Assembly (NCBI GenBank): GCA_964491455.1
Contig: CAZBFM010000001.1
Location: 149,388-213,387, forward strand
From: an uncultured Candidatus Saccharibacteria bacterium
GTDB taxonomy: Bacteria; Patescibacteriota; Minisyncoccia; 2-02-FULL-40-12; GWA2-44-9
Length of the DNA: 64,000 nucleotides
Direction of reading: 5' to 3'
Part shown: piece by piece, positions 1 through 64,000 of the stretch
Layout of the letters: each line of letters starts with the position of its first letter
Numbering within the stretch: position 1 is the stretch's first letter
Program-made: the position numbers and the translations under genes
The notes under the pieces: generated by a model
Seen by the model: the letters and a program-made list of their open reading frames with translations, nothing else
The model's database searches: none
Told to the model about the DNA's origin: nothing

Positions 1-1190
1 GCAGTCATCTCGGATTCAGCGGTGCCGACGGTACGGATTTTCGAGGCAGACGCTTCGGCTTCCTTCGCGGCGGCTTTGGCTCCCGCGTCAGCGGCGATGT
101 TTCGAGCTTCGCCCTCAGCATTGGCTTCGATGATCTTTTTGGCTTTGACGCCATCAGCTTCGATTGCCTTTGCCCGTGCGTCGGCTTCGGCCTTCTTGAT
201 CACCGTTGCCTTGAGTTCGGCTTCCGTGAGTTCAGCGACCGAGCCCTGCAGCTTGATGCGCGCCTTGGTTTCCGCTTCTTCCGAGTCGACGACTGCAACC
301 CTCACAGCCTGTGAAGCGACGGCAGTCGCAAGAGGCCCCGCCTGTTCAGCTTTCGCTCGTTCAGTGGCAACCTCACCATCGTAGACGGCTTTGCGCTTGT
401 TGAGTTCACGTTCAGCATCAGCAGTCTGTCCGTCGTTGGCTGCCTTCGTGACCGCAGCTTCTCGCTGGGCGGTCGACGTTTCGACGGTCTGCCGACGAGT
501 TTGCTCTGCGGTACGAATTTCCGCTTCGGCTTTCACTTCGGCGATCTTCGGCTTGCCCTGAGCGATGATGTAGCCGTTGTCGTCGGTGATTTCCTGCAGG
601 TTGAGCATCAGGAGCTTGAAGCCCAAGTGGGCGAGCTCCTTACCGGCTGTCTCCTGAGTCGTTGCATTGAATTTGGAGCGTTCCGATAGGATGGTCTCCA
701 TGTCCGTCTGCGAAATGACCTGGCGGAACTGACCTTCGAGCGTTGCATGAGCGATGCTCTGAATTTCAGCCTGCGTCTTGCGACCGAACTTGCGCGCCGC
801 ATTGGCGAGAAGTTCTTCGTCTTCACCGATACAGACGGTGGCGACGGCTTTGACGTTGATTGGAACGCGGTCCTTGTTGGGCGCGTTCTTCAGCTCCAGG
901 GTGACCTGGAAGGCAGATAGGTCCATTTCGAACCAATCATTGAGCAGGGGAACCAACAACTTGGCTCCGCCCGTGACGATCTGCTGTTTGCCCTTACCGA
1001 ATACCACCAACGCCTTGTTGGGCGGTACCTTGTAGTACAAATTCGCCATCTTCTTTACGAGGAAGAGTCCGGCGAGGACGAGCGCGAGCATCATGAGCGG
1101 GATTGCGATGACAGACAGGAGCTTTTCCAAGCCTCCGGCTGAAGTTTCAACCACGCCATTGGTAGTGGCAGCTAGGAGAATTGATTGCAT
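1..1190 (-). CDS. Flotillin-like SPFH/band-7 domain protein; 5' start in the window, C-terminus continues past the window start. Not in the ORF track because it has no stop inside the window
   Basis: Manual reverse-strand translation from the ATG at 1190 gives MQSILLAATTNGVVETSAGGLEKLLSVIAIPLMMLALVLAGLFLVKKMANLYYKVPPNKALVVFGKGKQQIVTGGAKLLVPLL... Single N-terminal TM then SPFH core, followed by a long Ala/Glu/Lys-rich coiled-coil tail. The +strand ORF 22..384 is its Ala-rich antisense shadow. Confidence 0.75.
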   Translation of the reverse strand, partial: MQSILLAATTNGVVETSAGGLEKLLSVIAIPLMMLALVLAGLFLVKKMANLYYKVPPNKALVVFGKGKQQIVTGGAKLLVPLLNDWFEMDLSAFQVTLELKNAPNKDRVPINVKAVATVCIGEDEELLANAARKFGRKTQAEIQSIAHATLEGQFRQVISQTDMETILSERSKFNATTQETAGKELAHLGFKLLMLNLQEITDDNGYIIAQGKPKIAEVKAEAEIRTAEQTRRQTVETSTAQREAAVTKAANDGQTADAERELNKRKAVYDGEVATERAKAEQAGPLATAVASQAVRVAVVDSEEAETKARIKLQGSVAELTEAELKATVIKKAEADARAKAIEADGVKAKKIIEANAEGEARNIAADAGAKAAAKEAEASASKIRTVGTAESEMT

Positions 1191-1200
1191 GAGAGTTACC

Positions 1201-1833
1201 TTACTGATTGAAGGGTTTGATGGCGTTGCCATCCGGCGCGGTATGCGCCACGACATGAGCGGTGGAACCGTGAATGGAGAATACGGTGATTGCTACTCCC
1301 TCAGGGAGTGCGGTGCGGGTTGCGGATACTGCCAACATGAGCGTCGAGCCGGAGTCGAGTGAGATCGTCACACGTCCGGTACCCGTTGCGCTTATAGCTG
1401 TCTCGACGACGCCGGAACGACCGATGAGTGACGCGTTCCGAATAGTTCCCGAGGATTGACTTCGATAGAACGTATTGATGACGGCATACCCCATGCCGCC
1501 GATAACTGAACCCGCAAATCCTGCGGTAATCATCGAACCTAGGTTGCCTAGGCCGTTGAGAGCGCCGAAGTAGCCACCGACACCGCCACCGACGAGAAAA
1601 CACCACAGAACCTTGATGGAGAGCAGGCTCATGTTGCCATGGCCGCTCGAATCATGGTCGTTGTCGTGATCCGCATCATGATCGGTATCGTGATCTGTGT
1701 CATGGTCGCCGAACAGGAGGGAGAATCCCAATCCTACCAGACCAACCACCACCAGACCGATATACACGAACTCCAGGTAGAGGCGCCCGAGGGCGCTTTC
1801 AGCTACCAACATACTGTACATACAACACCTCAT
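1201..1833 (-). CDS. NfeD-like membrane protein (flotillin partner) with a (D-H) dipeptide repeat; start uncertain
   Basis: N-terminal TM helices, Gly-rich membrane segment and a C-terminal OB-fold-like beta region, typical of short NfeD. It ends 11 nt before the flotillin start. An internal DHDTDHDTDHDADHDNDHDSSGH repeat is present. Confidence 0.65.
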   Translation of the reverse strand: MRCCMYSMLVAESALGRLYLEFVYIGLVVVGLVGLGFSLLFGDHDTDHDTDHDADHDNDHDSSGHGNMSLLSIKVLWCFLVGGGVGGYFGALNGLGNLGSMITAGFAGSVIGGMGYAVINTFYRSQSSGTIRNASLIGRSGVVETAISATGTGRVTISLDSGSTLMLAVSATRTALPEGVAITVFSIHGSTAHVVAHTAPDGNAIKPFNQ

Positions 1834-1883
1834 TTCGAATTGTCAGAGAGCTGACCTGCTGGCGAATGCCCACAGTAGAAACG

Positions 1884-1912
1884 TATATAACAAATAATTG
1901 ACTAGATGTCAA
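1884..1912 (-). promoter_or_regulatory. Sigma70-like promoter for the nfeD-flotillin operon
   Basis: On the minus strand, TTGACA (revcomp of 1907..1912), a 17-nt spacer, then TATATA (1884..1889), about 50 nt upstream of the nfeD start. Confidence 0.45.
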
Positions 1913-1925
1913 TATACCTGCAGTA

Positions 1926-1953
1926 ACAAAAAACCCTACTCTGGAGAGTAGGG
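1926..1953 (-). terminator. Rho-independent terminator downstream of the pspC-domain gene
   Basis: Hairpin ccctactct-ggag-agagtaggg followed on the minus strand by TTTTTTG. Confidence 0.6.
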
Positions 1954-1961
1954 CGTGGAGC

Positions 1962-2192
1962 TTACGGTTCGGTACGAGCAGCGAAGTCATCTGGCAGCTT
2001 ACGCCATTCAGGAACGAATACCCAGAGAAGTAAGTAGATCGGGACTCCGATCCCCCAGGCGAAGGTTAAAAGAAAGTACGCGAGGCGAATAATCCAAGAG
2101 GGAATGCCAAGCATGTACGCGAGACCCGCACAGACACCCCCGGCCCAGCGTGAACCAGACGGAGCACGAAGAAATTTCTTCATACAATGCAC
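1962..2192 (-). CDS. PspC-domain membrane protein
   Basis: GGVCAGLAYMLGIPSWIIRLAYFLL matches the PspC domain signature. Small with one or two TM segments. Confidence 0.6.
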   Translation of the reverse strand: MHCMKKFLRAPSGSRWAGGVCAGLAYMLGIPSWIIRLAYFLLTFAWGIGVPIYLLLWVFVPEWRKLPDDFAARTEP

Positions 2193-2249
2193 CTTTCAAG
2201 AAACGTAAATTAATAATACCGTAGTAATCGTAATTGTCAATAACATTGC

Positions 2250-2744
2250 GTGTCTGAAATACAAGAATATAATAAAGGGATGATTTATCTTGCATCAGAT
2301 CACCGTGGTTTTGAAATGAAGAAAAAGGTGAAGGAGTGGCTTGATGAAATGAAGGCTGAGTATGCTGATTGTGGCCCTGTGACGTACAATGAGAATGATG
2401 ATTATCCAGATTTCATCGGGCTTGCTGCTGCAAAAATTGCCGAGGACCCGACAAATAATCGAGGTATTGTTTTTGGAGCAACGGGACAAGGAGAGGCAAT
2501 GGTTGCCAATCGACGACGAGGCGTGCGTGCCATTGTATTCTATGGCGGACCGATCGAAATTGTTCGACTAGGGAGACTTCATAATGCCGCCAATGTTCTT
2601 GCGTTGGGTGTCTCGCCAGGAAATACTATCGCTGAAGGCGTGGCGATCGATGTTGATATTGTTCGTGAAGCGGTGCAGGTGTTTCTGTCTACGGATTTCT
2701 TGCCGGAAGAGCGCCATGTTCGTCGGTTAGCGAAGCTCGATTAA
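2250..2744 (+). CDS. rpiB: Ribose-5-phosphate isomerase B (RpiB/LacAB family)
   Basis: IYLASDHRGFEMKKKV..., GIVFGATGQGEAMVANRRRGVRAIVFYGG; about 160 aa, typical of RpiB. Confidence 0.85.
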   Translation: MSEIQEYNKGMIYLASDHRGFEMKKKVKEWLDEMKAEYADCGPVTYNENDDYPDFIGLAAAKIAEDPTNNRGIVFGATGQGEAMVANRRRGVRAIVFYGGPIEIVRLGRLHNAANVLALGVSPGNTIAEGVAIDVDIVREAVQVFLSTDFLPEERHVRRLAKLD

Positions 2745-2752
2745 TCGCTGGT

Positions 2753-3394
2753 ATGGTGGAGATTATTCCTGCCATTATGACCGAGTCGGATGAAGAGTTT
2801 GTTCGCCACATTCATCTTTTAGAGCGAAGTGGAATCAAACGCGTACATCTTGATATTTCAGATGGTATTTTTGTTCGCATGAAGACCATCCTGGGTCACG
2901 AACAGCTCCGCCGCATCACCACGAGTCTCCAATTTGATGTGCATCTTATGGTGCAGAAGCCAGAAATACAGTGTTCTCGGTGGTGTGACATATCCAATAT
3001 ATCGCGATTTATTGTTCACGTGGAAACAACACAGCTGTTTCCGCAGTTACGAGAGCAAACACTCCAGCTGCGGAAAGAACTCGTGGCAGCTCTGAATCCC
3101 GAAACGTCATTGAGTCGCCTGGAGAGCGTGCTTCCTCATGTGGATATGGTGCAATTCATGACGATTCATCCTGGCGCGCAAGGTCGCACATTCCTGCCTC
3201 AATCGCTTGATAGAGTAACTGAATTTCATGCACAGCAACCGGAGATACACATTATGGTGGATGGCGGGATTAACCCTCATACTATTTCACAATGCGTGCA
3301 CGCTGGAGCGACGCACGTTGTCTCAGGAAGTTTTGTGATGCGATCTGCCGATCACTTGCGAGCGCTTCGAGAGCTCGAGGAAGCGGTGCGGTGA
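2753..3394 (+). CDS. rpe: Ribulose-phosphate 3-epimerase
   Basis: IIPAIM (IAPSIL-like), HLDISDGIFV, DVHLMV, HVETT, MTIHPGAQGRTF, MVDGGIN. Confidence 0.8.
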   Translation: MVEIIPAIMTESDEEFVRHIHLLERSGIKRVHLDISDGIFVRMKTILGHEQLRRITTSLQFDVHLMVQKPEIQCSRWCDISNISRFIVHVETTQLFPQLREQTLQLRKELVAALNPETSLSRLESVLPHVDMVQFMTIHPGAQGRTFLPQSLDRVTEFHAQQPEIHIMVDGGINPHTISQCVHAGATHVVSGSFVMRSADHLRALRELEEAVR

Positions 3395-3421
3395 TATGAT
3401 ATACTGAAGTCACTTGGAGGG

Positions 3422-4408
3422 ATGAATTACGATATCATTTCAATCGGGTCTGCAACGCACGACGTTTTTTTGAATGCTGAGCACTTTCAGATACTCGATA
3501 GTCATGAGTTTATTGCTGGGAAGGGAATTTGTATTCCTCTGGGCGGAAAAATACGAGTAGAGCGTATTTCGTTCTCGTCGGGTGGTGGAGGCACGAATGC
3601 CGCCGTCACTTTCGCGCGCCAAGGATTGCGAACTGCATGTCTCGGGAGTATCGGCAACGATGCATACGGGGCAATGATTTTGGACGAGCTGCGTCGAGAG
3701 GGCGTGGATGCCAAGTATGTTCAGCTACGTCACGAGGATACGACGGCATATTCTGTTATTTTGGTGACCAGAAGCGGAGAACGAACCGTGTTGGCGTACG
3801 TTGGTGAAGGGGCGCATTGGGACGTCGACGCTATCGCATGGGAAATGCTAGTCGCCCCATGGATGTATGTAAATTCTCTTGGTGGCAACCTGGAATTGTT
3901 GAAGCGAATTGTGCTGGAGGCAAAAAAGACGGGTCGACACCTTGCAACCAATCCCGGCGGGAAAGAGATTGAGATGGGGTTAGACGTGCTGGCACCACTT
4001 TGGAAGTCCTTTGATATCGTGGGGGTCAATCAGGAAGAGGCAGCGCAGCTCACGGGCTTACCCTATGATCGTGAAGAGGCAATCTTTCGAAAAATGGACG
4101 ACGCCGTTGGTGGTATTTTTATTATGACAAAAGGGAGTAAGGGTATTACGGTTTCTGACGGACATTATCTGTATTCAGCTGGCATTCCTAATCGTGATGT
4201 CGTCGAGCGCACCGGGGCGGGGGACGCGTTTCATTCAGCGTTTATCGCAGAATTTATGCGTTCTGGCTCGATTGAGAAAGCAATTCAAATGGGAACGGCA
4301 AATGCGACATCGGTTGTATTGTTCTACGGCGCTAAAAAGGGAATCTTGCGAAAGAATGATATCGGGCCGGCGCCTCTCGTGATGGTGCATAAAAAGAGGT
4401 TGGTATAA
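3422..4408 (+). CDS. PfkB-family carbohydrate kinase (ribokinase/phosphofructokinase-B-like)
   Basis: GGKIRVERISFSSGGGGTNAA (GG motif region) and GAGDAFHSAFIAEF (PfkB signature 2). Confidence 0.8.
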   Translation: MNYDIISIGSATHDVFLNAEHFQILDSHEFIAGKGICIPLGGKIRVERISFSSGGGGTNAAVTFARQGLRTACLGSIGNDAYGAMILDELRREGVDAKYVQLRHEDTTAYSVILVTRSGERTVLAYVGEGAHWDVDAIAWEMLVAPWMYVNSLGGNLELLKRIVLEAKKTGRHLATNPGGKEIEMGLDVLAPLWKSFDIVGVNQEEAAQLTGLPYDREEAIFRKMDDAVGGIFIMTKGSKGITVSDGHYLYSAGIPNRDVVERTGAGDAFHSAFIAEFMRSGSIEKAIQMGTANATSVVLFYGAKKGILRKNDIGPAPLVMVHKKRLV

Positions 4409-4419
4409 ATCAAATCGCC

Positions 4420-5685
4420 ATGGATTCTCCTCACCAAAAACTAGGAAGGCTACTCCGCACAAAGCCTGAAGTTCTCGAAGCGATGGAGCGTAAGATGAAC
4501 CGTATTTCGGGGCAACAGGGCGTTTTGTTCGATATTCAGCGGCAGATCGAGATCACTGTTGAGCGAACGCTTGCTGGGTTGGGTTTGTCATCGAACGATT
4601 CAGCGGAAGATGTGAAGCGTGTGCTTGCGGAGCGAACGACACACCTCGACGGGCACCTCTATCGAATGCTCGGAAAGCCTGACTTATCAAATCCGACCGT
4701 GGCGTGCCAGCAACTCTGTTCCGTTATTTCGAAGGTGTTCACGCCGCCCAAGGGGCTTTTTATAAAACACGAGGTAGCGATGCGAATGCTAGAAAAATAT
4801 CCACCTAAGAATTTATTGGATCACTTTGGCTACTCGAGTATCGCTGAGCTTTTTGAGAAGGAAGGCTTTGCTTCGGTGATGGCGTCGTTGAGATTTTCTC
4901 AAACGCAGGAGTGGATGCACCAATTCTTCGATGTTGCATATGGAGAGCTCACGGCAAGTGATTTTGAGGAGCGTGATGTTGAGCATCTAATCTTGGATGA
5001 AAAATGGGTTCATGTAGCCGAAAAATATATGGCGAAGAAGTATCACAACGTATCTCACCTCAAAGAATTTGGCGTGATATTCATTGTGCCAATTGATATC
5101 ACAAAACCGGGAGCAACCCTACAAGTGTTCACGCTCATTCTGCACTATCTTCATGAGGTGCCGTTTTACGCTAGTCTATTTCGAAGATATCGCGACGAAA
5201 AGGATTTTGCCACGACATTCAAAAGCTTGCTTCGGGGGGATGTACCATCGGGAAGCGCGCCCGACCATGGCAAGATGACGTGGCGCATTGTGCAGCGCTA
5301 TCTTACCAAGGACAATCCGGATGACTTTCGACTATTCGAGCCTCATGTGAATCCGGAGGCCGATCACTGGTGGCGAGCGGAGGAAGATATCGGAAGGCTC
5401 TCGCGAATCCTTGGGACGCATACGGGGGAGCTTGATCTAGGCTGGTGGAGTGGCTTGGATTTTGTTGGCGCGGAAATAATGAGTGTTGCATCGGGGAGGC
5501 CAGAGCTCATCAGTTTTGATCTTATCGACCTTCTTATGACTGTCGTGCATGGGTCTAACTCGCAATTTTTGTATCATCAACAGGAATCACTCTGGAACAA
5601 GATCTTTGTCGAATACATGGGGCGAGAGCGCATGCATTCACTGATCGAAGAGAATTTGGTTACTGGCTTCATAGATCTGTCATGA
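4420..5685 (+). CDS. Hypothetical 421-aa protein with no recognisable family, embedded in the sugar-phosphate cluster
   Basis: Long ORF with balanced composition. It is tightly packed between the PfkB kinase and fba, and its TGA overlaps the fba ATG (ATGA). Confidence 0.55.
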   Translation: MDSPHQKLGRLLRTKPEVLEAMERKMNRISGQQGVLFDIQRQIEITVERTLAGLGLSSNDSAEDVKRVLAERTTHLDGHLYRMLGKPDLSNPTVACQQLCSVISKVFTPPKGLFIKHEVAMRMLEKYPPKNLLDHFGYSSIAELFEKEGFASVMASLRFSQTQEWMHQFFDVAYGELTASDFEERDVEHLILDEKWVHVAEKYMAKKYHNVSHLKEFGVIFIVPIDITKPGATLQVFTLILHYLHEVPFYASLFRRYRDEKDFATTFKSLLRGDVPSGSAPDHGKMTWRIVQRYLTKDNPDDFRLFEPHVNPEADHWWRAEEDIGRLSRILGTHTGELDLGWWSGLDFVGAEIMSVASGRPELISFDLIDLLMTVVHGSNSQFLYHQQESLWNKIFVEYMGRERMHSLIEENLVTGFIDLS

Positions 5686-6545
5686 AAGCACTTCAGGAAT
5701 ATTTTTTGCAAGCGAGACACGAGGGCTGGGCAATCGGCCACTTCAACTTTGCGACAGCAGATGTGTTGCGTGCAATTGTGGAAGGAGCGCAGATTGGCGG
5801 AGCGCCATGCGTGATGGTTGGTACGAGCCCGGGCGAGGCCGAATTTCTTGGCCTTGATACTGCGGTAGCTCTCGTGCGGGCAATCCGAGAAGCTTCGGGT
5901 TTTCCCGTGTTTCTGAATGCTGATCATTTTAAGTCGTTTGATGCCTGCAGAGCCGCTATTGATGCGGGGTACGATACGGTGCTGTTTGACGGCGCCTCGC
6001 TGCCCTATGACGTGAATGTGATCGAGACGCGTCGTTTGTGGCAGTATGCACAGTCAAAGCGAGGGAGCTATATGATAGAAGGCGAGCTCGGCGTAATGCG
6101 AGGTTCAAGTGAAATGCAAAAGAGCATCGCTATTAGCTCGAGTGATTTCACAAAGCCTGAGCAAGCTGAAGATTTTGTGCGTCGCACGGGAGTAGAGCGT
6201 CTAGCTATAGTCTTTGGAAATATTCATGGAATTGTAACGGATCAAAAAGAATCACTTGATCTCGATCACCTCCGCACGGTGCTGAATGCGGTCCCTGATG
6301 TAGCGATCGTGCTGCATGGAGCATCAGGGATTCCTGATGATATGATTGTGGACGCTATACGGGGCGGAATAACTAACGTGCATTTCAACACAGAGCTTCG
6401 CGTGGCGTATCAAAGAGGTATTGCGGAGACGATTGAAGCGCAACCCGACCAAACAACTCCTTACAAGTTACTCGCTCGCGCCGATCAGCACGTGCGCGAT
6501 CTCGTCGCGCAGAAGACTCGTGTTTTTATGCAAAGTAATTCGTAG
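5682..6545 (+). CDS. fba: Class II fructose/tagatose-bisphosphate aldolase
   Basis: GWAIGHFNFATADVLRAIVEGA, LNADHFKS, VFGNIHG, LHGASGIPDD (class II aldolase motifs). Confidence 0.85.
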   Translation: MKALQEYFLQARHEGWAIGHFNFATADVLRAIVEGAQIGGAPCVMVGTSPGEAEFLGLDTAVALVRAIREASGFPVFLNADHFKSFDACRAAIDAGYDTVLFDGASLPYDVNVIETRRLWQYAQSKRGSYMIEGELGVMRGSSEMQKSIAISSSDFTKPEQAEDFVRRTGVERLAIVFGNIHGIVTDQKESLDLDHLRTVLNAVPDVAIVLHGASGIPDDMIVDAIRGGITNVHFNTELRVAYQRGIAETIEAQPDQTTPYKLLARADQHVRDLVAQKTRVFMQSNS

Positions 6546-6673
6546 CTACTCCTGTAAAGTTACCCACAGTTTACACTGCTCTTAGGTCTGATATATTCGT
6601 TCGAACTCTTATGCGATCTAAGCCATCGTTGGCGTCGCATCGATGAGTCTGTATACAAATAAATCTATAATTC

Positions 6674-8419
6674 ATGAGCACGTCGTTTCGTGGTTGGAGA
6701 TCAGTCATAACGGGAACGGTGATAGTTATAACGATTGTCATGCCGTTTTTGCGTGGGATATCTAGCTCCGAAGCAGTTGTTGTTGCGACTACACTGTTTA
6801 CGGATGGTTTCGAATCAAATAATTTAAACAACTGGACATCAGTTGGTAGTGGATGGGGCGTATCTAGTAGTAATCCGCACACTGGCTCTCGAAGAGCGGG
6901 CATAAGCAGTGATACCGGGCAAAATCCGAATGAATTACGCAAGAATGTTTCGACCGTCGGTTACGATGGCATATCATTTGACTATTGGTATTTAGCGAAT
7001 GACTTAGAATCACAAGATTATACATTTGCTCAATGGTCATCCAATAGCGGTAATACATGGAATACCTTATTTTCCATTAATAGCACCGTTGATGACAATA
7101 CGTGGCATCACAACACGCATTCTCTTCCTGTTGATGCGGAGAATCTAGCTGCGTTTCGAATCCGATTCCTGGCAAACTTAAATAGCTCGAATGATTTCGT
7201 CAGAATTGATGACGTCACCGTTTCTGGATACGCGATTGCAACGCCAACGCCGACACCGAGTAATGAGCCAACTCCGACGCCGACACCGAGTGATGAGCCC
7301 ACCCCCACTCCTTCACCGTCCGCAACACCTCTGCCGGGATCGCGTATGGCGTATGGAACGCTTATCATAGAGAAGGTGATACGAGGTGGCACGAAGACCT
7401 TTACGGATTTTGCATTTGTCTTTGGAGGCGGAGAGAATGATCATTTTAATTCCGGAGGCAGAAATGAATACGTGCGTGCAGTTGGAACATACCTTGTTAG
7501 CGAGCCACCAACAGAGGGTTTCACCGCAACGTTTGGTGGAGATTGCGACGAACAAGGCCAAATAAGTGTCCTGGAAGGTCAAGCGGTCACGTGTGTGATT
7601 ACAAACACATATGCAACTTGGCAGGAGGGTGATCCAATCGCAACGCCTGCGCCAGCGTCACCAGTCGCCCCAAGCACGCCTCAATCGCAGGAGGAAGCAT
7701 CTTCCGAGCCAGTAGGGACATTGGTGGTCCAAAAGATCATCGTATTGTCATCCGCAAGCTTTACTGAATTTGGATTCACGGTAGCAAGTCAAACGCAACA
7801 ATTTGAGGCGGATGGGACGAATGCCGTAAGCCTGACTCCCGGTCAGTATACCGTTCAGGAGGTCGTTACTCAGGGATTTGAGGTGACATATTCCGGTTCT
7901 TGTGATGTAGGCGGCGTGGTGACTGTCGAACTGGGGCAGACTTCTACGTGTGTGATTACTAATACGTTAGCAGTCGGCGGTTTTAATCCAGGCGAAATCC
8001 AATCAACGCCGACTCCCAGTCCGACACCATTGGCTACACCAGCTCCACGTGCAGCTACAAGAGAGCGCGTTGATGCGGGGCGAGTGAGTGATGAGTCATC
8101 AGGAGTAACTCTCACACCCACGCCAGAAGCATCAAGATCTGATGAGCCATCGAATGATCAGGCAGCAGCAATCGGTACATTCTTGGGTCTTGATGTGTGC
8201 TCGAGTGCCGGACAGACGATGTGGTGGATTACTATGTTTGGACTCGCTATATTCTTGATGTGGTTTGGACGAACTCGTGGGTCGTATCCATTACTCATTC
8301 TTGCGTATTTTGTCATTTGGGCACTCTGGGCTGTTCAGATATGTTCATTTGGATTTGGCTGGATGCCGGCAATCATGGGAGGTGCAAGCTGGCTTGTCGC
8401 GGTGCCTCGTAAGTCGTAA
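6674..8419 (+). CDS. Secreted/cell-surface protein with an N-terminal beta-rich domain, PT-rich linkers, two tandem Cna-B/prealbumin-like domains and a C-terminal two-helix membrane anchor
   Basis: N-terminal hydrophobic signal/TM. PTPTPSNEPTPTPTPSDEPTPTPSPS linkers, also seen as a DNA direct repeat at about 7240..7320. Two paralogous ~90-aa domains end in ...TCVITNT. The C-terminus MWWITMFGLAIFLMWF...AIMGGASWLVAV is hydrophobic. Confidence 0.75.
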   Translation: MSTSFRGWRSVITGTVIVITIVMPFLRGISSSEAVVVATTLFTDGFESNNLNNWTSVGSGWGVSSSNPHTGSRRAGISSDTGQNPNELRKNVSTVGYDGISFDYWYLANDLESQDYTFAQWSSNSGNTWNTLFSINSTVDDNTWHHNTHSLPVDAENLAAFRIRFLANLNSSNDFVRIDDVTVSGYAIATPTPTPSNEPTPTPTPSDEPTPTPSPSATPLPGSRMAYGTLIIEKVIRGGTKTFTDFAFVFGGGENDHFNSGGRNEYVRAVGTYLVSEPPTEGFTATFGGDCDEQGQISVLEGQAVTCVITNTYATWQEGDPIATPAPASPVAPSTPQSQEEASSEPVGTLVVQKIIVLSSASFTEFGFTVASQTQQFEADGTNAVSLTPGQYTVQEVVTQGFEVTYSGSCDVGGVVTVELGQTSTCVITNTLAVGGFNPGEIQSTPTPSPTPLATPAPRAATRERVDAGRVSDESSGVTLTPTPEASRSDEPSNDQAAAIGTFLGLDVCSSAGQTMWWITMFGLAIFLMWFGRTRGSYPLLILAYFVIWALWAVQICSFGFGWMPAIMGGASWLVAVPRKS

Positions 8420-8428
8420 TCCTAAAAA

Positions 8429-8458
8429 AGACAACCCCCATTACGGGGGTTGTCTTTT
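8429..8458 (+). terminator. Rho-independent terminator
   Basis: agacaaccccc-atta-gggggttgtct followed by TTT. Confidence 0.7.
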
Positions 8459-8551
8459 AGCTGGTTCTCTAGTATAGTATGCGGACTTACTACAGATACC
8501 TTATGGTCTTCACGGCACTTCGGAGCCGCGAAGAAAGTAAAGGATCTTGCA

Positions 8552-9253
8552 ATGATGGCAAAAGCAAAATCTCAGACAAAGTTAGAAATATCCGCGGAGC
8601 CACGTGAAGTTGTCGGGCGTCGCGTGAAGCACATGCGAGCAGAGGGTATCCTCCCAGCTGTACTGTATGGTAAGGGCCAGGAAGCTCTCAATCTTCAGGT
8701 GCCAGTTCGTGATTTTGAGAAGGCATTTCGTCAGGCAGGTGAATCGACACTCATTTACTTGAATGTCGGAAAAGATTCCTACCCCACGATTATCAAGGAT
8801 GTTGCGCGTAACTTCTTGACGGGCGCAATCCTGCACGCTGACTTCTATAAGGTGTCTCTCACGGAGAAGATCAGGGCAATGGTACCTGTTGTGTTTATCG
8901 GAGAGAGTCTTGCGGTTAAGGATCTCAAGGCTATCTTTGTGCGTATTGCAAATGAACTCGAGGTAGAGGCGCTTCCTCAAAACTTGCCACACGAGATTAC
9001 CGTTGATATCAGTTCATTGAAAGCGTTCGGAGACCAGATAACGATTGCTGACCTTGCGGTCGCCGATGTGGCCTTCACTGCAGAAGCAGGTGATGTTGTT
9101 GCAACGGTTCAGGAGCCGAAGTCTGAAGCCGAACTCGAAGCAGAATTGGCCGCTCCAACGACCGACGTAACTGCAGTCGAAGAGATTAAGAAAGAGAAGC
9201 CAGCGGATGAGGGTGAGTCAGCTGATGGCGAAGCCGCAGCACCTCAAGAGTAA
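8552..9253 (+). CDS. rplY: Ribosomal protein L25/general stress protein Ctc with an acidic C-terminal tail
   Basis: ILPAVLYGKGQEALNLQV... is L25-like. The ATG at 8552 is in frame within track ORF 8450..9253. Confidence 0.85.
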   Translation: MMAKAKSQTKLEISAEPREVVGRRVKHMRAEGILPAVLYGKGQEALNLQVPVRDFEKAFRQAGESTLIYLNVGKDSYPTIIKDVARNFLTGAILHADFYKVSLTEKIRAMVPVVFIGESLAVKDLKAIFVRIANELEVEALPQNLPHEITVDISSLKAFGDQITIADLAVADVAFTAEAGDVVATVQEPKSEAELEAELAAPTTDVTAVEEIKKEKPADEGESADGEAAAPQE

Positions 9254-9267
9254 ACACCGCCATGAGT

Positions 9268-9302
9268 ACAACAAAACCCCTGTAACTAGGGGTTTTGTTG
9301 TA
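9268..9302. terminator. Bidirectional rho-independent terminator between rplY(+) and the downstream minus-strand gene
   Basis: acaacaaaacccc-tgtaacta-ggggttttgttgt with A/T runs on both sides. Confidence 0.65.
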
Positions 9303-9315
9303 CTCTCGAGCATTT

Positions 9316-9825
9316 CTATTGTAGGAGCTTTCCCCATGCAGCTCGTTGGCGAGGGGAGAGATGCTGCGCTGACGATATCGCGTCTTGGAGATTGCTTACT
9401 GGAAACGATAGCACATCATTGGGCTCGAGATTGCGACTGCCAATTTCGTTTGCGAGAGCTGAGGCAGCCGCAACGCGCTCAATGCCGTCTAGCTTGATAA
9501 TGGGGTCGCTTGATGCGCAGTACAGGTCAATCGCACGCGACGACAAGGAATAGACCCCGTCACCCGGTAGGGCAAGCACATCGATGGAAGCGGCAACGGG
9601 TGTCTCGCGAGGAGTCTCATACGAGTCAGTCCGTGCGGGGAGCCGGTCCCAAAGAATTGAAGCTGTAAGCGCAATAATAGCAATCAGAATAATTGTTGTT
9701 ATCAACGTGTTGCTATGTGAGCGAAGCCACGTATGCAACTGGCCTCCCCATCCTGGACGAGGCGTGAATAGAGGACCGGGAAGTGAAGCGCCGGTGGGGT
9801 CCTGGCGTGGATGGAGTGAGTTCAT
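9316..9825 (-). CDS. Hypothetical single-pass membrane protein
   Basis: ORF with an internal TM ([19 protein letters not shown]). It overlaps the RF1-like gene stop by 4 nt, which suggests an operon. Confidence 0.45.
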
Positions 9826-10655
9826 GTCGTGGGCGGAGAGTCTTTGAGTCCATCCTGTAGAGCGGTGATGATTCGATCAAGGTCACCATTAAGAATCTTA
9901 GGAATGTTGCTCCAGCTCTCTTTGATGCGGTGGTCGGTTATGCGATCTTGAGGAAAGTTGTAAGTGCGAATCTTTTCGCTACGATCGCCAGTGCCGACTT
10001 GTTTTCTTCGCTCTTCTGAAACATTTCCTGTTTGTTCAAGACGATTCAATTCGGCAAGCTTGGCGCGCAGAAGCACCATCGCCTGTTCTCTGTTGGCAAG
10101 CTGTGAGCGTTCAGCACGCGCGGAGATAACGATACCAGTGGGTTTGTGGTGGACACGTACTGCCGTTTCGACTTTGTTGACATTCTGTCCTCCGGGACCT
10201 CCTGCGCGAGAGAATGTGACTTCGATGTCGCTTGGATTAATAAAGACTTCCTGCTCGGTTGCTTTCTTGAGTACGGCAACGGTAGCGGTGCTGGTGTGTA
10301 CGCGGCCGGACTTTTCTGTTTCAGGAACGCGTTGCACGCGATGGGCGCCGGATTCATTTTTCATCGCGTCATAGGCGCCGGTCCCCGATATTTCGAATGA
10401 TCCATACTTAAGTCCACCGAGTGACGTATCGTTTGATTCGATCGTCGAGAACTTCCATCCTTTTGCAATGGCATATTTCTTGTACATTTGAAACAATTCC
10501 ATCGCAAAGAGGGCGGATTCGTCACCACCCGCTCCTGGTCGGATCTCGACAATAGCTTCATTGCCAGGCGCAGATGAGCCGCCACCCTTTTGTTTCTTGG
10601 CCTGTTCTGCCCAGTATCGCCAGTCCTGTTGAAGATTTGGATCGATGTCCTCCAT
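9822..10655 (-). CDS. prfA: Peptide chain release factor 1-like protein lacking N-terminal domain 1
   Basis: [27 protein letters not shown] (PxT-type decoding motif) and [13 protein letters not shown] (GGQ). The [15 protein letters not shown] block that sits near residue 115 in canonical RF1 is here at residue 42. An in-frame stop lies 9 codons upstream of the start. Confidence 0.8.
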
Positions 10656-10670
10656 GGTGATGCAAAGCAA

Positions 10671-10693
10671 AAACCGCCCAAGGCGGTTGTTTG
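10671..10693 (-). terminator. Terminator hairpin between rpmE and the RF1-like gene
   Basis: aaccgcc-caag-ggcggtt followed on the minus strand by TTTTG. Confidence 0.5.
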
Positions 10694-10697
10694 CCGT

Positions 10698-10922
10698 TTA
10701 CTTCGTACTTGCTGGCGTCGTGCTCTTCGCGAGACGCTTTTTGAAGCGATCGACGCGACCGCGAGTATCTACGATTTTCTCGGTGCCTGTGTAGAACGGA
10801 TGGCAGCTCGAGCAAATGCTTGCATTGAGCTCTGCCTTGGTGCTACCCACGATAAAGGAGTTGCCGCATGCGCAAACCGCCTTTGCTTCGGGATGATAGG
10901 TTGGGTGGATATCAGCTTTCAT
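10698..10922 (-). CDS. rpmE: Ribosomal protein L31
   Basis: [46 protein letters not shown]. Only the last 74 codons of track ORF 10698..11486 are L31. Confidence 0.9.
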
Positions 10923-11343
10923 AGTCTGTACAGTATAGCAGGTCTTCGGCGGTATGTCTAGGACGTGATGCGAGTGCATTGACGCTAAGCCGTCCCGATA
11001 GTATAGTCGTTGAGAGGTACTAAGTATGAAAGAGGGAAATCCGGTTGGGAGTGAGAGCCCGTATTCGCCATGGAAAGAGTTCGTCTTCATTCTGTCGATT
11101 CTTAGTTGCGTGGCTCTGTACGTGAAATGCACAGGGTAGTGGTCTTCCACGCCCCGATTTGTTCGGGGCTTTTCTTTTGGGCGTAGATGTGGTATTCTCA
11201 TCGGGCTTTCAATTGCCCTCGACAGGCGTTGGAAACGTATAAAACTCAATGATTTGTTCGATAGTGTGGTGTGTGGGGCCCCTTGGGACCCAGAGACGCG
11301 CCTACCCCCGCGAGGGAAGCACAGCATCGAGCACGAATTATTC

Positions 11344-12036
11344 ATGGCAGATTCAGAATTGATAGCGTATGAGGAGATGTTGCAGGCAGGTATGCACTTC
11401 GGTCGTAAGCGTACTGTGTTTAACCCAAAAATGGGCAAGTACGTGTATTCCGTTCGCGATGGCATCTGCTTGATTGATTTGCTCAAGACTCAGGAAGCAC
11501 TCGGCGTTTCCATCGCTGCTTTGAGCGAGGTACTTCAGGGCGGCGGCTTGGCGCTGTTTGTGGCGCCTACCAAGCAGGCACAGGAGACAATTCGAGAGCT
11601 TGCTGATGCAACCAATATGCCGTACGTGCTCGACCGCTGGATTGGTGGTACGCTCACGAATTTCAAGAACATTAATAGCCGCGTGAAGCGTCTTATCCAG
11701 CTCGAAGAAGAGAAGGCAGCTGGCGTATGGGAGAAGTTCACCAAAAAGGAGCAGCTCGATCTTGATCGTGAGATGGCGGAAATGAAGCGTAATTTTGAAG
11801 GACTCAAGAAGCTCACACGCATGCCGGATGTTGTATTTGTCGCATCCGTGAAAGAAGGAGCACTCCCAATTCATGAGGCAAAGAAGATGGGCGTGAAAAT
11901 CATCGCAATTGCCAATACAGACGGAAATCCTGCCGGTCTCTTGAATGTCATTCCTGCCAATGATCGTTCGAAGAAGTCAGTTGATTTGATTATTCGTGCT
12001 ATCACAAAGAACGTTGACGTTCAGCCAAAGGCGTAA
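11344..12036 (+). CDS. rpsB: Ribosomal protein S2
   Basis: [19 protein letters not shown]...[12 protein letters not shown]...FVAPTKQAQ...[10 protein letters not shown]. Confidence 0.9.
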
Positions 12037-12069
12037 GCGAGAGAGTGTAGTATACTAATTGATATAATC

Positions 12070-12522
12070 ATGAGTGACGTTGCAATCATCAAGGAGCTTC
12101 GAGACGAGACCGGACTTTCGTTCGACAAGATAAAGTCCGCGTTAACTGAAGCGGGAGGCGACAAGGCGAAAGCACTTGAAGTGCTCAAGAGTCAGGCCGG
12201 TGCTGCTGCGGCAAAGAAATCTGATCGCGCGGTGAAAGACGGAGCGATCGGTTCGTATATTCATAGCACCGGAAAGGTTGGTGCAATGGTGAGCATCGGA
12301 TGCGAAACTGATTTCGTTGCTCGCAATGACGACTTCAAGGCGCTTGCGAAGGATTTGGCGATGCATGCGAGCGCAATGCGACCTGAGTCTGCGGAGGAGA
12401 TGCTCGCACAGCAGTTCGTCAAAGAGCCAGAGATAACCGTTCAGGATGTTATCAACCGTGCGATTGCCAAACTTGGCGAGAATATTCAGCTCGTCGGCGT
12501 TTCGGTGCTCGTAATCGGATAA
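12070..12522 (+). CDS. tsf: Elongation factor Ts, short (150 aa) form
   Basis: N-terminal UBA-like VAIIKELRDETGLSFDKIKSALTEAGGDKAKALEVLK. Sits immediately downstream of rpsB. Confidence 0.85.
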   Translation: MSDVAIIKELRDETGLSFDKIKSALTEAGGDKAKALEVLKSQAGAAAAKKSDRAVKDGAIGSYIHSTGKVGAMVSIGCETDFVARNDDFKALAKDLAMHASAMRPESAEEMLAQQFVKEPEITVQDVINRAIAKLGENIQLVGVSVLVIG

Positions 12523-12525
12523 TCT

Positions 12526-13164
12526 GTGTTTCTTATTCTTCCGTTATTGATTGCGTTGGTCTCACTACTCGCTATGGCGTTTGTGGTGTATCGCAAGATG
12601 CCATATTTGCGCAAGCTTGCTCCCGAGTCCCACCCGGCTGGGCAAACAATCGTGCATGAATACGCACCTGAGGTTGTAGATTGGGCGGTGAGTATTCCGT
12701 GGAGGCAGTACATGCGCAATGCGCTCGTTGAAATTGAGAAATTGCTTCGCAAGGGGCGACTGTTGATGTCTGCAATCGATCGTGCATCCGATACGGTCAT
12801 TCGCAAAGTTCGACGTGTCCACATTGAAACAGCCAAACAGCACGAGGCCATCGTGGCGCATCGCCAAGAGGAGGAAGCCCGACTCGCGGAAGAACCAGAC
12901 GAAATCGATCTGGATGATCCGGACCAGCTTCGCCAAGAAGAGCAGCGGCTGATTGTTGCCATTGCACAGAATCCCAAAGACGTAGAGCAGATTATCCGTC
13001 TTGCGCGAGTGTATATGCGATTACAGGTGTACGCAGACGCTATCGAAGCATTCGAGGCCGCAGCGAAGCTTCTCCCTGACGAGGCGAGTATCCAGAAGCG
13101 ACTCAAGCGTGCTCGTGAGTTGCTACAGCAGCAGTTAAGCGCTCAGTCACCCGAGAGTCTTTGA
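12526..13164 (+). CDS. Hypothetical membrane-anchored protein with a helical/TPR-like C-terminus
   Basis: N-terminal TM (FLILPLLIALVSLLAMAFVVY) and a charged helical remainder. The antisense ORF 12486..13106 is rejected. Confidence 0.5.
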   Translation: MFLILPLLIALVSLLAMAFVVYRKMPYLRKLAPESHPAGQTIVHEYAPEVVDWAVSIPWRQYMRNALVEIEKLLRKGRLLMSAIDRASDTVIRKVRRVHIETAKQHEAIVAHRQEEEARLAEEPDEIDLDDPDQLRQEEQRLIVAIAQNPKDVEQIIRLARVYMRLQVYADAIEAFEAAAKLLPDEASIQKRLKRARELLQQQLSAQSPESL

Positions 13165-13188
13165 TATTTCTCGTTCTTCAGGTATAAT
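13161..13188 (+). promoter_or_regulatory. Sigma70-like promoter upstream of the tRNA-Thr/tRNA-Tyr cluster
   Basis: TTGATA (13161..13166), 16-nt spacer, TATAAT (13183..13188), about 35 nt upstream of the tRNA-Thr 5' end. Confidence 0.45.
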
Positions 13189-13223
13189 CGCGTAGCTATC
13201 CGTGTGATAGCGTTTAGCTTCAC

Positions 13224-13295
13224 GCCGGCGTAGCTCAGTGGTAGAGCAACTGTTTTGTAAACAGTAGGTCGTCAGTTCAATCCTGACCGCCGGCT
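13224..13295 (+). tRNA. tRNA-Thr (anticodon UGU)
   Basis: Cloverleaf with acceptor gccggcg/cgccggc, D-arm gctcagtggtagagc, anticodon loop ttTGTaa, T-arm gtcagttcaatcctgac. Confidence 0.8.
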
Positions 13296-13312
13296 CAGGG
13301 ATTCACAAAACG

Positions 13313-13395
13313 GGGGTGTGGTGGAGTGGTCAATCACAACAGACTGTAAATCTGTCGGCCTTAGGCCTACGTAGGTTCGAATCCTACCGCCCCCA
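13313..13395 (+). tRNA. tRNA-Tyr (anticodon GUA) with long variable arm
   Basis: Anticodon arm cagactGTAaatctg, long variable arm cggccttaggcc, T-arm gtaggttcgaatcctac. Confidence 0.8.
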
Positions 13396-13417
13396 CATGT
13401 TCACGAAGAGAACATCG

Positions 13418-13654
13418 ATGTACTACGTCTATATCTTGCGTTGTAGAGGAGGGAGGCTCTACACGGGTATCGCGAAAGATGTCGAGTCGAGGTTTCTGCA
13501 GCATCAGAGAGGCAAGGGCGCTCGCTTCACGCGTGCGCATCCACCCGAGAGTATTGTCTATTGCGAGCCCGTAGCAACGCGATCCGATGCGCTGAAGCGT
13601 GAATATGCGGTCAAACAGATGAGTCATGAGCAGAAGTTACAGCTTGTTTCATAG
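13418..13654 (+). CDS. GIY-YIG domain nuclease (UPF0213/YhbQ-like), small
   Basis: MYYVYILRCRGGRLYTGIAKDVESRFLQHQRGKGARFT is a GIY-YIG core. Track ORF 13316 reads through tRNA-Tyr, so the real start is the ATG at 13418 (or 13396). Confidence 0.75.
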   Translation: MYYVYILRCRGGRLYTGIAKDVESRFLQHQRGKGARFTRAHPPESIVYCEPVATRSDALKREYAVKQMSHEQKLQLVS

Positions 13655-13656
13655 AT

Positions 13657-13731
13657 GCCGTTGTGGCTCAGTGGTAGAGCAGCTTCTTGGTAAGAAGCAG
13701 GTCGTGAGTTCGATTCTCACCAACGGCTCCA
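13657..13731 (+). tRNA. tRNA-Thr (anticodon GGU), CCA encoded
   Basis: Acceptor gccgttg/caacggc, anticodon loop ttGGTaa, T-arm gtgagttcgattctcac, 3' tcca. Confidence 0.8.
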
Positions 13732-13734
13732 GTA

Positions 13735-13763
13735 TTGTCAGAATCGTAAAGTCGTGCTAGAGT
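13735..13763 (+). promoter_or_regulatory. Sigma70-like promoter for rpmG
   Basis: TTGTCA (13735..13740), 17 nt, TAGAGT (13758..13763), about 20 nt upstream of the rpmG ATG. Confidence 0.4.
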
Positions 13764-13783
13764 GCACAAGCTAAATCAACACC

Positions 13784-13948
13784 ATGTCCCAAGACAATCT
13801 TCTTCGATTGAAATGCCAAAAGTGCAAGAGCGCAAACTACTACACCTCAAAGAACAAAAAGAAGGTGGAGCGCAAGCTGGAATATAAGAAATTTTGCAAA
13901 ATGTGCCGGAAGACAACTCCCCACAAAGAAGCAAAAATGACAGGCTAA
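13784..13948 (+). CDS. rpmG: Ribosomal protein L33 (54 aa; below the ORF-track size cutoff)
   Basis: Manual translation MSQDNLLRLKCQKCKSANYYTSKNKKKVERKLEYKKFCKMCRKTTPHKEAKMTG*, a zinc-ribbon L33. Confidence 0.8.
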   Translation: MSQDNLLRLKCQKCKSANYYTSKNKKKVERKLEYKKFCKMCRKTTPHKEAKMTG

Positions 13949-13953
13949 TCACA

Positions 13954-13976
13954 AAATCCCCGAAAGGGGATTTTTG
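13954..13976 (+). terminator. Rho-independent terminator after rpmG
   Basis: aaatcccc-gaaa-ggggattt followed by TT. Confidence 0.7.
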
Positions 13977-13978
13977 GT

Positions 13979-14009
13979 AAAAAAAGACCGCTGGGCGAGC
14001 CATGCGGTC
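13979..14009 (-). terminator. Rho-independent terminator for the minus-strand gene ending at 14018
   Basis: gaccgc-tgggcgagccat-gcggtc with a T-run on the minus strand (A-run at 13979..13985 on plus). Confidence 0.55.
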
Positions 14010-14017
14010 TCGAATTG

Positions 14018-14557
14018 CTACTTTCTATTTGCGATGGCAACGAACTCGGGGTCATAGCCCATGGATGCGTCAATTTGTCCGTAGGTGCGTCTTCCTTGAA
14101 TTCCGCGAGCTCCGAAGGAGGAGGTAGCGAAGGGTCCACATCCTCGATTCGGATAGAAGCCGCAACTCCGTTCCGCCTCGATATACTGCTCCTGTGTCGC
14201 CTCCTGCCATGGAAGACCGCAGACGGAGAGCCAAAAGCGCTCACGCGGTGCATCAGACTTCCTCCCGGGCGTGAGACTATGTAGCGCTTTGAGTAACCAC
14301 ACGGGGTCGCTTTGAATATTCTTGCGCCAGTGAAAGTAGCGGCGCACGAGGGTGGCTACGGTGTCGCCTTCATTGATAGGGCATGGCGTGTCATTGAACC
14401 AGAACCACGCGGGGTAATTGCGTAGGTTATCCAGAGCATCACGTGCCGCCAGGTCAACCGTACCAGTTCCTTGCATGAAGTGGTAATGCCAGAGTCCAGC
14501 CGCGTCTTGCTGTGATACGCCGACTATCGATTCGCGTACTTTCATGTTACTTGCCAT
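14018..14557 (-). CDS. Hypothetical protein (179 aa), Trp/Cys-containing, no family recognised
   Basis: The ATG for MASNMK is preceded by AAGGAG at 7-nt spacing on the minus strand. The track's 14602 alternative start lacks an RBS. Confidence 0.55.
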   Translation of the reverse strand: MASNMKVRESIVGVSQQDAAGLWHYHFMQGTGTVDLAARDALDNLRNYPAWFWFNDTPCPINEGDTVATLVRRYFHWRKNIQSDPVWLLKALHSLTPGRKSDAPRERFWLSVCGLPWQEATQEQYIEAERSCGFYPNRGCGPFATSSFGARGIQGRRTYGQIDASMGYDPEFVAIANRK

Positions 14558-14723
14558 GCGATCTCCTTTGGTTGTCGAAATACTACTGAAATGATGGCAC
14601 AAATAATAACAAATGTCAAAGTATTAGAATGAACTTTAATACAATGACAAGATTGTGCAACTTGATTCGTGTTGTAGGATATATACTCGGTCGATTCGTA
14701 TAACTAACAAAAAGGAAACCACC

Positions 14724-15734
14724 ATGGAAAAAAAGTCACTTCTCGCGCAGCATTTCACTCCAGAGATAGAAGCGCAGCTAGCGAGCGTTCGCACGGCGAA
14801 TGGATTCACAGTCGCTGATGTCGTCCGTTCAGGGCAGCAAAACCCTGATAGTAGCGTTGGAGTGTATGCCGGCGATGAAGAGTCGTATAAGGCCTTTGCC
14901 CCGCTCCTAGATCCGGTGATCGAGAGCTACCACGGTCATGGTCCTGAGGATACGCACCAGCGAGACCTTTCTGTCGAGAGTCTCGGGGATGTGCACGATT
15001 TGGACCCGAGTGGCGAGCGCATTGTCTCCACTCGTATTCGCGTTGGACGCAATCTCAAGGGCTTTGCTTTTGCCCCTGCGATTACCAAGGAGTCGCGCGA
15101 AGAAGTCGAGCGACAGGTGGTCGCTGCGCTTTCGAGTCTTACCGGTGAGCTTGCGGGTACCTATTACCCATTGAGTGGCATGAGCGAAGAGACCGCATCC
15201 AAGCTTATCGCTGATCACTTCCTCTTTAAGGAGGGCGACCGTTTTCTCGAGAGCGCCGGAGCGAATCGCGATTGGCCGAGTGCCCGTGGTATTTTTCATT
15301 CTGCAAACAAGCAGTTCTTGGTGTGGGTGAATGAAGAAGACCAGCTTCGCATCATCTCCATGCAACCTGGTGGAAATGTGCGCGAGGTGTTCGCGCGGTT
15401 GTCGACTGCAATAGGGGAGCTCGAAAAGAAGCTCACCTTCGCCTACGATGATCGTCATGGATACCTCTCGAGTTGTCCCACGAATCTTGGAACCGCGATG
15501 CGCGCGAGTGTGCACGTGAAACTACCAAAGCTTGGCGCAACTGACGCGCTCAAGGAAGAATGTGCAAAGCTCGGCTTGTCAGTGCGTGGTATCCACGGGG
15601 AGCACTCCGAGAGCGAGGGTGGCGTGTATGACATTTCCAACAAGCGTCGTCTTGGTGTCAGTGAGGCTGAAGCGGTGAAGCTTATGGCTCATGGGGTTCA
15701 GCACCTACTGGAACTCGAGAGTACGCTCGCGTAA
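14724..15734 (+). CDS. ATP:guanido phosphotransferase of the phosphagen/arginine-kinase type, with N-terminal substrate-specificity domain
   Basis: The active-site signature CPTNLGT is present. The N-domain motif VGVYAGDEESYKAFAPLLDPVIESYHG resembles arginine kinases. Flanked by RIRVGRNLKGFAFAP and GGVYDISNKRRLG. The ATG has AAAGGAAACC 7 nt upstream. Confidence 0.85.
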   Translation: MEKKSLLAQHFTPEIEAQLASVRTANGFTVADVVRSGQQNPDSSVGVYAGDEESYKAFAPLLDPVIESYHGHGPEDTHQRDLSVESLGDVHDLDPSGERIVSTRIRVGRNLKGFAFAPAITKESREEVERQVVAALSSLTGELAGTYYPLSGMSEETASKLIADHFLFKEGDRFLESAGANRDWPSARGIFHSANKQFLVWVNEEDQLRIISMQPGGNVREVFARLSTAIGELEKKLTFAYDDRHGYLSSCPTNLGTAMRASVHVKLPKLGATDALKEECAKLGLSVRGIHGEHSESEGGVYDISNKRRLGVSEAEAVKLMAHGVQHLLELESTLA

Positions 15735-15740
15735 ACGATA

Positions 15741-15770
15741 GACCCCGGGAATTTCCCGGGGTCTTTTTTG
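15741..15770 (+). terminator. Rho-independent terminator after the arginine kinase gene
   Basis: agaccccggg-aattt-cccggggtct followed by TTTTTT. Confidence 0.8.
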
Positions 15771-15839
15771 GAAGGTTTACAATGATTGGTATGTGACATA
15801 TTGTACGTGCTGAAGAGAGATCAACAAAGGGAGTGTACG

Positions 15840-16070
15840 ATGGCGCAACCGTATATCGTGTTCGTATTTGATTCGCAATGTCCGCGTGGTGGCTGGCAGG
15901 ACGTGCTACGAAAAACACCGAATGGCGATGTCTGGCGGTTTGAAACGTTTGAAGAAGCGGCGGCAACTGCTCAAGCATATTGCACCGCATATTTTCCGAA
16001 CCGCGGTCGATTCCAGGTGGTCGACATCACGAAGGCAAAGTTTATTGGTTCTGGTGGGTTTTCCGACTAG
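15840..16070 (+). CDS. Hypothetical small protein (76 aa)
   Basis: ORF MAQPYIVFVFDSQCPRGGWQDVLRKTPNGDVWRFETFEEAAATAQAY... has balanced composition. No family recognised. Confidence 0.35.
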   Translation: MAQPYIVFVFDSQCPRGGWQDVLRKTPNGDVWRFETFEEAAATAQAYCTAYFPNRGRFQVVDITKAKFIGSGGFSD

Positions 16071-16082
16071 CAGGAGGTTACG

Positions 16083-16352
16083 ATGAAACGGATTCGTGAC
16101 GTAGTTGCATGGATTGTAAGCCATCTTCCTTTGTCTTCAGAACATCGTCTCGCTGAACGATGGCGACGCGAAGAAGATGAAAGTCGCTCGCGGCACCAGC
16201 ATCGATATACTCAACAACAGCGTGAAAAGTTCAGAAATGAACTTGAAGCGGAGGTGGATGTATTTCTTGAGGAAACGAATGGGCGGCCATCTACTCCGGA
16301 GCAATGGGCGTGGTACGAGAGTATTCGACGACGAGAAGCGATTATCGAGTGA
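16083..16352 (+). CDS. Hypothetical small charged protein (89 aa)
   Basis: Arg/Glu-rich ORF MKRIRDVVAWIVSHLPLSSEHRLAERWRREEDESRSRHQHRY... ending 45 nt from the tRNA-Trp 3' end. Confidence 0.35.
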   Translation: MKRIRDVVAWIVSHLPLSSEHRLAERWRREEDESRSRHQHRYTQQQREKFRNELEAEVDVFLEETNGRPSTPEQWAWYESIRRREAIIE

Positions 16353-16396
16353 GAACCCAAATGACCACTTGCGTGGTCATTTTTCTTTGTGCGTGT

Positions 16397-16467
16397 GCGG
16401 GGGATGAAGGAATCGAACCCTCGTTATCGGTTTTGGAGACCGACGTCCTGCCACTGAACGAATCCCC
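16397..16467 (-). tRNA. tRNA-Trp (anticodon CCA)
   Basis: Reverse complement folds as acceptor GGGGGAT/ATCCCCC, D-arm GTTC-AGTGGCA-GGAC, anticodon arm TCGGT-CTCCAAA-ACCGA, T-arm GAGGG-TTCGATT-CCTTC. Confidence 0.75.
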
Positions 16468-16596
16468 CAATTGTCGCCGAATAATACCACGAATTATGCA
16501 CTCACGCCAGATGTTCGTAACACTCGTTGCTTTCTTGATGTGCGTTCTGTAGAGTACGCCCAAGGTCGTTTACAATTTTCGGATTGGAGGTGCATC

Positions 16597-17715
16597 ATGG
16601 CATCGAAAAAGAAATCGAGCAATGAATCAATTGCATCGCGCAAGAAGTTGAAGGCACTGGACGAGCTCCGTCTTGAGCTCAAACTCGACAAGGTCAGCAA
16701 GGAAGCAAAGCGACTGAAGGCAAAGTACAATGCCGCGCTTGGCCAGCTCATTATTCGCGAACGCGAAATCGACGCGGTTATGGGTCTCCGAGGCCCCATC
16801 GAAACATTTAAGCTGACTGCAAAGACTCCATCTGGCGATAGCGAGGCAACTGCGTTCATGGTTGCTAGCGATTGGCATGTGGAAGAAGAAGTTCGTGCCG
16901 CAATTGTGAATGGGAAGAATCGTTACGATTTGGCCCTTGCAAAGAGCCGTGCTGAGCAATTCTTCGTCAACGGTCTTCGTCTCATCGAGATTAACCGTCA
17001 GGCGACGTCCATCAAGAACCTCGTTCTAGCGCTTCTCGGAGACTTCATCTCCGGTGATATTCACGATGAGCTCGTTGAAGTAAATCAGCTTCTTCCCGTT
17101 CCGGCGACAAAGTACGCCGCTTCTCTCATTGCATCTGGAATCCAATTCCTGCTCGACGAGGGTGGATTCGATGAAATTGTTGTGCCCTGCCATTCAGGGA
17201 ATCACGGTCGTACGACGAAGAAGGTGCACATCTCGACTGAGGCCGGCCATTCTCTCGAGTATTTGTTGTACACCTTGTTGCAGATGACGTTCCGCCATGA
17301 TCCTCGAGTGAAGTTCGTTCTTTCAGACGGTTATCACTCATATCTGCGTGTCTACGATAAGACGGTTCGATTCCATCATGGGCACATGGTGAAGTTTCAG
17401 GGTGGCGTCGGCGGAATTCATATTCCTGTCAATAAGGCCATCAACCAGTGGAATAAAATCACGTGGGCTGATCTCGATGTGTTTGGCCACTTCCATCAGA
17501 TGAAAGATGGGGGCAACTTCATCTCAAATGGCTCACTGATCGGATACAATGGGTTCGCCTTGAGCATTAAGGCAGACTACGAGCCACCGAAGCAGGCTTT
17601 CTTTCTCATCGATCGAAAGAAGGGTCGGACGATTACGGCACCCATTTTGTTCGATGACAGCAAGCGGGCTGGTGTAAAGATGCCTGAAGTGATTCCCACT
17701 GAGCCAGGTAAGTAG
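16597..17715 (+). CDS. Calcineurin-like metallophosphoesterase with Lys-rich N-terminal coiled-coil
   Basis: Metallophosphatase motifs SDWHV (D-x-H), GDFISGDIHDE (GD..D), CHSGNHGR (GNH), HGH...GHFHQ. RBS GGAGG upstream of ATG 16597. N-terminal 70 aa are K/E-rich helical. Confidence 0.7.
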   Translation: MASKKKSSNESIASRKKLKALDELRLELKLDKVSKEAKRLKAKYNAALGQLIIREREIDAVMGLRGPIETFKLTAKTPSGDSEATAFMVASDWHVEEEVRAAIVNGKNRYDLALAKSRAEQFFVNGLRLIEINRQATSIKNLVLALLGDFISGDIHDELVEVNQLLPVPATKYAASLIASGIQFLLDEGGFDEIVVPCHSGNHGRTTKKVHISTEAGHSLEYLLYTLLQMTFRHDPRVKFVLSDGYHSYLRVYDKTVRFHHGHMVKFQGGVGGIHIPVNKAINQWNKITWADLDVFGHFHQMKDGGNFISNGSLIGYNGFALSIKADYEPPKQAFFLIDRKKGRTITAPILFDDSKRAGVKMPEVIPTEPGK

Positions 17716-17720
17716 GCAGA

Positions 17721-17747
17721 GCCCCTCACGAGAGTGAGGGGCATTTC
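17721..17747. terminator. Bidirectional terminator hairpin
   Basis: gcccctcac-gaga-gtgaggggc followed by atttctt. Confidence 0.6.
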
Positions 17748-17966
17748 TTAGTTTGAGATATCAATCTTTTTGGCGCGAGGCTTGTCGCGGGAGAGCTCGA
17801 TTCCGCGCATAAGGACTTCGATATCCTCGGTCTTGTACATGCGATAGTTATTCATTGGGTTGCGATAGGCAACCAGCTTTCCTTTTGCATCCCAATTGCG
17901 CACCGTAAGTGGCGTGACTCCCATGAGACGTGCGACTTCTTGAACCATGAGATACTTCTTTGGCAT
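17748..17966 (-). CDS. MerR/excisionase-family helix-turn-helix DNA-binding protein (72 aa)
   Basis: MPKKYLMVQEVARLMGVTPLTVRNWDAKGKLVAYRNPMNNYRMY is an excisionase/MerR-type HTH. Confidence 0.6.
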   Translation of the reverse strand: MPKKYLMVQEVARLMGVTPLTVRNWDAKGKLVAYRNPMNNYRMYKTEDIEVLMRGIELSRDKPRAKKIDISN

Positions 17967-18072
17967 AGGAGGGTTTTCTAAGGTACCGTTACAGTACCTG
18001 AGCGTCACCCCGTGGTCAACATGTAGTCTATCCACATGGTGGGCAATACGGCTGTGCTAGTATGAATGCACT

Positions 18073-20544
18073 ATGGAAGGCATGTATGCCCAGTCCCCAG
18101 AAGCGATACAGATCGATCAGGGGCAAGCTGAAGCGGCCATTTCCGCACAGCTTACTGCAGTGAAGTTCTCGGAGTGGGGGATTGGTGGGGCAATGTATGA
18201 CAAAATCGTACAGGTCCTGTTGTATGTAGCAGTTGTTCTCATCCCACTATTTTATTTGCCGTGGACGAGTAGCTACATCGAATATAATAAGCAGCTCTTG
18301 CTTATTGGAGTGTCCTCGATTGGTCTCGTGGTGTGGCTTCTTGGAGCGGTTATTAGTGGAAAGTTGACGATACGTACGTCACTTATCGATAAGGGGGTAT
18401 TGGGTTTGTTGGTTTCTGCAGTTATAGCAACTGTATTCTCGTTGACACCGTTGAAGTCTTTATTCGGTGTCGGAACGTCGCTTAGCTCATCACTTCTAAG
18501 TGTTATTGGCTTAGCGCTCTTCTATTTCTTGTGCGTAAACGCGCTCCATGATAGGGGGCGCATGCTTCGCTCCGCTTTAGTGGTGTCACTTTCTATTACG
18601 TTGCTACTCGGGCTCTTCCAGATGATTTCGTTTAATGTACTGCCAGGTGCCTTCACGAATTCGCGCGCATTTAACACTGTCGGATCAATTAACGCGTTAG
18701 GTGTTCTTGCAGCGGTTGCATTATCGTTGTTTGCAAAGACAATCTATAAAAATACGAATCGATACATGTTCGGAGTCGCGATCGCGGGCGTTACGTTTGC
18801 GATTATGATTCTTGGTATTCTCAACTGGTGGGTCCTCTGGGTGATCGCACTCGGTGGGATGCTTGCAATGATCGCCTTCGATAGCTTGAATGCGACGCAG
18901 CTTTCGAATGACTATGGATCAAAAAAGAATCGATTCGCAATGTCACGATTTGTGGTGCCTATGCTCGTTGTCGTGTTGGGCGCGTTCTTGCTTCTAGTTA
19001 AATTCGACCTGAAATCCGTAAAAGGGCAGTTCCCCGTCGAGGTGGCTCCTTCATATGGGCTTTCTCTAGATGTTGCCTCAGAGACGCTCTTGCATAAGCC
19101 GCTTTTTGGATGGGGACCGGAGAACTTCTCGCTAGCTTTCGATAGATATGGAGCGGGGAGTCTTGCGAACACGCAATTTGCCAATGCGCAATTTTTTGAT
19201 GGCGCAAACGAAATCGTAAATGTGCTTACTCAGCAAGGTCTGGTTGGTCTGCTCGCATTCGGATTTTTGTTGTGGTGTTTAGTGCAGGTATTCATGCGAT
19301 TCGGGACCGCCATTTCTGATTCAGTGGCTCGTGGCGAGGGTGCATCGCTCGCCATCCAGTCGACCGGTACGTTGGCGGCGCTCATTGCCATGATTGTCAC
19401 ACTGTTCATATATCCGATGAACATAACATTGTGGTTCGTGTTCTTCGTGTTGATGGCGTTGGCTTCTCTTGTTATTTCCGGTGATGAATCGCGAACGGTT
19501 GATATCGAGGAGCGCCCCATGTATTCCCTGGCGGCATCGCTTGGATTCATCGTTGCGTTGATACTCGTGTTGAGTGGATTGTATTTCACATCGGTGCGCT
19601 ATTTCGGTGATGTAAAGTTTGCACTTGCGAAAAGTCAGGAAACGCCGGCGAAATCCATGGAGATGCTTTCGGCTGCTATTAATCTCAATGCTTCCAGCGA
19701 CAGATATGTGCGCGAGGCGTCTCAAGTTGCGCTCTCCTTACTTCGGGAAGAGGTCGCCAAGAAAGAAGGTGGCGATGAGCAGTCTCAGCGCATTCAGAAT
19801 CTGATGGGATCCAGTATACAGCTGGCCCAGAAGGCTGCCGCAATAAATCCAGAGGAATCGCTGAACTGGAGCAACCTCGGCCAGGTGTATCAATCAATGA
19901 CGGGAATCGTTGATGACGTTGAGAAGCTCTCTGAGGATGCCTTTAAGAAGGCTAGTGAATTGCGTCCCGGGGATCCTTCATTTGACAATGCTATTGGTCA
20001 AATGTGGTTAGCCCGTTCTGATTTGATTCGGCAGGTGGTTAGCAAGGCGACCGGCGCGAATGCTGAAACGTTGAAGCAGCAGCAGAAGGATTCATTGGTG
20101 AATGCTGAGGCAGCTTTTGATCGAGCAATTGAAAAGTCACCACAGTACGGATTGGCGATCTACAATAGAGCTGCTGTAAAAGATCGACAGAACAATGTGA
20201 AGGGTGCGATTGAGGACTTAGAGAAGATTGCTCCCTCAAATTCGAATCAACCAACATTGATGTTCGAAATCGGCTTGCTCTATATCCGTGATGGTCAAAA
20301 AGACAAAGCGATTGCAGCGCTACAGCGAGCCGTCTTGCTTGCGCCACAATATGCAAATGCGCGATGGTATCTCGCATTACTACTTGAAGAGAAAAATGAC
20401 ATTGCGGGAGCATTGGCTCAGCTCCGTGAGGTCGCGAAAGGTAATTCTGACAATGCGGAGCTTCAGGCAAAGATCACGAGTCTCGAGGCTGGACAACGAC
20501 AAATCCCTCCAAACAAGGTGATTGAAACGAAACCACTTCAGTAG
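18073..20544 (+). CDS. O-antigen ligase/polymerase (Wzy_C)-like polytopic membrane protein fused to C-terminal TPR repeats
   Basis: At least 10 predicted TM helices, a Wzy_C-like loop region, and a C-terminal TPR region (AIEKSPQYGLAIYNRAAV...AIAALQRAVLLAPQYANARWYLALLLEE). Start uncertain. Confidence 0.7.
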   Translation: MEGMYAQSPEAIQIDQGQAEAAISAQLTAVKFSEWGIGGAMYDKIVQVLLYVAVVLIPLFYLPWTSSYIEYNKQLLLIGVSSIGLVVWLLGAVISGKLTIRTSLIDKGVLGLLVSAVIATVFSLTPLKSLFGVGTSLSSSLLSVIGLALFYFLCVNALHDRGRMLRSALVVSLSITLLLGLFQMISFNVLPGAFTNSRAFNTVGSINALGVLAAVALSLFAKTIYKNTNRYMFGVAIAGVTFAIMILGILNWWVLWVIALGGMLAMIAFDSLNATQLSNDYGSKKNRFAMSRFVVPMLVVVLGAFLLLVKFDLKSVKGQFPVEVAPSYGLSLDVASETLLHKPLFGWGPENFSLAFDRYGAGSLANTQFANAQFFDGANEIVNVLTQQGLVGLLAFGFLLWCLVQVFMRFGTAISDSVARGEGASLAIQSTGTLAALIAMIVTLFIYPMNITLWFVFFVLMALASLVISGDESRTVDIEERPMYSLAASLGFIVALILVLSGLYFTSVRYFGDVKFALAKSQETPAKSMEMLSAAINLNASSDRYVREASQVALSLLREEVAKKEGGDEQSQRIQNLMGSSIQLAQKAAAINPEESLNWSNLGQVYQSMTGIVDDVEKLSEDAFKKASELRPGDPSFDNAIGQMWLARSDLIRQVVSKATGANAETLKQQQKDSLVNAEAAFDRAIEKSPQYGLAIYNRAAVKDRQNNVKGAIEDLEKIAPSNSNQPTLMFEIGLLYIRDGQKDKAIAALQRAVLLAPQYANARWYLALLLEEKNDIAGALAQLREVAKGNSDNAELQAKITSLEAGQRQIPPNKVIETKPLQ

Positions 20545-20556
20545 TATAGTGATGAG

Positions 20557-21567
20557 GTGAAGTACCTGGAGCGCACTCTCTCGAGTCAGATGACAATGGC
20601 CGCCATACTCATGGCGGCCATTGTTACAACGGCGTTTTTTTGGTTGTACGTCCAAGTACTACCCCGTAGCGTTCAAGCGCCTCGATCACATTTCTTAATT
20701 GAAAGTGGTTGGGGTGTCTCGCGTGTCGCACTTGAGCTCGATCGTGGCGGCATTATCCGCTCACGAATGGCAATGATGCTAGTTATGGGACTGCGCTATC
20801 GAGGGCAAACCTTGAAGGCGGGCACCTATGAGCTTTCGTCGGCTGACTCTACTATAGCAATTTTGGATCGCATCATTGCGGGCAGCTCTCTATCGAATGA
20901 TATTGAAGTTACTATTCCGGAGGGCATGAATGTCTGGCAGGTTGACGCTATGCTTGCCGGGCGCTCGTTGATTCCACGCGGTGCGTTTGCTCGCGTAGCC
21001 CTTACTGATGAGGGTTATCTATTTCCGGATACATATCGTTTTGATGCGCGGGTGGCTAGTAAGAGCGGTACTGATGAATTTGTAAGGACGTATCATGACA
21101 CTTTGAAGGAGGCATTTACTGACAAGGCGAGCGGGTTTACGCGTGAGCAGATTGTCATAGCATCGATGCTTGAAAAGGAAGCAAAATCGACGGAAGACAT
21201 GCGGTTAGTTGCTGGTATTATTGCTCATCGACGAGAGCTTGGGATGCCACTACAACTTGATGCTACAGTTGCCTATGGTTGGTGCATGAGGCAGTGGCAG
21301 GGAGTCGACCGGGCAGCGGGTTGCGATGTGACCGATGCCCCGATTGCAAGAGAAATACTACGAGATGGTCCCTATAATACCTATACGAGGTTGGGACTGC
21401 CCATAGGGCCGATATCAAGTCCCGGCATTGCATCGCTCGAAGCGGCCGCGAATCCTCAAGAGAGCGAGTATCTCTATTATCTTTCCACACGCGACGGCTC
21501 TCGGATTATTTACTCAACAACGCTTGCTGAGCACAACAGAAACAGGACGATATATTTGGGGCTCTAG
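20557..21567 (+). CDS. mltG: Endolytic murein transglycosylase MltG (YceG-like)
   Basis: N-terminal TM and YceG family features (LIPRGAFARVAL..., EGYLFPDTYRF, SMLEKEAK). Confidence 0.8.
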   Translation: MKYLERTLSSQMTMAAILMAAIVTTAFFWLYVQVLPRSVQAPRSHFLIESGWGVSRVALELDRGGIIRSRMAMMLVMGLRYRGQTLKAGTYELSSADSTIAILDRIIAGSSLSNDIEVTIPEGMNVWQVDAMLAGRSLIPRGAFARVALTDEGYLFPDTYRFDARVASKSGTDEFVRTYHDTLKEAFTDKASGFTREQIVIASMLEKEAKSTEDMRLVAGIIAHRRELGMPLQLDATVAYGWCMRQWQGVDRAAGCDVTDAPIAREILRDGPYNTYTRLGLPIGPISSPGIASLEAAANPQESEYLYYLSTRDGSRIIYSTTLAEHNRNRTIYLGL

Positions 21568-21734
21568 TGCTTTACAGTTGAAAGGGAACCTGATATAGTA
21601 TACCTATAACCGTAGACAGCAGGTGGGGTTCAACCCCGTAATTCCTGCCGAGGTGGATGCCTTTTTATAAGGCGCACTCTGGTCGATCTGCGGTGAATAC
21701 GCAGTTTTTTATTATAAAATTGCGAAAACCAACT
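21568..21734 (+). promoter_or_regulatory. Putative rplJ leader/autoregulatory region
   Basis: A 167-nt untranslated region upstream of rplJ containing hairpin gcagg-tggggttcaaccccgtaattc-ctgc. Assignment is by position only. Confidence 0.25.
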
Positions 21735-22349
21735 ATGAAAACAAAAGAACAAAAGAAAGTTGCGATCGATGCGCTTGCCAAGGCGCTTCCTAGCTCTACG
21801 ATGACAGTTTTTACGACCTTTGCTCGCGCAGGGGAGTCGGGGCTTTCCGTTGGGCAAATGGAAGTATTGAAGCGAGCGCTTCTGAAGGTAGATGGAGAGT
21901 ATGTTGTAGCGAAGAAGACGCTGGTGCAAAAGGCGCTTACTGATCTCAACTACGATGGTGTCGACGTGTTTGGCATGGATGGCTCCATGGGGCTCGTATT
22001 GGGTCATGGTGACGCGTTTGCCGTCGCTAAGGTCCTTTACAGCTTTGCAAAGGAGAACCCTGCTCTAAAGCTGTATGCAGCGTGGATGGATGGACATGCC
22101 GTGTCGCATACCGAGCTGATTGATATCGCAACACTTCCTAGCCGTGATGAGCTTCTTGCTCGATTGCTCGGAATGTTGAAATACCCACTCTCTTCATTGG
22201 CGGTGGTGCTGAATCAGGTTGCGTTAGCGAAGGGAGCGGATGCGGCGACTCCAGCAGTGGAGGTTGCTCCGGTCGCTGAGGCAGAAGCACCTGCGACAGT
22301 CGTCGAAGAGCCAGTTGCAGCAACCGCAGAAGACGTAGTAACACAATAA
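21735..22349 (+). CDS. rplJ: Ribosomal protein L10 with Ala/Val/Glu-rich C-terminal extension
   Basis: [18 protein letters not shown]..., located immediately upstream of rplL. Confidence 0.85.
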
Positions 22350-22351
22350 TA

Positions 22352-22723
22352 TTGAATATGGACTCAACAACATTTATCGAAGCAGTCGAGAAAATGACAG
22401 CTTCCGAGCTCAATGCACTCGTGAAGGCATTGGAAGAGAAGTTTGGTGTTTCAGCCGCGGCGTTCGCAGCAGCGGCTCCAGCAGCCGGTGGTGCCGCTGC
22501 CGCAGAAGAGAAGGATGCGTTTACCGTTGTCCTCGCAAAGGCCGGTGAGCAGAAGATTCAGGTTATTAAAGTGCTTCGTGAGCTTACCGGGCTTGGTCTC
22601 AAGGAGGTTAAGGACATGACGGACAAAGAGGGCTCAGTTGTGAAGGAGGGCGTTAAAACAGCCGATGCTCAGGATTGGAAGAAGAAGATTGAAGCGGCAG
22701 GTGGAGTTGTGGAGCTCAAGTAA
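22352..22723 (+). CDS. rplL: Ribosomal protein L7/L12
   Basis: [30 protein letters not shown]...[22 protein letters not shown]... Confidence 0.9.
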
Positions 22724-22734
22724 TAGCAGCTCAA

Positions 22735-22764
22735 CAAAAAACACCCCATACGGGGTGTTTTTTG
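22735..22764. terminator. Bidirectional rho-independent terminator
   Basis: aaaaaa-caccccatacggggtg-tttttt. Confidence 0.8.
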
Positions 22765-24846
22765 TTATCGCAGCTCCCAGAGCTTTCCTTCACTTGTTAC
22801 AAAGAGAATGGCATCCTCTTGACCCTGTGCAATTGAACTAAAGGGAATGGTTGAGTCGACTTTTTCTACGTGCGACAGACTGCCATCGTGCGCATTGAGA
22901 TGGTAGACGCGACGAGTATCGCCAACGACGACGGCGAGCTCATTATGAGTGGTGGGAAGCAATCGCCACACACCGGCTGGAGTGACGGGGGTGGTCACCA
23001 CAGAGCTGCGCTTGCCTTTGTAGTATGTCGTAAGTACGCCATCATCGGTCATCGTGTATACTGATCCATCAACGACAATGCGCGTGGCATTGGGTGTGAG
23101 TTGATCATCTGTCTCGAGCCATCGCTTCATAACAACTTTTTCCGTATCTAAATCTGAAATCTTCAAGATAGATGTTGTCGTGAGAACATAGACATTATCT
23201 CCAAATACTGCAACATCTCTTATTTCGTCCTGTATGGGAATTACATACGATACTAACTTCGAATCGAGCATGCGAGTGATGCTATGCGATTGAAAATGTA
23301 CGATGATGGTGCTGGAGCCCCACGATAGTATGCGATCGGGAAGTGGTCCTTGGATTACTGAGCGGTTCTGAATCACCGTGTCATGAACGATGCCTTGCCA
23401 GGCGATGTTTTGCGTATCGAGACCGATGGCAACGATCTCGTGCGAGCTGGAAGACCATGTTGCCATGGAGATTTGTCCGGATACGTCATCTGATGTCGCG
23501 ATGAGTTTTGGTTCAACAGGCTGAGCGTCATCGATAGTATCCAGTGCGCTTAGCATCGCTGAGCTTAATGCAGTGGCGTCATCGGTGTGAGGGGCGATGA
23601 CTGCGACGGAAGAAATGGCCTTGGTTAGGACCGATCGCGCGACCGTGGTATTGCCATTCTTTGCTTGCGATAATGCCTCGTCGAGCGCGTGGCGCAGTTC
23701 GACGACTGTTGCTTTGGCGCTTTGTTCTTGGGGGCTCGATACAAACACGCTCTTTGCGAACAATAAGCTGCCCGTAATAATGGCAACCACAGCAACGAGC
23801 ATGAACGCTTTCCCTCTTCCATCAAGGCGAATAAAGCTGAGTCGTGCGAGAACGCGCGAGATATGAGTACGACGAGTACCGAGAGAAAACTCAGATGAAA
23901 TAATGCGCGGCATTTCAGCTGCGTGATGATCTGAGTTCTGAGAGGCGGAGAGCGCTGCGATTTCGGCGGGTGGATGTTGGGGAGCGAATGACTGTTGACG
24001 AGGCGCCCAGGCGAGCGATGAGATTGGATTCGAATTCGACTCTGAAGTGGCAAGCTGAGGGGCTTGTAGCGGCTCTACTTGCTGCGCCAACTCATGGGGC
24101 TGCGTGGAGGGCATCAGAGCCGGTTCGGATATCTGATCGATGGCGACGTGAAGCATCGCTGTAGCGAAGGTCGCGTGCTGTTGGCCTATGCGTGAAATGC
24201 GTTGTGCAAAATCATGCTGTGGTAATTGTAAAAACCAATTCTTCACACTTTTTTCACGAGACGTAACTCCGCGTGTCGGAACGAACGCAAGAATGCGGTC
24301 TCCGGCTTGTATCGAACCATGAATGATGTTCGAAAACCGTTGCCGGTCGGAATGCTCCTTCGTAAATAACATGACATTGCTCATGATATCGATAACCTGA
24401 TCCTCGCGAGCCAAAAAGATCTTGAACTTATCAAGTTTCGAAACCATGATTTGGCCACCAGTTATCGCTAGGATACCGACTGAGAGCTTGATGTCGCCTG
24501 ATCGAAAAAATTCCTCGACCACTTCATTCGCTTTTCGAAGCGTTCGATTGAATGCCTCCTTGGGTTGCGATCCAGGCTGTGCGTAGTATTCTCGACGAGC
24601 GAGCGCTGCAATCAAGCTGACCATATACCCCATGTTGCTTGATTCGTTTATGCGGTGACCAACTACATAGAGCGATCCCAGATGGCGAGACACGGACTCC
24701 TCGGGTCGATAGCAAAACAAATCAACGGCACCTTCAGTGGCGCCGTTGTTGACGATAATTTCGTTTTCATGAGATGTAAGCGTGAGTTTTTCCATGGGTG
24801 AGTGTGACTTGCAAACAGCGTCGGTGTGCGGTAGGGTTTGTCGCAC
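22765..24846 (-). CDS. Large multi-domain membrane protein: cytoplasmic N-terminal globular domain, low-complexity Q/S/P linker, single TM, extracellular beta-propeller-like repeat domain
   Basis: 693-aa ORF with TM AFMLVAVVAIITGSLLFAKSV near residue 340. The C-terminal half has repeated beta-strand blocks (VYVLTTTSILKI, VYTMTDDGVLTTY, ILFVTSEGKLWEL) typical of PQQ/WD-like propellers. Confidence 0.6.
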   Translation of the reverse strand: MRQTLPHTDAVCKSHSPMEKLTLTSHENEIIVNNGATEGAVDLFCYRPEESVSRHLGSLYVVGHRINESSNMGYMVSLIAALARREYYAQPGSQPKEAFNRTLRKANEVVEEFFRSGDIKLSVGILAITGGQIMVSKLDKFKIFLAREDQVIDIMSNVMLFTKEHSDRQRFSNIIHGSIQAGDRILAFVPTRGVTSREKSVKNWFLQLPQHDFAQRISRIGQQHATFATAMLHVAIDQISEPALMPSTQPHELAQQVEPLQAPQLATSESNSNPISSLAWAPRQQSFAPQHPPAEIAALSASQNSDHHAAEMPRIISSEFSLGTRRTHISRVLARLSFIRLDGRGKAFMLVAVVAIITGSLLFAKSVFVSSPQEQSAKATVVELRHALDEALSQAKNGNTTVARSVLTKAISSVAVIAPHTDDATALSSAMLSALDTIDDAQPVEPKLIATSDDVSGQISMATWSSSSHEIVAIGLDTQNIAWQGIVHDTVIQNRSVIQGPLPDRILSWGSSTIIVHFQSHSITRMLDSKLVSYVIPIQDEIRDVAVFGDNVYVLTTTSILKISDLDTEKVVMKRWLETDDQLTPNATRIVVDGSVYTMTDDGVLTTYYKGKRSSVVTTPVTPAGVWRLLPTTHNELAVVVGDTRRVYHLNAHDGSLSHVEKVDSTIPFSSIAQGQEDAILFVTSEGKLWELR

Positions 24847-24888
24847 GAGATGTAACTTCTCTTACAGTGTACGCGAGTTACTCCATCA

Positions 24889-25485
24889 ATGTCAAAATCA
24901 ATACTGGACAATTTGCTTGGTTCACGAGTCCGCGTTAAATTGCTGAAGTTTTTTTATCGCCAGCATCCGGCGCTCGTTGCAATGAGTGATTTAGTTGTGC
25001 GCGTGCAAGAGCCGGCATTCATCGTCCGGCGTGAAATTGTGACACTTCAGCAGATTGGACTGATTGCCAAGCAGCGAGCTTCAAAGCTTATTCCTGAACG
25101 GTTTGGTCTGCGGGAGGAGTTCGATTATTTTGAAGAACTGAAGAGTCTCATTCTCAAGCCATCGCCCGTTGAGACTGACATGCTCACTAAAAGAATCAAC
25201 ACATTGGGGAAGATTAAGCTTGCGGTGGTTGCGGGTATCTTTGTGAGTCAAAATGATGACACGACGTATGAGACACCGGCTGATCTGTTTCTCGTGGGGG
25301 ACGATATTGATCGCGCTAAGCTAGCAAAATTCCTTAAATCGTTGGAAGCCGACATGGGTACAGAAATTCGCTTTGGCATCATGGAAAAAGACGAATTCAA
25401 ATACCGCTTTGAAATGTTTGATCGATTCCTGCGGGTACTCTTGGAGGGACCGCATCGCAAGCTCATCAATAAGCTCGACATGTAG
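24889..25485 (+). CDS. Hypothetical protein (198 aa)
   Basis: ORF with balanced composition. No family recognised. Confidence 0.5.
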   Translation: MSKSILDNLLGSRVRVKLLKFFYRQHPALVAMSDLVVRVQEPAFIVRREIVTLQQIGLIAKQRASKLIPERFGLREEFDYFEELKSLILKPSPVETDMLTKRINTLGKIKLAVVAGIFVSQNDDTTYETPADLFLVGDDIDRAKLAKFLKSLEADMGTEIRFGIMEKDEFKYRFEMFDRFLRVLLEGPHRKLINKLDM

Positions 25486-25541
25486 CCATTGCGCACGTCT
25501 AGTCTATCGCGTTCTTTTGTGATACAAATGAGCGGCGCTTT

Positions 25542-25615
25542 GGGTGATTAGCTCAGCTGGTTAGAGCGTTGCATTCACATTGCAAAGGTCACTGGTTCGA
25601 ATCCAGTATCACCCA
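25542..25615 (+). tRNA. tRNA-Val (anticodon CAC)
   Basis: Acceptor gggtgat/atcaccc, D-arm gctcagctggttagagc, anticodon arm ttgca-ttCACat-tgcaa, T-arm actggttcgaatccagt. Confidence 0.8.
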
Positions 25616-25647
25616 CTTTCACATTTACAAAAAAGGGGAACAGAAGT

Positions 25648-26334
25648 ATGGCATGGAGTGAGCATGGACCTATCAAGCTGGTGGTCTTTGATAATAATGG
25701 CACCGCCCTAGATGATCTGTATGTTGCGTACAGCAGTGTCTGCGAAATCTTTCGAGCGTATGGCGTTGAGCCGCCAAGCTTGTATTCGTATCGCAATGAA
25801 ATCACTGCCGATTTCATGCAATTCTACTGGGAGCATGGAATTCCGCGCTCTGTGTCGGGTGATGAGCTCAACGTAATTCGTCGAAAATACTACGTGGACA
25901 ATATGAGCGCTCCGAGTAATCGTCAGGCACGATATCGACGCGATTTCCTGCCACTACTGCGGAGCTTGCGGGGCGAGCTTGTCCAGCTTGCTATGTGTTC
26001 AGCTGAGCAGCATGTAACGTTGGTAGACTTTCTGGTTGGAGCGAACCTCCATCGTTTCTTCGCTCCGTCGATGATCACGGGGTCTGCATGGCCGAAGAAG
26101 GCACCCTTCCTGCTGGAGCTTGCTGGCAAGGCAAAGATTTCACCTCAGCGCGCGATGTACGTGGGTGATACTGCAGATGATATTGAAGCGGCTAACGAAG
26201 CTGGCTTCATCGCTGTCGGATTTGCTCACGAAACTGGATACAACACCGAACGACGTCTGGTAAGGGCGCGGCCAGCTTTTCTGGTGGATAGTTTTGCGGA
26301 GCTCCAGGACTTACTGTTGGGGTCTCTGCTTTAG
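25648..26334 (+). CDS. HAD-superfamily hydrolase (phosphoglycolate phosphatase-like)
   Basis: Motif I-like KLVVFDNNGTAL (the second Asp is Asn) and motif IV YVGDTADDIEAANEAG. Confidence 0.7.
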   Translation: MAWSEHGPIKLVVFDNNGTALDDLYVAYSSVCEIFRAYGVEPPSLYSYRNEITADFMQFYWEHGIPRSVSGDELNVIRRKYYVDNMSAPSNRQARYRRDFLPLLRSLRGELVQLAMCSAEQHVTLVDFLVGANLHRFFAPSMITGSAWPKKAPFLLELAGKAKISPQRAMYVGDTADDIEAANEAGFIAVGFAHETGYNTERRLVRARPAFLVDSFAELQDLLLGSLL

Positions 26335-26340
26335 ATTTGA

Positions 26341-26372
26341 ACGGCTAAGACGACCACCTTAGCCGTTTTTTT
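26341..26372 (+). terminator. Rho-independent terminator after the HAD hydrolase gene
   Basis: acggctaag-acgaccacc-ttagccgt followed by TTTTTTT. Confidence 0.75.
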
Positions 26373-26390
26373 GCGCCGTAATTATCCACT

Positions 26391-26419
26391 TTGCGAGTTG
26401 GCAGTGGTGGGATATAATA
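26391..26419 (+). promoter_or_regulatory. Sigma70-like promoter of the mraZ-rsmH-ftsL-ftsI-murF cluster, with GTGGG repeats that could be MraZ boxes
   Basis: TTGCGA (26391..26396), 17 nt, TATAAT (26414..26419). GTGGTGGG (26404..) and GTGGGGG (26438..) flank it. Confidence 0.45.
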
Positions 26420-26452
26420 CATACAGAGTGTTATGGAGTGGGGGAAAGTGTA

Positions 26453-26908
26453 ATGCTTCAGAACCTCGTGCGGATGCTAATAGGCGAGTATTCACACAAT
26501 CTAGATCCAAAGAAACGCCTATCCATTCCCGCAAAGCTTCGAAAGGAGCTCGGAGATGGGGCGGTGCTAACACGCGGGTTGGATGGCTGTCTCTGGCTCT
26601 TTCCGATATCGCAGTGGACGCAACTTGCAGAACGTATCGCGAGCTTACCTATGGCGCAGGCCGATAGTCGATCGTTTGCGAGGTTGTTACTTTCAGGGGC
26701 GGTTGAGGTGCAATTTGATTCGCTTGGCCGCATCCTCATTCCTGACTACCTGAAGCAATATGCAAAATTGACTCGTGAGGTAGTTGTTGCGGGTGTCCAT
26801 AGTCGTTTGGAAATCTGGGATAAGCAAGCATGGAGCGATTATTCGAAGGTGTTAGAAAAAAATAGTGACGCAATTGCTCAGAAGTTGGGGGATCTGGGCA
26901 CTATATAG
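26453..26908 (+). CDS. mraZ: Division/cell wall cluster transcriptional regulator MraZ
   Basis: MLQNLVRMLIGEYSHNLDPKKRLSIPAKLRKELG... is a duplicated MraZ fold. First gene of the dcw-type cluster. Confidence 0.85.
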   Translation: MLQNLVRMLIGEYSHNLDPKKRLSIPAKLRKELGDGAVLTRGLDGCLWLFPISQWTQLAERIASLPMAQADSRSFARLLLSGAVEVQFDSLGRILIPDYLKQYAKLTREVVVAGVHSRLEIWDKQAWSDYSKVLEKNSDAIAQKLGDLGTI

Positions 26909-27793
26909 ATGATCAACGAACGACATACCCCGGTTCTTTTAGATGAAGTTATTACGTATCTCCAGCCTAAGGAGGGCTCGATGATTCTTGATTGCACGCT
27001 CAATGGTGGTGGTCATGCCGCCGCTGTTGTAGGACGTGGGGCGCGTGTTCTAGGAATTGAATGGGATCCCGTGATTGCTGGTTCGTTCTTTGACCACCAC
27101 CCCGAGCTACGCGATGCGGTTACCGTCATCAATGACAGCTACGTCAATCTTGAGAGAATTTGCCAAGAGCATGATATGCATCCAGATGGCATCCTATTTG
27201 ATTTAGGACTTTCATCGCTCCACTATAGCTCGAGTGGTAGAGGATTTTCATTTCAGAGAGACGAACCGCTCGATATGCGATTCAATCCTGAAACCAATCC
27301 ACGCACGGCGGGTCGCATACTTGCCGAGTACGATCAAGAAGAGCTGGAGAGAGTGTTGTCCGTGTACGGTGAGGAGCAGTTCGCCGGCCAGATCGCCGCG
27401 GCGGTCGTTCTGTCCCGACGAGCTGCCCCTCTTCGTACAACAACTGAACTGGTGAGTCTTATTGAGTCGGTGGTTCCGCCATGGTATCGACATCGCAAGA
27501 TCCACTGCGCTACAAAGACATTTCAAGCACTGCGCATCGAAGTAAACGAAGAGCTTGATAATGTGACGAAGGGCGTTTCAGCAGCAATTCGTGTACTGAA
27601 GTCAGGTGGTCGACTGCTCGTCATTTCATTTCAAGGAGCAGAGGACAAAATTGTTCGAGAACTATTTAAAACAGCAGCGAAAGAGGGTGTCATTGAGTGG
27701 GTGACTCGCAGTACGATTCGCCCAACATGGGCACAGACAAAGGTGAACCCGAGAGCACGAAGCGCAAAACTGAAAATAATTCAAAAAATATGA
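26909..27793 (+). CDS. rsmH: 16S rRNA m4C1402 methyltransferase RsmH (MraW)
   Basis: HTPVLLDEVITYLQPKEGSMILDCTLNGGGHAAAV, FDLGLSSLHY. Confidence 0.9.
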   Translation: MINERHTPVLLDEVITYLQPKEGSMILDCTLNGGGHAAAVVGRGARVLGIEWDPVIAGSFFDHHPELRDAVTVINDSYVNLERICQEHDMHPDGILFDLGLSSLHYSSSGRGFSFQRDEPLDMRFNPETNPRTAGRILAEYDQEELERVLSVYGEEQFAGQIAAAVVLSRRAAPLRTTTELVSLIESVVPPWYRHRKIHCATKTFQALRIEVNEELDNVTKGVSAAIRVLKSGGRLLVISFQGAEDKIVRELFKTAAKEGVIEWVTRSTIRPTWAQTKVNPRARSAKLKIIQKI

Positions 27794-28107
27794 ACACACT
27801 ACAAGCATCGGCAGTGACGAGTGAGAACTCATATGTCGCTGCGTTTAATATCATGTGTAGCTTGGTTATTGTGGCGGCGTTTGCATTCTATTTGATTACT
27901 GCGAACAGTCTCGCCTCTCACGCATGGAAGGCAGCCCAGACGCAGGGTCAATTATCGCAAGGACTTAATGAGCGTAATGCACTTATCGATCAGCAGGCAG
28001 CTCTCGAGGACCGTACTCGACTAGAATCGTTTGCGCTTGCATCAGGCATGATTGTAGATAGTGGATTAGTGTATCTCGTAGAGGCAACATCCGTGGCAGC
28101 GCGATAG
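27790..28107 (+). CDS. ftsL: FtsL-like cell division protein
   Basis: ATG overlaps the rsmH TGA (ATGA). One TM (FNIMCSLVIVAAFAFYLI) followed by a coiled coil. Position is between rsmH and ftsI. Confidence 0.6.
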   Translation: MNTLQASAVTSENSYVAAFNIMCSLVIVAAFAFYLITANSLASHAWKAAQTQGQLSQGLNERNALIDQQAALEDRTRLESFALASGMIVDSGLVYLVEATSVAAR

Positions 28108-28138
28108 CATCTCTGCAGTATTTTGGTATTGTTGAGTT

Positions 28139-29854
28139 GTGCCCAATACGATACCCAAACAACGAATTGTATTCGTGCTGAGTGGTATGGTGCTTGCGCT
28201 CGCAATCGTTGCGTGGCGCATTGTTGTGTTGAGTTGGTTTCAACACGCCACGTATGCGGAAATTGCGCGATCGCAATCTGAAGGAGTGAGAAACGTATTG
28301 CTGCGAGGAAATATTTATCTCTCCGACAGTAATGGACGCGAGCGACTCGTGGCAACTAATAAGAAGTTTCCCGTGCTGCTGATTGCACCTTTGGAATTCA
28401 GTTCAGAGGATTCACGCATCACGATCGCGGAACTCGCATCCGTATCGGGTGCTAGCGTTGAAGCTATTTCTGCTGCGGTGACATCCGGTGCTTCGGGTGT
28501 GCGCGTCGTACAAAAAAAGCTGACCGATCAACAGGTGAAGACAATAGAGATGCTCCGTATCCCTGGTGTGAGTATTGGCTACGAGACTGATCGCTCGTAT
28601 CCCTCGGGGTTGCTTGCCGCTGACGCAATTGGCTTTCTCGGTTACAGCTCGACGGGCAGGTCTGGTCAGTATGGCGTGGAGTCTTCCTATGAGGAGCAGC
28701 TGACGGGGCATGCGCCGCAGGCATCTCGAGTGAGGTGGAAGATTTGGGAGCAGCTGTTCTCGTATTTTGGATTTCATAATGACGGTACGGTGATCGAGGA
28801 TAGCCCGAATGATCTTATCCTTTCGCTGGATTCGAATATTCAGGAATATGCTCAAGCGGTATTAACGAATGTTCTTAAGAAGTATCAAGCAGCTTCAGGC
28901 ACACTCATAGTGCAGGATCCGCAAACGGGAAAGATTCTCGCTCTAGCGGATAATCCGACCTATAATCCAAATGCATACGGTGGTGCAACAACGGAGTCGT
29001 TCCGCATTGGAGCGCTTTCTCCGTTTGAGCCCGGCTCTTCTATGAAGCCATTTACCATAGCTATGGGACTTGAGCGACAACTCATCACTCCTGAGACTAC
29101 GTTTCTTGATAGTGGCGACGTGGTCGTGGATGGATACAATATAAAAAACTACAACGAAGGTCACTTCGGATTAGTGACGATGACGCGCATACTTGAAAAG
29201 AGTATTAACACGGGCGTGATGTGGGTTCAGCAAAAGGTTGGCAATGAATCGTTTCGAGATTTTACGGTGAACTTTGGCTTTGGCCAGCAGACCGGCGTCG
29301 ATTTGCCAGGGGAGTCGAGTGGCGATATTAGTAATCTCTACAGGGAGAATCGAATATACTTTATGACAGCCTCGTTTGGACAGGGTATTACCGTAACTCC
29401 GTTGCAATTGATTTCGGGCTATAGCGCTATCGCAAATGGCGGCTCACTAATGCGCCCCTATATTGTCGATGCTATTCGTGACGCACATGGCGTCGTCACA
29501 AAAACGCAACCAAAAGTAATGGGTACTCCCATATCTCCACGAACTGCAGCGCAACTTCGAGCGATGCTCACGTCAGTGGTGGATAATGGCTTCGACAAAG
29601 CACGTATCCCGCGCTACGATGTCGCTGGTAAGACCGGTACTGCACAAATCGCAAGCCCCACAGGTGGCTATCTTGAGAATCAGTACAATCATAGCTTCGT
29701 GGGGTTTGCACCGGCGAGCAATCCGCGATTCGTTATTCTCATTCGCATGGAAAAACCAAAAGGGATCACGTTTGCTGCAGACAGCTTGAGTCCCGCATTT
29801 CGTGACATGGCAAAATATCTCCTCGACTACATGAATATACCTCCTACCCGATGA
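28139..29854 (+). CDS. ftsI: Penicillin-binding protein 2/FtsI-type transpeptidase
   Basis: N-terminal TM, SSMKPFT (SxxK), KSINTG (SxN-like), KTGTAQ (KTG). Confidence 0.85.
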   Translation: MPNTIPKQRIVFVLSGMVLALAIVAWRIVVLSWFQHATYAEIARSQSEGVRNVLLRGNIYLSDSNGRERLVATNKKFPVLLIAPLEFSSEDSRITIAELASVSGASVEAISAAVTSGASGVRVVQKKLTDQQVKTIEMLRIPGVSIGYETDRSYPSGLLAADAIGFLGYSSTGRSGQYGVESSYEEQLTGHAPQASRVRWKIWEQLFSYFGFHNDGTVIEDSPNDLILSLDSNIQEYAQAVLTNVLKKYQAASGTLIVQDPQTGKILALADNPTYNPNAYGGATTESFRIGALSPFEPGSSMKPFTIAMGLERQLITPETTFLDSGDVVVDGYNIKNYNEGHFGLVTMTRILEKSINTGVMWVQQKVGNESFRDFTVNFGFGQQTGVDLPGESSGDISNLYRENRIYFMTASFGQGITVTPLQLISGYSAIANGGSLMRPYIVDAIRDAHGVVTKTQPKVMGTPISPRTAAQLRAMLTSVVDNGFDKARIPRYDVAGKTGTAQIASPTGGYLENQYNHSFVGFAPASNPRFVILIRMEKPKGITFAADSLSPAFRDMAKYLLDYMNIPPTR

Positions 29855-31140
29855 GAAAAACGCTGCTTCAATTTATAGTGCGCAAGATTGCACGTGCAAT
29901 CATTGCTCGAAAAAAGCCGATCATTATAGCCATCACAGGGAATGTTGGTAAAACAACGACGAAGGATGCAGTATATTCTGTTCTTCGCTCGAGGTTTTTC
30001 GTTCGTGCTACGGGGGGGAATCTTAACAATGAATTGGGAGTCCCGCTGACGATCATTGGTGACTTTACTGAATCGTACTATCGCGCCACGAGTCCATTCT
30101 GGTTTTGGCTGAGCGTCGTGTGGATGGGACTGGGCGCTCTTGTGCGAGATGACAGCTATCCTGATGTGCTCGTACTGGAGTATGGAGCCGATCGACCAGG
30201 CGATATTGAGCGTTTGGTCTCTGCGTACCCGCCGCATATAGCCGTGGTTACTCATGTGGGTGAGGTGCCTGTTCACGTAGAGAATTTTGCATCGGTCCGA
30301 CAATTGGCTAATGAAAAAGCGAAGCTCATTTCTCGATTATTGCCTACGGGTGTTGCGGTGCTCAGTTATGATGACCCCGTTGTGCTCGAAATGAGATCGC
30401 ACACGCGAGGACGCGTGGTGACGTTTGGATCCGGCGAGGGCTCAGATGTACGATTGGCAAATCTTCGCCCCAGGCTCGATGGCGTCAGGCCAGTGGGTAC
30501 GAGTTTTGATATCACCACGCATCAGCATAGTATGCCAGTAATGATTTCTGGTGTTCTCGGTGTGGGCATTGCGAAGGCAAGTGCAGCAGCGGTCGCGGTC
30601 GCGTTGGCTATGGACATGACGCTCACTGAGGCAACTGAAGCGCTATCACAGATGACCACGCCTGCTGGGCGTATGCGTATTCTCGATGGTATACGAGGGA
30701 CCACAATTATTGACGATACCTATAATGCATCTCCAGCGGCGATGCAATCGGCCATTGATACCGTACGTGCTATACCTGCCTCACGACACGTGTTTGTACT
30801 TGGTGATATGCGGGAGCTAGGGGTGCATAGTGCGCACGCCCATCAGGCAATCGGTCGACTGGTTGCCGATTACGCGGGAGTATTAGTCTGCGTAGGCACA
30901 CAAGGAGCTCTTATTGCTGACGCGGCAGCAGCGAGTATGCCCCATGAGCACATCCATCGAGCGTCGGATTCTCGTGAGGCAGCGAATCTTGTCCAGCAGC
31001 TATTGCGAACAGGCGATTTGGTGCTCGTGAAGGGTTCGCAAGGAGTGCGAATGGAGTTCATCGTGCAAGAGGTGATGGCGCGACCTGAGCAGTCCTCGCG
31101 ACTGTTGGTGCGGCAGTCAGCATCCTGGTTGCAAAAATAA
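29851..31140 (+). CDS. murF: UDP-MurNAc-pentapeptide synthetase MurF
   Basis: IAITGNVGKTTTKDAV (P-loop), GTTIIDDTYNASPAAMQSAI, VFVLGDMRELG. Confidence 0.85.
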   Translation: MRKTLLQFIVRKIARAIIARKKPIIIAITGNVGKTTTKDAVYSVLRSRFFVRATGGNLNNELGVPLTIIGDFTESYYRATSPFWFWLSVVWMGLGALVRDDSYPDVLVLEYGADRPGDIERLVSAYPPHIAVVTHVGEVPVHVENFASVRQLANEKAKLISRLLPTGVAVLSYDDPVVLEMRSHTRGRVVTFGSGEGSDVRLANLRPRLDGVRPVGTSFDITTHQHSMPVMISGVLGVGIAKASAAAVAVALAMDMTLTEATEALSQMTTPAGRMRILDGIRGTTIIDDTYNASPAAMQSAIDTVRAIPASRHVFVLGDMRELGVHSAHAHQAIGRLVADYAGVLVCVGTQGALIADAAAASMPHEHIHRASDSREAANLVQQLLRTGDLVLVKGSQGVRMEFIVQEVMARPEQSSRLLVRQSASWLQK

Positions 31141-31160
31141 CGCCACCATTTCTGGTGGCG
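31133..31160. terminator. Bidirectional terminator between murF(+) and the HAD-like gene(-)
   Basis: aaaaataa-cgccacca-tttc-tggtggcg. Confidence 0.6.
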
Positions 31161-31166
31161 TGTTGG

Positions 31167-31598
31167 CTATTCGCTGAGCATCGAAATCGCTTGCTGTGCT
31201 TCTCGCGCGGTCATGCCAGTTCGCCAATTTGTGCGGACAAGTCGATGGCCATACGGGGTAAGGTGCGCGCCGATTGCATCGTCAAGAATGACGAAATTCG
31301 TAACGGGTGCTATTTGCTCATTGAGCCATTCGGTGATCGCATCACCGCGAGGCTCGCGATAGCGAGTAACTCCGATTACGGAAGCGTCTGCGATGCCACG
31401 ATTGCGGAACAAGACTCGTAGCTCATGCTCCGAAATTGTTCTCCCAAGCGCTCCAGTCACGACAATCTTGGCACCCGTTGTTTCAACGATACGACGTAGG
31501 CTTTGGGAGGGGATTTCATCGAATCCATCAAATCGCGTGCGCGCAGCTGATTGCTGGCAATTCATAACGCCATCGATGTCGAGAAATATAATTTTCAT
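31167..31598 (-). CDS. HAD-like domain protein (phosphatase-like, small)
   Basis: MKIIFLDIDGVMN is a HAD motif I. 143 aa. Confidence 0.6.
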   Translation of the reverse strand: MKIIFLDIDGVMNCQQSAARTRFDGFDEIPSQSLRRIVETTGAKIVVTGALGRTISEHELRVLFRNRGIADASVIGVTRYREPRGDAITEWLNEQIAPVTNFVILDDAIGAHLTPYGHRLVRTNWRTGMTAREAQQAISMLSE

Positions 31599-31678
31599 AG
31601 TGCTCCTGGCTTGCGAAAGTGCGAATCTGCTGTATTATAGTACAGCTCGTTTCAGAATTGTCGAGCATCGGAGGTAGT

Positions 31679-31948
31679 ATGAGTCCAGAAGAGACCGGCA
31701 GAATGCGAACTGCTATTGAGGCACAACAGGATCAATACGCAGATGAATTCGAGGAAATGCTTGAGCGCTTAGGCGATGTTCCGATGGGAGAGTTCACACT
31801 CGCCGAAGCACTCGTTATCAATCGATTTGCATTGGCCGACCAATTCCAGTTCAGGCCACACTTCGAAGTGGAAGACCTTGAGCTATTGCGCCAGGCAGAG
31901 ATTCGAATCCAGCGTCAACGCGCACTGCGAGAAAAAAGCGAGGAGTAG
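31679..31948 (+). CDS. Hypothetical small acidic protein (89 aa)
   Basis: GGAGG RBS 5 nt upstream of the ATG. Glu/Asp-rich. Confidence 0.4.
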   Translation: MSPEETGRMRTAIEAQQDQYADEFEEMLERLGDVPMGEFTLAEALVINRFALADQFQFRPHFEVEDLELLRQAEIRIQRQRALREKSEE

Positions 31949-31951
31949 CCC

Positions 31952-32236
31952 ATGGGTTGCAATGATGGTTTCGATGACGCGCACATTGAGCGAATGCGTC
32001 GACAGGGTGAAATTCGAAGAATTCGCGAAAGATTCGGTCCGGTGAAGATAGGCGAGATGACATTTGCTGAATCTCGAGTTCTGCACAGCACGAGCGAAGA
32101 CTTGAGCGATGCAGACTTGGCTACGCTGAAAGCGGCTGAACGACGGATCTTCTGGGCGAAGGAACGCAAGGGCGATCCGTACAATGCGGGCAAGGCCCGT
32201 GGTTCCTACTGGACCCCGGGAAGAAATCACATTTAG
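31952..32236 (+). CDS. Hypothetical small basic protein (94 aa)
   Basis: Starts 3 nt after the previous stop. Arg/Lys-rich. Confidence 0.4.
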   Translation: MGCNDGFDDAHIERMRRQGEIRRIRERFGPVKIGEMTFAESRVLHSTSEDLSDADLATLKAAERRIFWAKERKGDPYNAGKARGSYWTPGRNHI

Positions 32237-32242
32237 TCGCGC

Positions 32243-32267
32243 GCCCCACCTGTGTGGGGCTTTTTCT
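32243..32267 (+). terminator. Rho-independent terminator
   Basis: gccccac-ctgt-gtggggc followed by TTTTT. Confidence 0.75.
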
Positions 32268-32307
32268 TGCCTCCTGCCCTTTCATGGGTTATACTACATT
32301 ACCGTAT

Positions 32308-32385
32308 GGCCTTGTCGTCTAGCCCGGTCTAGGACACTAGATTCTCATTCTAGTAACACGGGTTCGAATCCCGTCGAGGCTACCA
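32308..32385 (+). tRNA. tRNA-Glu (anticodon CUC), CCA encoded
   Basis: Architecture parallels canonical tRNA-Glu: acceptor ggccttg/cgaggct, D-arm gtctagcccggtctaggac, anticodon arm ctaga-ttCTCat-tctag, T-arm acgggttcgaatcccgt, 3' acca. Confidence 0.8.
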
Positions 32386-32430
32386 AGTTGACAGAATTAC
32401 CGGTATTTGCTAGTATTTCAAGACTTTCGT

Positions 32431-32745
32431 ATGCAATTCGCTGTAATCAAAACTGGTGGCAAGCAATATATCGTCCGCAAGGGCGATGTTGTGACCATTG
32501 AAAAGCTCGTCCACGACGGTAAATCAGTTACCTTTGATCAGGTGCTTTTGATTGCCGATGAAAAAAAGGCAACCATTGGGCAGCCTGTTATCAAGGGTGC
32601 TACCGTTGATGCTTCCGTGATCGAAGATGGTAAGGGCGAAAAGAAGATGGTATTTCGCTACAAAGCGAAGACTCGCTCAAAGAAGAAGAAGGGTCATCGC
32701 CAGCCATTCACCAAAGTTAAAATCGAAGCTATCTCTGCAAAATAG
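32431..32745 (+). CDS. rplU: Ribosomal protein L21
   Basis: MQFAVIKTGGKQYIVRKGDVVTIEKL... Confidence 0.9.
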   Translation: MQFAVIKTGGKQYIVRKGDVVTIEKLVHDGKSVTFDQVLLIADEKKATIGQPVIKGATVDASVIEDGKGEKKMVFRYKAKTRSKKKKGHRQPFTKVKIEAISAK

Positions 32746-32746
32746 A

Positions 32747-32770
32747 ACACCCGCTTGGGTGTTTTATTTA
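32747..32770. terminator. Terminator hairpin after rplU, overlapping the recR stop
   Basis: aacaccc-gctt-gggtgtt followed by ttattta. Confidence 0.6.
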
Positions 32771-33363
32771 CGACTCTCAAGTGCGTGACGGAGGGTTATT
32801 TCGTCGGCATATTCAAGATGCGTACCTGTCGAAAGACCGCGTGCAAGTCTGGTTGTGCGTACCACTGGGATGGAGCGGAAGAGGTCGCGAAGGTACATCG
32901 CCGTCATCTCGCCGCTTGAGGTCGGATTTGTTGCTAGTACTAATTCAACGGTGCCGGCTTCTCGTGCAATGCGATCGACGCGTTCGGCTAGCTCACGGAT
33001 GCGGAGGTGTTCAGGCCCAATGTTGTTTACGGGCGCTATTGAGCCGCCAAGGACATGATAGAGGCCTTTCCAGAGGCCTGAACGCTCGACCGACTGCAGA
33101 TCCGTAATCATTTCAACCACCATGATAGCCTTTGCATCGCGATGATTGTCTCGGCACACTGAGCAGAGATCGCCGTCGGAGACATTAAAGCATTCGGGGC
33201 ATTTCTTAATGCGCGTCTTTAATTCACGGATCGCGTCACCGAGTTCATCGAGTTCCGATTGATGCCGGTCCAAAAGTGCAAGCACCATACGTGAAGCGGC
33301 CCGAGGTCCTATGCCAGGAAGTTTTTGAAAGAGTTTTGCGACCGATGAAAAGAGAGGATCCAT
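32764..33363 (-). CDS. recR: Recombination protein RecR
   Basis: LPGIGPRAASRM (HhH), CPECFNVSDGDLCSVC (C4 zinc finger), Toprim region. Confidence 0.9.
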   Translation of the reverse strand: MDPLFSSVAKLFQKLPGIGPRAASRMVLALLDRHQSELDELGDAIRELKTRIKKCPECFNVSDGDLCSVCRDNHRDAKAIMVVEMITDLQSVERSGLWKGLYHVLGGSIAPVNNIGPEHLRIRELAERVDRIAREAGTVELVLATNPTSSGEMTAMYLRDLFRSIPVVRTTRLARGLSTGTHLEYADEITLRHALESRK

Positions 33364-34733
33364 TAGAGGAAGTCAGAATCAGCGTGTACTGTATCAATTT
33401 CCGAGAACTCAAGGTTTTCAGGATTGATGTGAAAATCAATATCACCGGTTGGACCATTGCGGTGTTTGGCTATCATGAGCGTTGCCATGTTCGCCTTGCC
33501 TTCTTCTTGAGCGCGCTGGAAATTCACCTTGTCATCGCGATGAATGAACATAACGACGTCTGCGTCTTGCTCGATGGAACCCGAATCGCGCAAATCTGAA
33601 AGTCGAGGGCGTGCCCCAACTTCGCGGTTTTCCACGGCACGCGATAGCTGAGACAGGGCAACGACTGGAATATTGAGCTCCTTGGCAAGACCCTTGAGCC
33701 CGCGAGATATTTCAGTGACTTGTTGAACGGCGGAGTCGTAGTTGCGTCGCGCGCTCATGAGCTGTAAGTAATCGATGAACAGAATACCGAGTCCATGCTC
33801 GGCTTTGAGCCGTCGTGCCATTGCTCGCATTTGCATAATGTTGAGGCCTGGGGTGTCGTCGATGAAGATTGGCATATCGCGTAGCGATGATATGGCGTTC
33901 GTAATTTTAAGAAAATCATTGTACTCACCGTCATGACTCAACTTGCCTGTGCGCAATTTCCACAACGACGCTTTGGCTTTCGAAGATATAAGACGGTCGA
34001 CGACCTGGTCGACGCTCATTTCTAAGCTAAAAATACCAACAGGCGTTTGCTGCTCCGCGATGCGACGCGCTAAATCGATGGTGAATGCCGTTTTACCAAC
34101 TGACGGTCGAGCAGCAAGAATGATGAGGTCCGATTTCTGGAAGCCGCCCAGTGTCTGGTCGAGCTTGATGTGATTGGTGCCAACGCCGCGCAGGCGCCCG
34201 TCATCTTGCGTCTGGATGCGGTCCATCGCGCGATCGAGCTCGCTGGAGAGTGCATCAAACTTATTTGAAAGTGTTTTCTGGGTGACTGCGAAGAGTTGCT
34301 GTTCAGCTTCACCCAGAATTGCGTCAATGTCCTCGTCTTCACGGTGCGCAAGCGACTGCAACCGATTGGATACGTCGAGGAGGTCGCGAAGACTCTTCTT
34401 ACGTTGAACGATGCGCGCATATGTTTGCACGTGTGCAGATGTTGGCACTTCGCTCGCAAGTGACGTGAGGAACGCAGACCCTCCGATAGCGTCGAGCTGG
34501 CCCTTATCTTTCAAGCGAGTGCTCACTGACAGGATGTCTATGTTTTCACGGCCCTCCCAGAGATCGGTCAACGCGGCCCAAATGAGCTGGTGACTGCGTT
34601 GGTAGAAGTGGTCCGCAGAGACCATGTCAACCACGCGATTGATCGCCTCGCGATCTGTGAGGAGTGATCCTATGAGTGATTTCTCAGCTTCTAGGTTTTG
34701 TGGAGGACCTTTGTCGGGCAGCGATGTTGGCAT
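33363..34733 (-). CDS. dnaB: Replicative DNA helicase DnaB
   Basis: LIILAARPSVGKTAFTIDLA (Walker A), LGILFIDYLQLM, and SQLSRAVENR; an N-terminal DnaB domain precedes them. Confidence 0.9.
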   Translation of the reverse strand: MPTSLPDKGPPQNLEAEKSLIGSLLTDREAINRVVDMVSADHFYQRSHQLIWAALTDLWEGRENIDILSVSTRLKDKGQLDAIGGSAFLTSLASEVPTSAHVQTYARIVQRKKSLRDLLDVSNRLQSLAHREDEDIDAILGEAEQQLFAVTQKTLSNKFDALSSELDRAMDRIQTQDDGRLRGVGTNHIKLDQTLGGFQKSDLIILAARPSVGKTAFTIDLARRIAEQQTPVGIFSLEMSVDQVVDRLISSKAKASLWKLRTGKLSHDGEYNDFLKITNAISSLRDMPIFIDDTPGLNIMQMRAMARRLKAEHGLGILFIDYLQLMSARRNYDSAVQQVTEISRGLKGLAKELNIPVVALSQLSRAVENREVGARPRLSDLRDSGSIEQDADVVMFIHRDDKVNFQRAQEEGKANMATLMIAKHRNGPTGDIDFHINPENLEFSEIDTVHADSDFL

Positions 34734-34820
34734 GGGTGGTTGAGTGCATGTAGTATCCTCAAAAAAAGAAACCTCCGCAAATGAATTGTGGACGGATTGT
34801 GCAGAACTTAGCTCACACTA

Positions 34821-36152
34821 CTAGATGTTCTTCACGAGGGGTCCGTATGGGGTGTCGTCGACGCTATAGCCAAGTGCCAAAAGTTCGCTGCGAATACGAT
34901 CAGACGTCGAAAAATCTCTTGCATCACGAGCCTGCTGTCGGGCATCAATTTTTGATTGTATATCAGCCGGAATAGTCGTGTGGGTATTAGGTACTATTCC
35001 AAATATAGATGAGAGAAACTCAAAAAATGCGGGCGCTGGCACGACATTCCGGGAATTAGCATCACGAATGATAGTAAAAATTGCCGCGAATGCCTCCGCT
35101 GTATTGAAGTCATTATCCATTGCAGCCTCTACAGAATCGAGCGAGAAGTTTTCTATGGTGCCAGATTTGCGTGCCAATTCACCAATACGACCAACTGCCG
35201 CGTGTGCCGCATTGAGTGATGTGTCGTTGAACTCGAGCGGAGATCGATAGTGATTGCTCAAAAAATAAAATCGCAAAACTGCTGGGTCAACAGTTTGGAG
35301 TGTTTCATGCAATGTAGAAAAGTTGCCGATGGACTTAGACATCTTCTCGCTGTTTGCTTCTAAAAAGCCAGCGTGCATCCAATATCGGACGAAGGGGATG
35401 AGACCAGAGGATGCCTCTTGCTGGGCGATTTCAGCTTCGTGGTGAGGGAACTTCAGATCCATACCACCACCATGAATGTCATACTGAGGTCCAAAGACGC
35501 TTTCGGTTATTGCCGTGTCTTCAATATGCCAGCCGGGTCGTCCTGCACCGAGTTCCGCATCTGACCACGTAGGCTCGCCTGGTTTTGAGAGTTTCCAAAG
35601 ACAGAAATCTCCTGATGTTCGCTTCTTGTCGGAATCATCAATGCGCGAGACCGCGTCATTCGCATTGACGCCAGTGCGACCAGAGAGCTTGCCGTAGTCA
35701 GGGAATGACGAGATGTCAAAATACCATCCGTCGTTTTCTATGAGATAAGCGTTGCCCCTATCTCGAAGTGATTTAACCTGCGTGATGACCTGGGGTATAT
35801 GGTCAGTCGCTCGGAGGTATTCCGTGACAGCAGTGTTGCCAAGCGACAGCATGTCGGCGCGAAAATACTCATCATATGTTCGGGCATATTCGAGGGGTTC
35901 CACGCCAGCTTCGGCTGCACGCTTGATAATCTTATCGTCGATATCGGTGACATTTTGGATGTACCGCACATCGTAGCCTCGATGTCGGAGCCATTTTGCC
36001 ACAACATCGAAGATCGTGAATGTGCGTGCATTGCCCAGATGGACACGATCATAGACCGTGGGGCCACAGACGAACATATCAAGGTGCCCGGGGTTACGCG
36101 GAGTTAATTCGTCAACTTTGCGCGTACGTGAATTGTAGAGACGAATAGTCAT
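34821..36152 (-). CDS. cysS: Cysteinyl-tRNA synthetase
   Basis: FVCGPTVYDRVHLGNART (HIGH-type) and KMSKSIGN (KMSKS). Confidence 0.9.
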   Translation of the reverse strand: MTIRLYNSRTRKVDELTPRNPGHLDMFVCGPTVYDRVHLGNARTFTIFDVVAKWLRHRGYDVRYIQNVTDIDDKIIKRAAEAGVEPLEYARTYDEYFRADMLSLGNTAVTEYLRATDHIPQVITQVKSLRDRGNAYLIENDGWYFDISSFPDYGKLSGRTGVNANDAVSRIDDSDKKRTSGDFCLWKLSKPGEPTWSDAELGAGRPGWHIEDTAITESVFGPQYDIHGGGMDLKFPHHEAEIAQQEASSGLIPFVRYWMHAGFLEANSEKMSKSIGNFSTLHETLQTVDPAVLRFYFLSNHYRSPLEFNDTSLNAAHAAVGRIGELARKSGTIENFSLDSVEAAMDNDFNTAEAFAAIFTIIRDANSRNVVPAPAFFEFLSSIFGIVPNTHTTIPADIQSKIDARQQARDARDFSTSDRIRSELLALGYSVDDTPYGPLVKNI

Positions 36153-36156
36153 GGAG

Positions 36157-37416
36157 CTATGAAAGTAACACGAAGAACGAGCCGGTCAATAAGAGAAAAA
36201 GCATGATCACGCCAAGAATCTGGATTATAGGCCTACTGGTGTGAGGACCAACGATAGCAGGATTACGGGCCATATGAACGATGAGCATGATAAGGAGCGG
36301 AGCGACCAGGCCATTGAGAATGGCCGACCAATAGAGTGCCGTAATGGGGGAGATGCCTAAAAATGGCAGGAGCATGCCACACGCTACCGCGGCTACCATC
36401 ACCAAATAGAATTGGCGAGCACGGTTGAATGGTTTATCGAGCGAAGCCGGCCATCCCATTAATTCGGACACAACATACGCTGCTGAGCCGGCTAGAACTG
36501 GAATTGCTAGTAATCCAGAGCCCACTAATCCGACGGCAAACAGGATGAATGCATAGTGACCTGCGAGCGGCTCAAGTGCGAGCGCGGCGTCTCGAAGCGT
36601 TACGATGTCAGCTCCACCAGCTCGAAAGATAGTAGATGCAGTTAGTGAGATGATAAAGAACGAGATGATGTTCGATGTAACCATCCCAATGCGATTGTCC
36701 AGCGTAATAGTAGAAAGTACGCCAGGATGTACTGTGCGGTATTTGCAGATCTTAATGTGAGGTCGTTCCTGGCGAATATCCTCTGCTTCTTGGGATGCCT
36801 CCCAAAAAAAGAGGTACGGTGAAATAGTCGTACCCATGATCGCAAAAAGTGTAATAAAGAATGCACGATCAATATGTAGCGTCGGTACGATGGCATGCCA
36901 CGCGATCGTGCTCCAGTCGGGTCGAATCATGACAAGCGCAATGCCATATACAAACAGTGAAAGGGCGAGCCACTTGAAGATTCTCTCAATCTGCCGATAG
37001 CGAAGAAAGATAACAATGCCGATGATGACCGCGGAGGTAACGATAGCAAGCATGTGAATAGAGGCAGGGATGAGCAGGTTTAGTGCACCTGCCATACCAT
37101 AGATATCAGCACCAATATTGAACACATTTGCACCGATCAGAGAGATGGCCACAATTGCCAAAAGCCATGCGGGATAGTGACGCTTCATGTTGCCAGCGAG
37201 TCCGCATCCCGAGAGCGCTCCAATGCGAGCGCACATATTCTGAATGGCCACCATGAAGGGCAGTATCCAAATGAGAATCCAGAGTGTCGCAAATCCGTAT
37301 CGCGCTCCGGCAATCGAATATGCAAGAATGCCCGACGGATCATCATCTGCGGTGCCGGTAATGAGTCCTGGGCCAAGTTTTTTCCAGAAGCCGGCGATGC
37401 GTCGCGTGAGTGACAT
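36157..37416 (-). CDS. mntH: Nramp-family divalent metal (Mn2+/Fe2+) transporter
   Basis: GPGLITGTADDDPSGILAYSIAGARYGF... with about 11 TM segments. The ATG at 37416 is used because the track's longer ORF overlaps the upstream small gene. Confidence 0.8.
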   Translation of the reverse strand: MSLTRRIAGFWKKLGPGLITGTADDDPSGILAYSIAGARYGFATLWILIWILPFMVAIQNMCARIGALSGCGLAGNMKRHYPAWLLAIVAISLIGANVFNIGADIYGMAGALNLLIPASIHMLAIVTSAVIIGIVIFLRYRQIERIFKWLALSLFVYGIALVMIRPDWSTIAWHAIVPTLHIDRAFFITLFAIMGTTISPYLFFWEASQEAEDIRQERPHIKICKYRTVHPGVLSTITLDNRIGMVTSNIISFFIISLTASTIFRAGGADIVTLRDAALALEPLAGHYAFILFAVGLVGSGLLAIPVLAGSAAYVVSELMGWPASLDKPFNRARQFYLVMVAAVACGMLLPFLGISPITALYWSAILNGLVAPLLIMLIVHMARNPAIVGPHTSRPIIQILGVIMLFLLLTGSFFVLLS

Positions 37417-37486
37417 GTTGTGTATAAGTATACCATGCGCAAATAAAAACGCCCCCGTTGATTCGGGAGCGTTCAGGCCAGCGTGA

Positions 37487-37736
37487 TCAGAGAAAGTGGA
37501 TCTCCGGACCAGCGAGCCCATCCGCGATAAAGGCCGTTTCGAACTTCGTCTTCATCATCGTGAGAAGCTCATCGCGGCCATCACCGCGTTGAAGCGTGAA
37601 GGGGACGGGATGGCGCAACCACTGGCGGTGTCGTCTGCGCAGAGCGACTAGCTCCGCTGGCAGATCCTTCAGCTGGGCGCTTGCGTATGCGACCATCGAT
37701 CGCGTGAACTCCGCAACAAGCGGATCGGTTTCCATG
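37487..37736 (-). CDS. Hypothetical small protein (83 aa)
   Basis: METDPLVAEFTRSMVAYASAQLKDL.... A hairpin with T-run lies just downstream on the minus strand (37441..37470). Confidence 0.3.
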
Positions 37737-37814
37737 GGCACCTCCTGTAAAAGATAATTAATAATATCATGAAATGAGCAAAAAGTCAACATGCACGTTG
37801 GTGTCTGTGGACAA

Positions 37815-37841
37815 TTGGCACTCTTGACGCACGAGTGCCAA
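37815..37841 (+). promoter_or_regulatory. CIRCE operator (HrcA binding site) upstream of hrcA
   Basis: TTGGCACTC-ttgacgcac-GAGTGCCAA is a perfect 9-bp inverted repeat with a 9-nt spacer (consensus TTAGCACTC-N9-GAGTGCTAA), 22 nt upstream of the hrcA ATG. Confidence 0.8.
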
Positions 37842-37862
37842 TTTTGATAGACTAGCACTGTC

Positions 37863-38621
37863 ATGACACGACTGCTGACCCCGCGACAGCTCCAGCTCGT
37901 TGCAAAGGTCATTGAAGAATTTATCGAGACAGCAGAGCCAGTATCGAGTAAGACCATTGCCGCCAGCGGTACCTTTGAAGTACGATCAGCGACGATACGC
38001 AACGAAATGTGTGATCTTGAAGATATGGGATATCTCGAGCAGCTCCACACGTCGGGAGGCCGTATTCCTACGGCGAGTGCATATCGTCTCTATGTGAACA
38101 ACTTGCTTGCAAGTGAGGGGGTTGTCATCCGTACTGCACATCGTCTTCGCATCGACCAAGCCCTTGCCGATAGCGACACGCGCGATCCAGAGGAGCTCAA
38201 TAAGGTGTTGGCTCGTATGGTGGGACAGTTGTCGGGTGCGCTCGTTATGGCAAACGTCAGCAAAAGTCCGGATTCATTCAAAATTGGCCTTTCCCAGCTC
38301 ATGAGTGCTCCGGAATTTCGGGAATACGACCGAATCTTGGGTCTCACAGAGTTTTTCGACCAATTTGATCAGATGGTGGAGCATTTGCATCGTGATATGT
38401 GGGATCGTGGCGACACGCATGATGTGAAGATATTCATCGGTACCGAAAACGATGACGAGCGAATCAAGGATGAAACGATGATCGTGAGTCGCTATCGACT
38501 CCCGCGCGGCGCAGAAGGGACACTCACATTAGTTGGACCGATGCGTATGGATTACCGAAAGAACATTGGACTGATGATGTATGTAGCCCAAGTAGCAAAT
38601 CAATTATCACGAACTTCATGA
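37863..38621 (+). CDS. hrcA: Heat-inducible transcription repressor HrcA (short form)
   Basis: N-terminal wHTH LLTPRQLQLVAKVIEEFIETAEPVSSKTIA... The stop overlaps the grpE start. Confidence 0.85.
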   Translation: MTRLLTPRQLQLVAKVIEEFIETAEPVSSKTIAASGTFEVRSATIRNEMCDLEDMGYLEQLHTSGGRIPTASAYRLYVNNLLASEGVVIRTAHRLRIDQALADSDTRDPEELNKVLARMVGQLSGALVMANVSKSPDSFKIGLSQLMSAPEFREYDRILGLTEFFDQFDQMVEHLHRDMWDRGDTHDVKIFIGTENDDERIKDETMIVSRYRLPRGAEGTLTLVGPMRMDYRKNIGLMMYVAQVANQLSRTS

Positions 38622-39091
38622 GCGACGAATTACCACAATCACCGGCGGAGCCAACTGCTCAGCAATCAGACGCCGTACCCAAGGAGCAGTATTATCGCCT
38701 TGCTGCGGACTTTGAGAACTACCGAAAAGCCATGGACCAGCAGTTGATTGAAATGAGCAAGTTCGGTATTCAACGCGTGGTGCTCAAGATGGTTGATGTT
38801 ATTGATTTGATGGATCATGCTATGGCGCATGCCACTGAAGCGGTGCGGCAGGAATCCGAATGGTTCCATGGTCTTGAAAAGATTGATGAGCAATTTCATG
38901 AAACGATGAAGGAGTATGGTGTGGTTCGCATTGACTGTGTGGGCAAGCTCTTTGACCCAGCGACAATGGAGGCGATTTCGCAAGTGCCTGGTGGAGAGCC
39001 AGACACTGTGCAATCAGAACTGCGAGCTGGCTACATGCTGCACGATCGAGTGATTCGACCGGCTCGCGTCATATTATTTACTTCTCAATAA
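38618..39091 (+). CDS. grpE: Nucleotide exchange factor GrpE
   Basis: YYRLAADFENYRKAMDQQ is the GrpE signature. Confidence 0.85.
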   Translation: MSDELPQSPAEPTAQQSDAVPKEQYYRLAADFENYRKAMDQQLIEMSKFGIQRVVLKMVDVIDLMDHAMAHATEAVRQESEWFHGLEKIDEQFHETMKEYGVVRIDCVGKLFDPATMEAISQVPGGEPDTVQSELRAGYMLHDRVIRPARVILFTSQ

Positions 39092-39164
39092 CGTAGCATT
39101 GATCCATCGATCGTTAGCGTTGCCCACGGGGAAACGACGACGAGCGAGCGATCTTGTATCAATT

Positions 39165-39581
39165 ATGCCGATTATCAAATACGATCCATTCCGAGACTTC
39201 GGAAAACTTATGGATGATGATTTCTTCGGATTCGTTCCGGCGGTGCGTCGCTCCATTGAGCCATCAATGGATGTGTATCAGACAGAACACGATCTCGTCG
39301 TTGAAATGCAGGTGCCAAAGATCGCTCCAAAAGATTTGAAGGTAACCGTCGAAGATGGCGTCCTGAAAGTCGAAGGGGGCACAGCTGAGCAGCAGGAAGA
39401 GAAGGGAAAAGAGTACTTCCGTCGCGAGATCTATCGTGGTCACTTTTCTCGCATGTTGTCTTTGCCAATAACGGTCGACGAGGGCGCCACAAAAGCTTCC
39501 TTTGAGCATGGCGTGTTGAAGATCACCATGCCGAAAGCCGAATCAGCGAAACCGAAGACAATTGAAGTAGAGGTAAAGTAA
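39165..39581 (+). CDS. Hsp20/alpha-crystallin family small heat shock protein
   Basis: Alpha-crystallin domain [37 protein letters not shown]...[13 protein letters not shown]. Confidence 0.85.
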
Positions 39582-39654
39582 TCATTGGCGCCTCGGCCCC
39601 TGGTGTCGACAAGTTCGCCACCAGCGCCGAGGAACGAATAACATTCAACAACAT

Positions 39655-41535
39655 ATGAGCAACATACTAGGAATCGATTTAGGAACAACGAATTCAGCAA
39701 TGGCAGTTGTGGAGGGCGGACAGCCGCGCATTCTCGAAAATATCGAGGGCATGCGCACGACTCCGTCAGTTATCGCCACCGGTAAGACCGGGGATCGCTA
39801 TGTCGGCGTGACCGCAAAGCGCCAAGCGGTTACCAATCCAACGAACACGCTCTATTCCGTAAAACGTCTCATTGGTCGCAGATGGCAGGATGACGAGGTT
39901 CAGCGCGATCTCAAGCTACTTCCCTACGAAATCCGAAAGGGTGCCGGTGATTCCGTTGAGGTGAAAATGGGGGACAAGTGGTATAAGCCCGCGGAAATTT
40001 CCGCGATGGTGCTTTCGAAACTCAAAGCAGATGCAGAGGCAAAGCTTGGATCAAAAATTACTGAGGCAATCATTACGGTGCCAGCGTACTTCGATGATTC
40101 GCAGCGGCAGGCAACAAAAGACGCTGGTGAAATCGCTGGGCTATCAGTGAAGCGGGTTATCAATGAGCCAACCGCCGCTGCGCTCGCGTACGGATTCAAC
40201 AAGAAGAAAGACGAGAAAATCGTTGTGTATGATTTTGGTGGTGGAACGTTTGATATCTCGGTCCTTGAAGTCTCCGCCGATACGATAGAGGTGAAAGCAA
40301 CGGGAGGAGATACGCACTTGGGTGGAGATGATATCGATCAGCGCATTATTGATTTCTTGGTTTCCGAATTCAAGAAATCGCAGGGCGTTGATATCTCGAA
40401 AGATCAGCTTGCGCTCCAGCGCTTGAAGGACGCAGCGGAAAAAGCGAAGCACGAGCTCTCAACCACAACGCAGACAGAAATCAATATTCCATTCTTAACC
40501 GCCGACGCCTCGGGTCCCAAGCACTTCGGCATGACCTTCACGCGCTCGCAGCTTGAATCACTCACGAAGGAGTTGATTGATCGTTCCATTGAGCTGACCA
40601 AGAAAGCCGTAGCTGATGCGGGACTTTCATTTGGCGATATCAACGAGGTTGTCATGGTTGGAGGGCAGACGCGCATGCCCGCAATCATCGAGGCGGTGAA
40701 GGCGGTGTTTGGAAAGGAGCCACATCGCGATATCAATCCAGATGAAGTCGTTGCTATGGGTGCTGCGCTCCAGGGAGCTATCATGCAGGGCGATGTACAC
40801 GATGTATTACTCCTGGATGTTACGCCACTATCGTTGTCCATTGAGACTATGGGAAATGTGGCGACAGCAATGATTGAAAAGAATACAACCGTTCCAACCA
40901 GTAAGACACAAACATTCAGCACCGCTGCTGACAACCAACCCTCAGTGACGATCCGTATTGCGCAGGGTGAGCGTCCCATGTTTGCTGACAACAAGCTACT
41001 TGGAGAATTCAACCTCGATGGCATACCGCCAGCACCACGTGGTGTCCCGCAGATTGAAGTGAGTTTTGATATCGACGCCAATGGTATCTTGCACGTGAAA
41101 GCGCGCGATAAGGGCACCAACAAGGAGCACTCCATCCGCATTGAGGGATCATCGGGCCTTTCAAAGGAAGATAAAGAGCGCATGATTCGCGAAGCTGCAG
41201 AGCACGCAGCGGAAGACGCCCAAAAGAAAGAAGTTGCCGAAGTGCGCAATGCAACCGAGACACTCGTGTGGACCACGGAGAAAATGATTGCCGATAACAA
41301 GGCAAAGCTCAAAGAGGAAGACGTAAAAGATCTTGAAGTAAAAATTAGTGAAGTTAAAACTGCGCTTCAAGCAAATGATAAAGAGAAGATGAAATCTGCC
41401 GCTGAAGTGTTGAGTAAGAAGGCGCAAGATGTTGGCGCTGCATTGTACAAGGAACAAGCTGCAGCTGCACCAGCTGACGGACAGCCTGCAGCACAAGAGG
41501 CAACTGAAGCAAAGTCGGAGGAGAAAAAGCAGTAA
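39655..41535 (+). CDS. dnaK: Chaperone DnaK (Hsp70)
   Basis: [35 protein letters not shown]; 626 aa. Confidence 0.95.
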
Positions 41536-41542
41536 TGGGTAC

Positions 41543-41571
41543 AAAAAATCCTCGGCAGTGATGCCGAGGAT
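41543..41571. terminator. Terminator hairpin shared by dnaK(+) and the minus-strand gene 41591..41926
   Basis: aaaaa-atcctcggca-gtga-tgccgaggat. The T-run is on the minus strand. Confidence 0.55.
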
Positions 41572-41590
41572 GAGGAGTGCGTCTTGGTCG

Positions 41591-41926
41591 CTATGCAGTA
41601 AAGCTAATGAGCTGTCCGTTAGGCCGAACCGAGGGAGTTAGTGCTATGTTCCTGCTCTTAAAGAATTGGTCCACAAGCTTTACAATGCGAGCCGTGCGGT
41701 CAATGACCTCGCCGACCGTCTCATGAGGCATGCCCTCCACCTCGTAAAGAGCAATTCGAGGGGCATTTGGGGTTTCGAATTGAAAGAAGCGCATCACCGT
41801 CATCGAGATGTATAGGGCCTCGACGAGTTCTTGGGTCTCGCTGATATTCGCTTCGTTCACTCGGTGCGGGAGCGCTGGCAGTTCAATGCCCTCTCCGAGG
41901 CGTGTTGCGAATGTGCTTTCAGACAT
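41591..41926 (-). CDS. Hypothetical protein (111 aa)
   Basis: ORF with balanced composition, MSESTFATRLGEGIELPALPHRVNEANISETQELVEALY.... No family recognised. Confidence 0.4.
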   Translation of the reverse strand: MSESTFATRLGEGIELPALPHRVNEANISETQELVEALYISMTVMRFFQFETPNAPRIALYEVEGMPHETVGEVIDRTARIVKLVDQFFKSRNIALTPSVRPNGQLISFTA

Positions 41927-41987
41927 CGGATACCTCCTTCGGTAACGAGTGCTACTATTGCATTAATCAGGAGAGGCGTCAATTTCT

Positions 41988-42818
41988 GTGTCTGTTATTC
42001 CGTGCTACACTACCTCTATGGAAGCAATCCCACTCAAAAGAATATCTCTCATTTGTGCCGTTGCACTTTCCTCCGCATTGCTTTGGGCGACAGCGAAGCC
42101 ATGGCTTGAAAGCCCCATGCGGTTTGCCAGTTATACGGTAATCATCTGGCCATCGATTGCGCTAATTCTCTCCTCGGCGATTACTGCAATAACGTGGATG
42201 CTGTTAGAGCGTCCCATTGAGCGAGTCTCCGCAATTGTTGCTTCATGGGCTTCATTTATCCTTTTTTGGAGTCCTGACCTTTGGTATATCAGTATGCTTC
42301 CGCTCTTTGCTGGCCTGTGGTATCTGGCATCACAAAGAATCCGCTCCGATATGAGCGATCGCCACTCGCTTCGCGTGTCGACGTCTCTGGGTGCAGGCTT
42401 AACTCCGCTCATGTTGGGCACGTTCCTTATGATCTCATTAGGTTTCTATTTACTTCCATCCAACCACACGGTTGGCGTAAAAGAAGTGAGCGTTGGCGTG
42501 CAGGGCTACCTCAAGGATGCATACACCAATCCCGTGCTTGCGGCTCAGCTCAATCAACTGCCTGCATCGATGCGTGCGCAGGTGAAGTCCGATATCGCAA
42601 AAAATGTGGAGATGTATATTCAGAAGTACCTGGGTCCACTAGGATCGTTTCTTCCACCGCTCCTTGCCTTCGGTTTGTTTTTAGTTCTCTGGTCAGTGTT
42701 ATTCATTTATCGTGAAGGCGCGATTTGGTGTGGAGTAGGTATCTTTGCAATACTCAAGGCGGTTGGATTCTTGAAGGTTGCCACTCGTAGCGTCCAGGCG
42801 GAAGTAATCGAGCTCTGA
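41988..42818 (+). CDS. Hypothetical polytopic membrane protein
   Basis: About 6 predicted TM helices. Start uncertain. Confidence 0.5.
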
Positions 42819-42825
42819 ATTCACT

Positions 42826-43584
42826 ATGAATGACCCCTATAAAACTCTCGGCGTACAGCCAAGCGCTTCTGCTGACGACATTAAGAAGGCGTATCGGAAG
42901 CTGGCACATCAACATCACCCTGATAAAAAGGGGGGCAATGAGGCGCGCTTCAAAGAGGTGAACGAGGCATATCAGGTGCTTTCAGATCCCGACAAAAAAG
43001 CGCGATTTGATCGGTATGGCGATGCTGGTCAGCAGACCGGCGGATTCGGTGGAGGTGGGGGTTTCCAAGATGTTCATTTTGATTTCGGAGGTATGGGTGG
43101 TTCGGGATTCGAATCCATGTTTGATATGTTCTCTGGTGCCCAACAGCGAGGTCGTCCGGAAAAGGGTGAGGATTTACATTTGAATATTACCGTTGATACG
43201 AAGGATGTTGGCAAGCGCAAGGTGTATGAGTTTGAGGCGTTTCAACCCTGTACGACCTGCGAGAGTACAGGTGCGAAGAACGCAAAGTTTTCTGTCTGTA
43301 GTGAATGCAAGGGTCAAGGCCGACTGCAGCGAGCGGTGAGAACGCCGTTCGGAACGTTCGCGCAGGCCGTTGTCTGTCCCCAGTGTAGCGGTGATGGTAG
43401 GGTCCCAGAGTCGATGTGTACGAGCTGTTCGGGAGCGGGGCGCATGAAAGGAAAGCGGACCATCGAAGTGCATATACCAAAGGATATTCCCGATCGGTAT
43501 CTCATGGCATTTCCCATGGAGGGCAACGCGGGTCTGGAGGGAGTGCCAGCGGGGGATTTGCTTGTCACTATACGGCGCAAATAA
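42826..43584 (+). CDS. dnaJ: DnaJ-like co-chaperone, short form (J domain, G/F region, four CxxCxGxG zinc-finger repeats, truncated C-terminal domain)
   Basis: [32 protein letters not shown] (HPD), and the zinc-finger repeats [32 protein letters not shown]. Confidence 0.8.
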
Positions 43585-43616
43585 AAACCACGACACGTTG
43601 TCGTGGTAATGCGTGA

Positions 43617-43964
43617 CTACTGAAGTTCTTCCCACATGTGCGCGAGGCGCCAGATTGCCAACTGCTCGGATCCGAGCTGATAATAGAGCGCCCAGACCTC
43701 TCGAGGTGAGTCGCAGAGGTGATACCAATTTGCAACTACCGATGGGTCACTCACGGAAATTGGTAGTCGCGACTCGCCGGTTGGTGTCATGCCGATGCGT
43801 GCCAGTGCGATCTCTTGTCGAGATGTAAACCAATGCGTCTGATCAAAGGTTGGCTCCGGGGAAGAAAGATAGAGTACCACTTTCTCGGCGGATACTTGTG
43901 GAAGGCGTGTTGTGATGAACAGCACCTGTTCAGCTATAAACGTACGCCGACGTCCAACGGGCAT
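43617..43964 (-). CDS. Hypothetical protein (115 aa)
   Basis: ORF with a Trp-rich C-terminus. No family recognised. Confidence 0.35.
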   Translation of the reverse strand: MPVGRRRTFIAEQVLFITTRLPQVSAEKVVLYLSSPEPTFDQTHWFTSRQEIALARIGMTPTGESRLPISVSDPSVVANWYHLCDSPREVWALYYQLGSEQLAIWRLAHMWEELQ

Positions 43965-43983
43965 ATACTTTCCTTACTGCGTC

Positions 43984-44550
43984 TTATTTGACACGTTCAA
44001 CGTACTGACCGGTTTCGGTGTTGACGATAATTTCATCGCCCTCGTTGACGAATAGCGGAACGTTGAGCGTTGCGCCGGTGTCGATCTTCACCTGCTTTGT
44101 GCCACCCGTTGCAGTGTCGCCACGGATACCAGGAGGTGCTTCTACAATCTTAAACTGCATCTTAATCGGCAGCGAGATATTTATAACATCGCCATTCCAA
44201 TTGAGTGATTCAAGAATCGTGTTTGGTTTGAGAAATTGCGCACTTTCACCCACAAGTTCGTTGCTCAATTCAAAGCGATCCGATGGATCTTTGGGATTGA
44301 CGAACATAAACTTGTCGCGATGTGCGTACAAAAACTTGACCTCTTTACGCTCGACGTCGGCTTCTTCAAAAAAATCAGATTGTGCGAGGTTACGCTCAAG
44401 AACCTTCCCGTTTAGGAGGTTGCGCATGCGCGTCTGAACGACGGGACGTCGCTGCTGCATCTTGAGGTGGTGGGTTTCCAACACGATATACGGCGCGTCT
44501 TCGTAGATGAAATATGTTTTTGGCTTGAGGTCGTTGACTCCGAGTGACAT
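43984..44550 (-). CDS. efp: Elongation factor P
   Basis: MSLGVNDLKPKTYFIYEDAPYIVLETHHLKMQQRRPVVQTRMRNLLNGKV... Confidence 0.9.
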   Translation of the reverse strand: MSLGVNDLKPKTYFIYEDAPYIVLETHHLKMQQRRPVVQTRMRNLLNGKVLERNLAQSDFFEEADVERKEVKFLYAHRDKFMFVNPKDPSDRFELSNELVGESAQFLKPNTILESLNWNGDVINISLPIKMQFKIVEAPPGIRGDTATGGTKQVKIDTGATLNVPLFVNEGDEIIVNTETGQYVERVK

Positions 44551-44622
44551 AGGGTTGAAGTTAATTGAACGGAACGATTCTACCAGAAAAGGGTTGCCTC
44601 GTAAAGCATCTCACACGTCACC

Positions 44623-45549
44623 TTAGACCATACACGCCCCATCAATTGCCGAGCGTCCTCGCAAGAAATCGGCAGCGTTTTGCCGAGTAGAGCCTTCGAG
44701 TTGTAGCTCATCAATGGCAATGTGCGTATCAGCGCAGGAAATCCTTAACTCTGGTCCACGTGCATCAACGTTGCCGGGCGTCGTTGCCGGTTTCTGTGAT
44801 ACGTGTGCGCGCACGACGTTGAGCGTCTTTCCATCCCACGTTGTCCAGGTTCCAGGATTGTAGCCTAGTGCGCGAATGTGATTCAGTATGTCCTGCGCCG
44901 GAAGATTCCAGTTGATGCGACCATCTTCTCGCGTAAACTTTTTCGTGAACGTCGCTTCCGTGTCGTTTTGAGGTCGCGGAGTAATTTCACTGGTCAGGTA
45001 TCGAGGTAGTACGTCTAGAAGAAGCTGCGCTCCCAATTCAGAGACTTCACGCTCTGCTTCGGGTGTTGCAAGGGTGGGAGCAATGGTCCAGGCTCGTTGG
45101 GCGAGGATCGGTCCGTGGTCTTGCTGGTCATCAAGCAACATAATACTGACACCTGAGTCGGAGATGCCTCGCTGGATCGCTGTTGCCACGGGTGATGGGC
45201 CGCGAAGCTTGGGAAGTAGCGATGGGTGGATATTAAGCCACCCATGACGTGTAGAGGCGAGGTATTTCTGGGGAATAAGCTTCCCGTAGGCTACAACAAT
45301 GCATACATCAGCCTTGAGAGCCTCAAATTGGGCCCAGGAAGCATCATCTTTAAGGGTTGGGAGCTTGAGCACTGGAATGCCCAACAGCTCCGCCTCGAGG
45401 GCAATGGGGCTTGGCGTGAGCGTCTTTTTGCGCCCGAGAGGCTTGTCGGGGGTTGTAACCACGGCGATTGGCCGATAGGGCGAATTTACCAAGGCACGTA
45501 GCGCGGGTAGAGCAAAGGACGGTGTCCCGAAGAAAACGATGTTTGACAT
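44623..45549 (-). CDS. fmt: Methionyl-tRNA formyltransferase
   Basis: IVFFGTPSFALPAL, WLNIHPSLLPKLRGPSP (SLLP motif), and a C-terminal beta-barrel. Confidence 0.9.
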   Translation of the reverse strand: MSNIVFFGTPSFALPALRALVNSPYRPIAVVTTPDKPLGRKKTLTPSPIALEAELLGIPVLKLPTLKDDASWAQFEALKADVCIVVAYGKLIPQKYLASTRHGWLNIHPSLLPKLRGPSPVATAIQRGISDSGVSIMLLDDQQDHGPILAQRAWTIAPTLATPEAEREVSELGAQLLLDVLPRYLTSEITPRPQNDTEATFTKKFTREDGRINWNLPAQDILNHIRALGYNPGTWTTWDGKTLNVVRAHVSQKPATTPGNVDARGPELRISCADTHIAIDELQLEGSTRQNAADFLRGRSAIDGACMV

Positions 45550-45616
45550 TATTAGAAAAATATGCTATAATTGATTCACGAAGCTATGAGGCTTCACCTA
45601 CGAGCTTGGAGGCTCC

Positions 45617-45808
45617 ATGGACAAGTTCTTTTCGTTTTTGTGGCAGCCGCGCATCTTCGTTCGGATGTGCATCGCGGGAGTAGTTTGCATTGTCATCGCT
45701 GATCTGTTGTATTCGGTGACATTCCTTGCGATCGGGTTCGGGCTTATGGCCCTCGCGGCGATCACGTTCATATGGGAGGATAGCAAGCAGTATCCCGAGA
45801 TTCTGTAG
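45617..45808 (+). CDS. Hypothetical small membrane protein (63 aa)
   Basis: Two hydrophobic helices, followed by the terminator at 45827..45853. It sits on the opposite strand between def and fmt. Confidence 0.3.
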   Translation: MDKFFSFLWQPRIFVRMCIAGVVCIVIADLLYSVTFLAIGFGLMALAAITFIWEDSKQYPEIL

Positions 45809-45826
45809 CTAGCGAGTCGCTCCCTC

Positions 45827-45853
45827 AAGAGGCCTTCTGGCCTCTTTTATTTT
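45827..45853 (+). terminator. Rho-independent terminator
   Basis: aagaggcc-ttct-ggcctctt followed by ttatttt. Confidence 0.6.
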
Positions 45854-46314
45854 GCCATTTTACTGCGCTCTCGAATAGTGGTGCCGCGGAGGTGATCGGT
45901 TTCGTGTTGCAACACCCGAGCAAGCATGCCACGCGCTCTGAATTTTACACGTTCGCCATTGTTACCATCGATGGCTTTGAACATAATTTTTTTGGGGCGA
46001 CCAACATTCACCCAAAAGCCAGGAATCGAAAGGCATCCTTCCTCGAGCTCGTCGCGCTCAATGCCGTATTCAGTTATCTCGGGATTTACATACGCGGAAG
46101 GCACGCCATGTTCCGTGGCGAGCTTCTCGTCGATGATAAAGAGGGCCTCCGGACGACCAACCTGATTGGCGGCGAGGCCGATGCCGTTGTTGGCGAGCAT
46201 AGCAACCTTCATGTCGGATATGAGTTCCGTAAATACGCCAGCCTTAATGTCAGTCACAGAAATCTTCTTAGCTATTTTTGAGAGAATAGGATGAGGGACG
46301 TGCGTGAGCTCCAT
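45847..46314 (-). CDS. def: Peptide deformylase
   Basis: GIGLAANQVG, EGCLSIPG, QHETDHLRG (HExxH). Confidence 0.9.
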   Translation of the reverse strand: MELTHVPHPILSKIAKKISVTDIKAGVFTELISDMKVAMLANNGIGLAANQVGRPEALFIIDEKLATEHGVPSAYVNPEITEYGIERDELEEGCLSIPGFWVNVGRPKKIMFKAIDGNNGERVKFRARGMLARVLQHETDHLRGTTIRERSKMAK

Positions 46315-46326
46315 ACGAATATTATC

Positions 46327-48252
46327 TCACGAGATGCTTCGCGGGTCAATATCCACCAACCATCCATCGGGCAGGTGAGCTAAGAGCTCAGACAAACGAG
46401 CGGAGGGGAGTGTACTCTTGATGATGATTGTGTTTGACCATTTGCCGGCACTTTTTTCGACAAGCGTCGGAGCGGGTCCTAGCAGCTGAGTGCCGCGAGC
46501 TTTTAGATGCGCGATCGCGCGGGTAAGTCGGTCAGCTCCCACTGCTGCGGCACGACTTGATGCGGAGCGGTCACGGTGGCTAAACGTCAGCTTGATGATT
46601 CTTGAGTATGGGGGCCAACGAAGTTGCTTGCGGATAGAGAGTTCATCGGTAAAGTAGTCGCTCCATCGTCGTTGCTCGATATAGGGCGTGAGGCCGTCAT
46701 CCTGGTATGTTTGCAAAATGAGTCGCTCAGGATGAAAATCAGCAAGCTTTTCGAGGGTGAGTACGAGTCGGTCCTGTGCGCGATAGTCAGGATTGGATGT
46801 AAGTAAATCAAGATTAGGAACAATGACCGTTGAGAAATTTCGTACGTAGCGGTAGCTGAGCACCATACTCGTGGCAACCAGAATTGGTTGTAGTAAGGAG
46901 TCCAGCTCGGTGAACGTACGGCTCGCATCATCTGATTCAAGAATGAGATCAGAATCTAGGATGGGGATTTTCGGTTTCGGATATCCATACCGATCAAGGA
47001 GCGTCTGTATCGCCTCTACAAGCTTTTGACTCCCCGGCGAGCCCATCGGTGCCACTGCACCCGCTTTGCAGGTCGGACACTGAGGTGGCACGGATTGGTA
47101 CGCGGCGCATCGATAGCACACCAGCATATTCTCGCTGGTACGATGCCATCGCATGGGAGAAGAGCAGTTTTGGCACTCCACGCTGTGGTGGCATCGACGA
47201 CAACGCGCTGTCATAGCATACCCACGACGAGCAGAGTAGATGAGCAAAGGCTCTGCGCGCTCATAGGCATCGAGAATGGCATGCTCTGCCTGTCGGCTAA
47301 AAAGACCATGATGCCCCGCAGTTTCTTCTTCTTGCGCGCTTGAAATAGTAATCGCAGGCCACGCTGGTTTATCGAGTGTCACGGGTAGCGCCTTGGCTTG
47401 TTGAAGATGAAATTGCACGGTGCTCAGCGCTGATGTGAGCCATGAAATCGTAGCTCCATGCAAGAGGGCAAGATGGCGTGCAGTGTCGGATGCATTCAGT
47501 CGAGGCGTCATGTCGCTTTTGTAGAGTTCATTGAGCGGATCTTCGACAATCACATGACGCAATGATGACCACGGTAAAAATAGGGCATTCCTTGTCCCGA
47601 TCACATTGGTGATGGTTCCATCGAGAACGCCACGATAGATGCGCTTTAATTCAGTCGCTGGAAGTCCGGAGCGCACTAGGGTTGTAGTGGCGGTGATCTT
47701 CCGCTGGAGTGATTCGGCAATGATGCGGTCAGGAACAAGGATGAGAGTTTGACCCGACGATGATGCGTGAATTGCATTGATTCGACGAATGACTCCATCG
47801 GGATTCGTAACCGCGAGGTCGCTTTTCGGAGGTGCGGTACACGCTGGATTTGTATTGAGCGGACTGTGATCGATGGAGGCGCCGCGTTTGCCAATGGAGA
47901 GTGGAGCTATCGTAGTAAGCGCCGTTGCGAGTGAGCACGCATAGTGATTCGATAGCCATCTGGCCAGCTCAATCTGATGATGAGAAAGCTGCGGTGATAG
48001 CGCGACAATCGTCACGATCCGTTTCAATGAGAAGTCGGACTTCTTCACTGACATCTTCGCGCTTCGAATATCACGTGTCTCATGTACGAGTGCGGTGACG
48101 GCTCTGCGACCTATGGACACCCGCACGAGGCTACCTCGGGGAAGCTCATCGTTGCAGAAATAATCAAGCACGCTCGGTGCGTTGGCGGGCAGCTTGATGA
48201 GGGGAGTGACGCTGACGATATACATAACCTCATTGAAGCATATTGTCGTCAA
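46327..48252 (-). CDS. priA: Primosomal protein N' (PriA)-like, with zinc-binding Cys cluster but degenerate Walker A and DExH motifs
   Basis: N-terminal 3'BD-like region. CRRCHHSVECQNCSSPMRWH...CYRCAAYQSVPPQCPTCK is a PriA Cys-rich zinc region. Aligned to E. coli PriA, the GSGKT position reads AVTNPDG and DEEH reads EDPL. Sits in a priA-def-fmt arrangement. Confidence 0.75.
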   Translation of the reverse strand: MTTICFNEVMYIVSVTPLIKLPANAPSVLDYFCNDELPRGSLVRVSIGRRAVTALVHETRDIRSAKMSVKKSDFSLKRIVTIVALSPQLSHHQIELARWLSNHYACSLATALTTIAPLSIGKRGASIDHSPLNTNPACTAPPKSDLAVTNPDGVIRRINAIHASSSGQTLILVPDRIIAESLQRKITATTTLVRSGLPATELKRIYRGVLDGTITNVIGTRNALFLPWSSLRHVIVEDPLNELYKSDMTPRLNASDTARHLALLHGATISWLTSALSTVQFHLQQAKALPVTLDKPAWPAITISSAQEEETAGHHGLFSRQAEHAILDAYERAEPLLIYSARRGYAMTARCRRCHHSVECQNCSSPMRWHRTSENMLVCYRCAAYQSVPPQCPTCKAGAVAPMGSPGSQKLVEAIQTLLDRYGYPKPKIPILDSDLILESDDASRTFTELDSLLQPILVATSMVLSYRYVRNFSTVIVPNLDLLTSNPDYRAQDRLVLTLEKLADFHPERLILQTYQDDGLTPYIEQRRWSDYFTDELSIRKQLRWPPYSRIIKLTFSHRDRSASSRAAAVGADRLTRAIAHLKARGTQLLGPAPTLVEKSAGKWSNTIIIKSTLPSARLSELLAHLPDGWLVDIDPRSIS

Positions 48253-48329
48253 AATGCATCTGCGCGCGGATTGACGAAAACAATGAATTGCGTTATAAGA
48301 TGTTGTTATTTCACAACGAAGGAGTCGCC

Positions 48330-49145
48330 ATGAGTCTGAAAACGTTCATCGAAAAAACGCGAAAACTATCGACGTCAAAGCCAGTTGTCGATAGCCCCAC
48401 GGATCGTGCCGCGAGAGTCCTCGCTCAATTCTTTAGTGGGTACCTCGCACGGTTTGAGGCGGACCCTGCCCTCTTGTGTGAGGGAAGTACGGATTGCCGT
48501 TTTACCGAAAACCTTCTCCCCGCGATTCTGTACGACGGAATCGAGGAGTTGGCGGCATCCGAAGACAAGGAATGTGAACGCCTGAGGTATCTCTATTCAC
48601 TACACCAGCGACTGCCTATTGTGTCATTGGAGGGTCTTGAGGCTACCCATCCAAAGTCCACGAGTCTCGCTCGTTCAAACCTCATTCGAATTATCGAGAG
48701 ATTCGTGGAGGACACTGCAGGGCAAAGCGCTGCAGTGCGCGTTGAGCGCTATATTAATACGCCTCTGTATGCTTTGAGGCACAGTTTCGATGGCTTTCTT
48801 CGAACGGTGTACCGAAAGGGACTCTATGCGCTTGTGCGACAACACGCGCGTGTGTCACGAGAGTCGCGCGGTACATTTGGCCGAACAGCGATTACCACGT
48901 ACGTCGCTGACGGAGAGGTTCGCATTACATTTTCACGCACACCAAATGGACGCAAGGCAAGCGAGCTGCGACTTCTGCGATTTTGCGTATCCGATACTAC
49001 CCGTGGAACGAATACGGAATTCTATGGCTGTGATGTTGATCTGAAAACCGCACTCGCGATGATCGAAGATGTGAGAACGCATTGGCCGTCGGAGGTGCAG
49101 AGGCAGCGTAAGGCCTTCAGGGCACACATCGCCCGATGCGATTGA
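48330..49145 (+). CDS. Hypothetical protein (271 aa)
   Basis: AAGGAG RBS 6 nt upstream of ATG 48330. No family recognised. Confidence 0.5.
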   Translation: MSLKTFIEKTRKLSTSKPVVDSPTDRAARVLAQFFSGYLARFEADPALLCEGSTDCRFTENLLPAILYDGIEELAASEDKECERLRYLYSLHQRLPIVSLEGLEATHPKSTSLARSNLIRIIERFVEDTAGQSAAVRVERYINTPLYALRHSFDGFLRTVYRKGLYALVRQHARVSRESRGTFGRTAITTYVADGEVRITFSRTPNGRKASELRLLRFCVSDTTRGTNTEFYGCDVDLKTALAMIEDVRTHWPSEVQRQRKAFRAHIARCD

Positions 49146-49159
49146 CGCGAAGTAAACAC

Positions 49160-49188
49160 AAGGCTCACTCATGCGGTGAGCCTTTTTT
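49160..49188 (+). terminator. Rho-independent terminator
   Basis: aaggctcac-tcatgcg-gtgagcctt followed by TTTTTT. Confidence 0.8.
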
Positions 49189-49206
49189 CATCCCCGAATA
49201 CCTGAT

Positions 49207-50514
49207 ATGCTTTACTCTATGAACGTAAAAGTACGAATTGCCCCGTCACCAACGGGACATCTGCATATTGGCACTGCTAGAACGGCGCTATTTAATTGGC
49301 TGTTTGCGCGTCATCACGGTGGTGAGTTTATTGTTCGAATCGAAGACACAGATGTCGAGCGCTCAAAGAAGGAATTTGAGCATAATATAGTAAGTGGTTT
49401 GCGCTGGCTCGGTATCGATTGGGATAACACTGAGCTCATTCGTCAATCAGAGCGCTTGCCTGCGTATCGCGCTCGACTCGAAGCGATGCTTGCTAGCGGC
49501 GCTGCAGCATGGCGTACATATTCGGAAGCAGAACAACTCGAGATGACGCAAGCGGGACGAGCTGCGCGCGATAAGGTAATTGTTCTTGTCGATGGGAATG
49601 ATCCCGAGCGTGAGATTGTATTTGACGATATCATCCGTGGCAATGTTTCCGTTCGCTGTAAGCATATCGGCCAAATTGTCCTCGCCAAAGATCTCGACAC
49701 GCCATTGTATAACTTTGCCGTAGTAGTCGATGATATCGATATGGAGATTACGCACGTAATTCGTGGTGAAGATCACATTTCCAATACTCCCAAGCAGCTG
49801 CTGATCTACGAGGCATTGGGTGCGACGGCACCGCATTTCGCGCACCTGCCCCTTATTTTGGGGTCAGATCGAAGTAAGATGTCAAAGCGTGACGGCGCGA
49901 CCAATATGGATGATTATCAAAAGGACTACCTACCCGACGCCCTCGTGTCGTTTATGGGTCAACTTGGGTATACATATGATCAGGAATTGCTGGATAAGGA
50001 TGAAATGGCGATGCAATTTGATCTCTCGAAAGTTCACTCATCAGGTGCAATCTTTGACATCCGAAAATTGCGCTGGACGAATTCGCAGTACATCAAACGG
50101 ATGGCTCCCGATGCCTTTCGTGCTCGTATTGGCATGCCTGAGCTTTCCGATGCTGCCGTTGCTATCATGACGGAACGATTAGAGCAGTTGTCTGATATCG
50201 AACAGTTCTCATATCTTTGGAAGCGACCTGAGTATGAGCCGGAAGTCCTTCTCTGGAAGGAAGATACCCGTCAGACCGCAGTGAGAGCTCTTCAGGCATG
50301 CCTTGAGCTCGCACTGAATAATGAGCTACATCTTGAGCAGCTCGATGCACTTGCTGTGCAATCCTTCGACGCAAAGAAAGGGAGTGTCTATTGGCCTCTT
50401 CGAACATCGCTCTCCGGGCTGCGAAATAGCGCTGCTCCTCTTGATATCGCAAATGCACTTGGACGAGATGAAACTATCAAGCGAATTGAGTTTGCGATTG
50501 CCATGCTCTCATGA
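49207..50514 (+). CDS. gltX: Glutamyl-tRNA synthetase
   Basis: RIAPSPTGHLHIGTARTALFNWLFAR (HIGH) and KMSKRDG (KMSKS). The start may be the ATG at 49219. Confidence 0.9.
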   Translation: MLYSMNVKVRIAPSPTGHLHIGTARTALFNWLFARHHGGEFIVRIEDTDVERSKKEFEHNIVSGLRWLGIDWDNTELIRQSERLPAYRARLEAMLASGAAAWRTYSEAEQLEMTQAGRAARDKVIVLVDGNDPEREIVFDDIIRGNVSVRCKHIGQIVLAKDLDTPLYNFAVVVDDIDMEITHVIRGEDHISNTPKQLLIYEALGATAPHFAHLPLILGSDRSKMSKRDGATNMDDYQKDYLPDALVSFMGQLGYTYDQELLDKDEMAMQFDLSKVHSSGAIFDIRKLRWTNSQYIKRMAPDAFRARIGMPELSDAAVAIMTERLEQLSDIEQFSYLWKRPEYEPEVLLWKEDTRQTAVRALQACLELALNNELHLEQLDALAVQSFDAKKGSVYWPLRTSLSGLRNSAAPLDIANALGRDETIKRIEFAIAMLS

Positions 50515-51767
50515 AACGTTTCGCATTTCTTTTAACGTTCCTAACGGTTGTTTGTTTGATTGGTGAAAGTGTCATTCACGCGCAAACGACCGATGAGTTG
50601 CGCATGGCGGAGTTGCAATTTCAAATCGATACGCTCGAGCGTGAGGCATCAGCGAAGCGCGCGATTATTGCCACCACTCATGAACAGCAAGACTCGCTCA
50701 AGAAAGCTATTGCATTGATACAGAATCAAATTGCCGCGGTGCAGTCCGAACTTTCAGCGACTGCTGCGAAAATCGATAAGACAAAAATCCAGATATCATC
50801 GGTTGAGCAAGCAATCATTGATAAGCGCGCTGAAATGACTCGCAAGCGTGAGACCATTGGGAGGATGGTGTTCTACTTGGATAGGACGGATCAGGATAGC
50901 GTTATTGCAAATCTCTTTAAATACGAAAATCTTTCTGAGTTCGTTGCGCAGGTGCATGATCTTGGTCGCGTGCAAAATGAAATCATGAATGCTATCAAGG
51001 ATATCAAAGACGCGAAGGAATCGCTTCAGCAAGATAAAAGCGATCTCGAGGCGCAACAAAACAAGTTACAACAATTAAGTGATGAAGCATACCAACGAGC
51101 CAATCAACTCGCTGGTGCGAAGGGCGAAAAAGCTCGTGTGCTTACCGTCACGAAAGGCCAAGAAGCAACATACCAAAAGCAGTTAGCGCAAATTGAAGAG
51201 CAAAAATCTGCGTACTTTATGCAGCTACGCGAGCTTGAATTAAAGGTGGTTTCCGGCGGGCTCTACATCGTGCATATTACGGCTAGCTCCGTCCCCGCCA
51301 AGGGTACAAAACTATTTACGGCACCAGAGGACCGTGCATATATCACGCAGGGTTATGGCTGTACGAAGTATGCTCGTTGCAATAACAAGCGAGGGCCGTA
51401 CGGTGGCGCCCCGCATAATGGCGTCGATTATGCCGCTGGCTATGGAAGTCCCATCAAAGCAATTGGCGCAGGAAAGATTGTGGCCAATGGACTCAACAAT
51501 AGTGGCTGGGGCAATTGGATTGCGATTCAACACACGAATAATATGGTTTCATTGTACGGGCACATGAGCTCGTTTGCGGGGCTGTCTGTTGGGGCAACTG
51601 TTGAGGGAGGTCAAGTCATTGGCTATGAAGGACGCACTGGCGCAGCAACCGGATCGCATCTGCATCTTTCGTTGTACAAGGACTTCTTTACGTATATTAA
51701 AGATGCCAATGGTCAGCTCAACTTCAATTACTTCGATGGCACGCTCAATCCTCTCAACTACATGTAG
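50511..51767 (+). CDS. M23-family peptidoglycan metalloendopeptidase with N-terminal signal/TM and long coiled-coil (EnvC-like)
   Basis: HNGVDYAAGYGSPIKAIGAGKIV and GSHLHLSLY are M23 motifs (HxxxD, HxH). The N-terminal 250 aa are coiled coil. Confidence 0.8.
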   Translation: MKRFAFLLTFLTVVCLIGESVIHAQTTDELRMAELQFQIDTLEREASAKRAIIATTHEQQDSLKKAIALIQNQIAAVQSELSATAAKIDKTKIQISSVEQAIIDKRAEMTRKRETIGRMVFYLDRTDQDSVIANLFKYENLSEFVAQVHDLGRVQNEIMNAIKDIKDAKESLQQDKSDLEAQQNKLQQLSDEAYQRANQLAGAKGEKARVLTVTKGQEATYQKQLAQIEEQKSAYFMQLRELELKVVSGGLYIVHITASSVPAKGTKLFTAPEDRAYITQGYGCTKYARCNNKRGPYGGAPHNGVDYAAGYGSPIKAIGAGKIVANGLNNSGWGNWIAIQHTNNMVSLYGHMSSFAGLSVGATVEGGQVIGYEGRTGAATGSHLHLSLYKDFFTYIKDANGQLNFNYFDGTLNPLNYM

Positions 51768-51785
51768 CAATTGAGATTTGTGTAA

Positions 51786-51812
51786 GAAAAAAGGGGAGCG
51801 ATGCTCCCCTTT
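51786..51812. terminator. Bidirectional terminator hairpin
   Basis: aaaaaa-ggggagc-gatg-ctcccct followed by ttgtg. Confidence 0.6.
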
Positions 51813-51821
51813 GTGCACGCA

Positions 51822-52085
51822 TCAGTCTACTTGGTCCTGCGGTACAGGTTGCGGCAAGATCAGAAACGACTGCTGAAGCTGCGCTCTGCCATTAATGTCA
51901 CGCATCTCGTCGTTGACGCCAGCAATCGTGCAAGCAACTGTGATTTCAACTTTGGCACTGAGTTGATGTTCGGCGAGCTGCTCAACGATTCGTGTAGCCA
52001 TGGTGCGGACAATATGATCCAACTCCTTCGCCGCCACGCTTACAGACTGGAGCGCGATTCCGTTACTATCAACATTTTGTTTCAT
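51822..52085 (-). CDS. Hypothetical small protein (87 aa)
   Basis: ORF with balanced composition, MKQNVDSNGIALQSVSVAAKELDHIVRTMATRIVEQL.... A terminator lies downstream on the minus strand. Confidence 0.35.
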   Translation of the reverse strand: MKQNVDSNGIALQSVSVAAKELDHIVRTMATRIVEQLAEHQLSAKVEITVACTIAGVNDEMRDINGRAQLQQSFLILPQPVPQDQVD

Positions 52086-52434
52086 ACATACCCCAAGCTT
52101 GATTTACCAGCGAATGCCGTCAGAGTCAAGAATAGGGGAGGCGCACACTAAAAACACGATACGTGAATTAATGACAAGCACGCGACAAAAAACGTTCCGC
52201 GAGTTGTTTCAAAAATGGCTGAACGTTTCGATGAATATTCAAAAAAGCTGAAAATAGTAATTGATAAAAACTTGTATTCGAATTTGCTTCGTTGCGTCGA
52301 TCTCGAAGAGTGACGGACAATCCTTGAGTGACACGAGAGAGGACGTGGATCGCTACGTGATTCATGTATGAGCGCGTGAGATTACGCGTATAAATATAAA
52401 AACCGATAAGATGGCAACCGCTCATTTTTGAGCA

Positions 52435-52462
52435 TTAACAGGGGATTTGTCGTGGTTATAAT
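52435..52462 (+). promoter_or_regulatory. Sigma70-like promoter upstream of the nuclease pair
   Basis: TTAACA (52435..52440), 16 nt, TATAAT (52457..52462). Confidence 0.4.
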
Positions 52463-52609
52463 GACGCATAATCCACATTGTACGACAGATCAAATCAGTT
52501 CGACATGGCAGTCCCCTGTAGCGCAAGGGCCGCATGGACACAGATGCATCCCATGCATAAAGTCCCCACGCGTCTTGCCCTTCTAGTATGGTATGGGTAC
52601 ACTTCCCTC

Positions 52610-53281
52610 ATGTCGCGCGTCGTTATAGATATTGAAACTGTCGGCGTTGAGTTTACATCGCTCGACGCGCAAGCCCAAGAATACTTGCTCAAGCACGCTT
52701 TAACACCAGAACAAAAAGATGCGGTTCCGGAGACACTGAGCTTCTCTCCATTGACTGGTCAGATTGTAGCGATCGCCATTCTCAATCCTGACACAAAGAA
52801 GGGCGCTGTGTATTATCAGGCGCCTAATAGCGCGCCTAGTGAATTCGAAGAAGACGGTATTCTGTATGCATCGGGCTCTGAGGCAGATATCCTTGAGAAG
52901 TTTTGGCGTGCCATAGGATTTTACGAACAGGTCGTTACGTTTAATGGCCGCTCATTCGATGGGCCATATCTCATGGTACGATCTGCGGTTAACAAAGTGA
53001 GACCAACGAAGAATCTTGTCCCGTATCGCTATGGTGATGATCATATCGATCTATTCGATAGACTGGGCTTCTTTGGTGCAGTGCGGCGGACGATGAGTTT
53101 GCATATGTGGTGTCAGGCGTTCGGAATTCGATCCAGTAAATCGGGCGCCATTAATGGATACGAGGTTCCACGATACTTCAAGGAAGGTAAATATATCGAT
53201 ATTGCGCGCTACTGTTTTGATGATATACGTGCCACTGCGGAGTTGTTTGAGTATTGGAATACCTATATCAATATTCGTTAG
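52610..53281 (+). CDS. DEDDy-type 3'-5' exonuclease (RNase H-like fold, PolB-exonuclease-related/YprB-like); may start earlier at ATG 52505
   Basis: Exo I VVIDIETVGV (D-x-E), Exo II VVTFNGRSFDGPYL, Exo III YCFDDIRATAEL (Y-x3-D). Confidence 0.7.
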   Translation: MSRVVIDIETVGVEFTSLDAQAQEYLLKHALTPEQKDAVPETLSFSPLTGQIVAIAILNPDTKKGAVYYQAPNSAPSEFEEDGILYASGSEADILEKFWRAIGFYEQVVTFNGRSFDGPYLMVRSAVNKVRPTKNLVPYRYGDDHIDLFDRLGFFGAVRRTMSLHMWCQAFGIRSSKSGAINGYEVPRYFKEGKYIDIARYCFDDIRATAELFEYWNTYINIR

Positions 53282-53282
53282 C

Positions 53283-54038
53283 ATGGAGTACGACTCCGTC
53301 GAGACATTTCGGGAGCGTGCTGGGTATACGATTCAGGGTGTCTGGTATCCTCGAGTCACCGCGATCTTGTCAATTAAAGCCAAGCCCGCACTTTTACGCT
53401 ATTACGGGGGCATGAGAAGCTTTAAGGCTGCTGATGATGCAAAGGAAGCGAGCGCTCGCGAAGGTACGATGGTTCATGAAGCAGTTGCGGCTATTGCGGC
53501 TGGACGGCATGATGTGATCGTTGACCCGCTCGTGCGACCATCAGTCGATGCATTTCATGAATTCTTGCGAAATAACAATGTCGAACCGATTCTCATCGAA
53601 GAGCGCGTTATTCACCAGCAGTATGGATATGCAGGTACTGTAGATATGGTCGCAAGAATCAATGGAACCGTCGGTGTGCTTGATATCAAAACAGGAAAAC
53701 GGATGTACCGCGATTACGGCATTCAAACTGCCGCCTACGTACAGGCCGTTGCGCAAAGGTCAGATGTGCCTACTCCTACAACGAGTTGGGTGTTACGGTT
53801 GGACCAGTGCCGAACCTGTGTCCTTTGTGGGGTCACGCTACGCACAAAGGGTGGTATGTTCCGGGTCAGTGCAGGAGGCAAGGGCTGCACGCATAGCTGG
53901 CTTCCTATGCAAGGCATTTTTGAATTTGAAGAGATGCATGATGCTGCAAATAACTTTAAAGCCTTTCTCGCTTCAAAGGAATTATGGCAGTGGGAGCATC
54001 AAGCGTATATCCGTCAGCTCACTGCGGAGCTACGGTAG
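53283..54038 (+). CDS. PD-(D/E)XK nuclease of the Cas4/RecB-like family with a C-terminal Cys cluster
   Basis: GTVDMVARINGTVGVLDIKTGK (D...D/ExK), IQTAAY (QxxxY), then CRTCVLCG...GC (C-x2-C-x2-C-x24-C). The ATG at 53283 directly follows the TAG of the upstream exonuclease. Confidence 0.7.
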   Translation: MEYDSVETFRERAGYTIQGVWYPRVTAILSIKAKPALLRYYGGMRSFKAADDAKEASAREGTMVHEAVAAIAAGRHDVIVDPLVRPSVDAFHEFLRNNNVEPILIEERVIHQQYGYAGTVDMVARINGTVGVLDIKTGKRMYRDYGIQTAAYVQAVAQRSDVPTPTTSWVLRLDQCRTCVLCGVTLRTKGGMFRVSAGGKGCTHSWLPMQGIFEFEEMHDAANNFKAFLASKELWQWEHQAYIRQLTAELR

Positions 54039-54413
54039 GCAGTTGCCTGCAAGTGTATAGCCAGCACGAAGTGCGTCTTGTTCTGAGGGAAGCCATACGC
54101 GGTTAGTCTCCTTTATACGCTTGCCACTGGCACACCAGCTATAGTGATACTTTTTACTCGAAGAGTTTCTTGAAGTCACTACGCGCGTATCGCTCTTATT
54201 AACCGTGGTTCGCTCCCCTATTGTCGGCGTCTGCGAAACAATTGATTCACGCGTATGAAGAAGCGCAGAGGACTGCGCGGGTTGTACACCCCGCCGCGCC
54301 TCAATAAGTCCAATATTGTACGCTGACCAGCCAATACAGAGCATAATAAAAGCCCGCCAAAGCAGCTCTTTGTGGTGTTTGACGAAGTCCCCTATTCTTG
54401 CTATGATAGCCAT
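54030..54413 (-). CDS. Membrane-anchored protein with Ada-like zinc-binding (Ada_Zn_binding-type) C-terminal domain
   Basis: N-terminal TM (LWRAFIMLCIGWSAYNIGLI). The C-terminus KKYHYSWCASGKRIKETNRVWLPSEQDALRAGYTLAGNC resembles the Ada N-terminal metal-binding fold (YH..C....I....RVWF.S.EEA...GY..C). Confidence 0.5.
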   Translation of the reverse strand: MAIIARIGDFVKHHKELLWRAFIMLCIGWSAYNIGLIEARRGVQPAQSSALLHTRESIVSQTPTIGERTTVNKSDTRVVTSRNSSSKKYHYSWCASGKRIKETNRVWLPSEQDALRAGYTLAGNCLP

Positions 54414-54477
54414 ACGTGTAAGTGCGACATCCCCGTGATTACACTGTTTTACCAGAATAATTTAACTACGCCAATCC

Positions 54478-54753
54478 ATGGCACATACCAAAGCTATAGG
54501 CTCTACGCAGCTAGGACGAGATAGTCGCCCTCAGTATCGTGGAGTCAAAATTCATGATGGTCAGAAGGTCATAATCGGGAATATCATCGTGCGCCAAACC
54601 GGAAGTTCAATGGTTGCTGGTGATGGCGTCCGAACGGGATCTGATTATACGCTCTACGCAATTCGAGATGGTGTCGTGCGTTTTTCGACGAAGAACAAAC
54701 AGTCATTTAATGGCTCTCGAAGAGTTATTAAGGAAGTATCAGTCGAAGCATAA
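54478..54753 (+). CDS. rpmA: Ribosomal protein L27
   Basis: MAHTKAIGSTQLGRDSRPQYRGVK...GNIIVRQTGSSMVAG. Confidence 0.9.
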   Translation: MAHTKAIGSTQLGRDSRPQYRGVKIHDGQKVIIGNIIVRQTGSSMVAGDGVRTGSDYTLYAIRDGVVRFSTKNKQSFNGSRRVIKEVSVEA

Positions 54754-54782
54754 AAAACGCCCCACATGGGGCGTTTTTTTTA
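54752..54782. terminator. Bidirectional rho-independent terminator (rpmA/rplI)
   Basis: aaaaaa-cgccccacatggggcg-tttttttt. Confidence 0.8.
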
Positions 54783-55229
54783 TTCTGCTGCAGTGATTTC
54801 GAGCATGATGTGCGCAACCAGATGCTCGCCGAGTCTCACATTAATTGTGTGCAAGCCGATCTTTTTTAGCTGATCATCAGCTTCGATGGAGGAAGCTGAG
54901 ATACGCGCACCTGCTACAATACTGATTCGTTGCGCTAATTCGTCTTTCGAAATACTAGAAAATAAAGTTCCCTTCGCACTTGCTTTGGCGGGAATTGATA
55001 TTGTAACTGAAGAAAGTTTTGTGAGGAGCTGTTGTGCTTCAGCTTCGGCCAGTTGCGATGCTTGAAGCTTTTGAGTCCTTATGAGCTCGGATTCCTTTAG
55101 CGAATGAGTCGTCGCCGGCTTCCCTAGTTTTCGTGGGATCAGATAGTTCCTCGCGTATCCGTCATTGACGTCTTTAATATCCCCTACCCGTCCGATGCCT
55201 TTGATGTTGGTTAGGAGTACGACTTTCAT
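54780..55229 (-). CDS. rplI: Ribosomal protein L9
   Basis: MKVVLLTNIKGIGRVGDIKDVNDGYARNYLIPRKLG. Confidence 0.9.
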   Translation of the reverse strand: MKVVLLTNIKGIGRVGDIKDVNDGYARNYLIPRKLGKPATTHSLKESELIRTQKLQASQLAEAEAQQLLTKLSSVTISIPAKASAKGTLFSSISKDELAQRISIVAGARISASSIEADDQLKKIGLHTINVRLGEHLVAHIMLEITAAE

Positions 55230-55240
55230 AGTGCGATATC

Positions 55241-56481
55241 CTACCGCGTTTTGTTTACGACTTCAATGGCCTTGTCGAGCTGAGGGTCCTTGCCAACCAT
55301 GCCGAACTGCCAGCCCTTCTCTTTGTATTCTGCGGGTGTCATAGGTACGACCACCGTCGGCTCAATCCCCATTTTTGATATATTTACACCATTCGGAGTG
55401 TACCATTTCGCAATCGTGACTTTGAGGGATGAGCCATTATAGAATTCCTCGACTTGCTGAACGGACCCTTTCCCAAATGATTTTTCGCCAACTAAATCTA
55501 TCTTACGAACATCGTGAAGCGCACCGGCTAATATTTCAGCCGCGGAGGCGGAGCCGCCATTCATAAGTAGCACAGTCGGCATCGTGGCTAGCTTGCTATT
55601 ACCGCTGGTGCGCATCTCGTCTATGGTGCCATTACTGAAGTGCTCACTTACTACAACGCTGCCACTCTTGAGGAGCCAGCCCGCAATATTAACAGCAGAA
55701 TCCAAAAGGCCACCTGGATTATTGCGAACATCTATAATCAAGCGCTCCGCTCCGGCCTCACTTAGTTCTTTTGCGGCACGAACGAATTCTTCATCAACAT
55801 TGGCATTGAATGAAGTGATCTGCATGTACGCTATTTTGTTGTCTAGCATTCGCCACTCGACGGCATGTATCTTGATGGTGTCTCGGATAATATCGAATGT
55901 TAACTTATCGTCTGCTCCCTCACGAAGTATCGTCAGGACAACATGCGTTCCCTGCTTTCCACGAATAAGATTAACGGCTTCCTCAACGGTAAGATGCTCT
56001 GTGTCAGTAGCATCCACTTTGATGACTACGTCACCCGACACAATGCCTGCCTTCATTGCTGGGGAGTCCTTCAATGGTGATATAACGGTGATCAGATTGT
56101 CTCTCATGCCAATTTCCATTCCGACACCTGAAAAAGCACCAGAAACTTGTTCTTGAAATTTTTTGCTCGTTACCGGCTCAAAGAACACCGTATACGGATC
56201 CCCAGCGGATTGAACCATCCCCGAAATCGCTCCGTATACCAACTTTTGCGTTTCTAAGGAGTCTTTATCGACAAAGCGAGCATGCAACTTGTCCCAGACC
56301 TGCCAAAAAAGATTGAAGTCAACCGCGTCGCTTTTTCCTTGATCCTTATTGATAACCTGCTTGATAATAGCGTCTACTGAAGCGGTATTCTGTTTCTGAA
56401 AGTATGCATACCCAGCTCCATAACCAATCCCTAGAGCAATGAGTATCGAAAAAATAAAGATGAATCTATTTGGGGTTTTCA
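55241..56481 (-). CDS. ctpA: Carboxyl-terminal processing protease (S41, PDZ-containing)
   Basis: N-terminal TM, a PDZ region (GIVSGDVVIKVD) and an S41 core (LIIDVRNNPGGLLDSAV...). Start taken at MKTPNRF. Confidence 0.85.
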
Positions 56482-56499
56482 TGATGGATTTAGTTTCTG

Positions 56500-57327
56500 C
56501 TACATCGTTGCGCTCTGACCCGGGCGTAACCCCGAGGTTCCGTGTTTCCGAAAATAATGAAGTGCGTCTTTCAGGTGCCATCTCGTTTGTTGTCTAAAAA
56601 GAATATCAAGAATGCCAAACCGTCCCTTTGATTCACGCTGATGATAATGATACATCTTTGCCGAAGGGAGATATGTGACGGACAGACCATTTTCCCAGAA
56701 GCGATGTGCCCAGTCAACTTCGCTCAAATACAAAAAGAATGATTCGTCCATCATGCCAACGCGTTCGAGAGATGTGCGACTAACCATTAACGCGGAGCCC
56801 ATAACCCAATCGACGTCACACGTTTCGGTTAAATCGCGTGAGCGGAGCAAAAAAGCATCAAGTAATCGTGACGAGCCTGGTAGTGGCAGTCTCCGAGAGA
56901 TCATGATCGCGGGCGTATAAAATGAGAAGCATGAATCTTGGCGCGTGGAGTCAATATTGAGAAGCCCGGGCCCGAGCAGACCAGTAGACGGATGCTCTGA
57001 TAGAAACTGGATCATGGTGGCAAGGGACCCAGGGAGAATAATTACATCTGGATTCAGAATGAGGAGAAATTCTCCCGACGCACGGCGGAGGCCCTCATTG
57101 ACACCCCGTGTATACCCGATATTTTCAGCGAATGGAGCACACGTTAGCGCATCAAAGGTTGCTCGAAAGTCATGTGTTGCAATAGTACGCGTTTCAGGGG
57201 TTGACTCTGAATCAATAATAATTACTTCATGTCGTAGCTGAGCAGGTAGTGCGCGTCGAAGTGAGGTGAGCGATAGTCGAAGAAGCGCTGGGTTCCGGAA
57301 ATTTACAATAATTACCGACAGCTTCAT
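56500..57327 (-). CDS. Family 2 glycosyltransferase
   Basis: MKLSVIIVNFRNPALLRLSL...EVIIIDSES...ILNPDVII is GT-A with a DxD-like motif. Confidence 0.8.
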   Translation of the reverse strand: MKLSVIIVNFRNPALLRLSLTSLRRALPAQLRHEVIIIDSESTPETRTIATHDFRATFDALTCAPFAENIGYTRGVNEGLRRASGEFLLILNPDVIILPGSLATMIQFLSEHPSTGLLGPGLLNIDSTRQDSCFSFYTPAIMISRRLPLPGSSRLLDAFLLRSRDLTETCDVDWVMGSALMVSRTSLERVGMMDESFFLYLSEVDWAHRFWENGLSVTYLPSAKMYHYHQRESKGRFGILDILFRQQTRWHLKDALHYFRKHGTSGLRPGQSATM

Positions 57328-58418
57328 GGCATTGTTGTGGGGAGTAGCGTAGCTGCTGATGGAGATGCAGGCAGGATGTCCGGCGTTGGAAGAAGCGGCT
57401 GCGCGCCCGTAATGGACACTATAAAATCCTTAATGTGCTTGAGTGTGGCATCGCGTGGTAGTAACTCGTACACTCCATTCACTTTCGTTTCATAGAGCAC
57501 ATTTTCAGTAGTTAACTGATAGCGTCGAATGGTAGCTAATTTCTTCTGCTGCAACAAAATGTCCTTGATTGTGCCAAGATCAAATATATTTAAATCCGTG
57601 TTGATGTGTTTTCTAATTTCTGTAATCAACGAAAGCGCTTTGATTGGTTCATCAAGAAGCGATAGCGAGGTGGCTTTATCCTTGATTGCCATAAGAACTT
57701 GCATCTGCCGACGGGACCGATCAAAATCGCTAGAGGAATAGCGACTTCGACTATAATACAATGCTTGCTGACCATTTAAATTATTCTTACCAGCAGGAAG
57801 TGAGAATGGGAATCCCCATTGCTGTGACTCCTGAAACGGCTTATCCAACGTTACCGTGATGCCACCCAGCGTATCGACAACAGATACAAACGCGTCAAAA
57901 TCGGCAACGACAATGTTGTCTATTCCAACGCCGAGTATTCGACTATACATCTTCTTTGTCTCGGAGACACCGTAGTGGGCGTACAGCGTATTAATCTTTC
58001 CGACACGATCATCTGTAATGCGTATGGTAAGATCGCGTGGTATAGATACGAGCGATGCACGACCGGAGGATTTATCGATAGACAGTAGTAGAACTGTGTC
58101 CGTTAAGAGTCCCCCATTTTCGACATCTTCCTTGCCTCGGATACCTAGAATGAGCACATCCAATCTGTCATTCGAATTTGTCGGCAGTGCATACTCGGGG
58201 TCATCCGCAATAGAGAGTTGCTTACCCGATTTGTCGTCATTCGAAATTGTATCTGAGATACGATTCACGATGAGCAGCGTCGCGTTGCCAAGCCTACTCA
58301 ATGCGGCGCGTCCAGCAAGCATGACCAATAAAAATAATACGAGCCAAAGGATTCGTTTTGACCAAGGAGTGCGCGATGGCGTGGTTGATGCGTAATCGAT
58401 CATCATGTATGAAACCAA
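57324..58418 (-). CDS. LytR-CpsA-Psr (LCP) family cell-wall glycopolymer transferase
   Basis: N-terminal TM. LCP core LDVLILGIRGKE...TDTVLLLSIDKSSGRASLVSIPRDL...INTLYA. Confidence 0.8.
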   Translation of the reverse strand: MVSYMMIDYASTTPSRTPWSKRILWLVLFLLVMLAGRAALSRLGNATLLIVNRISDTISNDDKSGKQLSIADDPEYALPTNSNDRLDVLILGIRGKEDVENGGLLTDTVLLLSIDKSSGRASLVSIPRDLTIRITDDRVGKINTLYAHYGVSETKKMYSRILGVGIDNIVVADFDAFVSVVDTLGGITVTLDKPFQESQQWGFPFSLPAGKNNLNGQQALYYSRSRYSSSDFDRSRRQMQVLMAIKDKATSLSLLDEPIKALSLITEIRKHINTDLNIFDLGTIKDILLQQKKLATIRRYQLTTENVLYETKVNGVYELLPRDATLKHIKDFIVSITGAQPLLPTPDILPASPSAATLLPTTMP

Positions 58419-59443
58419 GAGTATAAGGCGTCCGCGCTCACTGTCGCACGGCCCTGTACTTCTTTCCGTTGCGAAATCATTCTCGGCAGAAGTCGAATGA
58501 ACCTCGGTAATTCGAGTAACACCGCTGGTTCGAAGAGGATGGTGTACAGCAACACCCCCATTTCGCGTAGTAGGATGTACGGCGCATCTCGCAGAAAGTT
58601 TATAATATACTCATTTTTAATGATTGTAAACCTCGTATTTGACCAATCAAGCCGCCGCTTCTGAAGAGGAATGCGAGAACGAATCGATCTACGGCGAACA
58701 TGATCTATGATTGGTACTTTGGCAGCTCCCTTCGTCGTTGATCTATCGTGCCAGGCAATGGCGGTAGGTTCAAATACTTGCCGAAATCCAAATAGTGTCA
58801 TGCGCCAGGCTAGATCGAGATCGTCGCCGTACCAAAAGTAATCAATATCCCAAATCCGCTTTCCTACGCGACACGATTGAAGGGCGGATCTGCGGAAAAA
58901 TGGCACAGCACCTTCGACCCCAAAGATATCACACGCGTGTTGAAGTGCCTGCGAATCAGATTGTCCATGTCCAATATTCACCACAGTGCGAGCTCGTGAG
59001 AGTGAAAACCCACACGTATCAATGACGAGCTTTGGCAGAGCTCCCCGTGTGCTATTCAGCAAGTCATCTACGGTATACTGGAAGAGCTTTCCTTGGATTG
59101 CTCCGATGGAAGGGTCTTGCATGCTACTACGGACGCACTGTGCCACGAAATCGTCGGCGATGATAACATCCACAGACAGTGCGCATACAAACTCACTGGA
59201 TGTGAGTGATAAGAGAAGTTCCTGCCCAGGCCACATTCCGTGGTTGGTATTGCTTTGTATGAGGTGTGCGCCAGGATACTCATGCGCTACGATCGCTGCA
59301 GTTGTGTCCGTTGAAGCATTGTCGAGAACGTAAAGTTCAATGGGGCGGTGCGTTTGGCGAAGCACAGCATCAAGACATCGGCGAATGTATCGCTCACCAT
59401 TTCGAACGACGACTTGTATAACCACGGAATTAGGCGTGCTCAT
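58403..59443 (-). CDS. Family 2 glycosyltransferase
   Basis: VVIQVVVRNGERYIRRCLDAVLRQTHRPIELYVLDNASTD is a GT2 N-terminal signature. Confidence 0.8.
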   Translation of the reverse strand: MSTPNSVVIQVVVRNGERYIRRCLDAVLRQTHRPIELYVLDNASTDTTAAIVAHEYPGAHLIQSNTNHGMWPGQELLLSLTSSEFVCALSVDVIIADDFVAQCVRSSMQDPSIGAIQGKLFQYTVDDLLNSTRGALPKLVIDTCGFSLSRARTVVNIGHGQSDSQALQHACDIFGVEGAVPFFRRSALQSCRVGKRIWDIDYFWYGDDLDLAWRMTLFGFRQVFEPTAIAWHDRSTTKGAAKVPIIDHVRRRSIRSRIPLQKRRLDWSNTRFTIIKNEYIINFLRDAPYILLREMGVLLYTILFEPAVLLELPRFIRLLPRMISQRKEVQGRATVSADALYSWFHT

Positions 59444-61016
59444 TGAGTGATTGCGACCAAATAATCGCTAGTGTTGAAGCGAAGAGAAGATACACTCGCT
59501 CGTCGAATAATATAGGATCTGTAAGGACGTATGCATAGATCCATGGCAGATACAGGAGTAAGCTGCCGGAGTATAGTATCGATATGCCGCTCGATACCCG
59601 AAACCAACGCCATGCCGCGTAGAGTGAATTGCCAAAGAGCGCGATAGTAATAAGGGCAGCAGCGATTCCCATCTCAGCGGCGACATGTAAATACAGGTTA
59701 TGAGCCGTAGAGCCGGCTTTTGCAAGGGTTATATTTTGATGCAATATAACCGGAAAATTTCCGATTCCTATACCCAGGAGAGGGTGGCTGTATATTGATT
59801 CGAGTGTCGATTTCCAGATGACGATTCGAAGCGCGTTGGATGTTTCACCAAAATCAAGCGTGCTACTGAGACGTCGGCCAAATAGATTGAGATCGCTTTT
59901 GCCGACAAGAAATTGTGGTGATGTAAAAATGGGCCACGCCACAAAAAACAATAAAAAGAACGTAGCAAGAAATGACGCGCCATATGCGAACATCCTTCGT
60001 CGTAGGACGTCGATGCGATGAATTGCGAATGCGTAACGATACAATGGCAACAAGGCGACGACGCCAACCGCTGATAACCATATGCCACGAGTACCTGATG
60101 CAATAACTGCAAGAAACGATATCGGCACAGCGACAATCCACAGCGATGCATAGGTTCGATAGAGCTGGAGCAATCGTGACCGCTGAGCGGCGATGAGAAT
60201 TGGTCGAGCACCAACAGCGAGAAGCGCTGGCATACCAAGGAGGACAAATGTTGGGAACGAGTGTGAGTCTGGAAACAACGAAAACATCCGGAGAGAGAGT
60301 TGGTCACCGTAATATGCAAGCCATGTGTTGCCGATGTGAACAGCAATGTAGGACCATTGGGCTCCAAAGAGTCGAGCCTCGATCCCTTCGCCCCAGAATC
60401 TCATGAATGCATAGACGTCGATAAGGTATGTAGAAAGTAACTGTGCGAATCCGACTATAACAACGAGGATGACTGGTTTGATGATTGACCAAATCACGCG
60501 TTCGTTCGTAATCCGCTCTTGACGCAGCAGAGCGTAGAGCACATACGGAACTATGGTTAGGTTGCTAAAGTAGATTATGCGCTTTATCCCCTCAATGGGG
60601 TGACTTGAAACCGTCAATGAAAGCAGCGCGAGACAGAGGAGTGCGAACATCATGCATCCGATTGGTCGCTCCTTCGCCCAGCGAAGCGGTGTGGCAAGTA
60701 GTGAACGTAGGGATGCGAGGATATGCTCGTGCTGATCTCGCACAAGGAAGAAGCGGGCTCCAATAATAATGGCGAGTGGACGCCACATGGTGAGATTGTC
60801 ATATGAGGTAGTAAGCGGCAATGCAATGAGGAGCGGAATTGATTCGACGAAAAAGAGTACGCCATCCTCGATGGGACGAGTTACACACCAGAGCGCAGCA
60901 ATTGCAAACATCATAAGTATGAAAAAACGAGGCAACGCACCTGCTACAACTAAGAGAGAAATAACAGTATAGAATGCGTAGAACTCACGAGCGTCGGGAA
61001 GTCGTAGAAATTTCAT
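59430..61016 (-). CDS. Polytopic membrane protein, Wzy/O-antigen-polymerase-like
   Basis: 528 aa, at least 12 TM helices, inside the glycosyltransferase cluster. Confidence 0.55.
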   Translation of the reverse strand: MKFLRLPDAREFYAFYTVISLLVVAGALPRFFILMMFAIAALWCVTRPIEDGVLFFVESIPLLIALPLTTSYDNLTMWRPLAIIIGARFFLVRDQHEHILASLRSLLATPLRWAKERPIGCMMFALLCLALLSLTVSSHPIEGIKRIIYFSNLTIVPYVLYALLRQERITNERVIWSIIKPVILVVIVGFAQLLSTYLIDVYAFMRFWGEGIEARLFGAQWSYIAVHIGNTWLAYYGDQLSLRMFSLFPDSHSFPTFVLLGMPALLAVGARPILIAAQRSRLLQLYRTYASLWIVAVPISFLAVIASGTRGIWLSAVGVVALLPLYRYAFAIHRIDVLRRRMFAYGASFLATFFLLFFVAWPIFTSPQFLVGKSDLNLFGRRLSSTLDFGETSNALRIVIWKSTLESIYSHPLLGIGIGNFPVILHQNITLAKAGSTAHNLYLHVAAEMGIAAALITIALFGNSLYAAWRWFRVSSGISILYSGSLLLYLPWIYAYVLTDPILFDERVYLLFASTLAIIWSQSLNEHA

Positions 61017-61022
61017 GTTGAT

Positions 61023-62996
61023 TTACGATATAATTGATTCGATTCCAGCAAGCATTCGCTTGGCATGCCGGTTCCAGGTATAGCGAGAAGTGATGCGCTC
61101 CGCATGGTGCCGAATATAGTCTCGGTGAGCGGCATCAGTAAGTCCTCTTTGGATTGCATTTGTAATGTCGTGAAGAGATGTGCTAGAGGTGTAAAACGCT
61201 GCATCGTTAAAGATTTCCCGATGCACCGGAGCATCAAGGAGCACCGAGGGCACTCCATAGGTTAGAGCCTCTAGTGGGGGCAAGCCAAATGCCTCCATGT
61301 CAGAAACGTAAATCAATAATCTCGCTCCGGCAAATTCCCTTCTCAACTCAACATCGTTGACGCGCTCAACCCAATGAACGGCCTCTCGACGTAAGGTTGT
61401 ATTGATTTTATCTACAAGATTAGCAACTATGTGCGGTTGGTACTTATCGGGGCCCACGATACGCAAAGAGAGGCCAGGATGCAATTGCGCTAGGTACTCA
61501 AATGCAAGTAATGTTTCTCGTAGATGGCGCCGTGGTAATCCTTGTCCAATATAAGCTATGTAGTTACTGGCTATTGGCTCAGTGACGATGGGTTCCGATA
61601 CCGCGAGTTCATTGACAAATATGCGATCGGGATCAATTGCAAAAAGCTCGCGAATGCGATGCGCGGATGCGTGCGTGATCGCCATGAGTTTTGATGCATG
61701 TCGAGCTGCCCATGTAGAAAATATTCTATACGCAATTCGATAGCGAAATGGCAAAAATGATCCCTTCATTTCGTACCAGACGTCTTCCGTTAACATAACT
61801 ATGCTCTTTCCAATAAAAATGACAGGTAACATGTAGTTTGCGATATAGGTCACCTGCGGCCTATCAAACCAGCACCGAATTGGAAACATGACGTAGAAAT
61901 ATATTGAAAAAGATGAGGATAGCCATCGAGCTGGCGGAACCACAATCCCACGAACGTGGGTATGCTTGAGCCAGGGTTCATCAGGTACGCTGCGCTTAAA
62001 GTATGCACGTACTTCATATTTTGCTCGAACCTCCGGTAGCTCTACGAACTCCGTGAGAAGACCGCGGAGCTGCCGTGCGGTGCCCCATGAGGTATCTTCA
62101 AGGGACTCACACTCGAATGCAATGATCGGGCGGTACGAAATCATGCCCGTTCTAGAAAGTAATCCGTCGACAATACCCTTGAGAAGCGAAGTTGTCTCCA
62201 ATGGTGACTTGTTAATCAGAAGTTTGCCCAGTTGTTTGCAGGCAAATATCGCAAGTACAATGCTTGAACGAAGTAATTGCAGTATCGGTGCGTACGCTCG
62301 ATGAAAGCGAATCGCATTTCGTATATGGTATCGCAGTAATAGTGCGCGCCCCATAGTGGAGGTTGAAGTCTGGGGTTCATGGAATACGATTGGCGACGAT
62401 ACGAAAGATATTGGAATAGCATGTGATCGAGCGCGCATCGAGAATTCTACATCTTCGAAATAGAGAAAATAGGATTCATCAAGGAGCCCGATTCGTGAAA
62501 AGACATCACGATGCACGACAAGCGCGGCTCCAATCGCATACGCCTGCTTGGGAGTTGGCGATGGAGCGTATACGTGAGGTAATGTAAACGCGCTCCATAT
62601 AACCTGTCCACAACGCGCAATGCGCTCACGCTCTTGAACGGGCAATCCAACAATACCGGGATCACTGGGAAGCTGTTCACGAAGACATTTTATAAAATCG
62701 CGCGATACAACTGCGTCGTTATTGAGTAAGACGATCCATTGCGCACCGTTATCCATTGCGCGACGAATGCCGAGATTATTCCCCGCCGAAAAACCGCCGT
62801 TGATATCAGATTCTATCAGCTCAATAGCGATGGGACAGTCACTGATCGCCTTATGAAGTGCTTTTCGGTCAGAACCTTCGCTGTCATTATCTATTACGTA
62901 CAACTGAAAATCTAAATCGCTTTGCATACTCAGCGAACGTATGAGCCTCAGAGTGACGTTCGCGGCATTGAAGTTGATTGTAACAATGGAAATCAT
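61023..62996 (-). CDS. Bifunctional glycosyltransferase (N-terminal GT2, C-terminal GT4/group 1)
   Basis: N-terminus MISIVTINFNAANVTLRLIRSLS...VIDNDSEG...LNNDAVV is GT2. C-terminus LRIVGPDKY...EAFGLPPLEALTYGVPSV is GT4 (E-x7-E region). Confidence 0.75.
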   Translation of the reverse strand: MISIVTINFNAANVTLRLIRSLSMQSDLDFQLYVIDNDSEGSDRKALHKAISDCPIAIELIESDINGGFSAGNNLGIRRAMDNGAQWIVLLNNDAVVSRDFIKCLREQLPSDPGIVGLPVQERERIARCGQVIWSAFTLPHVYAPSPTPKQAYAIGAALVVHRDVFSRIGLLDESYFLYFEDVEFSMRARSHAIPISFVSSPIVFHEPQTSTSTMGRALLLRYHIRNAIRFHRAYAPILQLLRSSIVLAIFACKQLGKLLINKSPLETTSLLKGIVDGLLSRTGMISYRPIIAFECESLEDTSWGTARQLRGLLTEFVELPEVRAKYEVRAYFKRSVPDEPWLKHTHVRGIVVPPARWLSSSFSIYFYVMFPIRCWFDRPQVTYIANYMLPVIFIGKSIVMLTEDVWYEMKGSFLPFRYRIAYRIFSTWAARHASKLMAITHASAHRIRELFAIDPDRIFVNELAVSEPIVTEPIASNYIAYIGQGLPRRHLRETLLAFEYLAQLHPGLSLRIVGPDKYQPHIVANLVDKINTTLRREAVHWVERVNDVELRREFAGARLLIYVSDMEAFGLPPLEALTYGVPSVLLDAPVHREIFNDAAFYTSSTSLHDITNAIQRGLTDAAHRDYIRHHAERITSRYTWNRHAKRMLAGIESIIS

Positions 62997-63874
62997 GCTT
63001 GCGACGTTACGAGCGACACCATACGGCGCTGAAAGTGATTGATATCATACTGCTTTGCATGAGATTGTATCGTTTCTCTATGATAGCCTCCGTACGACCT
63101 CGTTAAGCGGTGTACGCCGTCGGCGATCGCTTCAGGAATTGTATCATCGAAAAACTCTCCGGTGACTCCTTCGAGTACGGATTCTACAACGCCACCCCTC
63201 CGAAGTGCGAGGACTGGTTTACCACGAAGCATCGCTTCAACTGCAGTTAGTCCCCAATCTTCATCGTTGGCTATGAGCACAGCAATGCAGCCCTCGTAGA
63301 GCGCATCAAGCTGAGCGTCGCTAATCCAACCCGTACAGGTAACAATATCAGGTGCATTGCGGCGAAGCTTCGCCAACAGTGGGCCCACGCCAACGATCAC
63401 GAGTCGCTCTCGCAACTTAGCAAAAACATCGATCATAATCTGAAGCTGCTTGTGCGGAACAGCTCGCGCCACAATCAGATAGTATGGAACGTTCGGGACA
63501 AGCGAATGATCGAGCGGACCCGCTGCCCTCGTTGGTGGCGGAATCACGGTCGATGATCGGCGGTAATATTTTGTGATTCGGCTGGAAACGGTGGAGGAGA
63601 TCGCAATCATGTGATCCGGTCTTTGCGCAGCTTCGAAATCCCATATTCGAAAACCATGTCGTAATATTTGCGATACCATTCCGGACCGTTCATAGGAAGC
63701 ATGCCGATCCCAGAGCAATCGTGATGGACTGTAGCAATAGCAAAAATGGCGTGTTGAAGGTCGAGTAACAATCCCTTTCGAAAAAAGAACGGAAGAGGAA
63801 AGTACCACGTCGTAGCCAGAGAGATCGAATGACTCCATAGCAGTGGGCATAAGAGGACCAAGCAGTGCTGGCAT
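62993..63874 (-). CDS. Group 1 (GT4) glycosyltransferase, C-terminal catalytic half. The N-terminal half lies upstream near the window end and may be frameshifted
   Basis: LVIVGVGPL...DALYEGCIAVLIANDEDWGLTAVEAMLRGKPVLALRRGGVVESV is the GT4 C-domain. The ORF begins mid-domain. Confidence 0.6.
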   Translation of the reverse strand: MPALLGPLMPTAMESFDLSGYDVVLSSSVLFSKGIVTRPSTRHFCYCYSPSRLLWDRHASYERSGMVSQILRHGFRIWDFEAAQRPDHMIAISSTVSSRITKYYRRSSTVIPPPTRAAGPLDHSLVPNVPYYLIVARAVPHKQLQIMIDVFAKLRERLVIVGVGPLLAKLRRNAPDIVTCTGWISDAQLDALYEGCIAVLIANDEDWGLTAVEAMLRGKPVLALRRGGVVESVLEGVTGEFFDDTIPEAIADGVHRLTRSYGGYHRETIQSHAKQYDINHFQRRMVSLVTSQA

Positions 63875-64000
63875 CGACGATGCTCTCGGCAGCGATTGTA
63901 GATACGACGCACGTATATCTGCCGAGGGCAGTAATGCCGCTGAAATAGTTGGCGAGTGCAGTAGTGTATAAATGGGTGCCGATGGCCAAATAGCGTGCAG

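Follow-up and report, generated by a model that had tools for sequence, protein, structure and literature searches.

A PriA ortholog without recognizable nucleotide-binding motifs probably acts as an ATP-independent replication fork scaffold in Parcubacteria

PriA is a near-universal bacterial helicase, and a review of the field names Deinococcus as the only exception (PMC5778457). The PriA of Deinococcus radiodurans has no ATPase or helicase activity and binds single-stranded DNA (ssDNA), forks and DnaB (Lopper et al. 2015, PMC4504706); in PriA proteins of Deinococcus-Thermus the P-loop is kept and its catalytic lysine is changed to arginine (PMC4504706). A single K230R change abolishes the ATPase of E. 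coli PriA (PMC4504706), and the same variant (priA300) supports PriA-PriB restart (PMC5778457, PMC13594977). E. coli PriA from which the winged-helix (WH) domain has been deleted (PDB 6DCR) folds and has been crystallized. The Deinococcus case alone proved relevant when the literature was searched for PriA pseudohelicases; the searched literature held nothing relevant on PriA in Patescibacteria, the Candidate Phyla Radiation or Parcubacteria, or on PriA and helicase motifs in Actinobacteria.

The window examined here (the whole stretch of DNA that was analyzed, 64 kb in length) carries a priA gene whose product has lost the recognizable ATPase motifs; we refer to this protein, and to its relatives without those motifs, as dead PriAs. 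It resembles the D. radiodurans protein in being a PriA ortholog in which Walker A and Walker B are degenerate throughout the lineage, and in a capacity for fork and DnaB binding without ATPase activity that we infer from its sequence and predicted structure. It differs in coming from another phylum, in its independent origin, and in that the P-loop itself, motif VI and the WH domain have been deleted. The engineered K230R and WH-deletion variants of E. coli PriA, taken together, mimic it; whereas those are single laboratory lesions in an organism that has PriB, DnaT and DnaC, here the two losses occur together in nature and have become fixed in a lineage.

The features of the locus are listed below by position within the window:

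33363..34733, minus strand: dnaB, intact replicative helicase and presumed client of PriA (Pfam DnaB_C E 2.6e-94, DnaB E 5.4e-32)
44623..45549, minus strand: fmt, methionyl-tRNA formyltransferase
45847..46314, minus strand: def, peptide deformylase, 12 nt downstream of priA
46327..48225, minus strand: priA, predicted pseudohelicase, 632 aa from the ATG at 48225, stop codon 46327-46329
46330..46665, minus strand: PriA C-terminal domain (CTD), residues 521-632 (Pfam PF18074 E 4.9e-9)
46666..47055, minus strand: helicase lobe 2, second part, residues 391-520, motif V degenerate and motif VI replaced
46735-46749, minus strand: KLADF, residues 493-497, in place of the motif VI arginine finger
47056..47205, minus strand: cysteine-rich region (CRR), residues 341-390, four CxxC pairs
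47206..47361, minus strand: helicase lobe 2, first part, residues 289-340
47362..47823, minus strand: RecA-like helicase lobe 1, degenerate, residues 135-288
47533..47547, minus strand: Walker B/DExH remnant VEDPL, residues 227-231, aligned to E. coli IDEEH
47794..47814, minus strand: Walker A remnant AVTNPDG, residues 138-144, the P-loop being a one-residue turn without Gly-Lys-Thr
47824..47895, minus strand: short, unstructured linker, residues 111-134, replacing the canonical WH domain of ~100 residues
47896..48225, minus strand: 3'-DNA-binding domain (3'BD), residues 1-110 (Pfam PF17764 E 7.6e-12; conservation table)
49207..51767, plus strand: gltX-like tRNA ligase and M23 peptidase, divergent from priA

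The mechanically called open reading frame (46327..48252, minus strand) is intact and spans 641 aa from a TTG at 48252. That start was dropped in favor of the ATG at 48225, which agrees with the N-termini of homologs, and the product is most likely 632 aa long because close homologs begin at the same ATG (one of them, P0001, is likewise 632 aa). Residue numbers refer to this product throughout, except in the HMMER alignment to E. coli PriA, which uses the numbering of the 641-aa frame.

The domains that surround the helicase core are readily recognized. The preliminary description of this DNA had assigned the protein to PriA on the basis of a retained N-terminal domain, zinc module and C-terminal domain, and the sequence, profile and fold evidence agree with that assignment. 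Two Pfam models match, PriA_3primeBD (PF17764) and PriA_C (PF18074), each above its cut-off, while the DEAD, Helicase_C and Zn_ribbon_PriA models gave no match in the Pfam scan. A phmmer search matches the protein to E. coli and K. pneumoniae PriA at about 1e-25. Its score against the NCBIfam priA equivalog TIGR00595 is 189.4 bits, below the cut-off of 230.35, and the best score among the NF0040xx models is 209 bits (NF004066, threshold 813). UniProt flags the PriA of M. tuberculosis as having no detectable helicase domains, and the actinobacterial PriAs (the PRK14873 family) may be another lineage without recognizable helicase motifs. Membership of that family was considered and rejected: the dead PriA falls outside it because its scores there (38-81 bits) are far lower than those on general PriA models (up to 209 bits).

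As in canonical PriAs (E. coli and K. pneumoniae; 4NL4, 6DGD, 8FAK), the protein comprises a 3'BD, two RecA-like lobes, a CRR placed within lobe 2 and a CTD. The 3'BD keeps its pocket residues, including the family-invariant Y22, G31, W90 and Y95. Lobe 1 retains motif Ia (LILVPD), motif Ib (GTRNALFLP) and part of the aromatic-rich loop (YKSDM..PR), and lobe 2 retains motif IV (SARRGY), whose arginines align with E. coli R427/R428, residues that bind ssDNA in the pore (PMC13594977). The CTD signature is present as E528, R532, PP(F/Y) (here PPY), GPxP and DxDP. The zinc-binding region, described at the outset as intact, has all eight of its cysteines (C342, C345, C351, C354, C370, C373, C383 and C386, forming the four CxxC pairs of two zinc sites); they are invariant in 43/43 aligned sequences and at least 99% conserved across 158 dead sequences. 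H361 aligns with E. coli H455, a residue of the interface formed in the 'CRR-UP' state (PMC13594977).

Unlike canonical PriAs (732 aa, as against 632 aa here), the protein is without the WH domain, the Q motif, Walker A, DExH, motif III and motif VI. AVTNPDG had been read as the counterpart of Walker A, and it does occupy the alignment columns of the canonical GVTGSGKT; in an AlphaFold model, strand beta1 (residues 135-140) joins helix alpha1 (142-155) through a single residue, where an intact control has a 5-residue loop. The reading of VEDPL as the remnant of Walker B is borne out by the HMMER alignment of residues 168-614 to E. coli PriA 246-696, in which E. coli 'VIVIDEEHDSSYK' faces 'HVIVEDPLNELYK' of the dead PriA, so that DEEH corresponds to EDPL. 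The acidic pair at this position is conserved in the near clade, and some distant members of the dead clade retain hhhDEE. Motif III is altered from GSATP to LTSAL; motif V from GTQMxAKG to ATSMVLSY (within VATSMVLSYRY), its start being kept and its Lys-Gly lost; and motif VI from QVAGRAGR to KLAD, with a 6-residue deletion. A ~100-residue gap, bridged by the 24-residue linker, stands in place of the WH domain. The PriA family does not universally possess this domain, since catalytically intact short PriAs of Patescibacteria are also without it.

A displaced but intact nucleotide-binding motif would have undercut this account, and none was found: regular-expression searches for GxGK[ST], [GA]xxxxGK[ST], DExH/D and GRxGR returned no match anywhere in the protein or in 30 close relatives, while 12/12 canonical PriAs in the same alignment carry all of these motifs. 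Judged by its sequence, the dead PriA is thus without every element that binds or hydrolyzes nucleotide (the Q motif, P-loop, DExH, motif III, the Lys-Gly of motif V and motif VI), and from this, together with the predicted structure, we infer that it has no ATPase activity. The preliminary description had overlooked the loss of the WH domain and of motifs III, V and VI, the lineage-wide extent of the loss, and the Deinococcus precedent.

The AlphaFold model of the dead PriA is confident (pLDDT 91.4, pTM 0.90), and it and a Foldseek search agree that the SF2 helicase core fold, with two RecA-like lobes, is present; the best PDB match is E. coli PriA (8fak_H, TM 0.84, E 1e-38). AlphaFold predicts for the dead PriA the pore-forming conformation that E. 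coli PriA takes when bound to a fork, and for the intact control P0308 the apo form. The dead PriA superposes on fork-bound 8fak_H with a TM of 0.84 and an rmsd of 4.6 and more poorly on the apo structures 6dcr, 4nl4 and 6dgd (TM 0.66-0.69, rmsd 7.9-9.7), while P0308 fits the apo forms best (TM 0.82, rmsd 4.2-5.1) and 8fak less well (TM 0.79, rmsd 7.6); this contrast between CRR-UP and CRR-DOWN is drawn from one model per protein and may reflect the make-up of the alignments rather than a preferred state.

The motif loss is widely distributed. The alignment took in 158 full-length relatives that likewise have no such motifs, with identities as low as about 25%, and the loss is thus conserved in related genomes; a further 110/110 profile matches are without Walker A. 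At 90% identity, 648 clusters match with E <= 1e-40, and the dead clade is represented here by more than 150 clusters at 50% identity. All of its named members belong to the Parcubacteria group (Yanofsky-, Taylorbacteria, Paceibacterota). Assembly error and an alternative genetic code were excluded as sources of the altered motifs: proteins built in the same way are encoded in hundreds of independent assemblies, and neighboring genes, including dnaB, translate normally.

The 158 dead sequences group as a single clade in a neighbor-joining (NJ) tree, although the method is crude and long-branch or compositional attraction could mimic such monophyly. The nearest sequences outside the clade, and its sister in this tree, are P0184 and P0185, which are intact, WH-less and 665-671 aa long; the source of P0185 is Candidatus Torokbacteria. 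Dead and intact forms appear as sister clades and are not interleaved. By these sequence relationships the motif loss arose independently of that in Deinococcus, because intact sister PriAs occur inside Patescibacteria. The short intact Patescibacterial PriAs (P0308, P0185) resemble the dead PriA in their length of about 650 aa and their missing WH domain, and P0308 shares its synteny; unlike it, they keep GxGKT, DEEH, SAT and QxxGRxGR, and P0308 is predicted in an apo-like conformation.

The erosion has been selective. Conservation reaches 85% or more in 26 intact PriAs at 125 alignment columns, of which the dead clade retains 60 (in the 3'BD, motifs Ia and Ib, the aromatic-rich loop, RRG of motif IV, the eight cysteines, H361 and the CTD) and has lost 32 (in the Q motif, motif I, TxQ, motif III, the Lys-Gly of motif V and motif VI); conservation within the protein is highest in the CRR and CTD. 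Comparison with a 91%-identical relative (L001) gave a dN/dS of 0.091 for priA, against 0.040 for def, 0.135 for fmt and 0.024 for efp. Each structured domain of priA lies at 0.03-0.07, and residues 110-155, which include the linker, are the least constrained segment analyzed (0.24). The dead priA is under purifying selection and is not decaying.

The genes run in the order priA-def-fmt-efp; the first three, whose order had already been noted, form a neighborhood shared with canonical priA. They need not constitute a single operon here: between def and fmt, a 63-codon open reading frame on the opposite strand has its own promoter-like site. No convincing promoter was found for priA, and counts of promoters and terminators around the gene were no higher than in shuffled sequence. 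Rfam and tRNA scans found six tRNAs and an L10 leader in the window, none of them near priA. The block formed by M23-gltX and priA-def-fmt is common to the window, to two loci with distant dead PriAs of about 28% identity (L007 and L008) and to a locus from another Patescibacterium that carries an intact 653-aa PriA (L005). The dead PriA is therefore the positional ortholog of an intact short PriA and not an extra copy. A contig scan with the dead PriA protein returned three loci, and tblastn with three intact PriAs found only the known locus, with no second PriA, in the 64-kb window and L001-L003. In a Pfam scan for partners among the ~60 open reading frames of the window, the only ones to turn up were DnaB and RecR, with no match for PriB, DnaT, DnaC, DnaI, DnaD, DciA or SSB.

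Taken together, these observations make it likely, in our judgment, that the PriA ortholog of this genome is an obligate pseudohelicase that works independently of ATP, recognizing abandoned forks and marking them for the reloading of DnaB. [quoted passage not shown] DnaB might then be recruited directly, or by way of SSB or another loader, as proposed for D. radiodurans PriA. Because such a protein could not unwind a duplex lagging strand, its action would be limited to forks or D-loops with about 9 nt or more of ssDNA already exposed, the class of substrate on which E. coli PriA needs no ATPase (the PriA-PriB pathway). The preliminary description had left a choice between a scaffold for fork recognition and DnaB loading and a protein without function; the former is supported, indirectly, and the latter rejected, on the strength of the low dN/dS, the clade-wide pattern of losses, the retention of DNA-contacting motifs and positional orthology.

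The absence of all nucleotide-binding motifs and of the WH domain, and a score beneath the NCBIfam priA equivalog cut-off, would fit a decaying priA that persists as an unused, non-functional relic. Against this, the reading frame is intact both here and across hundreds of relatives, the gene and its structured domains are constrained, nearly half of the canonical conserved columns survive with 8/8 zinc ligands among them, the losses are selective rather than random, and the predicted fold is complete and confident; we regard a relic as extremely improbable. That the protein might still be a translocase or helicase, drawing on a non-canonical site for nucleotide or on another source of energy, is suggested by the retention and constraint of both RecA-like lobes, by the two acidic residues that persist in VEDPL and by hhhDEE in distant members. 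This too is very unlikely, given that the P-loop is absent, with beta1 and alpha1 joined through one residue, that the conserved lysine, the motif VI arginines, the Q motif and motif III are all missing, and that K230R by itself is enough to abolish the ATPase of E. coli PriA (PMC4504706).

An ATP-hydrolyzing PriA elsewhere in the genome could instead carry out restart, leaving the dead form as an extra, specialized paralog: the visible portion of the genome is 64 kb, and intact short PriAs occur in metagenome-assembled genomes labeled Patescibacteria and 'Parcubacteria group'. The genomes of Patescibacteria and Parcubacteria are very small, however, and their replication genes are rarely duplicated. 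The gene moreover occupies the position held by the intact PriA of L005 and the dead PriAs of L007 and L008, which is the pattern of an ortholog, no second PriA lies within the window or L001-L003, and the NJ tree separates dead from intact forms as sister clades, without interleaving; a paralog is accordingly improbable, if slightly less so than a hidden energy source. Somewhat more room must be given, as an unlikely alternative, to another job as a structure-specific DNA clamp with no role in DnaB reloading, such as shielding or marking a stalled fork or D-loop or keeping polymerases out. PriB is restricted to some Proteobacteria, the residues on which it docks in E. coli are irrelevant here, and the fork-binding elements have been retained, yet no loader partner was found in the window. 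Weighing against a clamp are the position of the gene, still at the ancestral priA locus with no other PriA seen in the window or L001-L003, the high conservation of the CTD and of the CRR, on which the primosome partners of E. coli PriA dock, and the binding of DnaB by the ATPase-dead Deinococcus PriA (PMC4504706).

We therefore favor the ATP-independent scaffold, of which a more specific form can be offered tentatively, its several parts being jointly rather doubtful: that Parcubacterial PriA is a natural 'locked-on' initiator of restart. The WH domain would have been lost first and the whole ATPase then in one event; the protein would rest in the CRR-UP, ssDNA-encircling state that E. coli PriA reaches only after binding or unwinding a fork; and DnaB would be handed over directly, without help from PriB, DnaT or PriC. 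Were this true, replication restart in one of the main branches of the Candidate Phyla Radiation would involve neither a PriA motor nor any of these known adaptors, and the protein would represent a minimal PriA and a tool with which to separate fork recognition from unwinding.

Since the motif loss is common to hundreds of relatives and the gene is under selection, a 'dead' helicase probably serves for replication restart throughout an entire bacterial lineage. Parcubacterial PriA would then be a second, independent and much larger exception after Deinococcus, and one in which the loss has been more radical. As a natural experiment, it would support the view that the core job of PriA is structure-specific fork recognition and primosome nucleation rather than unwinding, and that the surviving residues (the 3'BD pocket, motifs Ia, Ib and IV, the CRR with its CRR-UP histidine, and the CTD) are those needed for that job. 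It bears as well on how replication is maintained in bacteria with ultra-small genomes, in which automated annotations such as 'primosomal protein N'' and 'helicase' probably overstate the activity of the protein. If the predicted CRR-UP resting state is real, dead PriAs would provide a useful structural and biochemical model for the regulatory switch that is currently under study in E. coli PriA.

The priA homolog is an intact ORF of 641 codons counted from its TTG. Close homologs have their N-terminal Met at the residue specified by an ATG at position 48225 (P0001, 91% identical, is 632 aa long), so we number residues from that Met, giving a protein of 632 aa. The genes referred to below are:

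46327..48252 (−), priA homolog
45847..46314 (−), def, directly downstream of priA
44623..45549 (−), fmt, downstream of priA, after def
43984..44550 (−), efp, downstream of priA, after fmt
49207..50514 (+), gltX-like ligase, upstream and divergent from priA
50511..51767 (+), M23 peptidase, upstream and divergent from priA
33363..34733, dnaB, intact

The preliminary description recognized a PriA with its N-terminal domain, zinc module and C-terminal domain in place, and Pfam agrees: the only matches were to the PriA 3′-DNA-binding domain (3′BD; E 7.6e-12) and C-terminal domain (CTD; E 4.9e-9), with no DEAD, ResIII or Helicase_C domain found, and all eight zinc-ligand cysteines are invariant. The protein scores 189 bits against the NCBIfam priA equivalog (cut-off 230). 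The reported ablation of Walker A and Walker B/DExH was likewise upheld. In phmmer searches of the PDB, E. coli and K. pneumoniae PriA were matched at ∼1e-25, with the aligned part beginning only past the Walker A region and 'HVIVEDPLNELYK' facing 'VIVIDEEHDSSYK' of E. coli at Walker B; in multiple alignments the columns of 'GVTGSGKT' are filled by 'AVTNPDG'. By these alignments the erosion goes further than was first described: motif III 'GSATP' reads 'LTSAL', motif V 'GTQMxAKGxxF' reads 'VATSMVLSYRY', motif VI 'QVAGRAGR' is replaced by 'KLADF' plus a 6-residue gap, and the winged-helix domain (WH; ∼100 residues) is absent. No shifted but intact motif was found anywhere in the protein or in 30 close relatives (GxGK[ST], [GA]xxxxGK[ST], DExH/D and GRxGR), while all searched catalytic motifs were present in 12 of 12 canonical PriAs of the same alignment.

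The loss is conserved in relatives. Among public sequences the locus is closest to that of a Candidatus Paceibacterota MAG (L001; 91% protein identity), and the homologs that carry names, a minority of the matches, belong to the Patescibacteria/Parcubacteria group (Yanofskybacteria, Taylorbacteria, Paceibacterota). Two MAGs, L002 and L003, whose 'dead' PriAs (lacking the ATPase motifs) are 60–62% identical, bear the title 'uncultured Candidatus Saccharibacteria'. Every other relative with a name belongs to the Parcubacteria group; either these titles are automated mislabels or the trait extends outside Parcubacteria. Searched exhaustively with phmmer, 1.84 billion cluster representatives gave 12,034 matches, the best 150 of which are mostly ∼600–660 aa long, align end to end at 25–56% identity and lack Walker A and motif VI. 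A profile built from 26 diverse members retrieved 648 clusters (90% identity) at E ≤ 1e-40, and Walker A was missing in 110 of 110 newly listed matches. In some distant dead members 'hhhDEE' survives as a relic at the Walker B site; no P-loop or arginine finger was found among the aligned dead members, these included.

A neighbor-joining tree of 184 full-length sequences places all 158 dead ones in a single clade and all 26 intact ones outside it. The sister of the dead clade is a pair of fully intact, WH-less proteins of 665–671 aa (P0184 and P0185, the latter from Candidatus Torokbacteria). A search with P0185 returned many intact PriAs of ∼650 aa from Patescibacteria and some other candidate phyla, with the full motif set in 118 of 119 matches and a length under 700 aa in 58 of the 119. 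Short WH-less PriAs with every helicase motif (∼640–670 aa; P0142, P0184, P0185 and P0308; loci L004–L006) are a widespread class, found in Patescibacteria and in NPL-UPA2 and Omnitrophica, and mirror in nature the E. coli PriA engineered to lack the WH (PDB 6DCR). The simplest history, as read from this crude tree, is that Patescibacteria had an active WH-less PriA and that the ATPase was then lost in one descendant line (Parcubacteria sensu lato).

The gene order of the window (M23 peptidase, gltX, priA, def, fmt) is identical to that around the intact P0308 (653 aa; L005, Patescibacteria MAG GCA_028699085.1), where M23 peptidase and gltX diverge from priA, def and fmt. The same block surrounds the dead P0085 (L007), only 28% identical to the window protein, and the dead P0249 (L008, on a 733-kb scaffold), so that the priA-def-fmt arrangement originally pointed out is present at all four loci. 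By gene order the window priA is an ortholog, not a paralog. With three intact PriAs as queries, tblastn found no second PriA in the window or in L001–L003; one elsewhere in the source genome, beyond the 64-kb window, is unlikely.

Several small features accompany this block. A very hydrophobic 63-codon ORF (MDKFFSFLWQPRIFVRMCIAGVVCIVIADLL...; 45617..45808, +), judged by eye to probably contain two membrane helices, lies between def and fmt on the opposite strand and breaks up the supposed priA-def-fmt operon. It has a GGAGG ribosome-binding site, a perfect TTGACA-17-TATAAT promoter match with TG extension ahead of it (45543–45571, within the region 45543..45846) and a terminator-like hairpin at 45827–45846. 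The ORF at the same place in L001 is just 39% identical, versus 94–97% for the flanking def and fmt; in L003 the match is weak, and in L007 the def–fmt interval contains small ORFs on the opposite strand. Divergent from priA is an ORF of ∼272 aa (48330..49145, +) with a GAAGGAG ribosome-binding site ahead of its ATG and no Pfam match; L007 and L008 likewise have small unannotated ORFs between gltX and priA. The codons just 5′ of the priA ATG (48226..48252, −) read ..CFNEV-M, and several longer-called relatives (P0003, P0008, P0010, P0014) read ..WFNT(D/G)-M or WFNAR-M. These shared residues point to a conserved, −10-box-like DNA element (TGGTTTAAT / TGCTTCAAT) located 6–8 nt before the start codon, which may be the promoter of a priA mRNA with a very short leader or none.

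Otherwise the window carries the usual housekeeping genes of a bacterium with a small genome (ribosomal proteins, mraZ/mraW/PBP/Mur ligase, dnaK/grpE/dnaJ/hrcA, recR and tRNAs). An ATP:guanido phosphotransferase (14655..15734, +) pairs an N-terminal PF02807 domain (E 3e-25) with a catalytic PF00217 domain (E 2e-76), a phosphagen (arginine/creatine-type) kinase architecture rather than the bacterial McsB type; such two-domain kinases are unusual among bacteria and unexpected for a Parcubacterium. An RF1-type release factor (9822..10670, −; PET tripeptide and GGQ) of just ∼277–282 aa seems to be missing the greater part of N-terminal domain 1, since its PCRF match begins at model position 100 and only 28 nt separate the gene from the end of L31 upstream. 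Also present are genes for a PD-(D/E)XK nuclease-family protein (53154..54038, +) and a HAD_SAK_2 ('Swiss Army Knife' RNA-repair HAD) protein (31167..31598, −), and a GIY-YIG ORF (13316..13654, +) whose mechanical start overlaps tRNA-Tyr inside a tRNA cluster.

The window priA is not a pseudogene, and the earlier suggestion that it might be non-functional was not borne out. Its dN/dS (Nei-Gojobori) against the L001 ortholog is 0.091 (dS 0.60), beside 0.040, 0.135 and 0.024 for def, fmt and efp. Values of 0.03–0.07 were obtained for each of the 3′BD, both degenerate lobes, the cysteine-rich region (CRR) and the CTD; the sole more relaxed segment (residues 110–155; 0.24) contains the linker that replaces the WH. 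An AlphaFold2 model (43-sequence alignment) is complete and confident (pLDDT 91.4, pTM 0.90), with PriA structures as all of its top PDB matches. In this model beta1 (135–140) runs into alpha1 (142–155) through one residue, so that the P-loop is physically absent; the intact control model has a 5-residue loop there.

At the 125 alignment columns with a conservation of at least 85% among the 26 intact PriAs, we scored the 158 dead sequences. The same residue is kept in at least 60% of dead sequences at 60 columns, and in below 20% at 32. Eroded are the Q-motif glutamine, motifs I and VI in full, the T and Q that follow motif Ia, A-T in motif III and K-G in motif V; in SF2 helicases these make up the nucleotide-binding, hydrolysis and coupling set. 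Retained are 3′BD residues Y22, G31, W90 and Y95, motifs Ia (LxP) and Ib (GxRxAxFxP), aromatic-rich-loop residues Y235, P241 and Y243, the motif V T, several acidic or basic lobe 2 residues and the CTD signature (E528, R532, PPF, GPxP, DxDP). Also retained are the eight cysteines, H361 and the RRG of motif IV, whose arginines correspond to R427/R428 of E. coli PriA, which bind ssDNA within the pore. The E. coli equivalent of H361, H455, belongs to the CRR-UP interface and is required for restart in vivo (PMC13594977). This pattern is as expected if fork binding and CRR/CTD-mediated assembly stay and motor activity is dropped.

[quoted passage not shown] The dead PriA model best matches the fork-bound, CRR-UP chain 8fak_H (TM 0.84, rmsd 4.6 Å), with poorer matches to apo or dsDNA-bound structures including 6dcr (TM 0.66–0.69, rmsd 7.9–9.7 Å). 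The intact P0308 model shows the opposite trend (TM 0.82, rmsd 4.2–5.1 Å for 6dcr, 4nl4 and 6dgd_A, versus 0.79 and 7.6 Å for 8fak_H). This comparison, from a single AlphaFold run per protein, suggests as a lead only that co-variation in the dead clade favours CRR-UP contacts.

A PriA pseudohelicase is already known in Deinococcus-Thermus (PMC4504706), and a 2017 review named Deinococcus as the exception to conserved PriA helicase activity (PMC5778457). The window protein differs in lineage, in having its P-loop and motif VI deleted rather than point-substituted, and in additionally lacking the WH; its origin is independent, as intact sister PriAs exist within Patescibacteria. Actinobacteria may be a further such lineage, UniProt flagging their PriA as without detectable helicase domains; the window protein falls outside those NCBIfam models. 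We found no full-text report tying PriA to Patescibacteria, CPR or Parcubacteria as a pseudohelicase. The finding is of moderate interest as it stands, and of more if a constitutive CRR-UP state or the absence of any adaptor is true.

The scaffold role proposed in the preliminary description fits the retained fork-binding and CRR/CTD columns; its fork recognition and DnaB loading are predicted by analogy to two proteins. E. coli PriA K230R supports PriA-PriB restart and not the PriA-PriC pathway (PMC5778457; PMC13594977), and D. radiodurans PriA, without ATPase and helicase activity, binds ssDNA, forks and DnaB (PMC4504706). A dead PriA would bind abandoned forks or D-loops through recognition of the leading-strand 3′ end by its 3′BD, would hold the lagging-strand template in its pore and, working without ATP, could nucleate DnaB reloading directly, or via SSB or some other loader. 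If so, a dead PriA would be unable to clear a lagging arm in duplex form, and organisms that carry it would either rarely need that clearing or employ another helicase.

What the first reader, a model, noticed from the sequence alone, without database searches (positions are those of the whole stretch)
52086..54413. Tandem DEDDy exonuclease and Cas4/RecB-like Cys-cluster nuclease behind a long noncoding leader: candidate uncharacterised DNA-processing or defence module
Two nuclease genes are translationally coupled: the TAG of the first is directly followed by the ATG of the second. The first (52610..53281) has all three DEDDy exonuclease motifs of the PolB-exo-related (YprB-like) family. The second (53283..54038) has a PD-(D/E)XK core with VLDIKTGK, a QxxxY motif and a CxxCxxC...C cluster, as in Cas4/AddB-type nucleases that bind FeS or Zn. 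No CRISPR array, cas1/cas2, helicase or recombinase accompanies them. They sit behind the longest noncoding stretch of the window and have their own predicted promoter. A convergent gene encoding a membrane protein with an Ada-like zinc-binding domain ends inside the 3' end of the second nuclease gene. The combination of a 3'-5' exonuclease with a Cas4-like nuclease suggests a DNA end-processing, anti-phage or mobile-element-derived function that I cannot assign to a named system.
Basis: partly seen in the sequence, partly recalled or inferred. Interest (0 to 1): 0.65.

Follow-up and report, generated by a model that had tools for sequence, protein, structure and literature searches.

The report
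Conserved nuclease gene pair in Paceibacteria
Two adjacent DNA-cutting enzyme genes are real, but they are conserved chromosomal genome-maintenance genes of a tiny-genome (CPR) bacterium, one resembling the human mitochondrial nuclease MGME1, and not an anti-phage defence or CRISPR-type module.

Summary
Gene 52610-53281 encodes a PolB-exonuclease-type DEDDy 3'-5' exonuclease (PF10108). Gene 53283-54038 encodes a PD-(D/E)XK nuclease. One base separates the stop from the next start.

Nothing points to defence or mobility. The nuclease sits in the block gltX-M23-...-nuc-L27-L9-ctp in about 80 Paceibacteria species. Its divergence tracks that of GltX and L9, and viral contigs hold no close relative. 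The exonuclease is its tight upstream neighbour only in the nearest clade (20 of 81 loci). Elsewhere murC or other genes take that place, and the exonuclease also occurs alone outside CPR.

Most likely these are core DNA end- or flap-processing enzymes, co-expressed in this lineage.

The "leader" holds a single-copy, orientation-fixed 28-bp imperfect palindrome. It heads the nuclease's transcription unit in about 62-65 of 81 genomes. Its role (operator, Xer-like site or RNA) is unresolved.

Interest is moderate to low.

The parts
52610..53281 (+). exo: 223-aa stand-alone DEDDy 3'-5' exonuclease of the PolB-exonuclease-like family (PF10108/PF13482)
   Evidence: Pfam. Invariant D7, E9, N112, D117, Y201 and D205. 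AF2 model pLDDT 90. Best PDB matches are the exonuclease domains of Pol epsilon and archaeal PolB, E 6e-10. Start codon conserved.
53283..54038 (+). nuc: 251-aa RecB-type PD-(D/E)XK nuclease, MGME1-like, with a C-terminal CxxC...CxH (putative Zn-ribbon) insert
52461..52488 (+). Element E: conserved single-copy 28-bp imperfect palindrome (ATGACGCATAA-TCCACA-TTGTACGACAG). Family consensus is GTCG[CT]A[ACT]AA-N6-TT[GT]T[AG]CGAC.
   Evidence: Exact 20-mer occurs once in the window, 0 expected. It is found upstream of exo in 8 genome loci and 11 metagenome contigs. Relaxed forms occur in 62-65 of 81 genome loci, always upstream of nuc and on the same strand. One copy per locus in 850 kb. No Rfam match.
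52435..52462 (+). Promoter-like -35 TTAACA / -10 TATAAT, directly abutting element E
   Evidence: 11 of 12 matches. A -10-like TAnnAT box is weakly conserved at -6..-1 relative to E in 62 loci. Function inferred.
52512..52516 (+). C-rich box (TCCCC) about 25 nt downstream of E, weakly conserved
   Evidence: Information peak at +51..+53 in 62 aligned loci. Present in most loci. Meaning unknown.
52086..52609 (.). Noncoding leader between the doubtful ORF p87 and exo
   Evidence: ORFs inside it show no codon-position bias of substitutions against L002. Apart from E it is not conserved in more distant relatives.
54030..54413 (-). Convergent 127-aa membrane-anchored protein with a sunset/Ada-like C-terminal motif. 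Syntenic neighbour, not shown to belong functionally.
   Evidence: Detected in this position in more than half of the 81 loci.
51790..51812 (.). Strong hairpin terminator (10 bp stem, T-run) after the M23 peptidase gene. It bounds the unit upstream.

Best explanation
These are two chromosomal genome-maintenance nucleases of a Paceibacteria (Patescibacteria/CPR) bacterium.

**Shown**
- exo has the fold and the complete catalytic DEDDy set of a family-B polymerase proofreading domain.
- nuc has the fold and all five RecB-type motifs of MGME1-like single-strand-DNA exonucleases. It also carries a conserved CxxC...CxH insert.
- nuc is a vertically inherited, strongly conserved gene in a housekeeping neighbourhood.
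- In this lineage exo and nuc are separated by 1 nt. They lie behind a promoter-like site that overlaps a conserved 28-bp palindrome.

**Inferred**
- The two genes are co-transcribed and translationally coupled.
- nuc threads free single-stranded DNA ends or flaps into its two-metal active site and degrades them, as MGME1, Dna2 and RecE do.
- exo trims 3' tails or mismatched 3' termini.
- Together they convert flaps, gaps or broken ends into ligatable or recombinogenic ends, or clear linear DNA, during replication and repair in a reduced genome.
- The insert binds zinc and serves structure or DNA binding.
- The palindrome most likely controls expression of the nuc transcription unit.
For: - **Family assignments.**
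- **Motif conservation.**. The mapping onto MGME1 motifs Ia, I, II, III and IV uses the alignment and PMC6237815.
- **Core, vertical nature of nuc.**
  - More than 1,500 homologs were found. All that carry a source name are Patescibacteria.
  - 195 relatives were found in the species-representative genomes. The 80 loci kept carry the order gltX-M23-...-nuc-sun-L27-L9-ctp in most of them.
  - Identity to the window's nuc correlates with identity of GltX (rho 0.81), L9 (0.82), ctp (0.75) and L27 (0.72).
  - nuc is about as conserved as GltX.
- **Coupling.** The exo-nuc gap is -4 to +11 nt in about 21 of 27 adjacent loci.
- **No defence context.**
  - PADLOC gives only weak generic PD-(D/E)XK hits.
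  - Neighbours are housekeeping genes.
  - There is no CRISPR array.
  - Among 2.9 M viral contigs only relatives of 39% identity or less were found, and never both genes together.
- **Regulatory element.** Element E heads the nuc-containing unit in 62-65 of 81 loci, whether the next gene is nuc, exo or murC.
Against: - No activity, substrate or physical interaction has been tested.
- The functional link between exo and nuc rests on adjacency in one clade only: 20 of 81 loci, plus 3 where exo lies nearby on the other strand.
- That adjacency is no better conserved than that of functionally unrelated neighbours.
- A 55%-identical exo occurs without nuc in a non-CPR context.
- The pairing does not recur in viruses.
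- Identity to MGME1 is only 16-19%, so substrate preference cannot be transferred safely.
- Zinc binding is inferred from residue conservation alone.
- In four related loci a convergent gene separates E from nuc, yet E persists. This does not fit a simple operator.
Confidence: 0.6

Rival explanations
1. The two enzymes work independently. nuc is a core stand-alone nuclease. exo (the COG3298 type, widespread in bacteria) merely lies next to it in this clade because gene order in the block is conserved. There is no joint pathway.
For: - exo is absent from the nuc neighbourhood in about 58 of 81 loci. There murC, a pyridine-nucleotide oxidoreductase, an AMP-binding enzyme or an integrase precedes nuc.
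- An exo ortholog stands alone beside POR/ferredoxin and a sigma-54 activator.
- Viral contigs show no co-occurrence.
- No fusion proteins appear among the best 120 or 150 hits.
Against: - Spacing of 0-11 nt or overlap is maintained across species whose nuc is only about 48% identical to the window's.
- exo stays in the same neighbourhood even when it has moved to the other strand (L056, L062, L064).
Confidence: 0.28
2. One reading: an anti-phage defence or mobile-element-derived Cas4-like plus DEDD module.
For: - Weak PADLOC matches to Cas4, DruK and DEDDh models, E 7e-6 to 0.04.
- Distant phage homologs are annotated 'Cas4 family exonuclease'.
- Gene content between M23 and nuc varies. It includes an integrase in L044 and a LAGLIDADG gene in L097.
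Against: - Cas4 curated cut-off not reached: 24 against 65 bits.
- Structural top hit is MGME1 by a wide margin.
- Cas4 Cys pattern absent.
- No CRISPR or cas genes.
- Conserved housekeeping synteny and vertical divergence.
- No close viral relatives.
Confidence: 0.05
3. Concerning element E only: it is a Xer-type (dif-like) site-specific recombination site with two similar arms, not an operator. nuc is simply its conserved neighbour.
For: - It has 11-6-11 architecture with asymmetric arms. Sequence is invariant in otherwise unconserved DNA. Orientation is fixed and there is one copy per locus.
- Its inner left arm and centre resemble published dif sites. CGCATAAT is shared with E. coli dif, and ATAATCTACATT is shared with actinobacterial dif sites.
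- It persists where a convergent gene separates it from nuc.
- A XerC/D-like integrase lies 78 nt downstream of it in L044.
- Top-strand GC3 skew falls from +0.16 to about 0 near 48-54 kb in this genome.
Against: - A dif weight matrix built from 33 published sites does not pick E. No site in the window exceeds chance.
- There is no sign flip of GC3 skew across E in 51 loci: means +0.051 left and +0.046 right, p 0.72.
- The window holds no integrase, and only 1 of 81 loci has one nearby.
- A -10-like box abuts E, and E always points toward the nuc unit.
Confidence: 0.15

Closest known systems
MGME1 (mitochondrial genome maintenance exonuclease 1, human; PDB 5ZYU, 5ZYT, 8XA9)
   Different: Identity is 16-19%. 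The window protein is bacterial, not mitochondrial. It has an extra C-terminal CxxC...CxH insert and a WEWE helix that MGME1 lacks. Its activity, substrate polarity and oligomeric state are untested. It is a structural relative, not a demonstrable ortholog.
Cas4 (TIGR00372 / PF01930) and the AddB/RecB nuclease domains
   Different: It scores below the curated Cas4 cut-off (24 against 65 bits). It lacks the N-terminal Cys and the C-terminal CxxCx5C of the 4Fe-4S 'staple'. It has no cas1/cas2/CRISPR context and no helicase domains.
Phage 'exonuclease' or 'Cas4 family exonuclease' proteins (PHROG 298, for example in Flavobacterium phage vB_FspM_immuto and in Curtobacterium and Arthrobacter phages)
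   Same: Closest named sequence family over the catalytic core: phrog_298 E 2.5e-30, residues 14-174. They lie in phage replication and nucleotide-metabolism modules, for example next to the DnaG primase.
   Different: Identity is only 25-37%. The C-terminal Zn-ribbon region is mostly not covered. The window's family is chromosomal and syntenic, not viral.
[quoted passage not shown]
   Same: exo is a member: Pfam score above threshold, DEDDy motifs present, fold matches the Pol epsilon and archaeal PolB exonuclease domains.
   Different: The family itself has no experimentally defined role. This clade is the one that sits next to the MGME1-like gene.
Mitochondrial MGME1 plus POLG 3'-5' exonuclease (linear mtDNA degradation and flap processing; PMC5928156, seen by title and abstract only)
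   Same: By analogy only: an MGME1-type nuclease working with a polymerase-type 3'-5' exonuclease on DNA ends.
   Different: Here the exonuclease is a free-standing family-B type, not part of a polymerase. No evidence shows that the two proteins cooperate.
Bacterial dif/Xer sites (E. coli, B. subtilis and Frankia seeds; Kono et al. 2011, PMC3025954), for element E
   Same: 28 bp, arms of about 11 bp around a 6-bp centre, shared inner-arm and centre bases, single copy.
   Different: The right arm differs from the conserved XerD arm. E is not recovered by a dif weight matrix. No clear GC-skew switch occurs at the site.

Membership tests
PolB-exonuclease-like DEDDy 3'-5' exonuclease (PF10108/COG3298) | Profile match above the curated threshold | tested here: met
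   PF10108 63.1 bits against a cut-off of 24. PF13482 40.2 bits against 22.
PolB-exonuclease-like DEDDy 3'-5' exonuclease (PF10108/COG3298) | Exo I (DxE), Exo II (NxxxFD) and Exo III (YxxxD) acidic and Tyr residues | tested here: met
   D7, E9, N112, D117, Y201 and D205 are invariant in 48 sequences.
PolB-exonuclease-like DEDDy 3'-5' exonuclease (PF10108/COG3298) | RNase H-like fold of family-B polymerase exonuclease domains | tested here: met
   AF2 pLDDT 90. Foldseek best hits are the exonuclease domains of Pol epsilon and archaeal PolB, E 6e-10, TM 0.6.
PolB-exonuclease-like DEDDy 3'-5' exonuclease (PF10108/COG3298) | 3'-5' exonuclease activity | not testable with these tools
   Needs biochemistry.
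RecB-type PD-(D/E)XK nuclease, MGME1-like | Motifs Ia (His), I (Glu), II (Asp), III (D-x-K) and IV (QhxxY), as defined for MGME1, RecB and AddA (PMC6237815) | tested here: met
   H65, E106, D121, D134/K136 and Q148/Y152 are invariant or near-invariant. They align to MGME1 H180, E223, D238, D251/K253 and QvvaY.
RecB-type PD-(D/E)XK nuclease, MGME1-like | MGME1 is the nearest solved structure | tested here: met
RecB-type PD-(D/E)XK nuclease, MGME1-like | Orthology with eukaryotic MGME1 (mitochondrial protein, high sequence conservation) | tested here: not met
   Identity is 16-19%. The organism is bacterial, and the protein has an extra Zn-ribbon insert. It is filed as 'works like', not 'is' MGME1.
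RecB-type PD-(D/E)XK nuclease, MGME1-like | ssDNA or flap exonuclease activity that needs a free end | not testable with these tools
   Needs biochemistry.
Cas4 | Match to the Cas4 equivalog model above its cut-off | tested here: not met
   TIGR00372 24.2 bits against a cut-off of 65.
Cas4 | Four-Cys cluster: one N-terminal Cys plus C-terminal CxxCx5C (definition from my own knowledge of SSO0001 and AddB) | tested here: not met
   No Cys before residue 176. The conserved ligands are C179, C182, C202 and H204.
Cas4 | Association with cas1/cas2 and a CRISPR array | tested here: not met
   Neighbours are gltX, M23, rpmA, rplI and ctp. There are no repeat arrays.
Anti-phage defence system (PADLOC catalogue) | Significant match to a defence-system protein model, with partner genes nearby | tested here: not met
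   Only weak generic hits, best E 7e-6 to Cas4. No partner genes. The locus is syntenic housekeeping DNA.
Xer/dif recombination site (for element E) | 28-bp site with two arms around a 6-bp centre, and more than four complementary pairs between positions 7-12 and 17-22 (criterion of Kono et al.) | tested here: inconclusive
   The architecture fits. The window copy has 4 pairs and the family consensus has 5 (my count on the sequences).
Xer/dif recombination site (for element E) | Recognised by a profile of known dif sites | tested here: not met
   A weight matrix from 33 published sites does not rank E. The top window score, 5.9, is within the range of shuffles. The matrix is dominated by Actinobacteria.
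Xer/dif recombination site (for element E) | Position at the GC-skew switch (replication terminus) | tested here: inconclusive
   GC3 skew falls from +0.16 to about 0 near the site in this genome, but no clear negative arm appears within 18 kb. There is no left-right difference in 51 loci of +/-6 kb.

The most novel reading that the evidence does not exclude
Paceibacteria, and perhaps wider CPR lineages, rely on a lineage-specific MGME1-like zinc-ribbon nuclease as a core DNA end- or flap-processing enzyme. In one clade it is coupled to a free-standing family-B-type proofreading exonuclease. This would be a bacterial counterpart of the mitochondrial MGME1/POLG-exonuclease arrangement. Its gene would be governed by, or anchored next to, a previously undescribed 28-bp single-copy palindromic site. 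That site could be the clade's chromosome-dimer-resolution (dif-like) site or a dedicated operator.
Probability: 0.2. Interest if true: 0.6.

Novelty: new member of a known kind. Interest (0 to 1): 0.35.

Why it matters
DNA replication and repair in CPR/Patescibacteria have barely been studied experimentally, and their genomes are strongly reduced. This nuclease is as conserved as glutamyl-tRNA synthetase and fixed in one of the most stable gene blocks of the class. It is therefore a good candidate for an unrecognised core genome-maintenance activity. It also extends the MGME1-like branch of RecB-type nucleases to bacteria and adds a new zinc-ribbon insert.

The conserved 28-bp element gives a concrete, testable handle on either gene regulation or chromosome resolution in these organisms.

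For the scan itself, the result removes a false defence-system lead.

Tried and rejected
1. **Cas4/AddB identity.** Rejected on the curated score, the Cys pattern and the structural ranking.
2. **Defence island or mobile element.** Rejected on synteny, vertical divergence and the lack of close viral relatives.
3. **A known RNA in the leader.** Rfam at gathering and at permissive E-values found nothing, in the window and in six related loci. ARAGORN found no tRNA or tmRNA there.
4. **Hidden protein genes in the leader.** The 85-aa (-) and 50/52-aa (+) ORFs show no third-position bias of substitutions against L002. The invariant 20-mer varies only at a second codon position.
5. **Element E as an RNA hairpin.**
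   - The consensus fold has no convincing covariation.
   - About 27 of 62 copies carry an A x G mismatch at one stem position.
   - A -10-like box would place the transcription start inside the left arm.
   - Not excluded, but not favoured.
6. **E as a LexA, NrdR, Fur/Zur, DnaA or parS box.** Compared from memory only. Half-site or spacing mismatches were seen. The Patescibacteria LexA motif paper (PMID 28618189) is not held, so LexA could not be checked.
7. **E as a regulon-wide operator.** No second copy occurs in 64 kb plus 850 kb.
8. **E as canonical dif.** See the rival explanation.
9. **Walking along the 88-kb contig to extend the skew analysis.** Blocked, because only window-encoded proteins can be looked up. 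Only 7 kb were gained.
10. **afdb50 fold search.** The library was unavailable.
Full report
**What is there**

The region holds two same-strand ORFs, 52610-53281 and 53283-54038. TAG, one C and then ATG separate them. The short start of the first gene is the right one for three reasons:
- Homologs are about 223 aa and cover the query fully.
- An ATG sits at the equivalent position in 19 of 20 related loci.
- A 1-nt indel against the nearest relative breaks the longer upstream frame.

The window comes from a Patescibacteria (Paceibacteria) metagenome-assembled genome. The same proteins are on an 88-kb Logan contig and a 652.7-kb NCBI contig. The nearest named relatives are Candidatus Paceibacterota and Yanofskybacteria.

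**First protein (exo)**

[quoted passage not shown] It also gives PF13482.
- In 48 homologs the DEDDy set is invariant: D7-x-E9, N112..F116-D117 and Y201-x3-D205.
- The AlphaFold model (pLDDT 90) superposes best on the exonuclease domains of yeast and human Pol epsilon and of archaeal family-B polymerases (E 6e-10).

**Second protein (nuc)**

- It matches PF12705 just above threshold. It matches the Cas4 equivalog model far below its cut-off, 24 against 65 bits.
- The strongest named hit is PHROG 298, "exonuclease" (E 2.5e-30).
- A profile of 23 homologs searched against all PDB sequences finds only human MGME1 (E 2.6e-6).
- That alignment places H65, E106, D121, D134-x-K136 and Q148-x3-Y152 on the five motifs (Ia, I, II, III, IV) that define MGME1 and RecB-type nucleases (PMC6237815). 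All are invariant or nearly so.
- The model (pLDDT 92) ranks MGME1 first by Foldseek: E 5e-9, with the next family at 1e-3.
- The "CxxCxxC...C" cluster is only partly conserved. C176 is lineage-specific. C179, C182, C202 and H204 are conserved, and they sit in a beta-hairpin insert after the QxxxY motif.
- No N-terminal cysteine is present, so the Cas4/AddB iron-sulfur "staple" pattern is absent.
- I read the insert as a zinc-ribbon. This is an inference.

**Context**

A pattern scan of one genome per species returned 195 relatives, and the best 80 loci were kept.
- In most of them nuc lies in the order gltX - M23 peptidase - (variable) - nuc - small membrane protein - rpmA - rplI - ctp. This holds across Yanofsky-, Wolfe-, Jorgensen-, Lipton- and other "-bacteria".
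- Identity of nuc to the window's copy falls in step with GltX (Spearman 0.81), L9 (0.82), Ctp (0.75) and L27 (0.72).
- nuc stays about as conserved as GltX.
- This is the signature of a vertically inherited core gene, not of a defence island.
- PADLOC gives only weak generic hits.
- There is no CRISPR array.
- Among 2.9 million viral contigs only distant relatives exist, and none of the 34 viral loci carries both genes.
- An exhaustive profile search finds 37 clusters at E <= 1e-30, of which only about a dozen are full-length. It finds about 3,900 at E <= 1e-10, and the listed hits below about 1e-50 mostly match only the catalytic core.
- The zinc-ribbon form is therefore a compact, clade-restricted family inside a large phage and bacterial superfamily.

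**Is it a pair?**

- exo lies directly upstream of nuc in the 20 closest genome loci. It lies nearby on the opposite strand in 3 more.
- Where the genes are adjacent, the gap is -4 to +11 nt in about 21 of 27 loci. Co-expression is therefore maintained down to about 48% nuc identity.
- In the other loci nuc is preceded by murC, a pyridine-nucleotide oxidoreductase, an AMP-binding enzyme, an integrase (L044) or small ORFs.
- A 55%-identical exo stands alone in a non-CPR context, beside POR/ferredoxin and a sigma-54 activator.
- The link is thus plausible but lineage-restricted. It is no stronger than the synteny of unrelated neighbours.

**The leader**

The 524-nt stretch contains no credible gene. 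Its ORFs show no codon-position bias of substitutions against L002, whereas gltX, M23, exo, nuc and the membrane protein all do. The upstream 87-aa "gene" is itself doubtful (5 synonymous to 7 non-synonymous changes).

The leader does contain an invariant 20-24-mer, here called element E.
- It lies at 52463-52486, or 52461-52488 as a 28-mer. The exact sequence occurs once in the window, with none expected.
- It recurs upstream of exo in 8 genome loci and 11 metagenome contigs.
- Relaxed to GTCG[CT]A[ACT]AA-N6-TT[GT]T[AG]CGAC, it is present in 62-65 of 81 loci. It is always upstream of nuc on the same strand, 73 to about 2,700 nt away.
- The next gene after E can be nuc itself, exo or murC.
- It is single-copy in 850 kb of loci and in the 64-kb window.
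- Its two arms are consistently asymmetric, and its 6-nt centre varies.
- A weak -10-like box abuts it. Here this is TATAAT at 52457-52462, with TTAACA 16 nt upstream.
- A C-rich box follows about 25 nt downstream.
- No Rfam family matches.

Three readings of E remain open.
- **Operator or promoter element of the nuc unit.** This fits E's position and orientation. It fits less well in four loci where a convergent gene separates E from nuc and E still persists.
- **Xer/dif-like site.**
  - For: the 11-6-11 architecture, and bases shared with published dif sites.
  - Against: a dif weight matrix does not pick E.
  - Skew in this genome: top-strand GC3 skew drops from +0.16 to about 0 around 48-54 kb.
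  - Skew across genomes: 51 loci show no left-right flip.
- **RNA hairpin.** There is no convincing covariation, and an A x G mismatch recurs in the stem.

I favour the operator reading but cannot settle the question.

**Mechanism proposed**

Shown: the folds, the catalytic residues, the conservation and the gene arrangement.

Inferred:
- nuc degrades free single-stranded DNA ends or flaps by two-metal catalysis, like MGME1, Dna2 and RecE.
- exo trims 3' ends.
- In this lineage both are made from one transcript and act on the same intermediates in replication and repair.

The mitochondrial pairing of MGME1 with the POLG exonuclease is an analogy, not evidence.

**Verdict**

The finding is real but ordinary in kind. 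It consists of two members of known nuclease superfamilies that public annotation already labels generically: "ribonuclease H-like domain-containing protein" and "PD-(D/E)XK nuclease family protein". The defence and Cas4 interpretations are not supported. Three points remain of interest:
- The MGME1-like nuclease appears to be a core gene of a CPR class.
- It carries an undescribed zinc-ribbon insert.
- The conserved 28-bp element is still unexplained.

Noticed in passing
window 52461-52488 (and L002-L081): A single-copy, orientation-fixed 28-bp imperfect palindrome (element E) is conserved in about 62-65 of 81 Paceibacteria loci, upstream of the nuc transcription unit. A -10-like box precedes it and a C-rich box follows it. 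It is not in Rfam. Operator, Xer-like site and RNA readings remain unresolved.
   Followed up: partly
L097 4388-4960; L098 476-1050: A free-standing LAGLIDADG homing-endonuclease gene (166 aa, minus strand) is inserted immediately after element E. On its far side lies a partial E-like left arm (GTCGCACAA...). This suggests that E, or its surroundings, can serve as a homing target.
   Followed up: no
L044 4924-5982: In one genome a XerC/D-type tyrosine recombinase gene (Phage_integrase plus SAM-like N-terminal domains) lies 78 nt downstream of a degenerate copy of E and directly upstream of nuc. No other locus, nor the window, has an integrase nearby.
   Followed up: partly
window 51822-52085 (-) and 52168-52425 (-): The called 87-aa gene shows 5 synonymous to 7 non-synonymous codon changes against its 95%-identical relative, and no third-position bias. 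The 85-aa ORF shows 1 to 5. Both are probably not genes, or evolve very fast. The noncoding stretch may therefore be about 840 nt (51768-52609).
   Followed up: partly
window 49207-54413 against L002: DNA identity to the nearest relative steps down at the exo/nuc boundary. gltX, M23, the leader and exo are 94-97% identical. nuc and the convergent membrane-protein gene are about 86%. Downstream, protein identities are mosaic: L27 99%, L9 78% and Ctp 97%. This suggests homologous recombination tracts between strains.
   Followed up: no
window about 48000-64000 and L101 1-7016 (7 kb beyond the window's right end): Top-strand GC3 skew is +0.15 to +0.18 for genes on either strand up to about 48 kb. 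It then falls to about 0 for at least 18 kb. The S13-S11-S4-rpoA-L17-L13-S9 operon beyond the window points back toward this region, so the area may be a replication termination zone.
   Followed up: partly
window 54030-54413 (-): The convergent 127-aa membrane-anchored protein ends in a motif (YHYSWC...N..W..S...A...GY....C) that gives repeated sub-threshold matches to the NCBIfam 'sunset' domain in 6 of 8 orthologs. NCBIfam also lists that domain as a C-terminal variant on ribosomal proteins L17, L20 and S2. The gene is syntenic with nuc in more than half of the 81 loci.
   Followed up: partly
L095 1594-2274; L096 1241-1921: An exo ortholog 55% identical to the window's protein occurs alone. 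It sits beside pyruvate:ferredoxin oxidoreductase genes and a sigma-54-dependent response regulator, so it probably lies outside CPR. This clade of PF10108 exonucleases is thus unusually well conserved across phyla.
   Followed up: no
L008 4829-5326 (-), L009 4744-5349 (-): In some relatives a small gene lies on the opposite strand between E and exo. It encodes a protein with a signal peptide and a conserved WCPxxExEWGDGE motif. The E-exo spacer is therefore a site of gene insertion.
   Followed up: no
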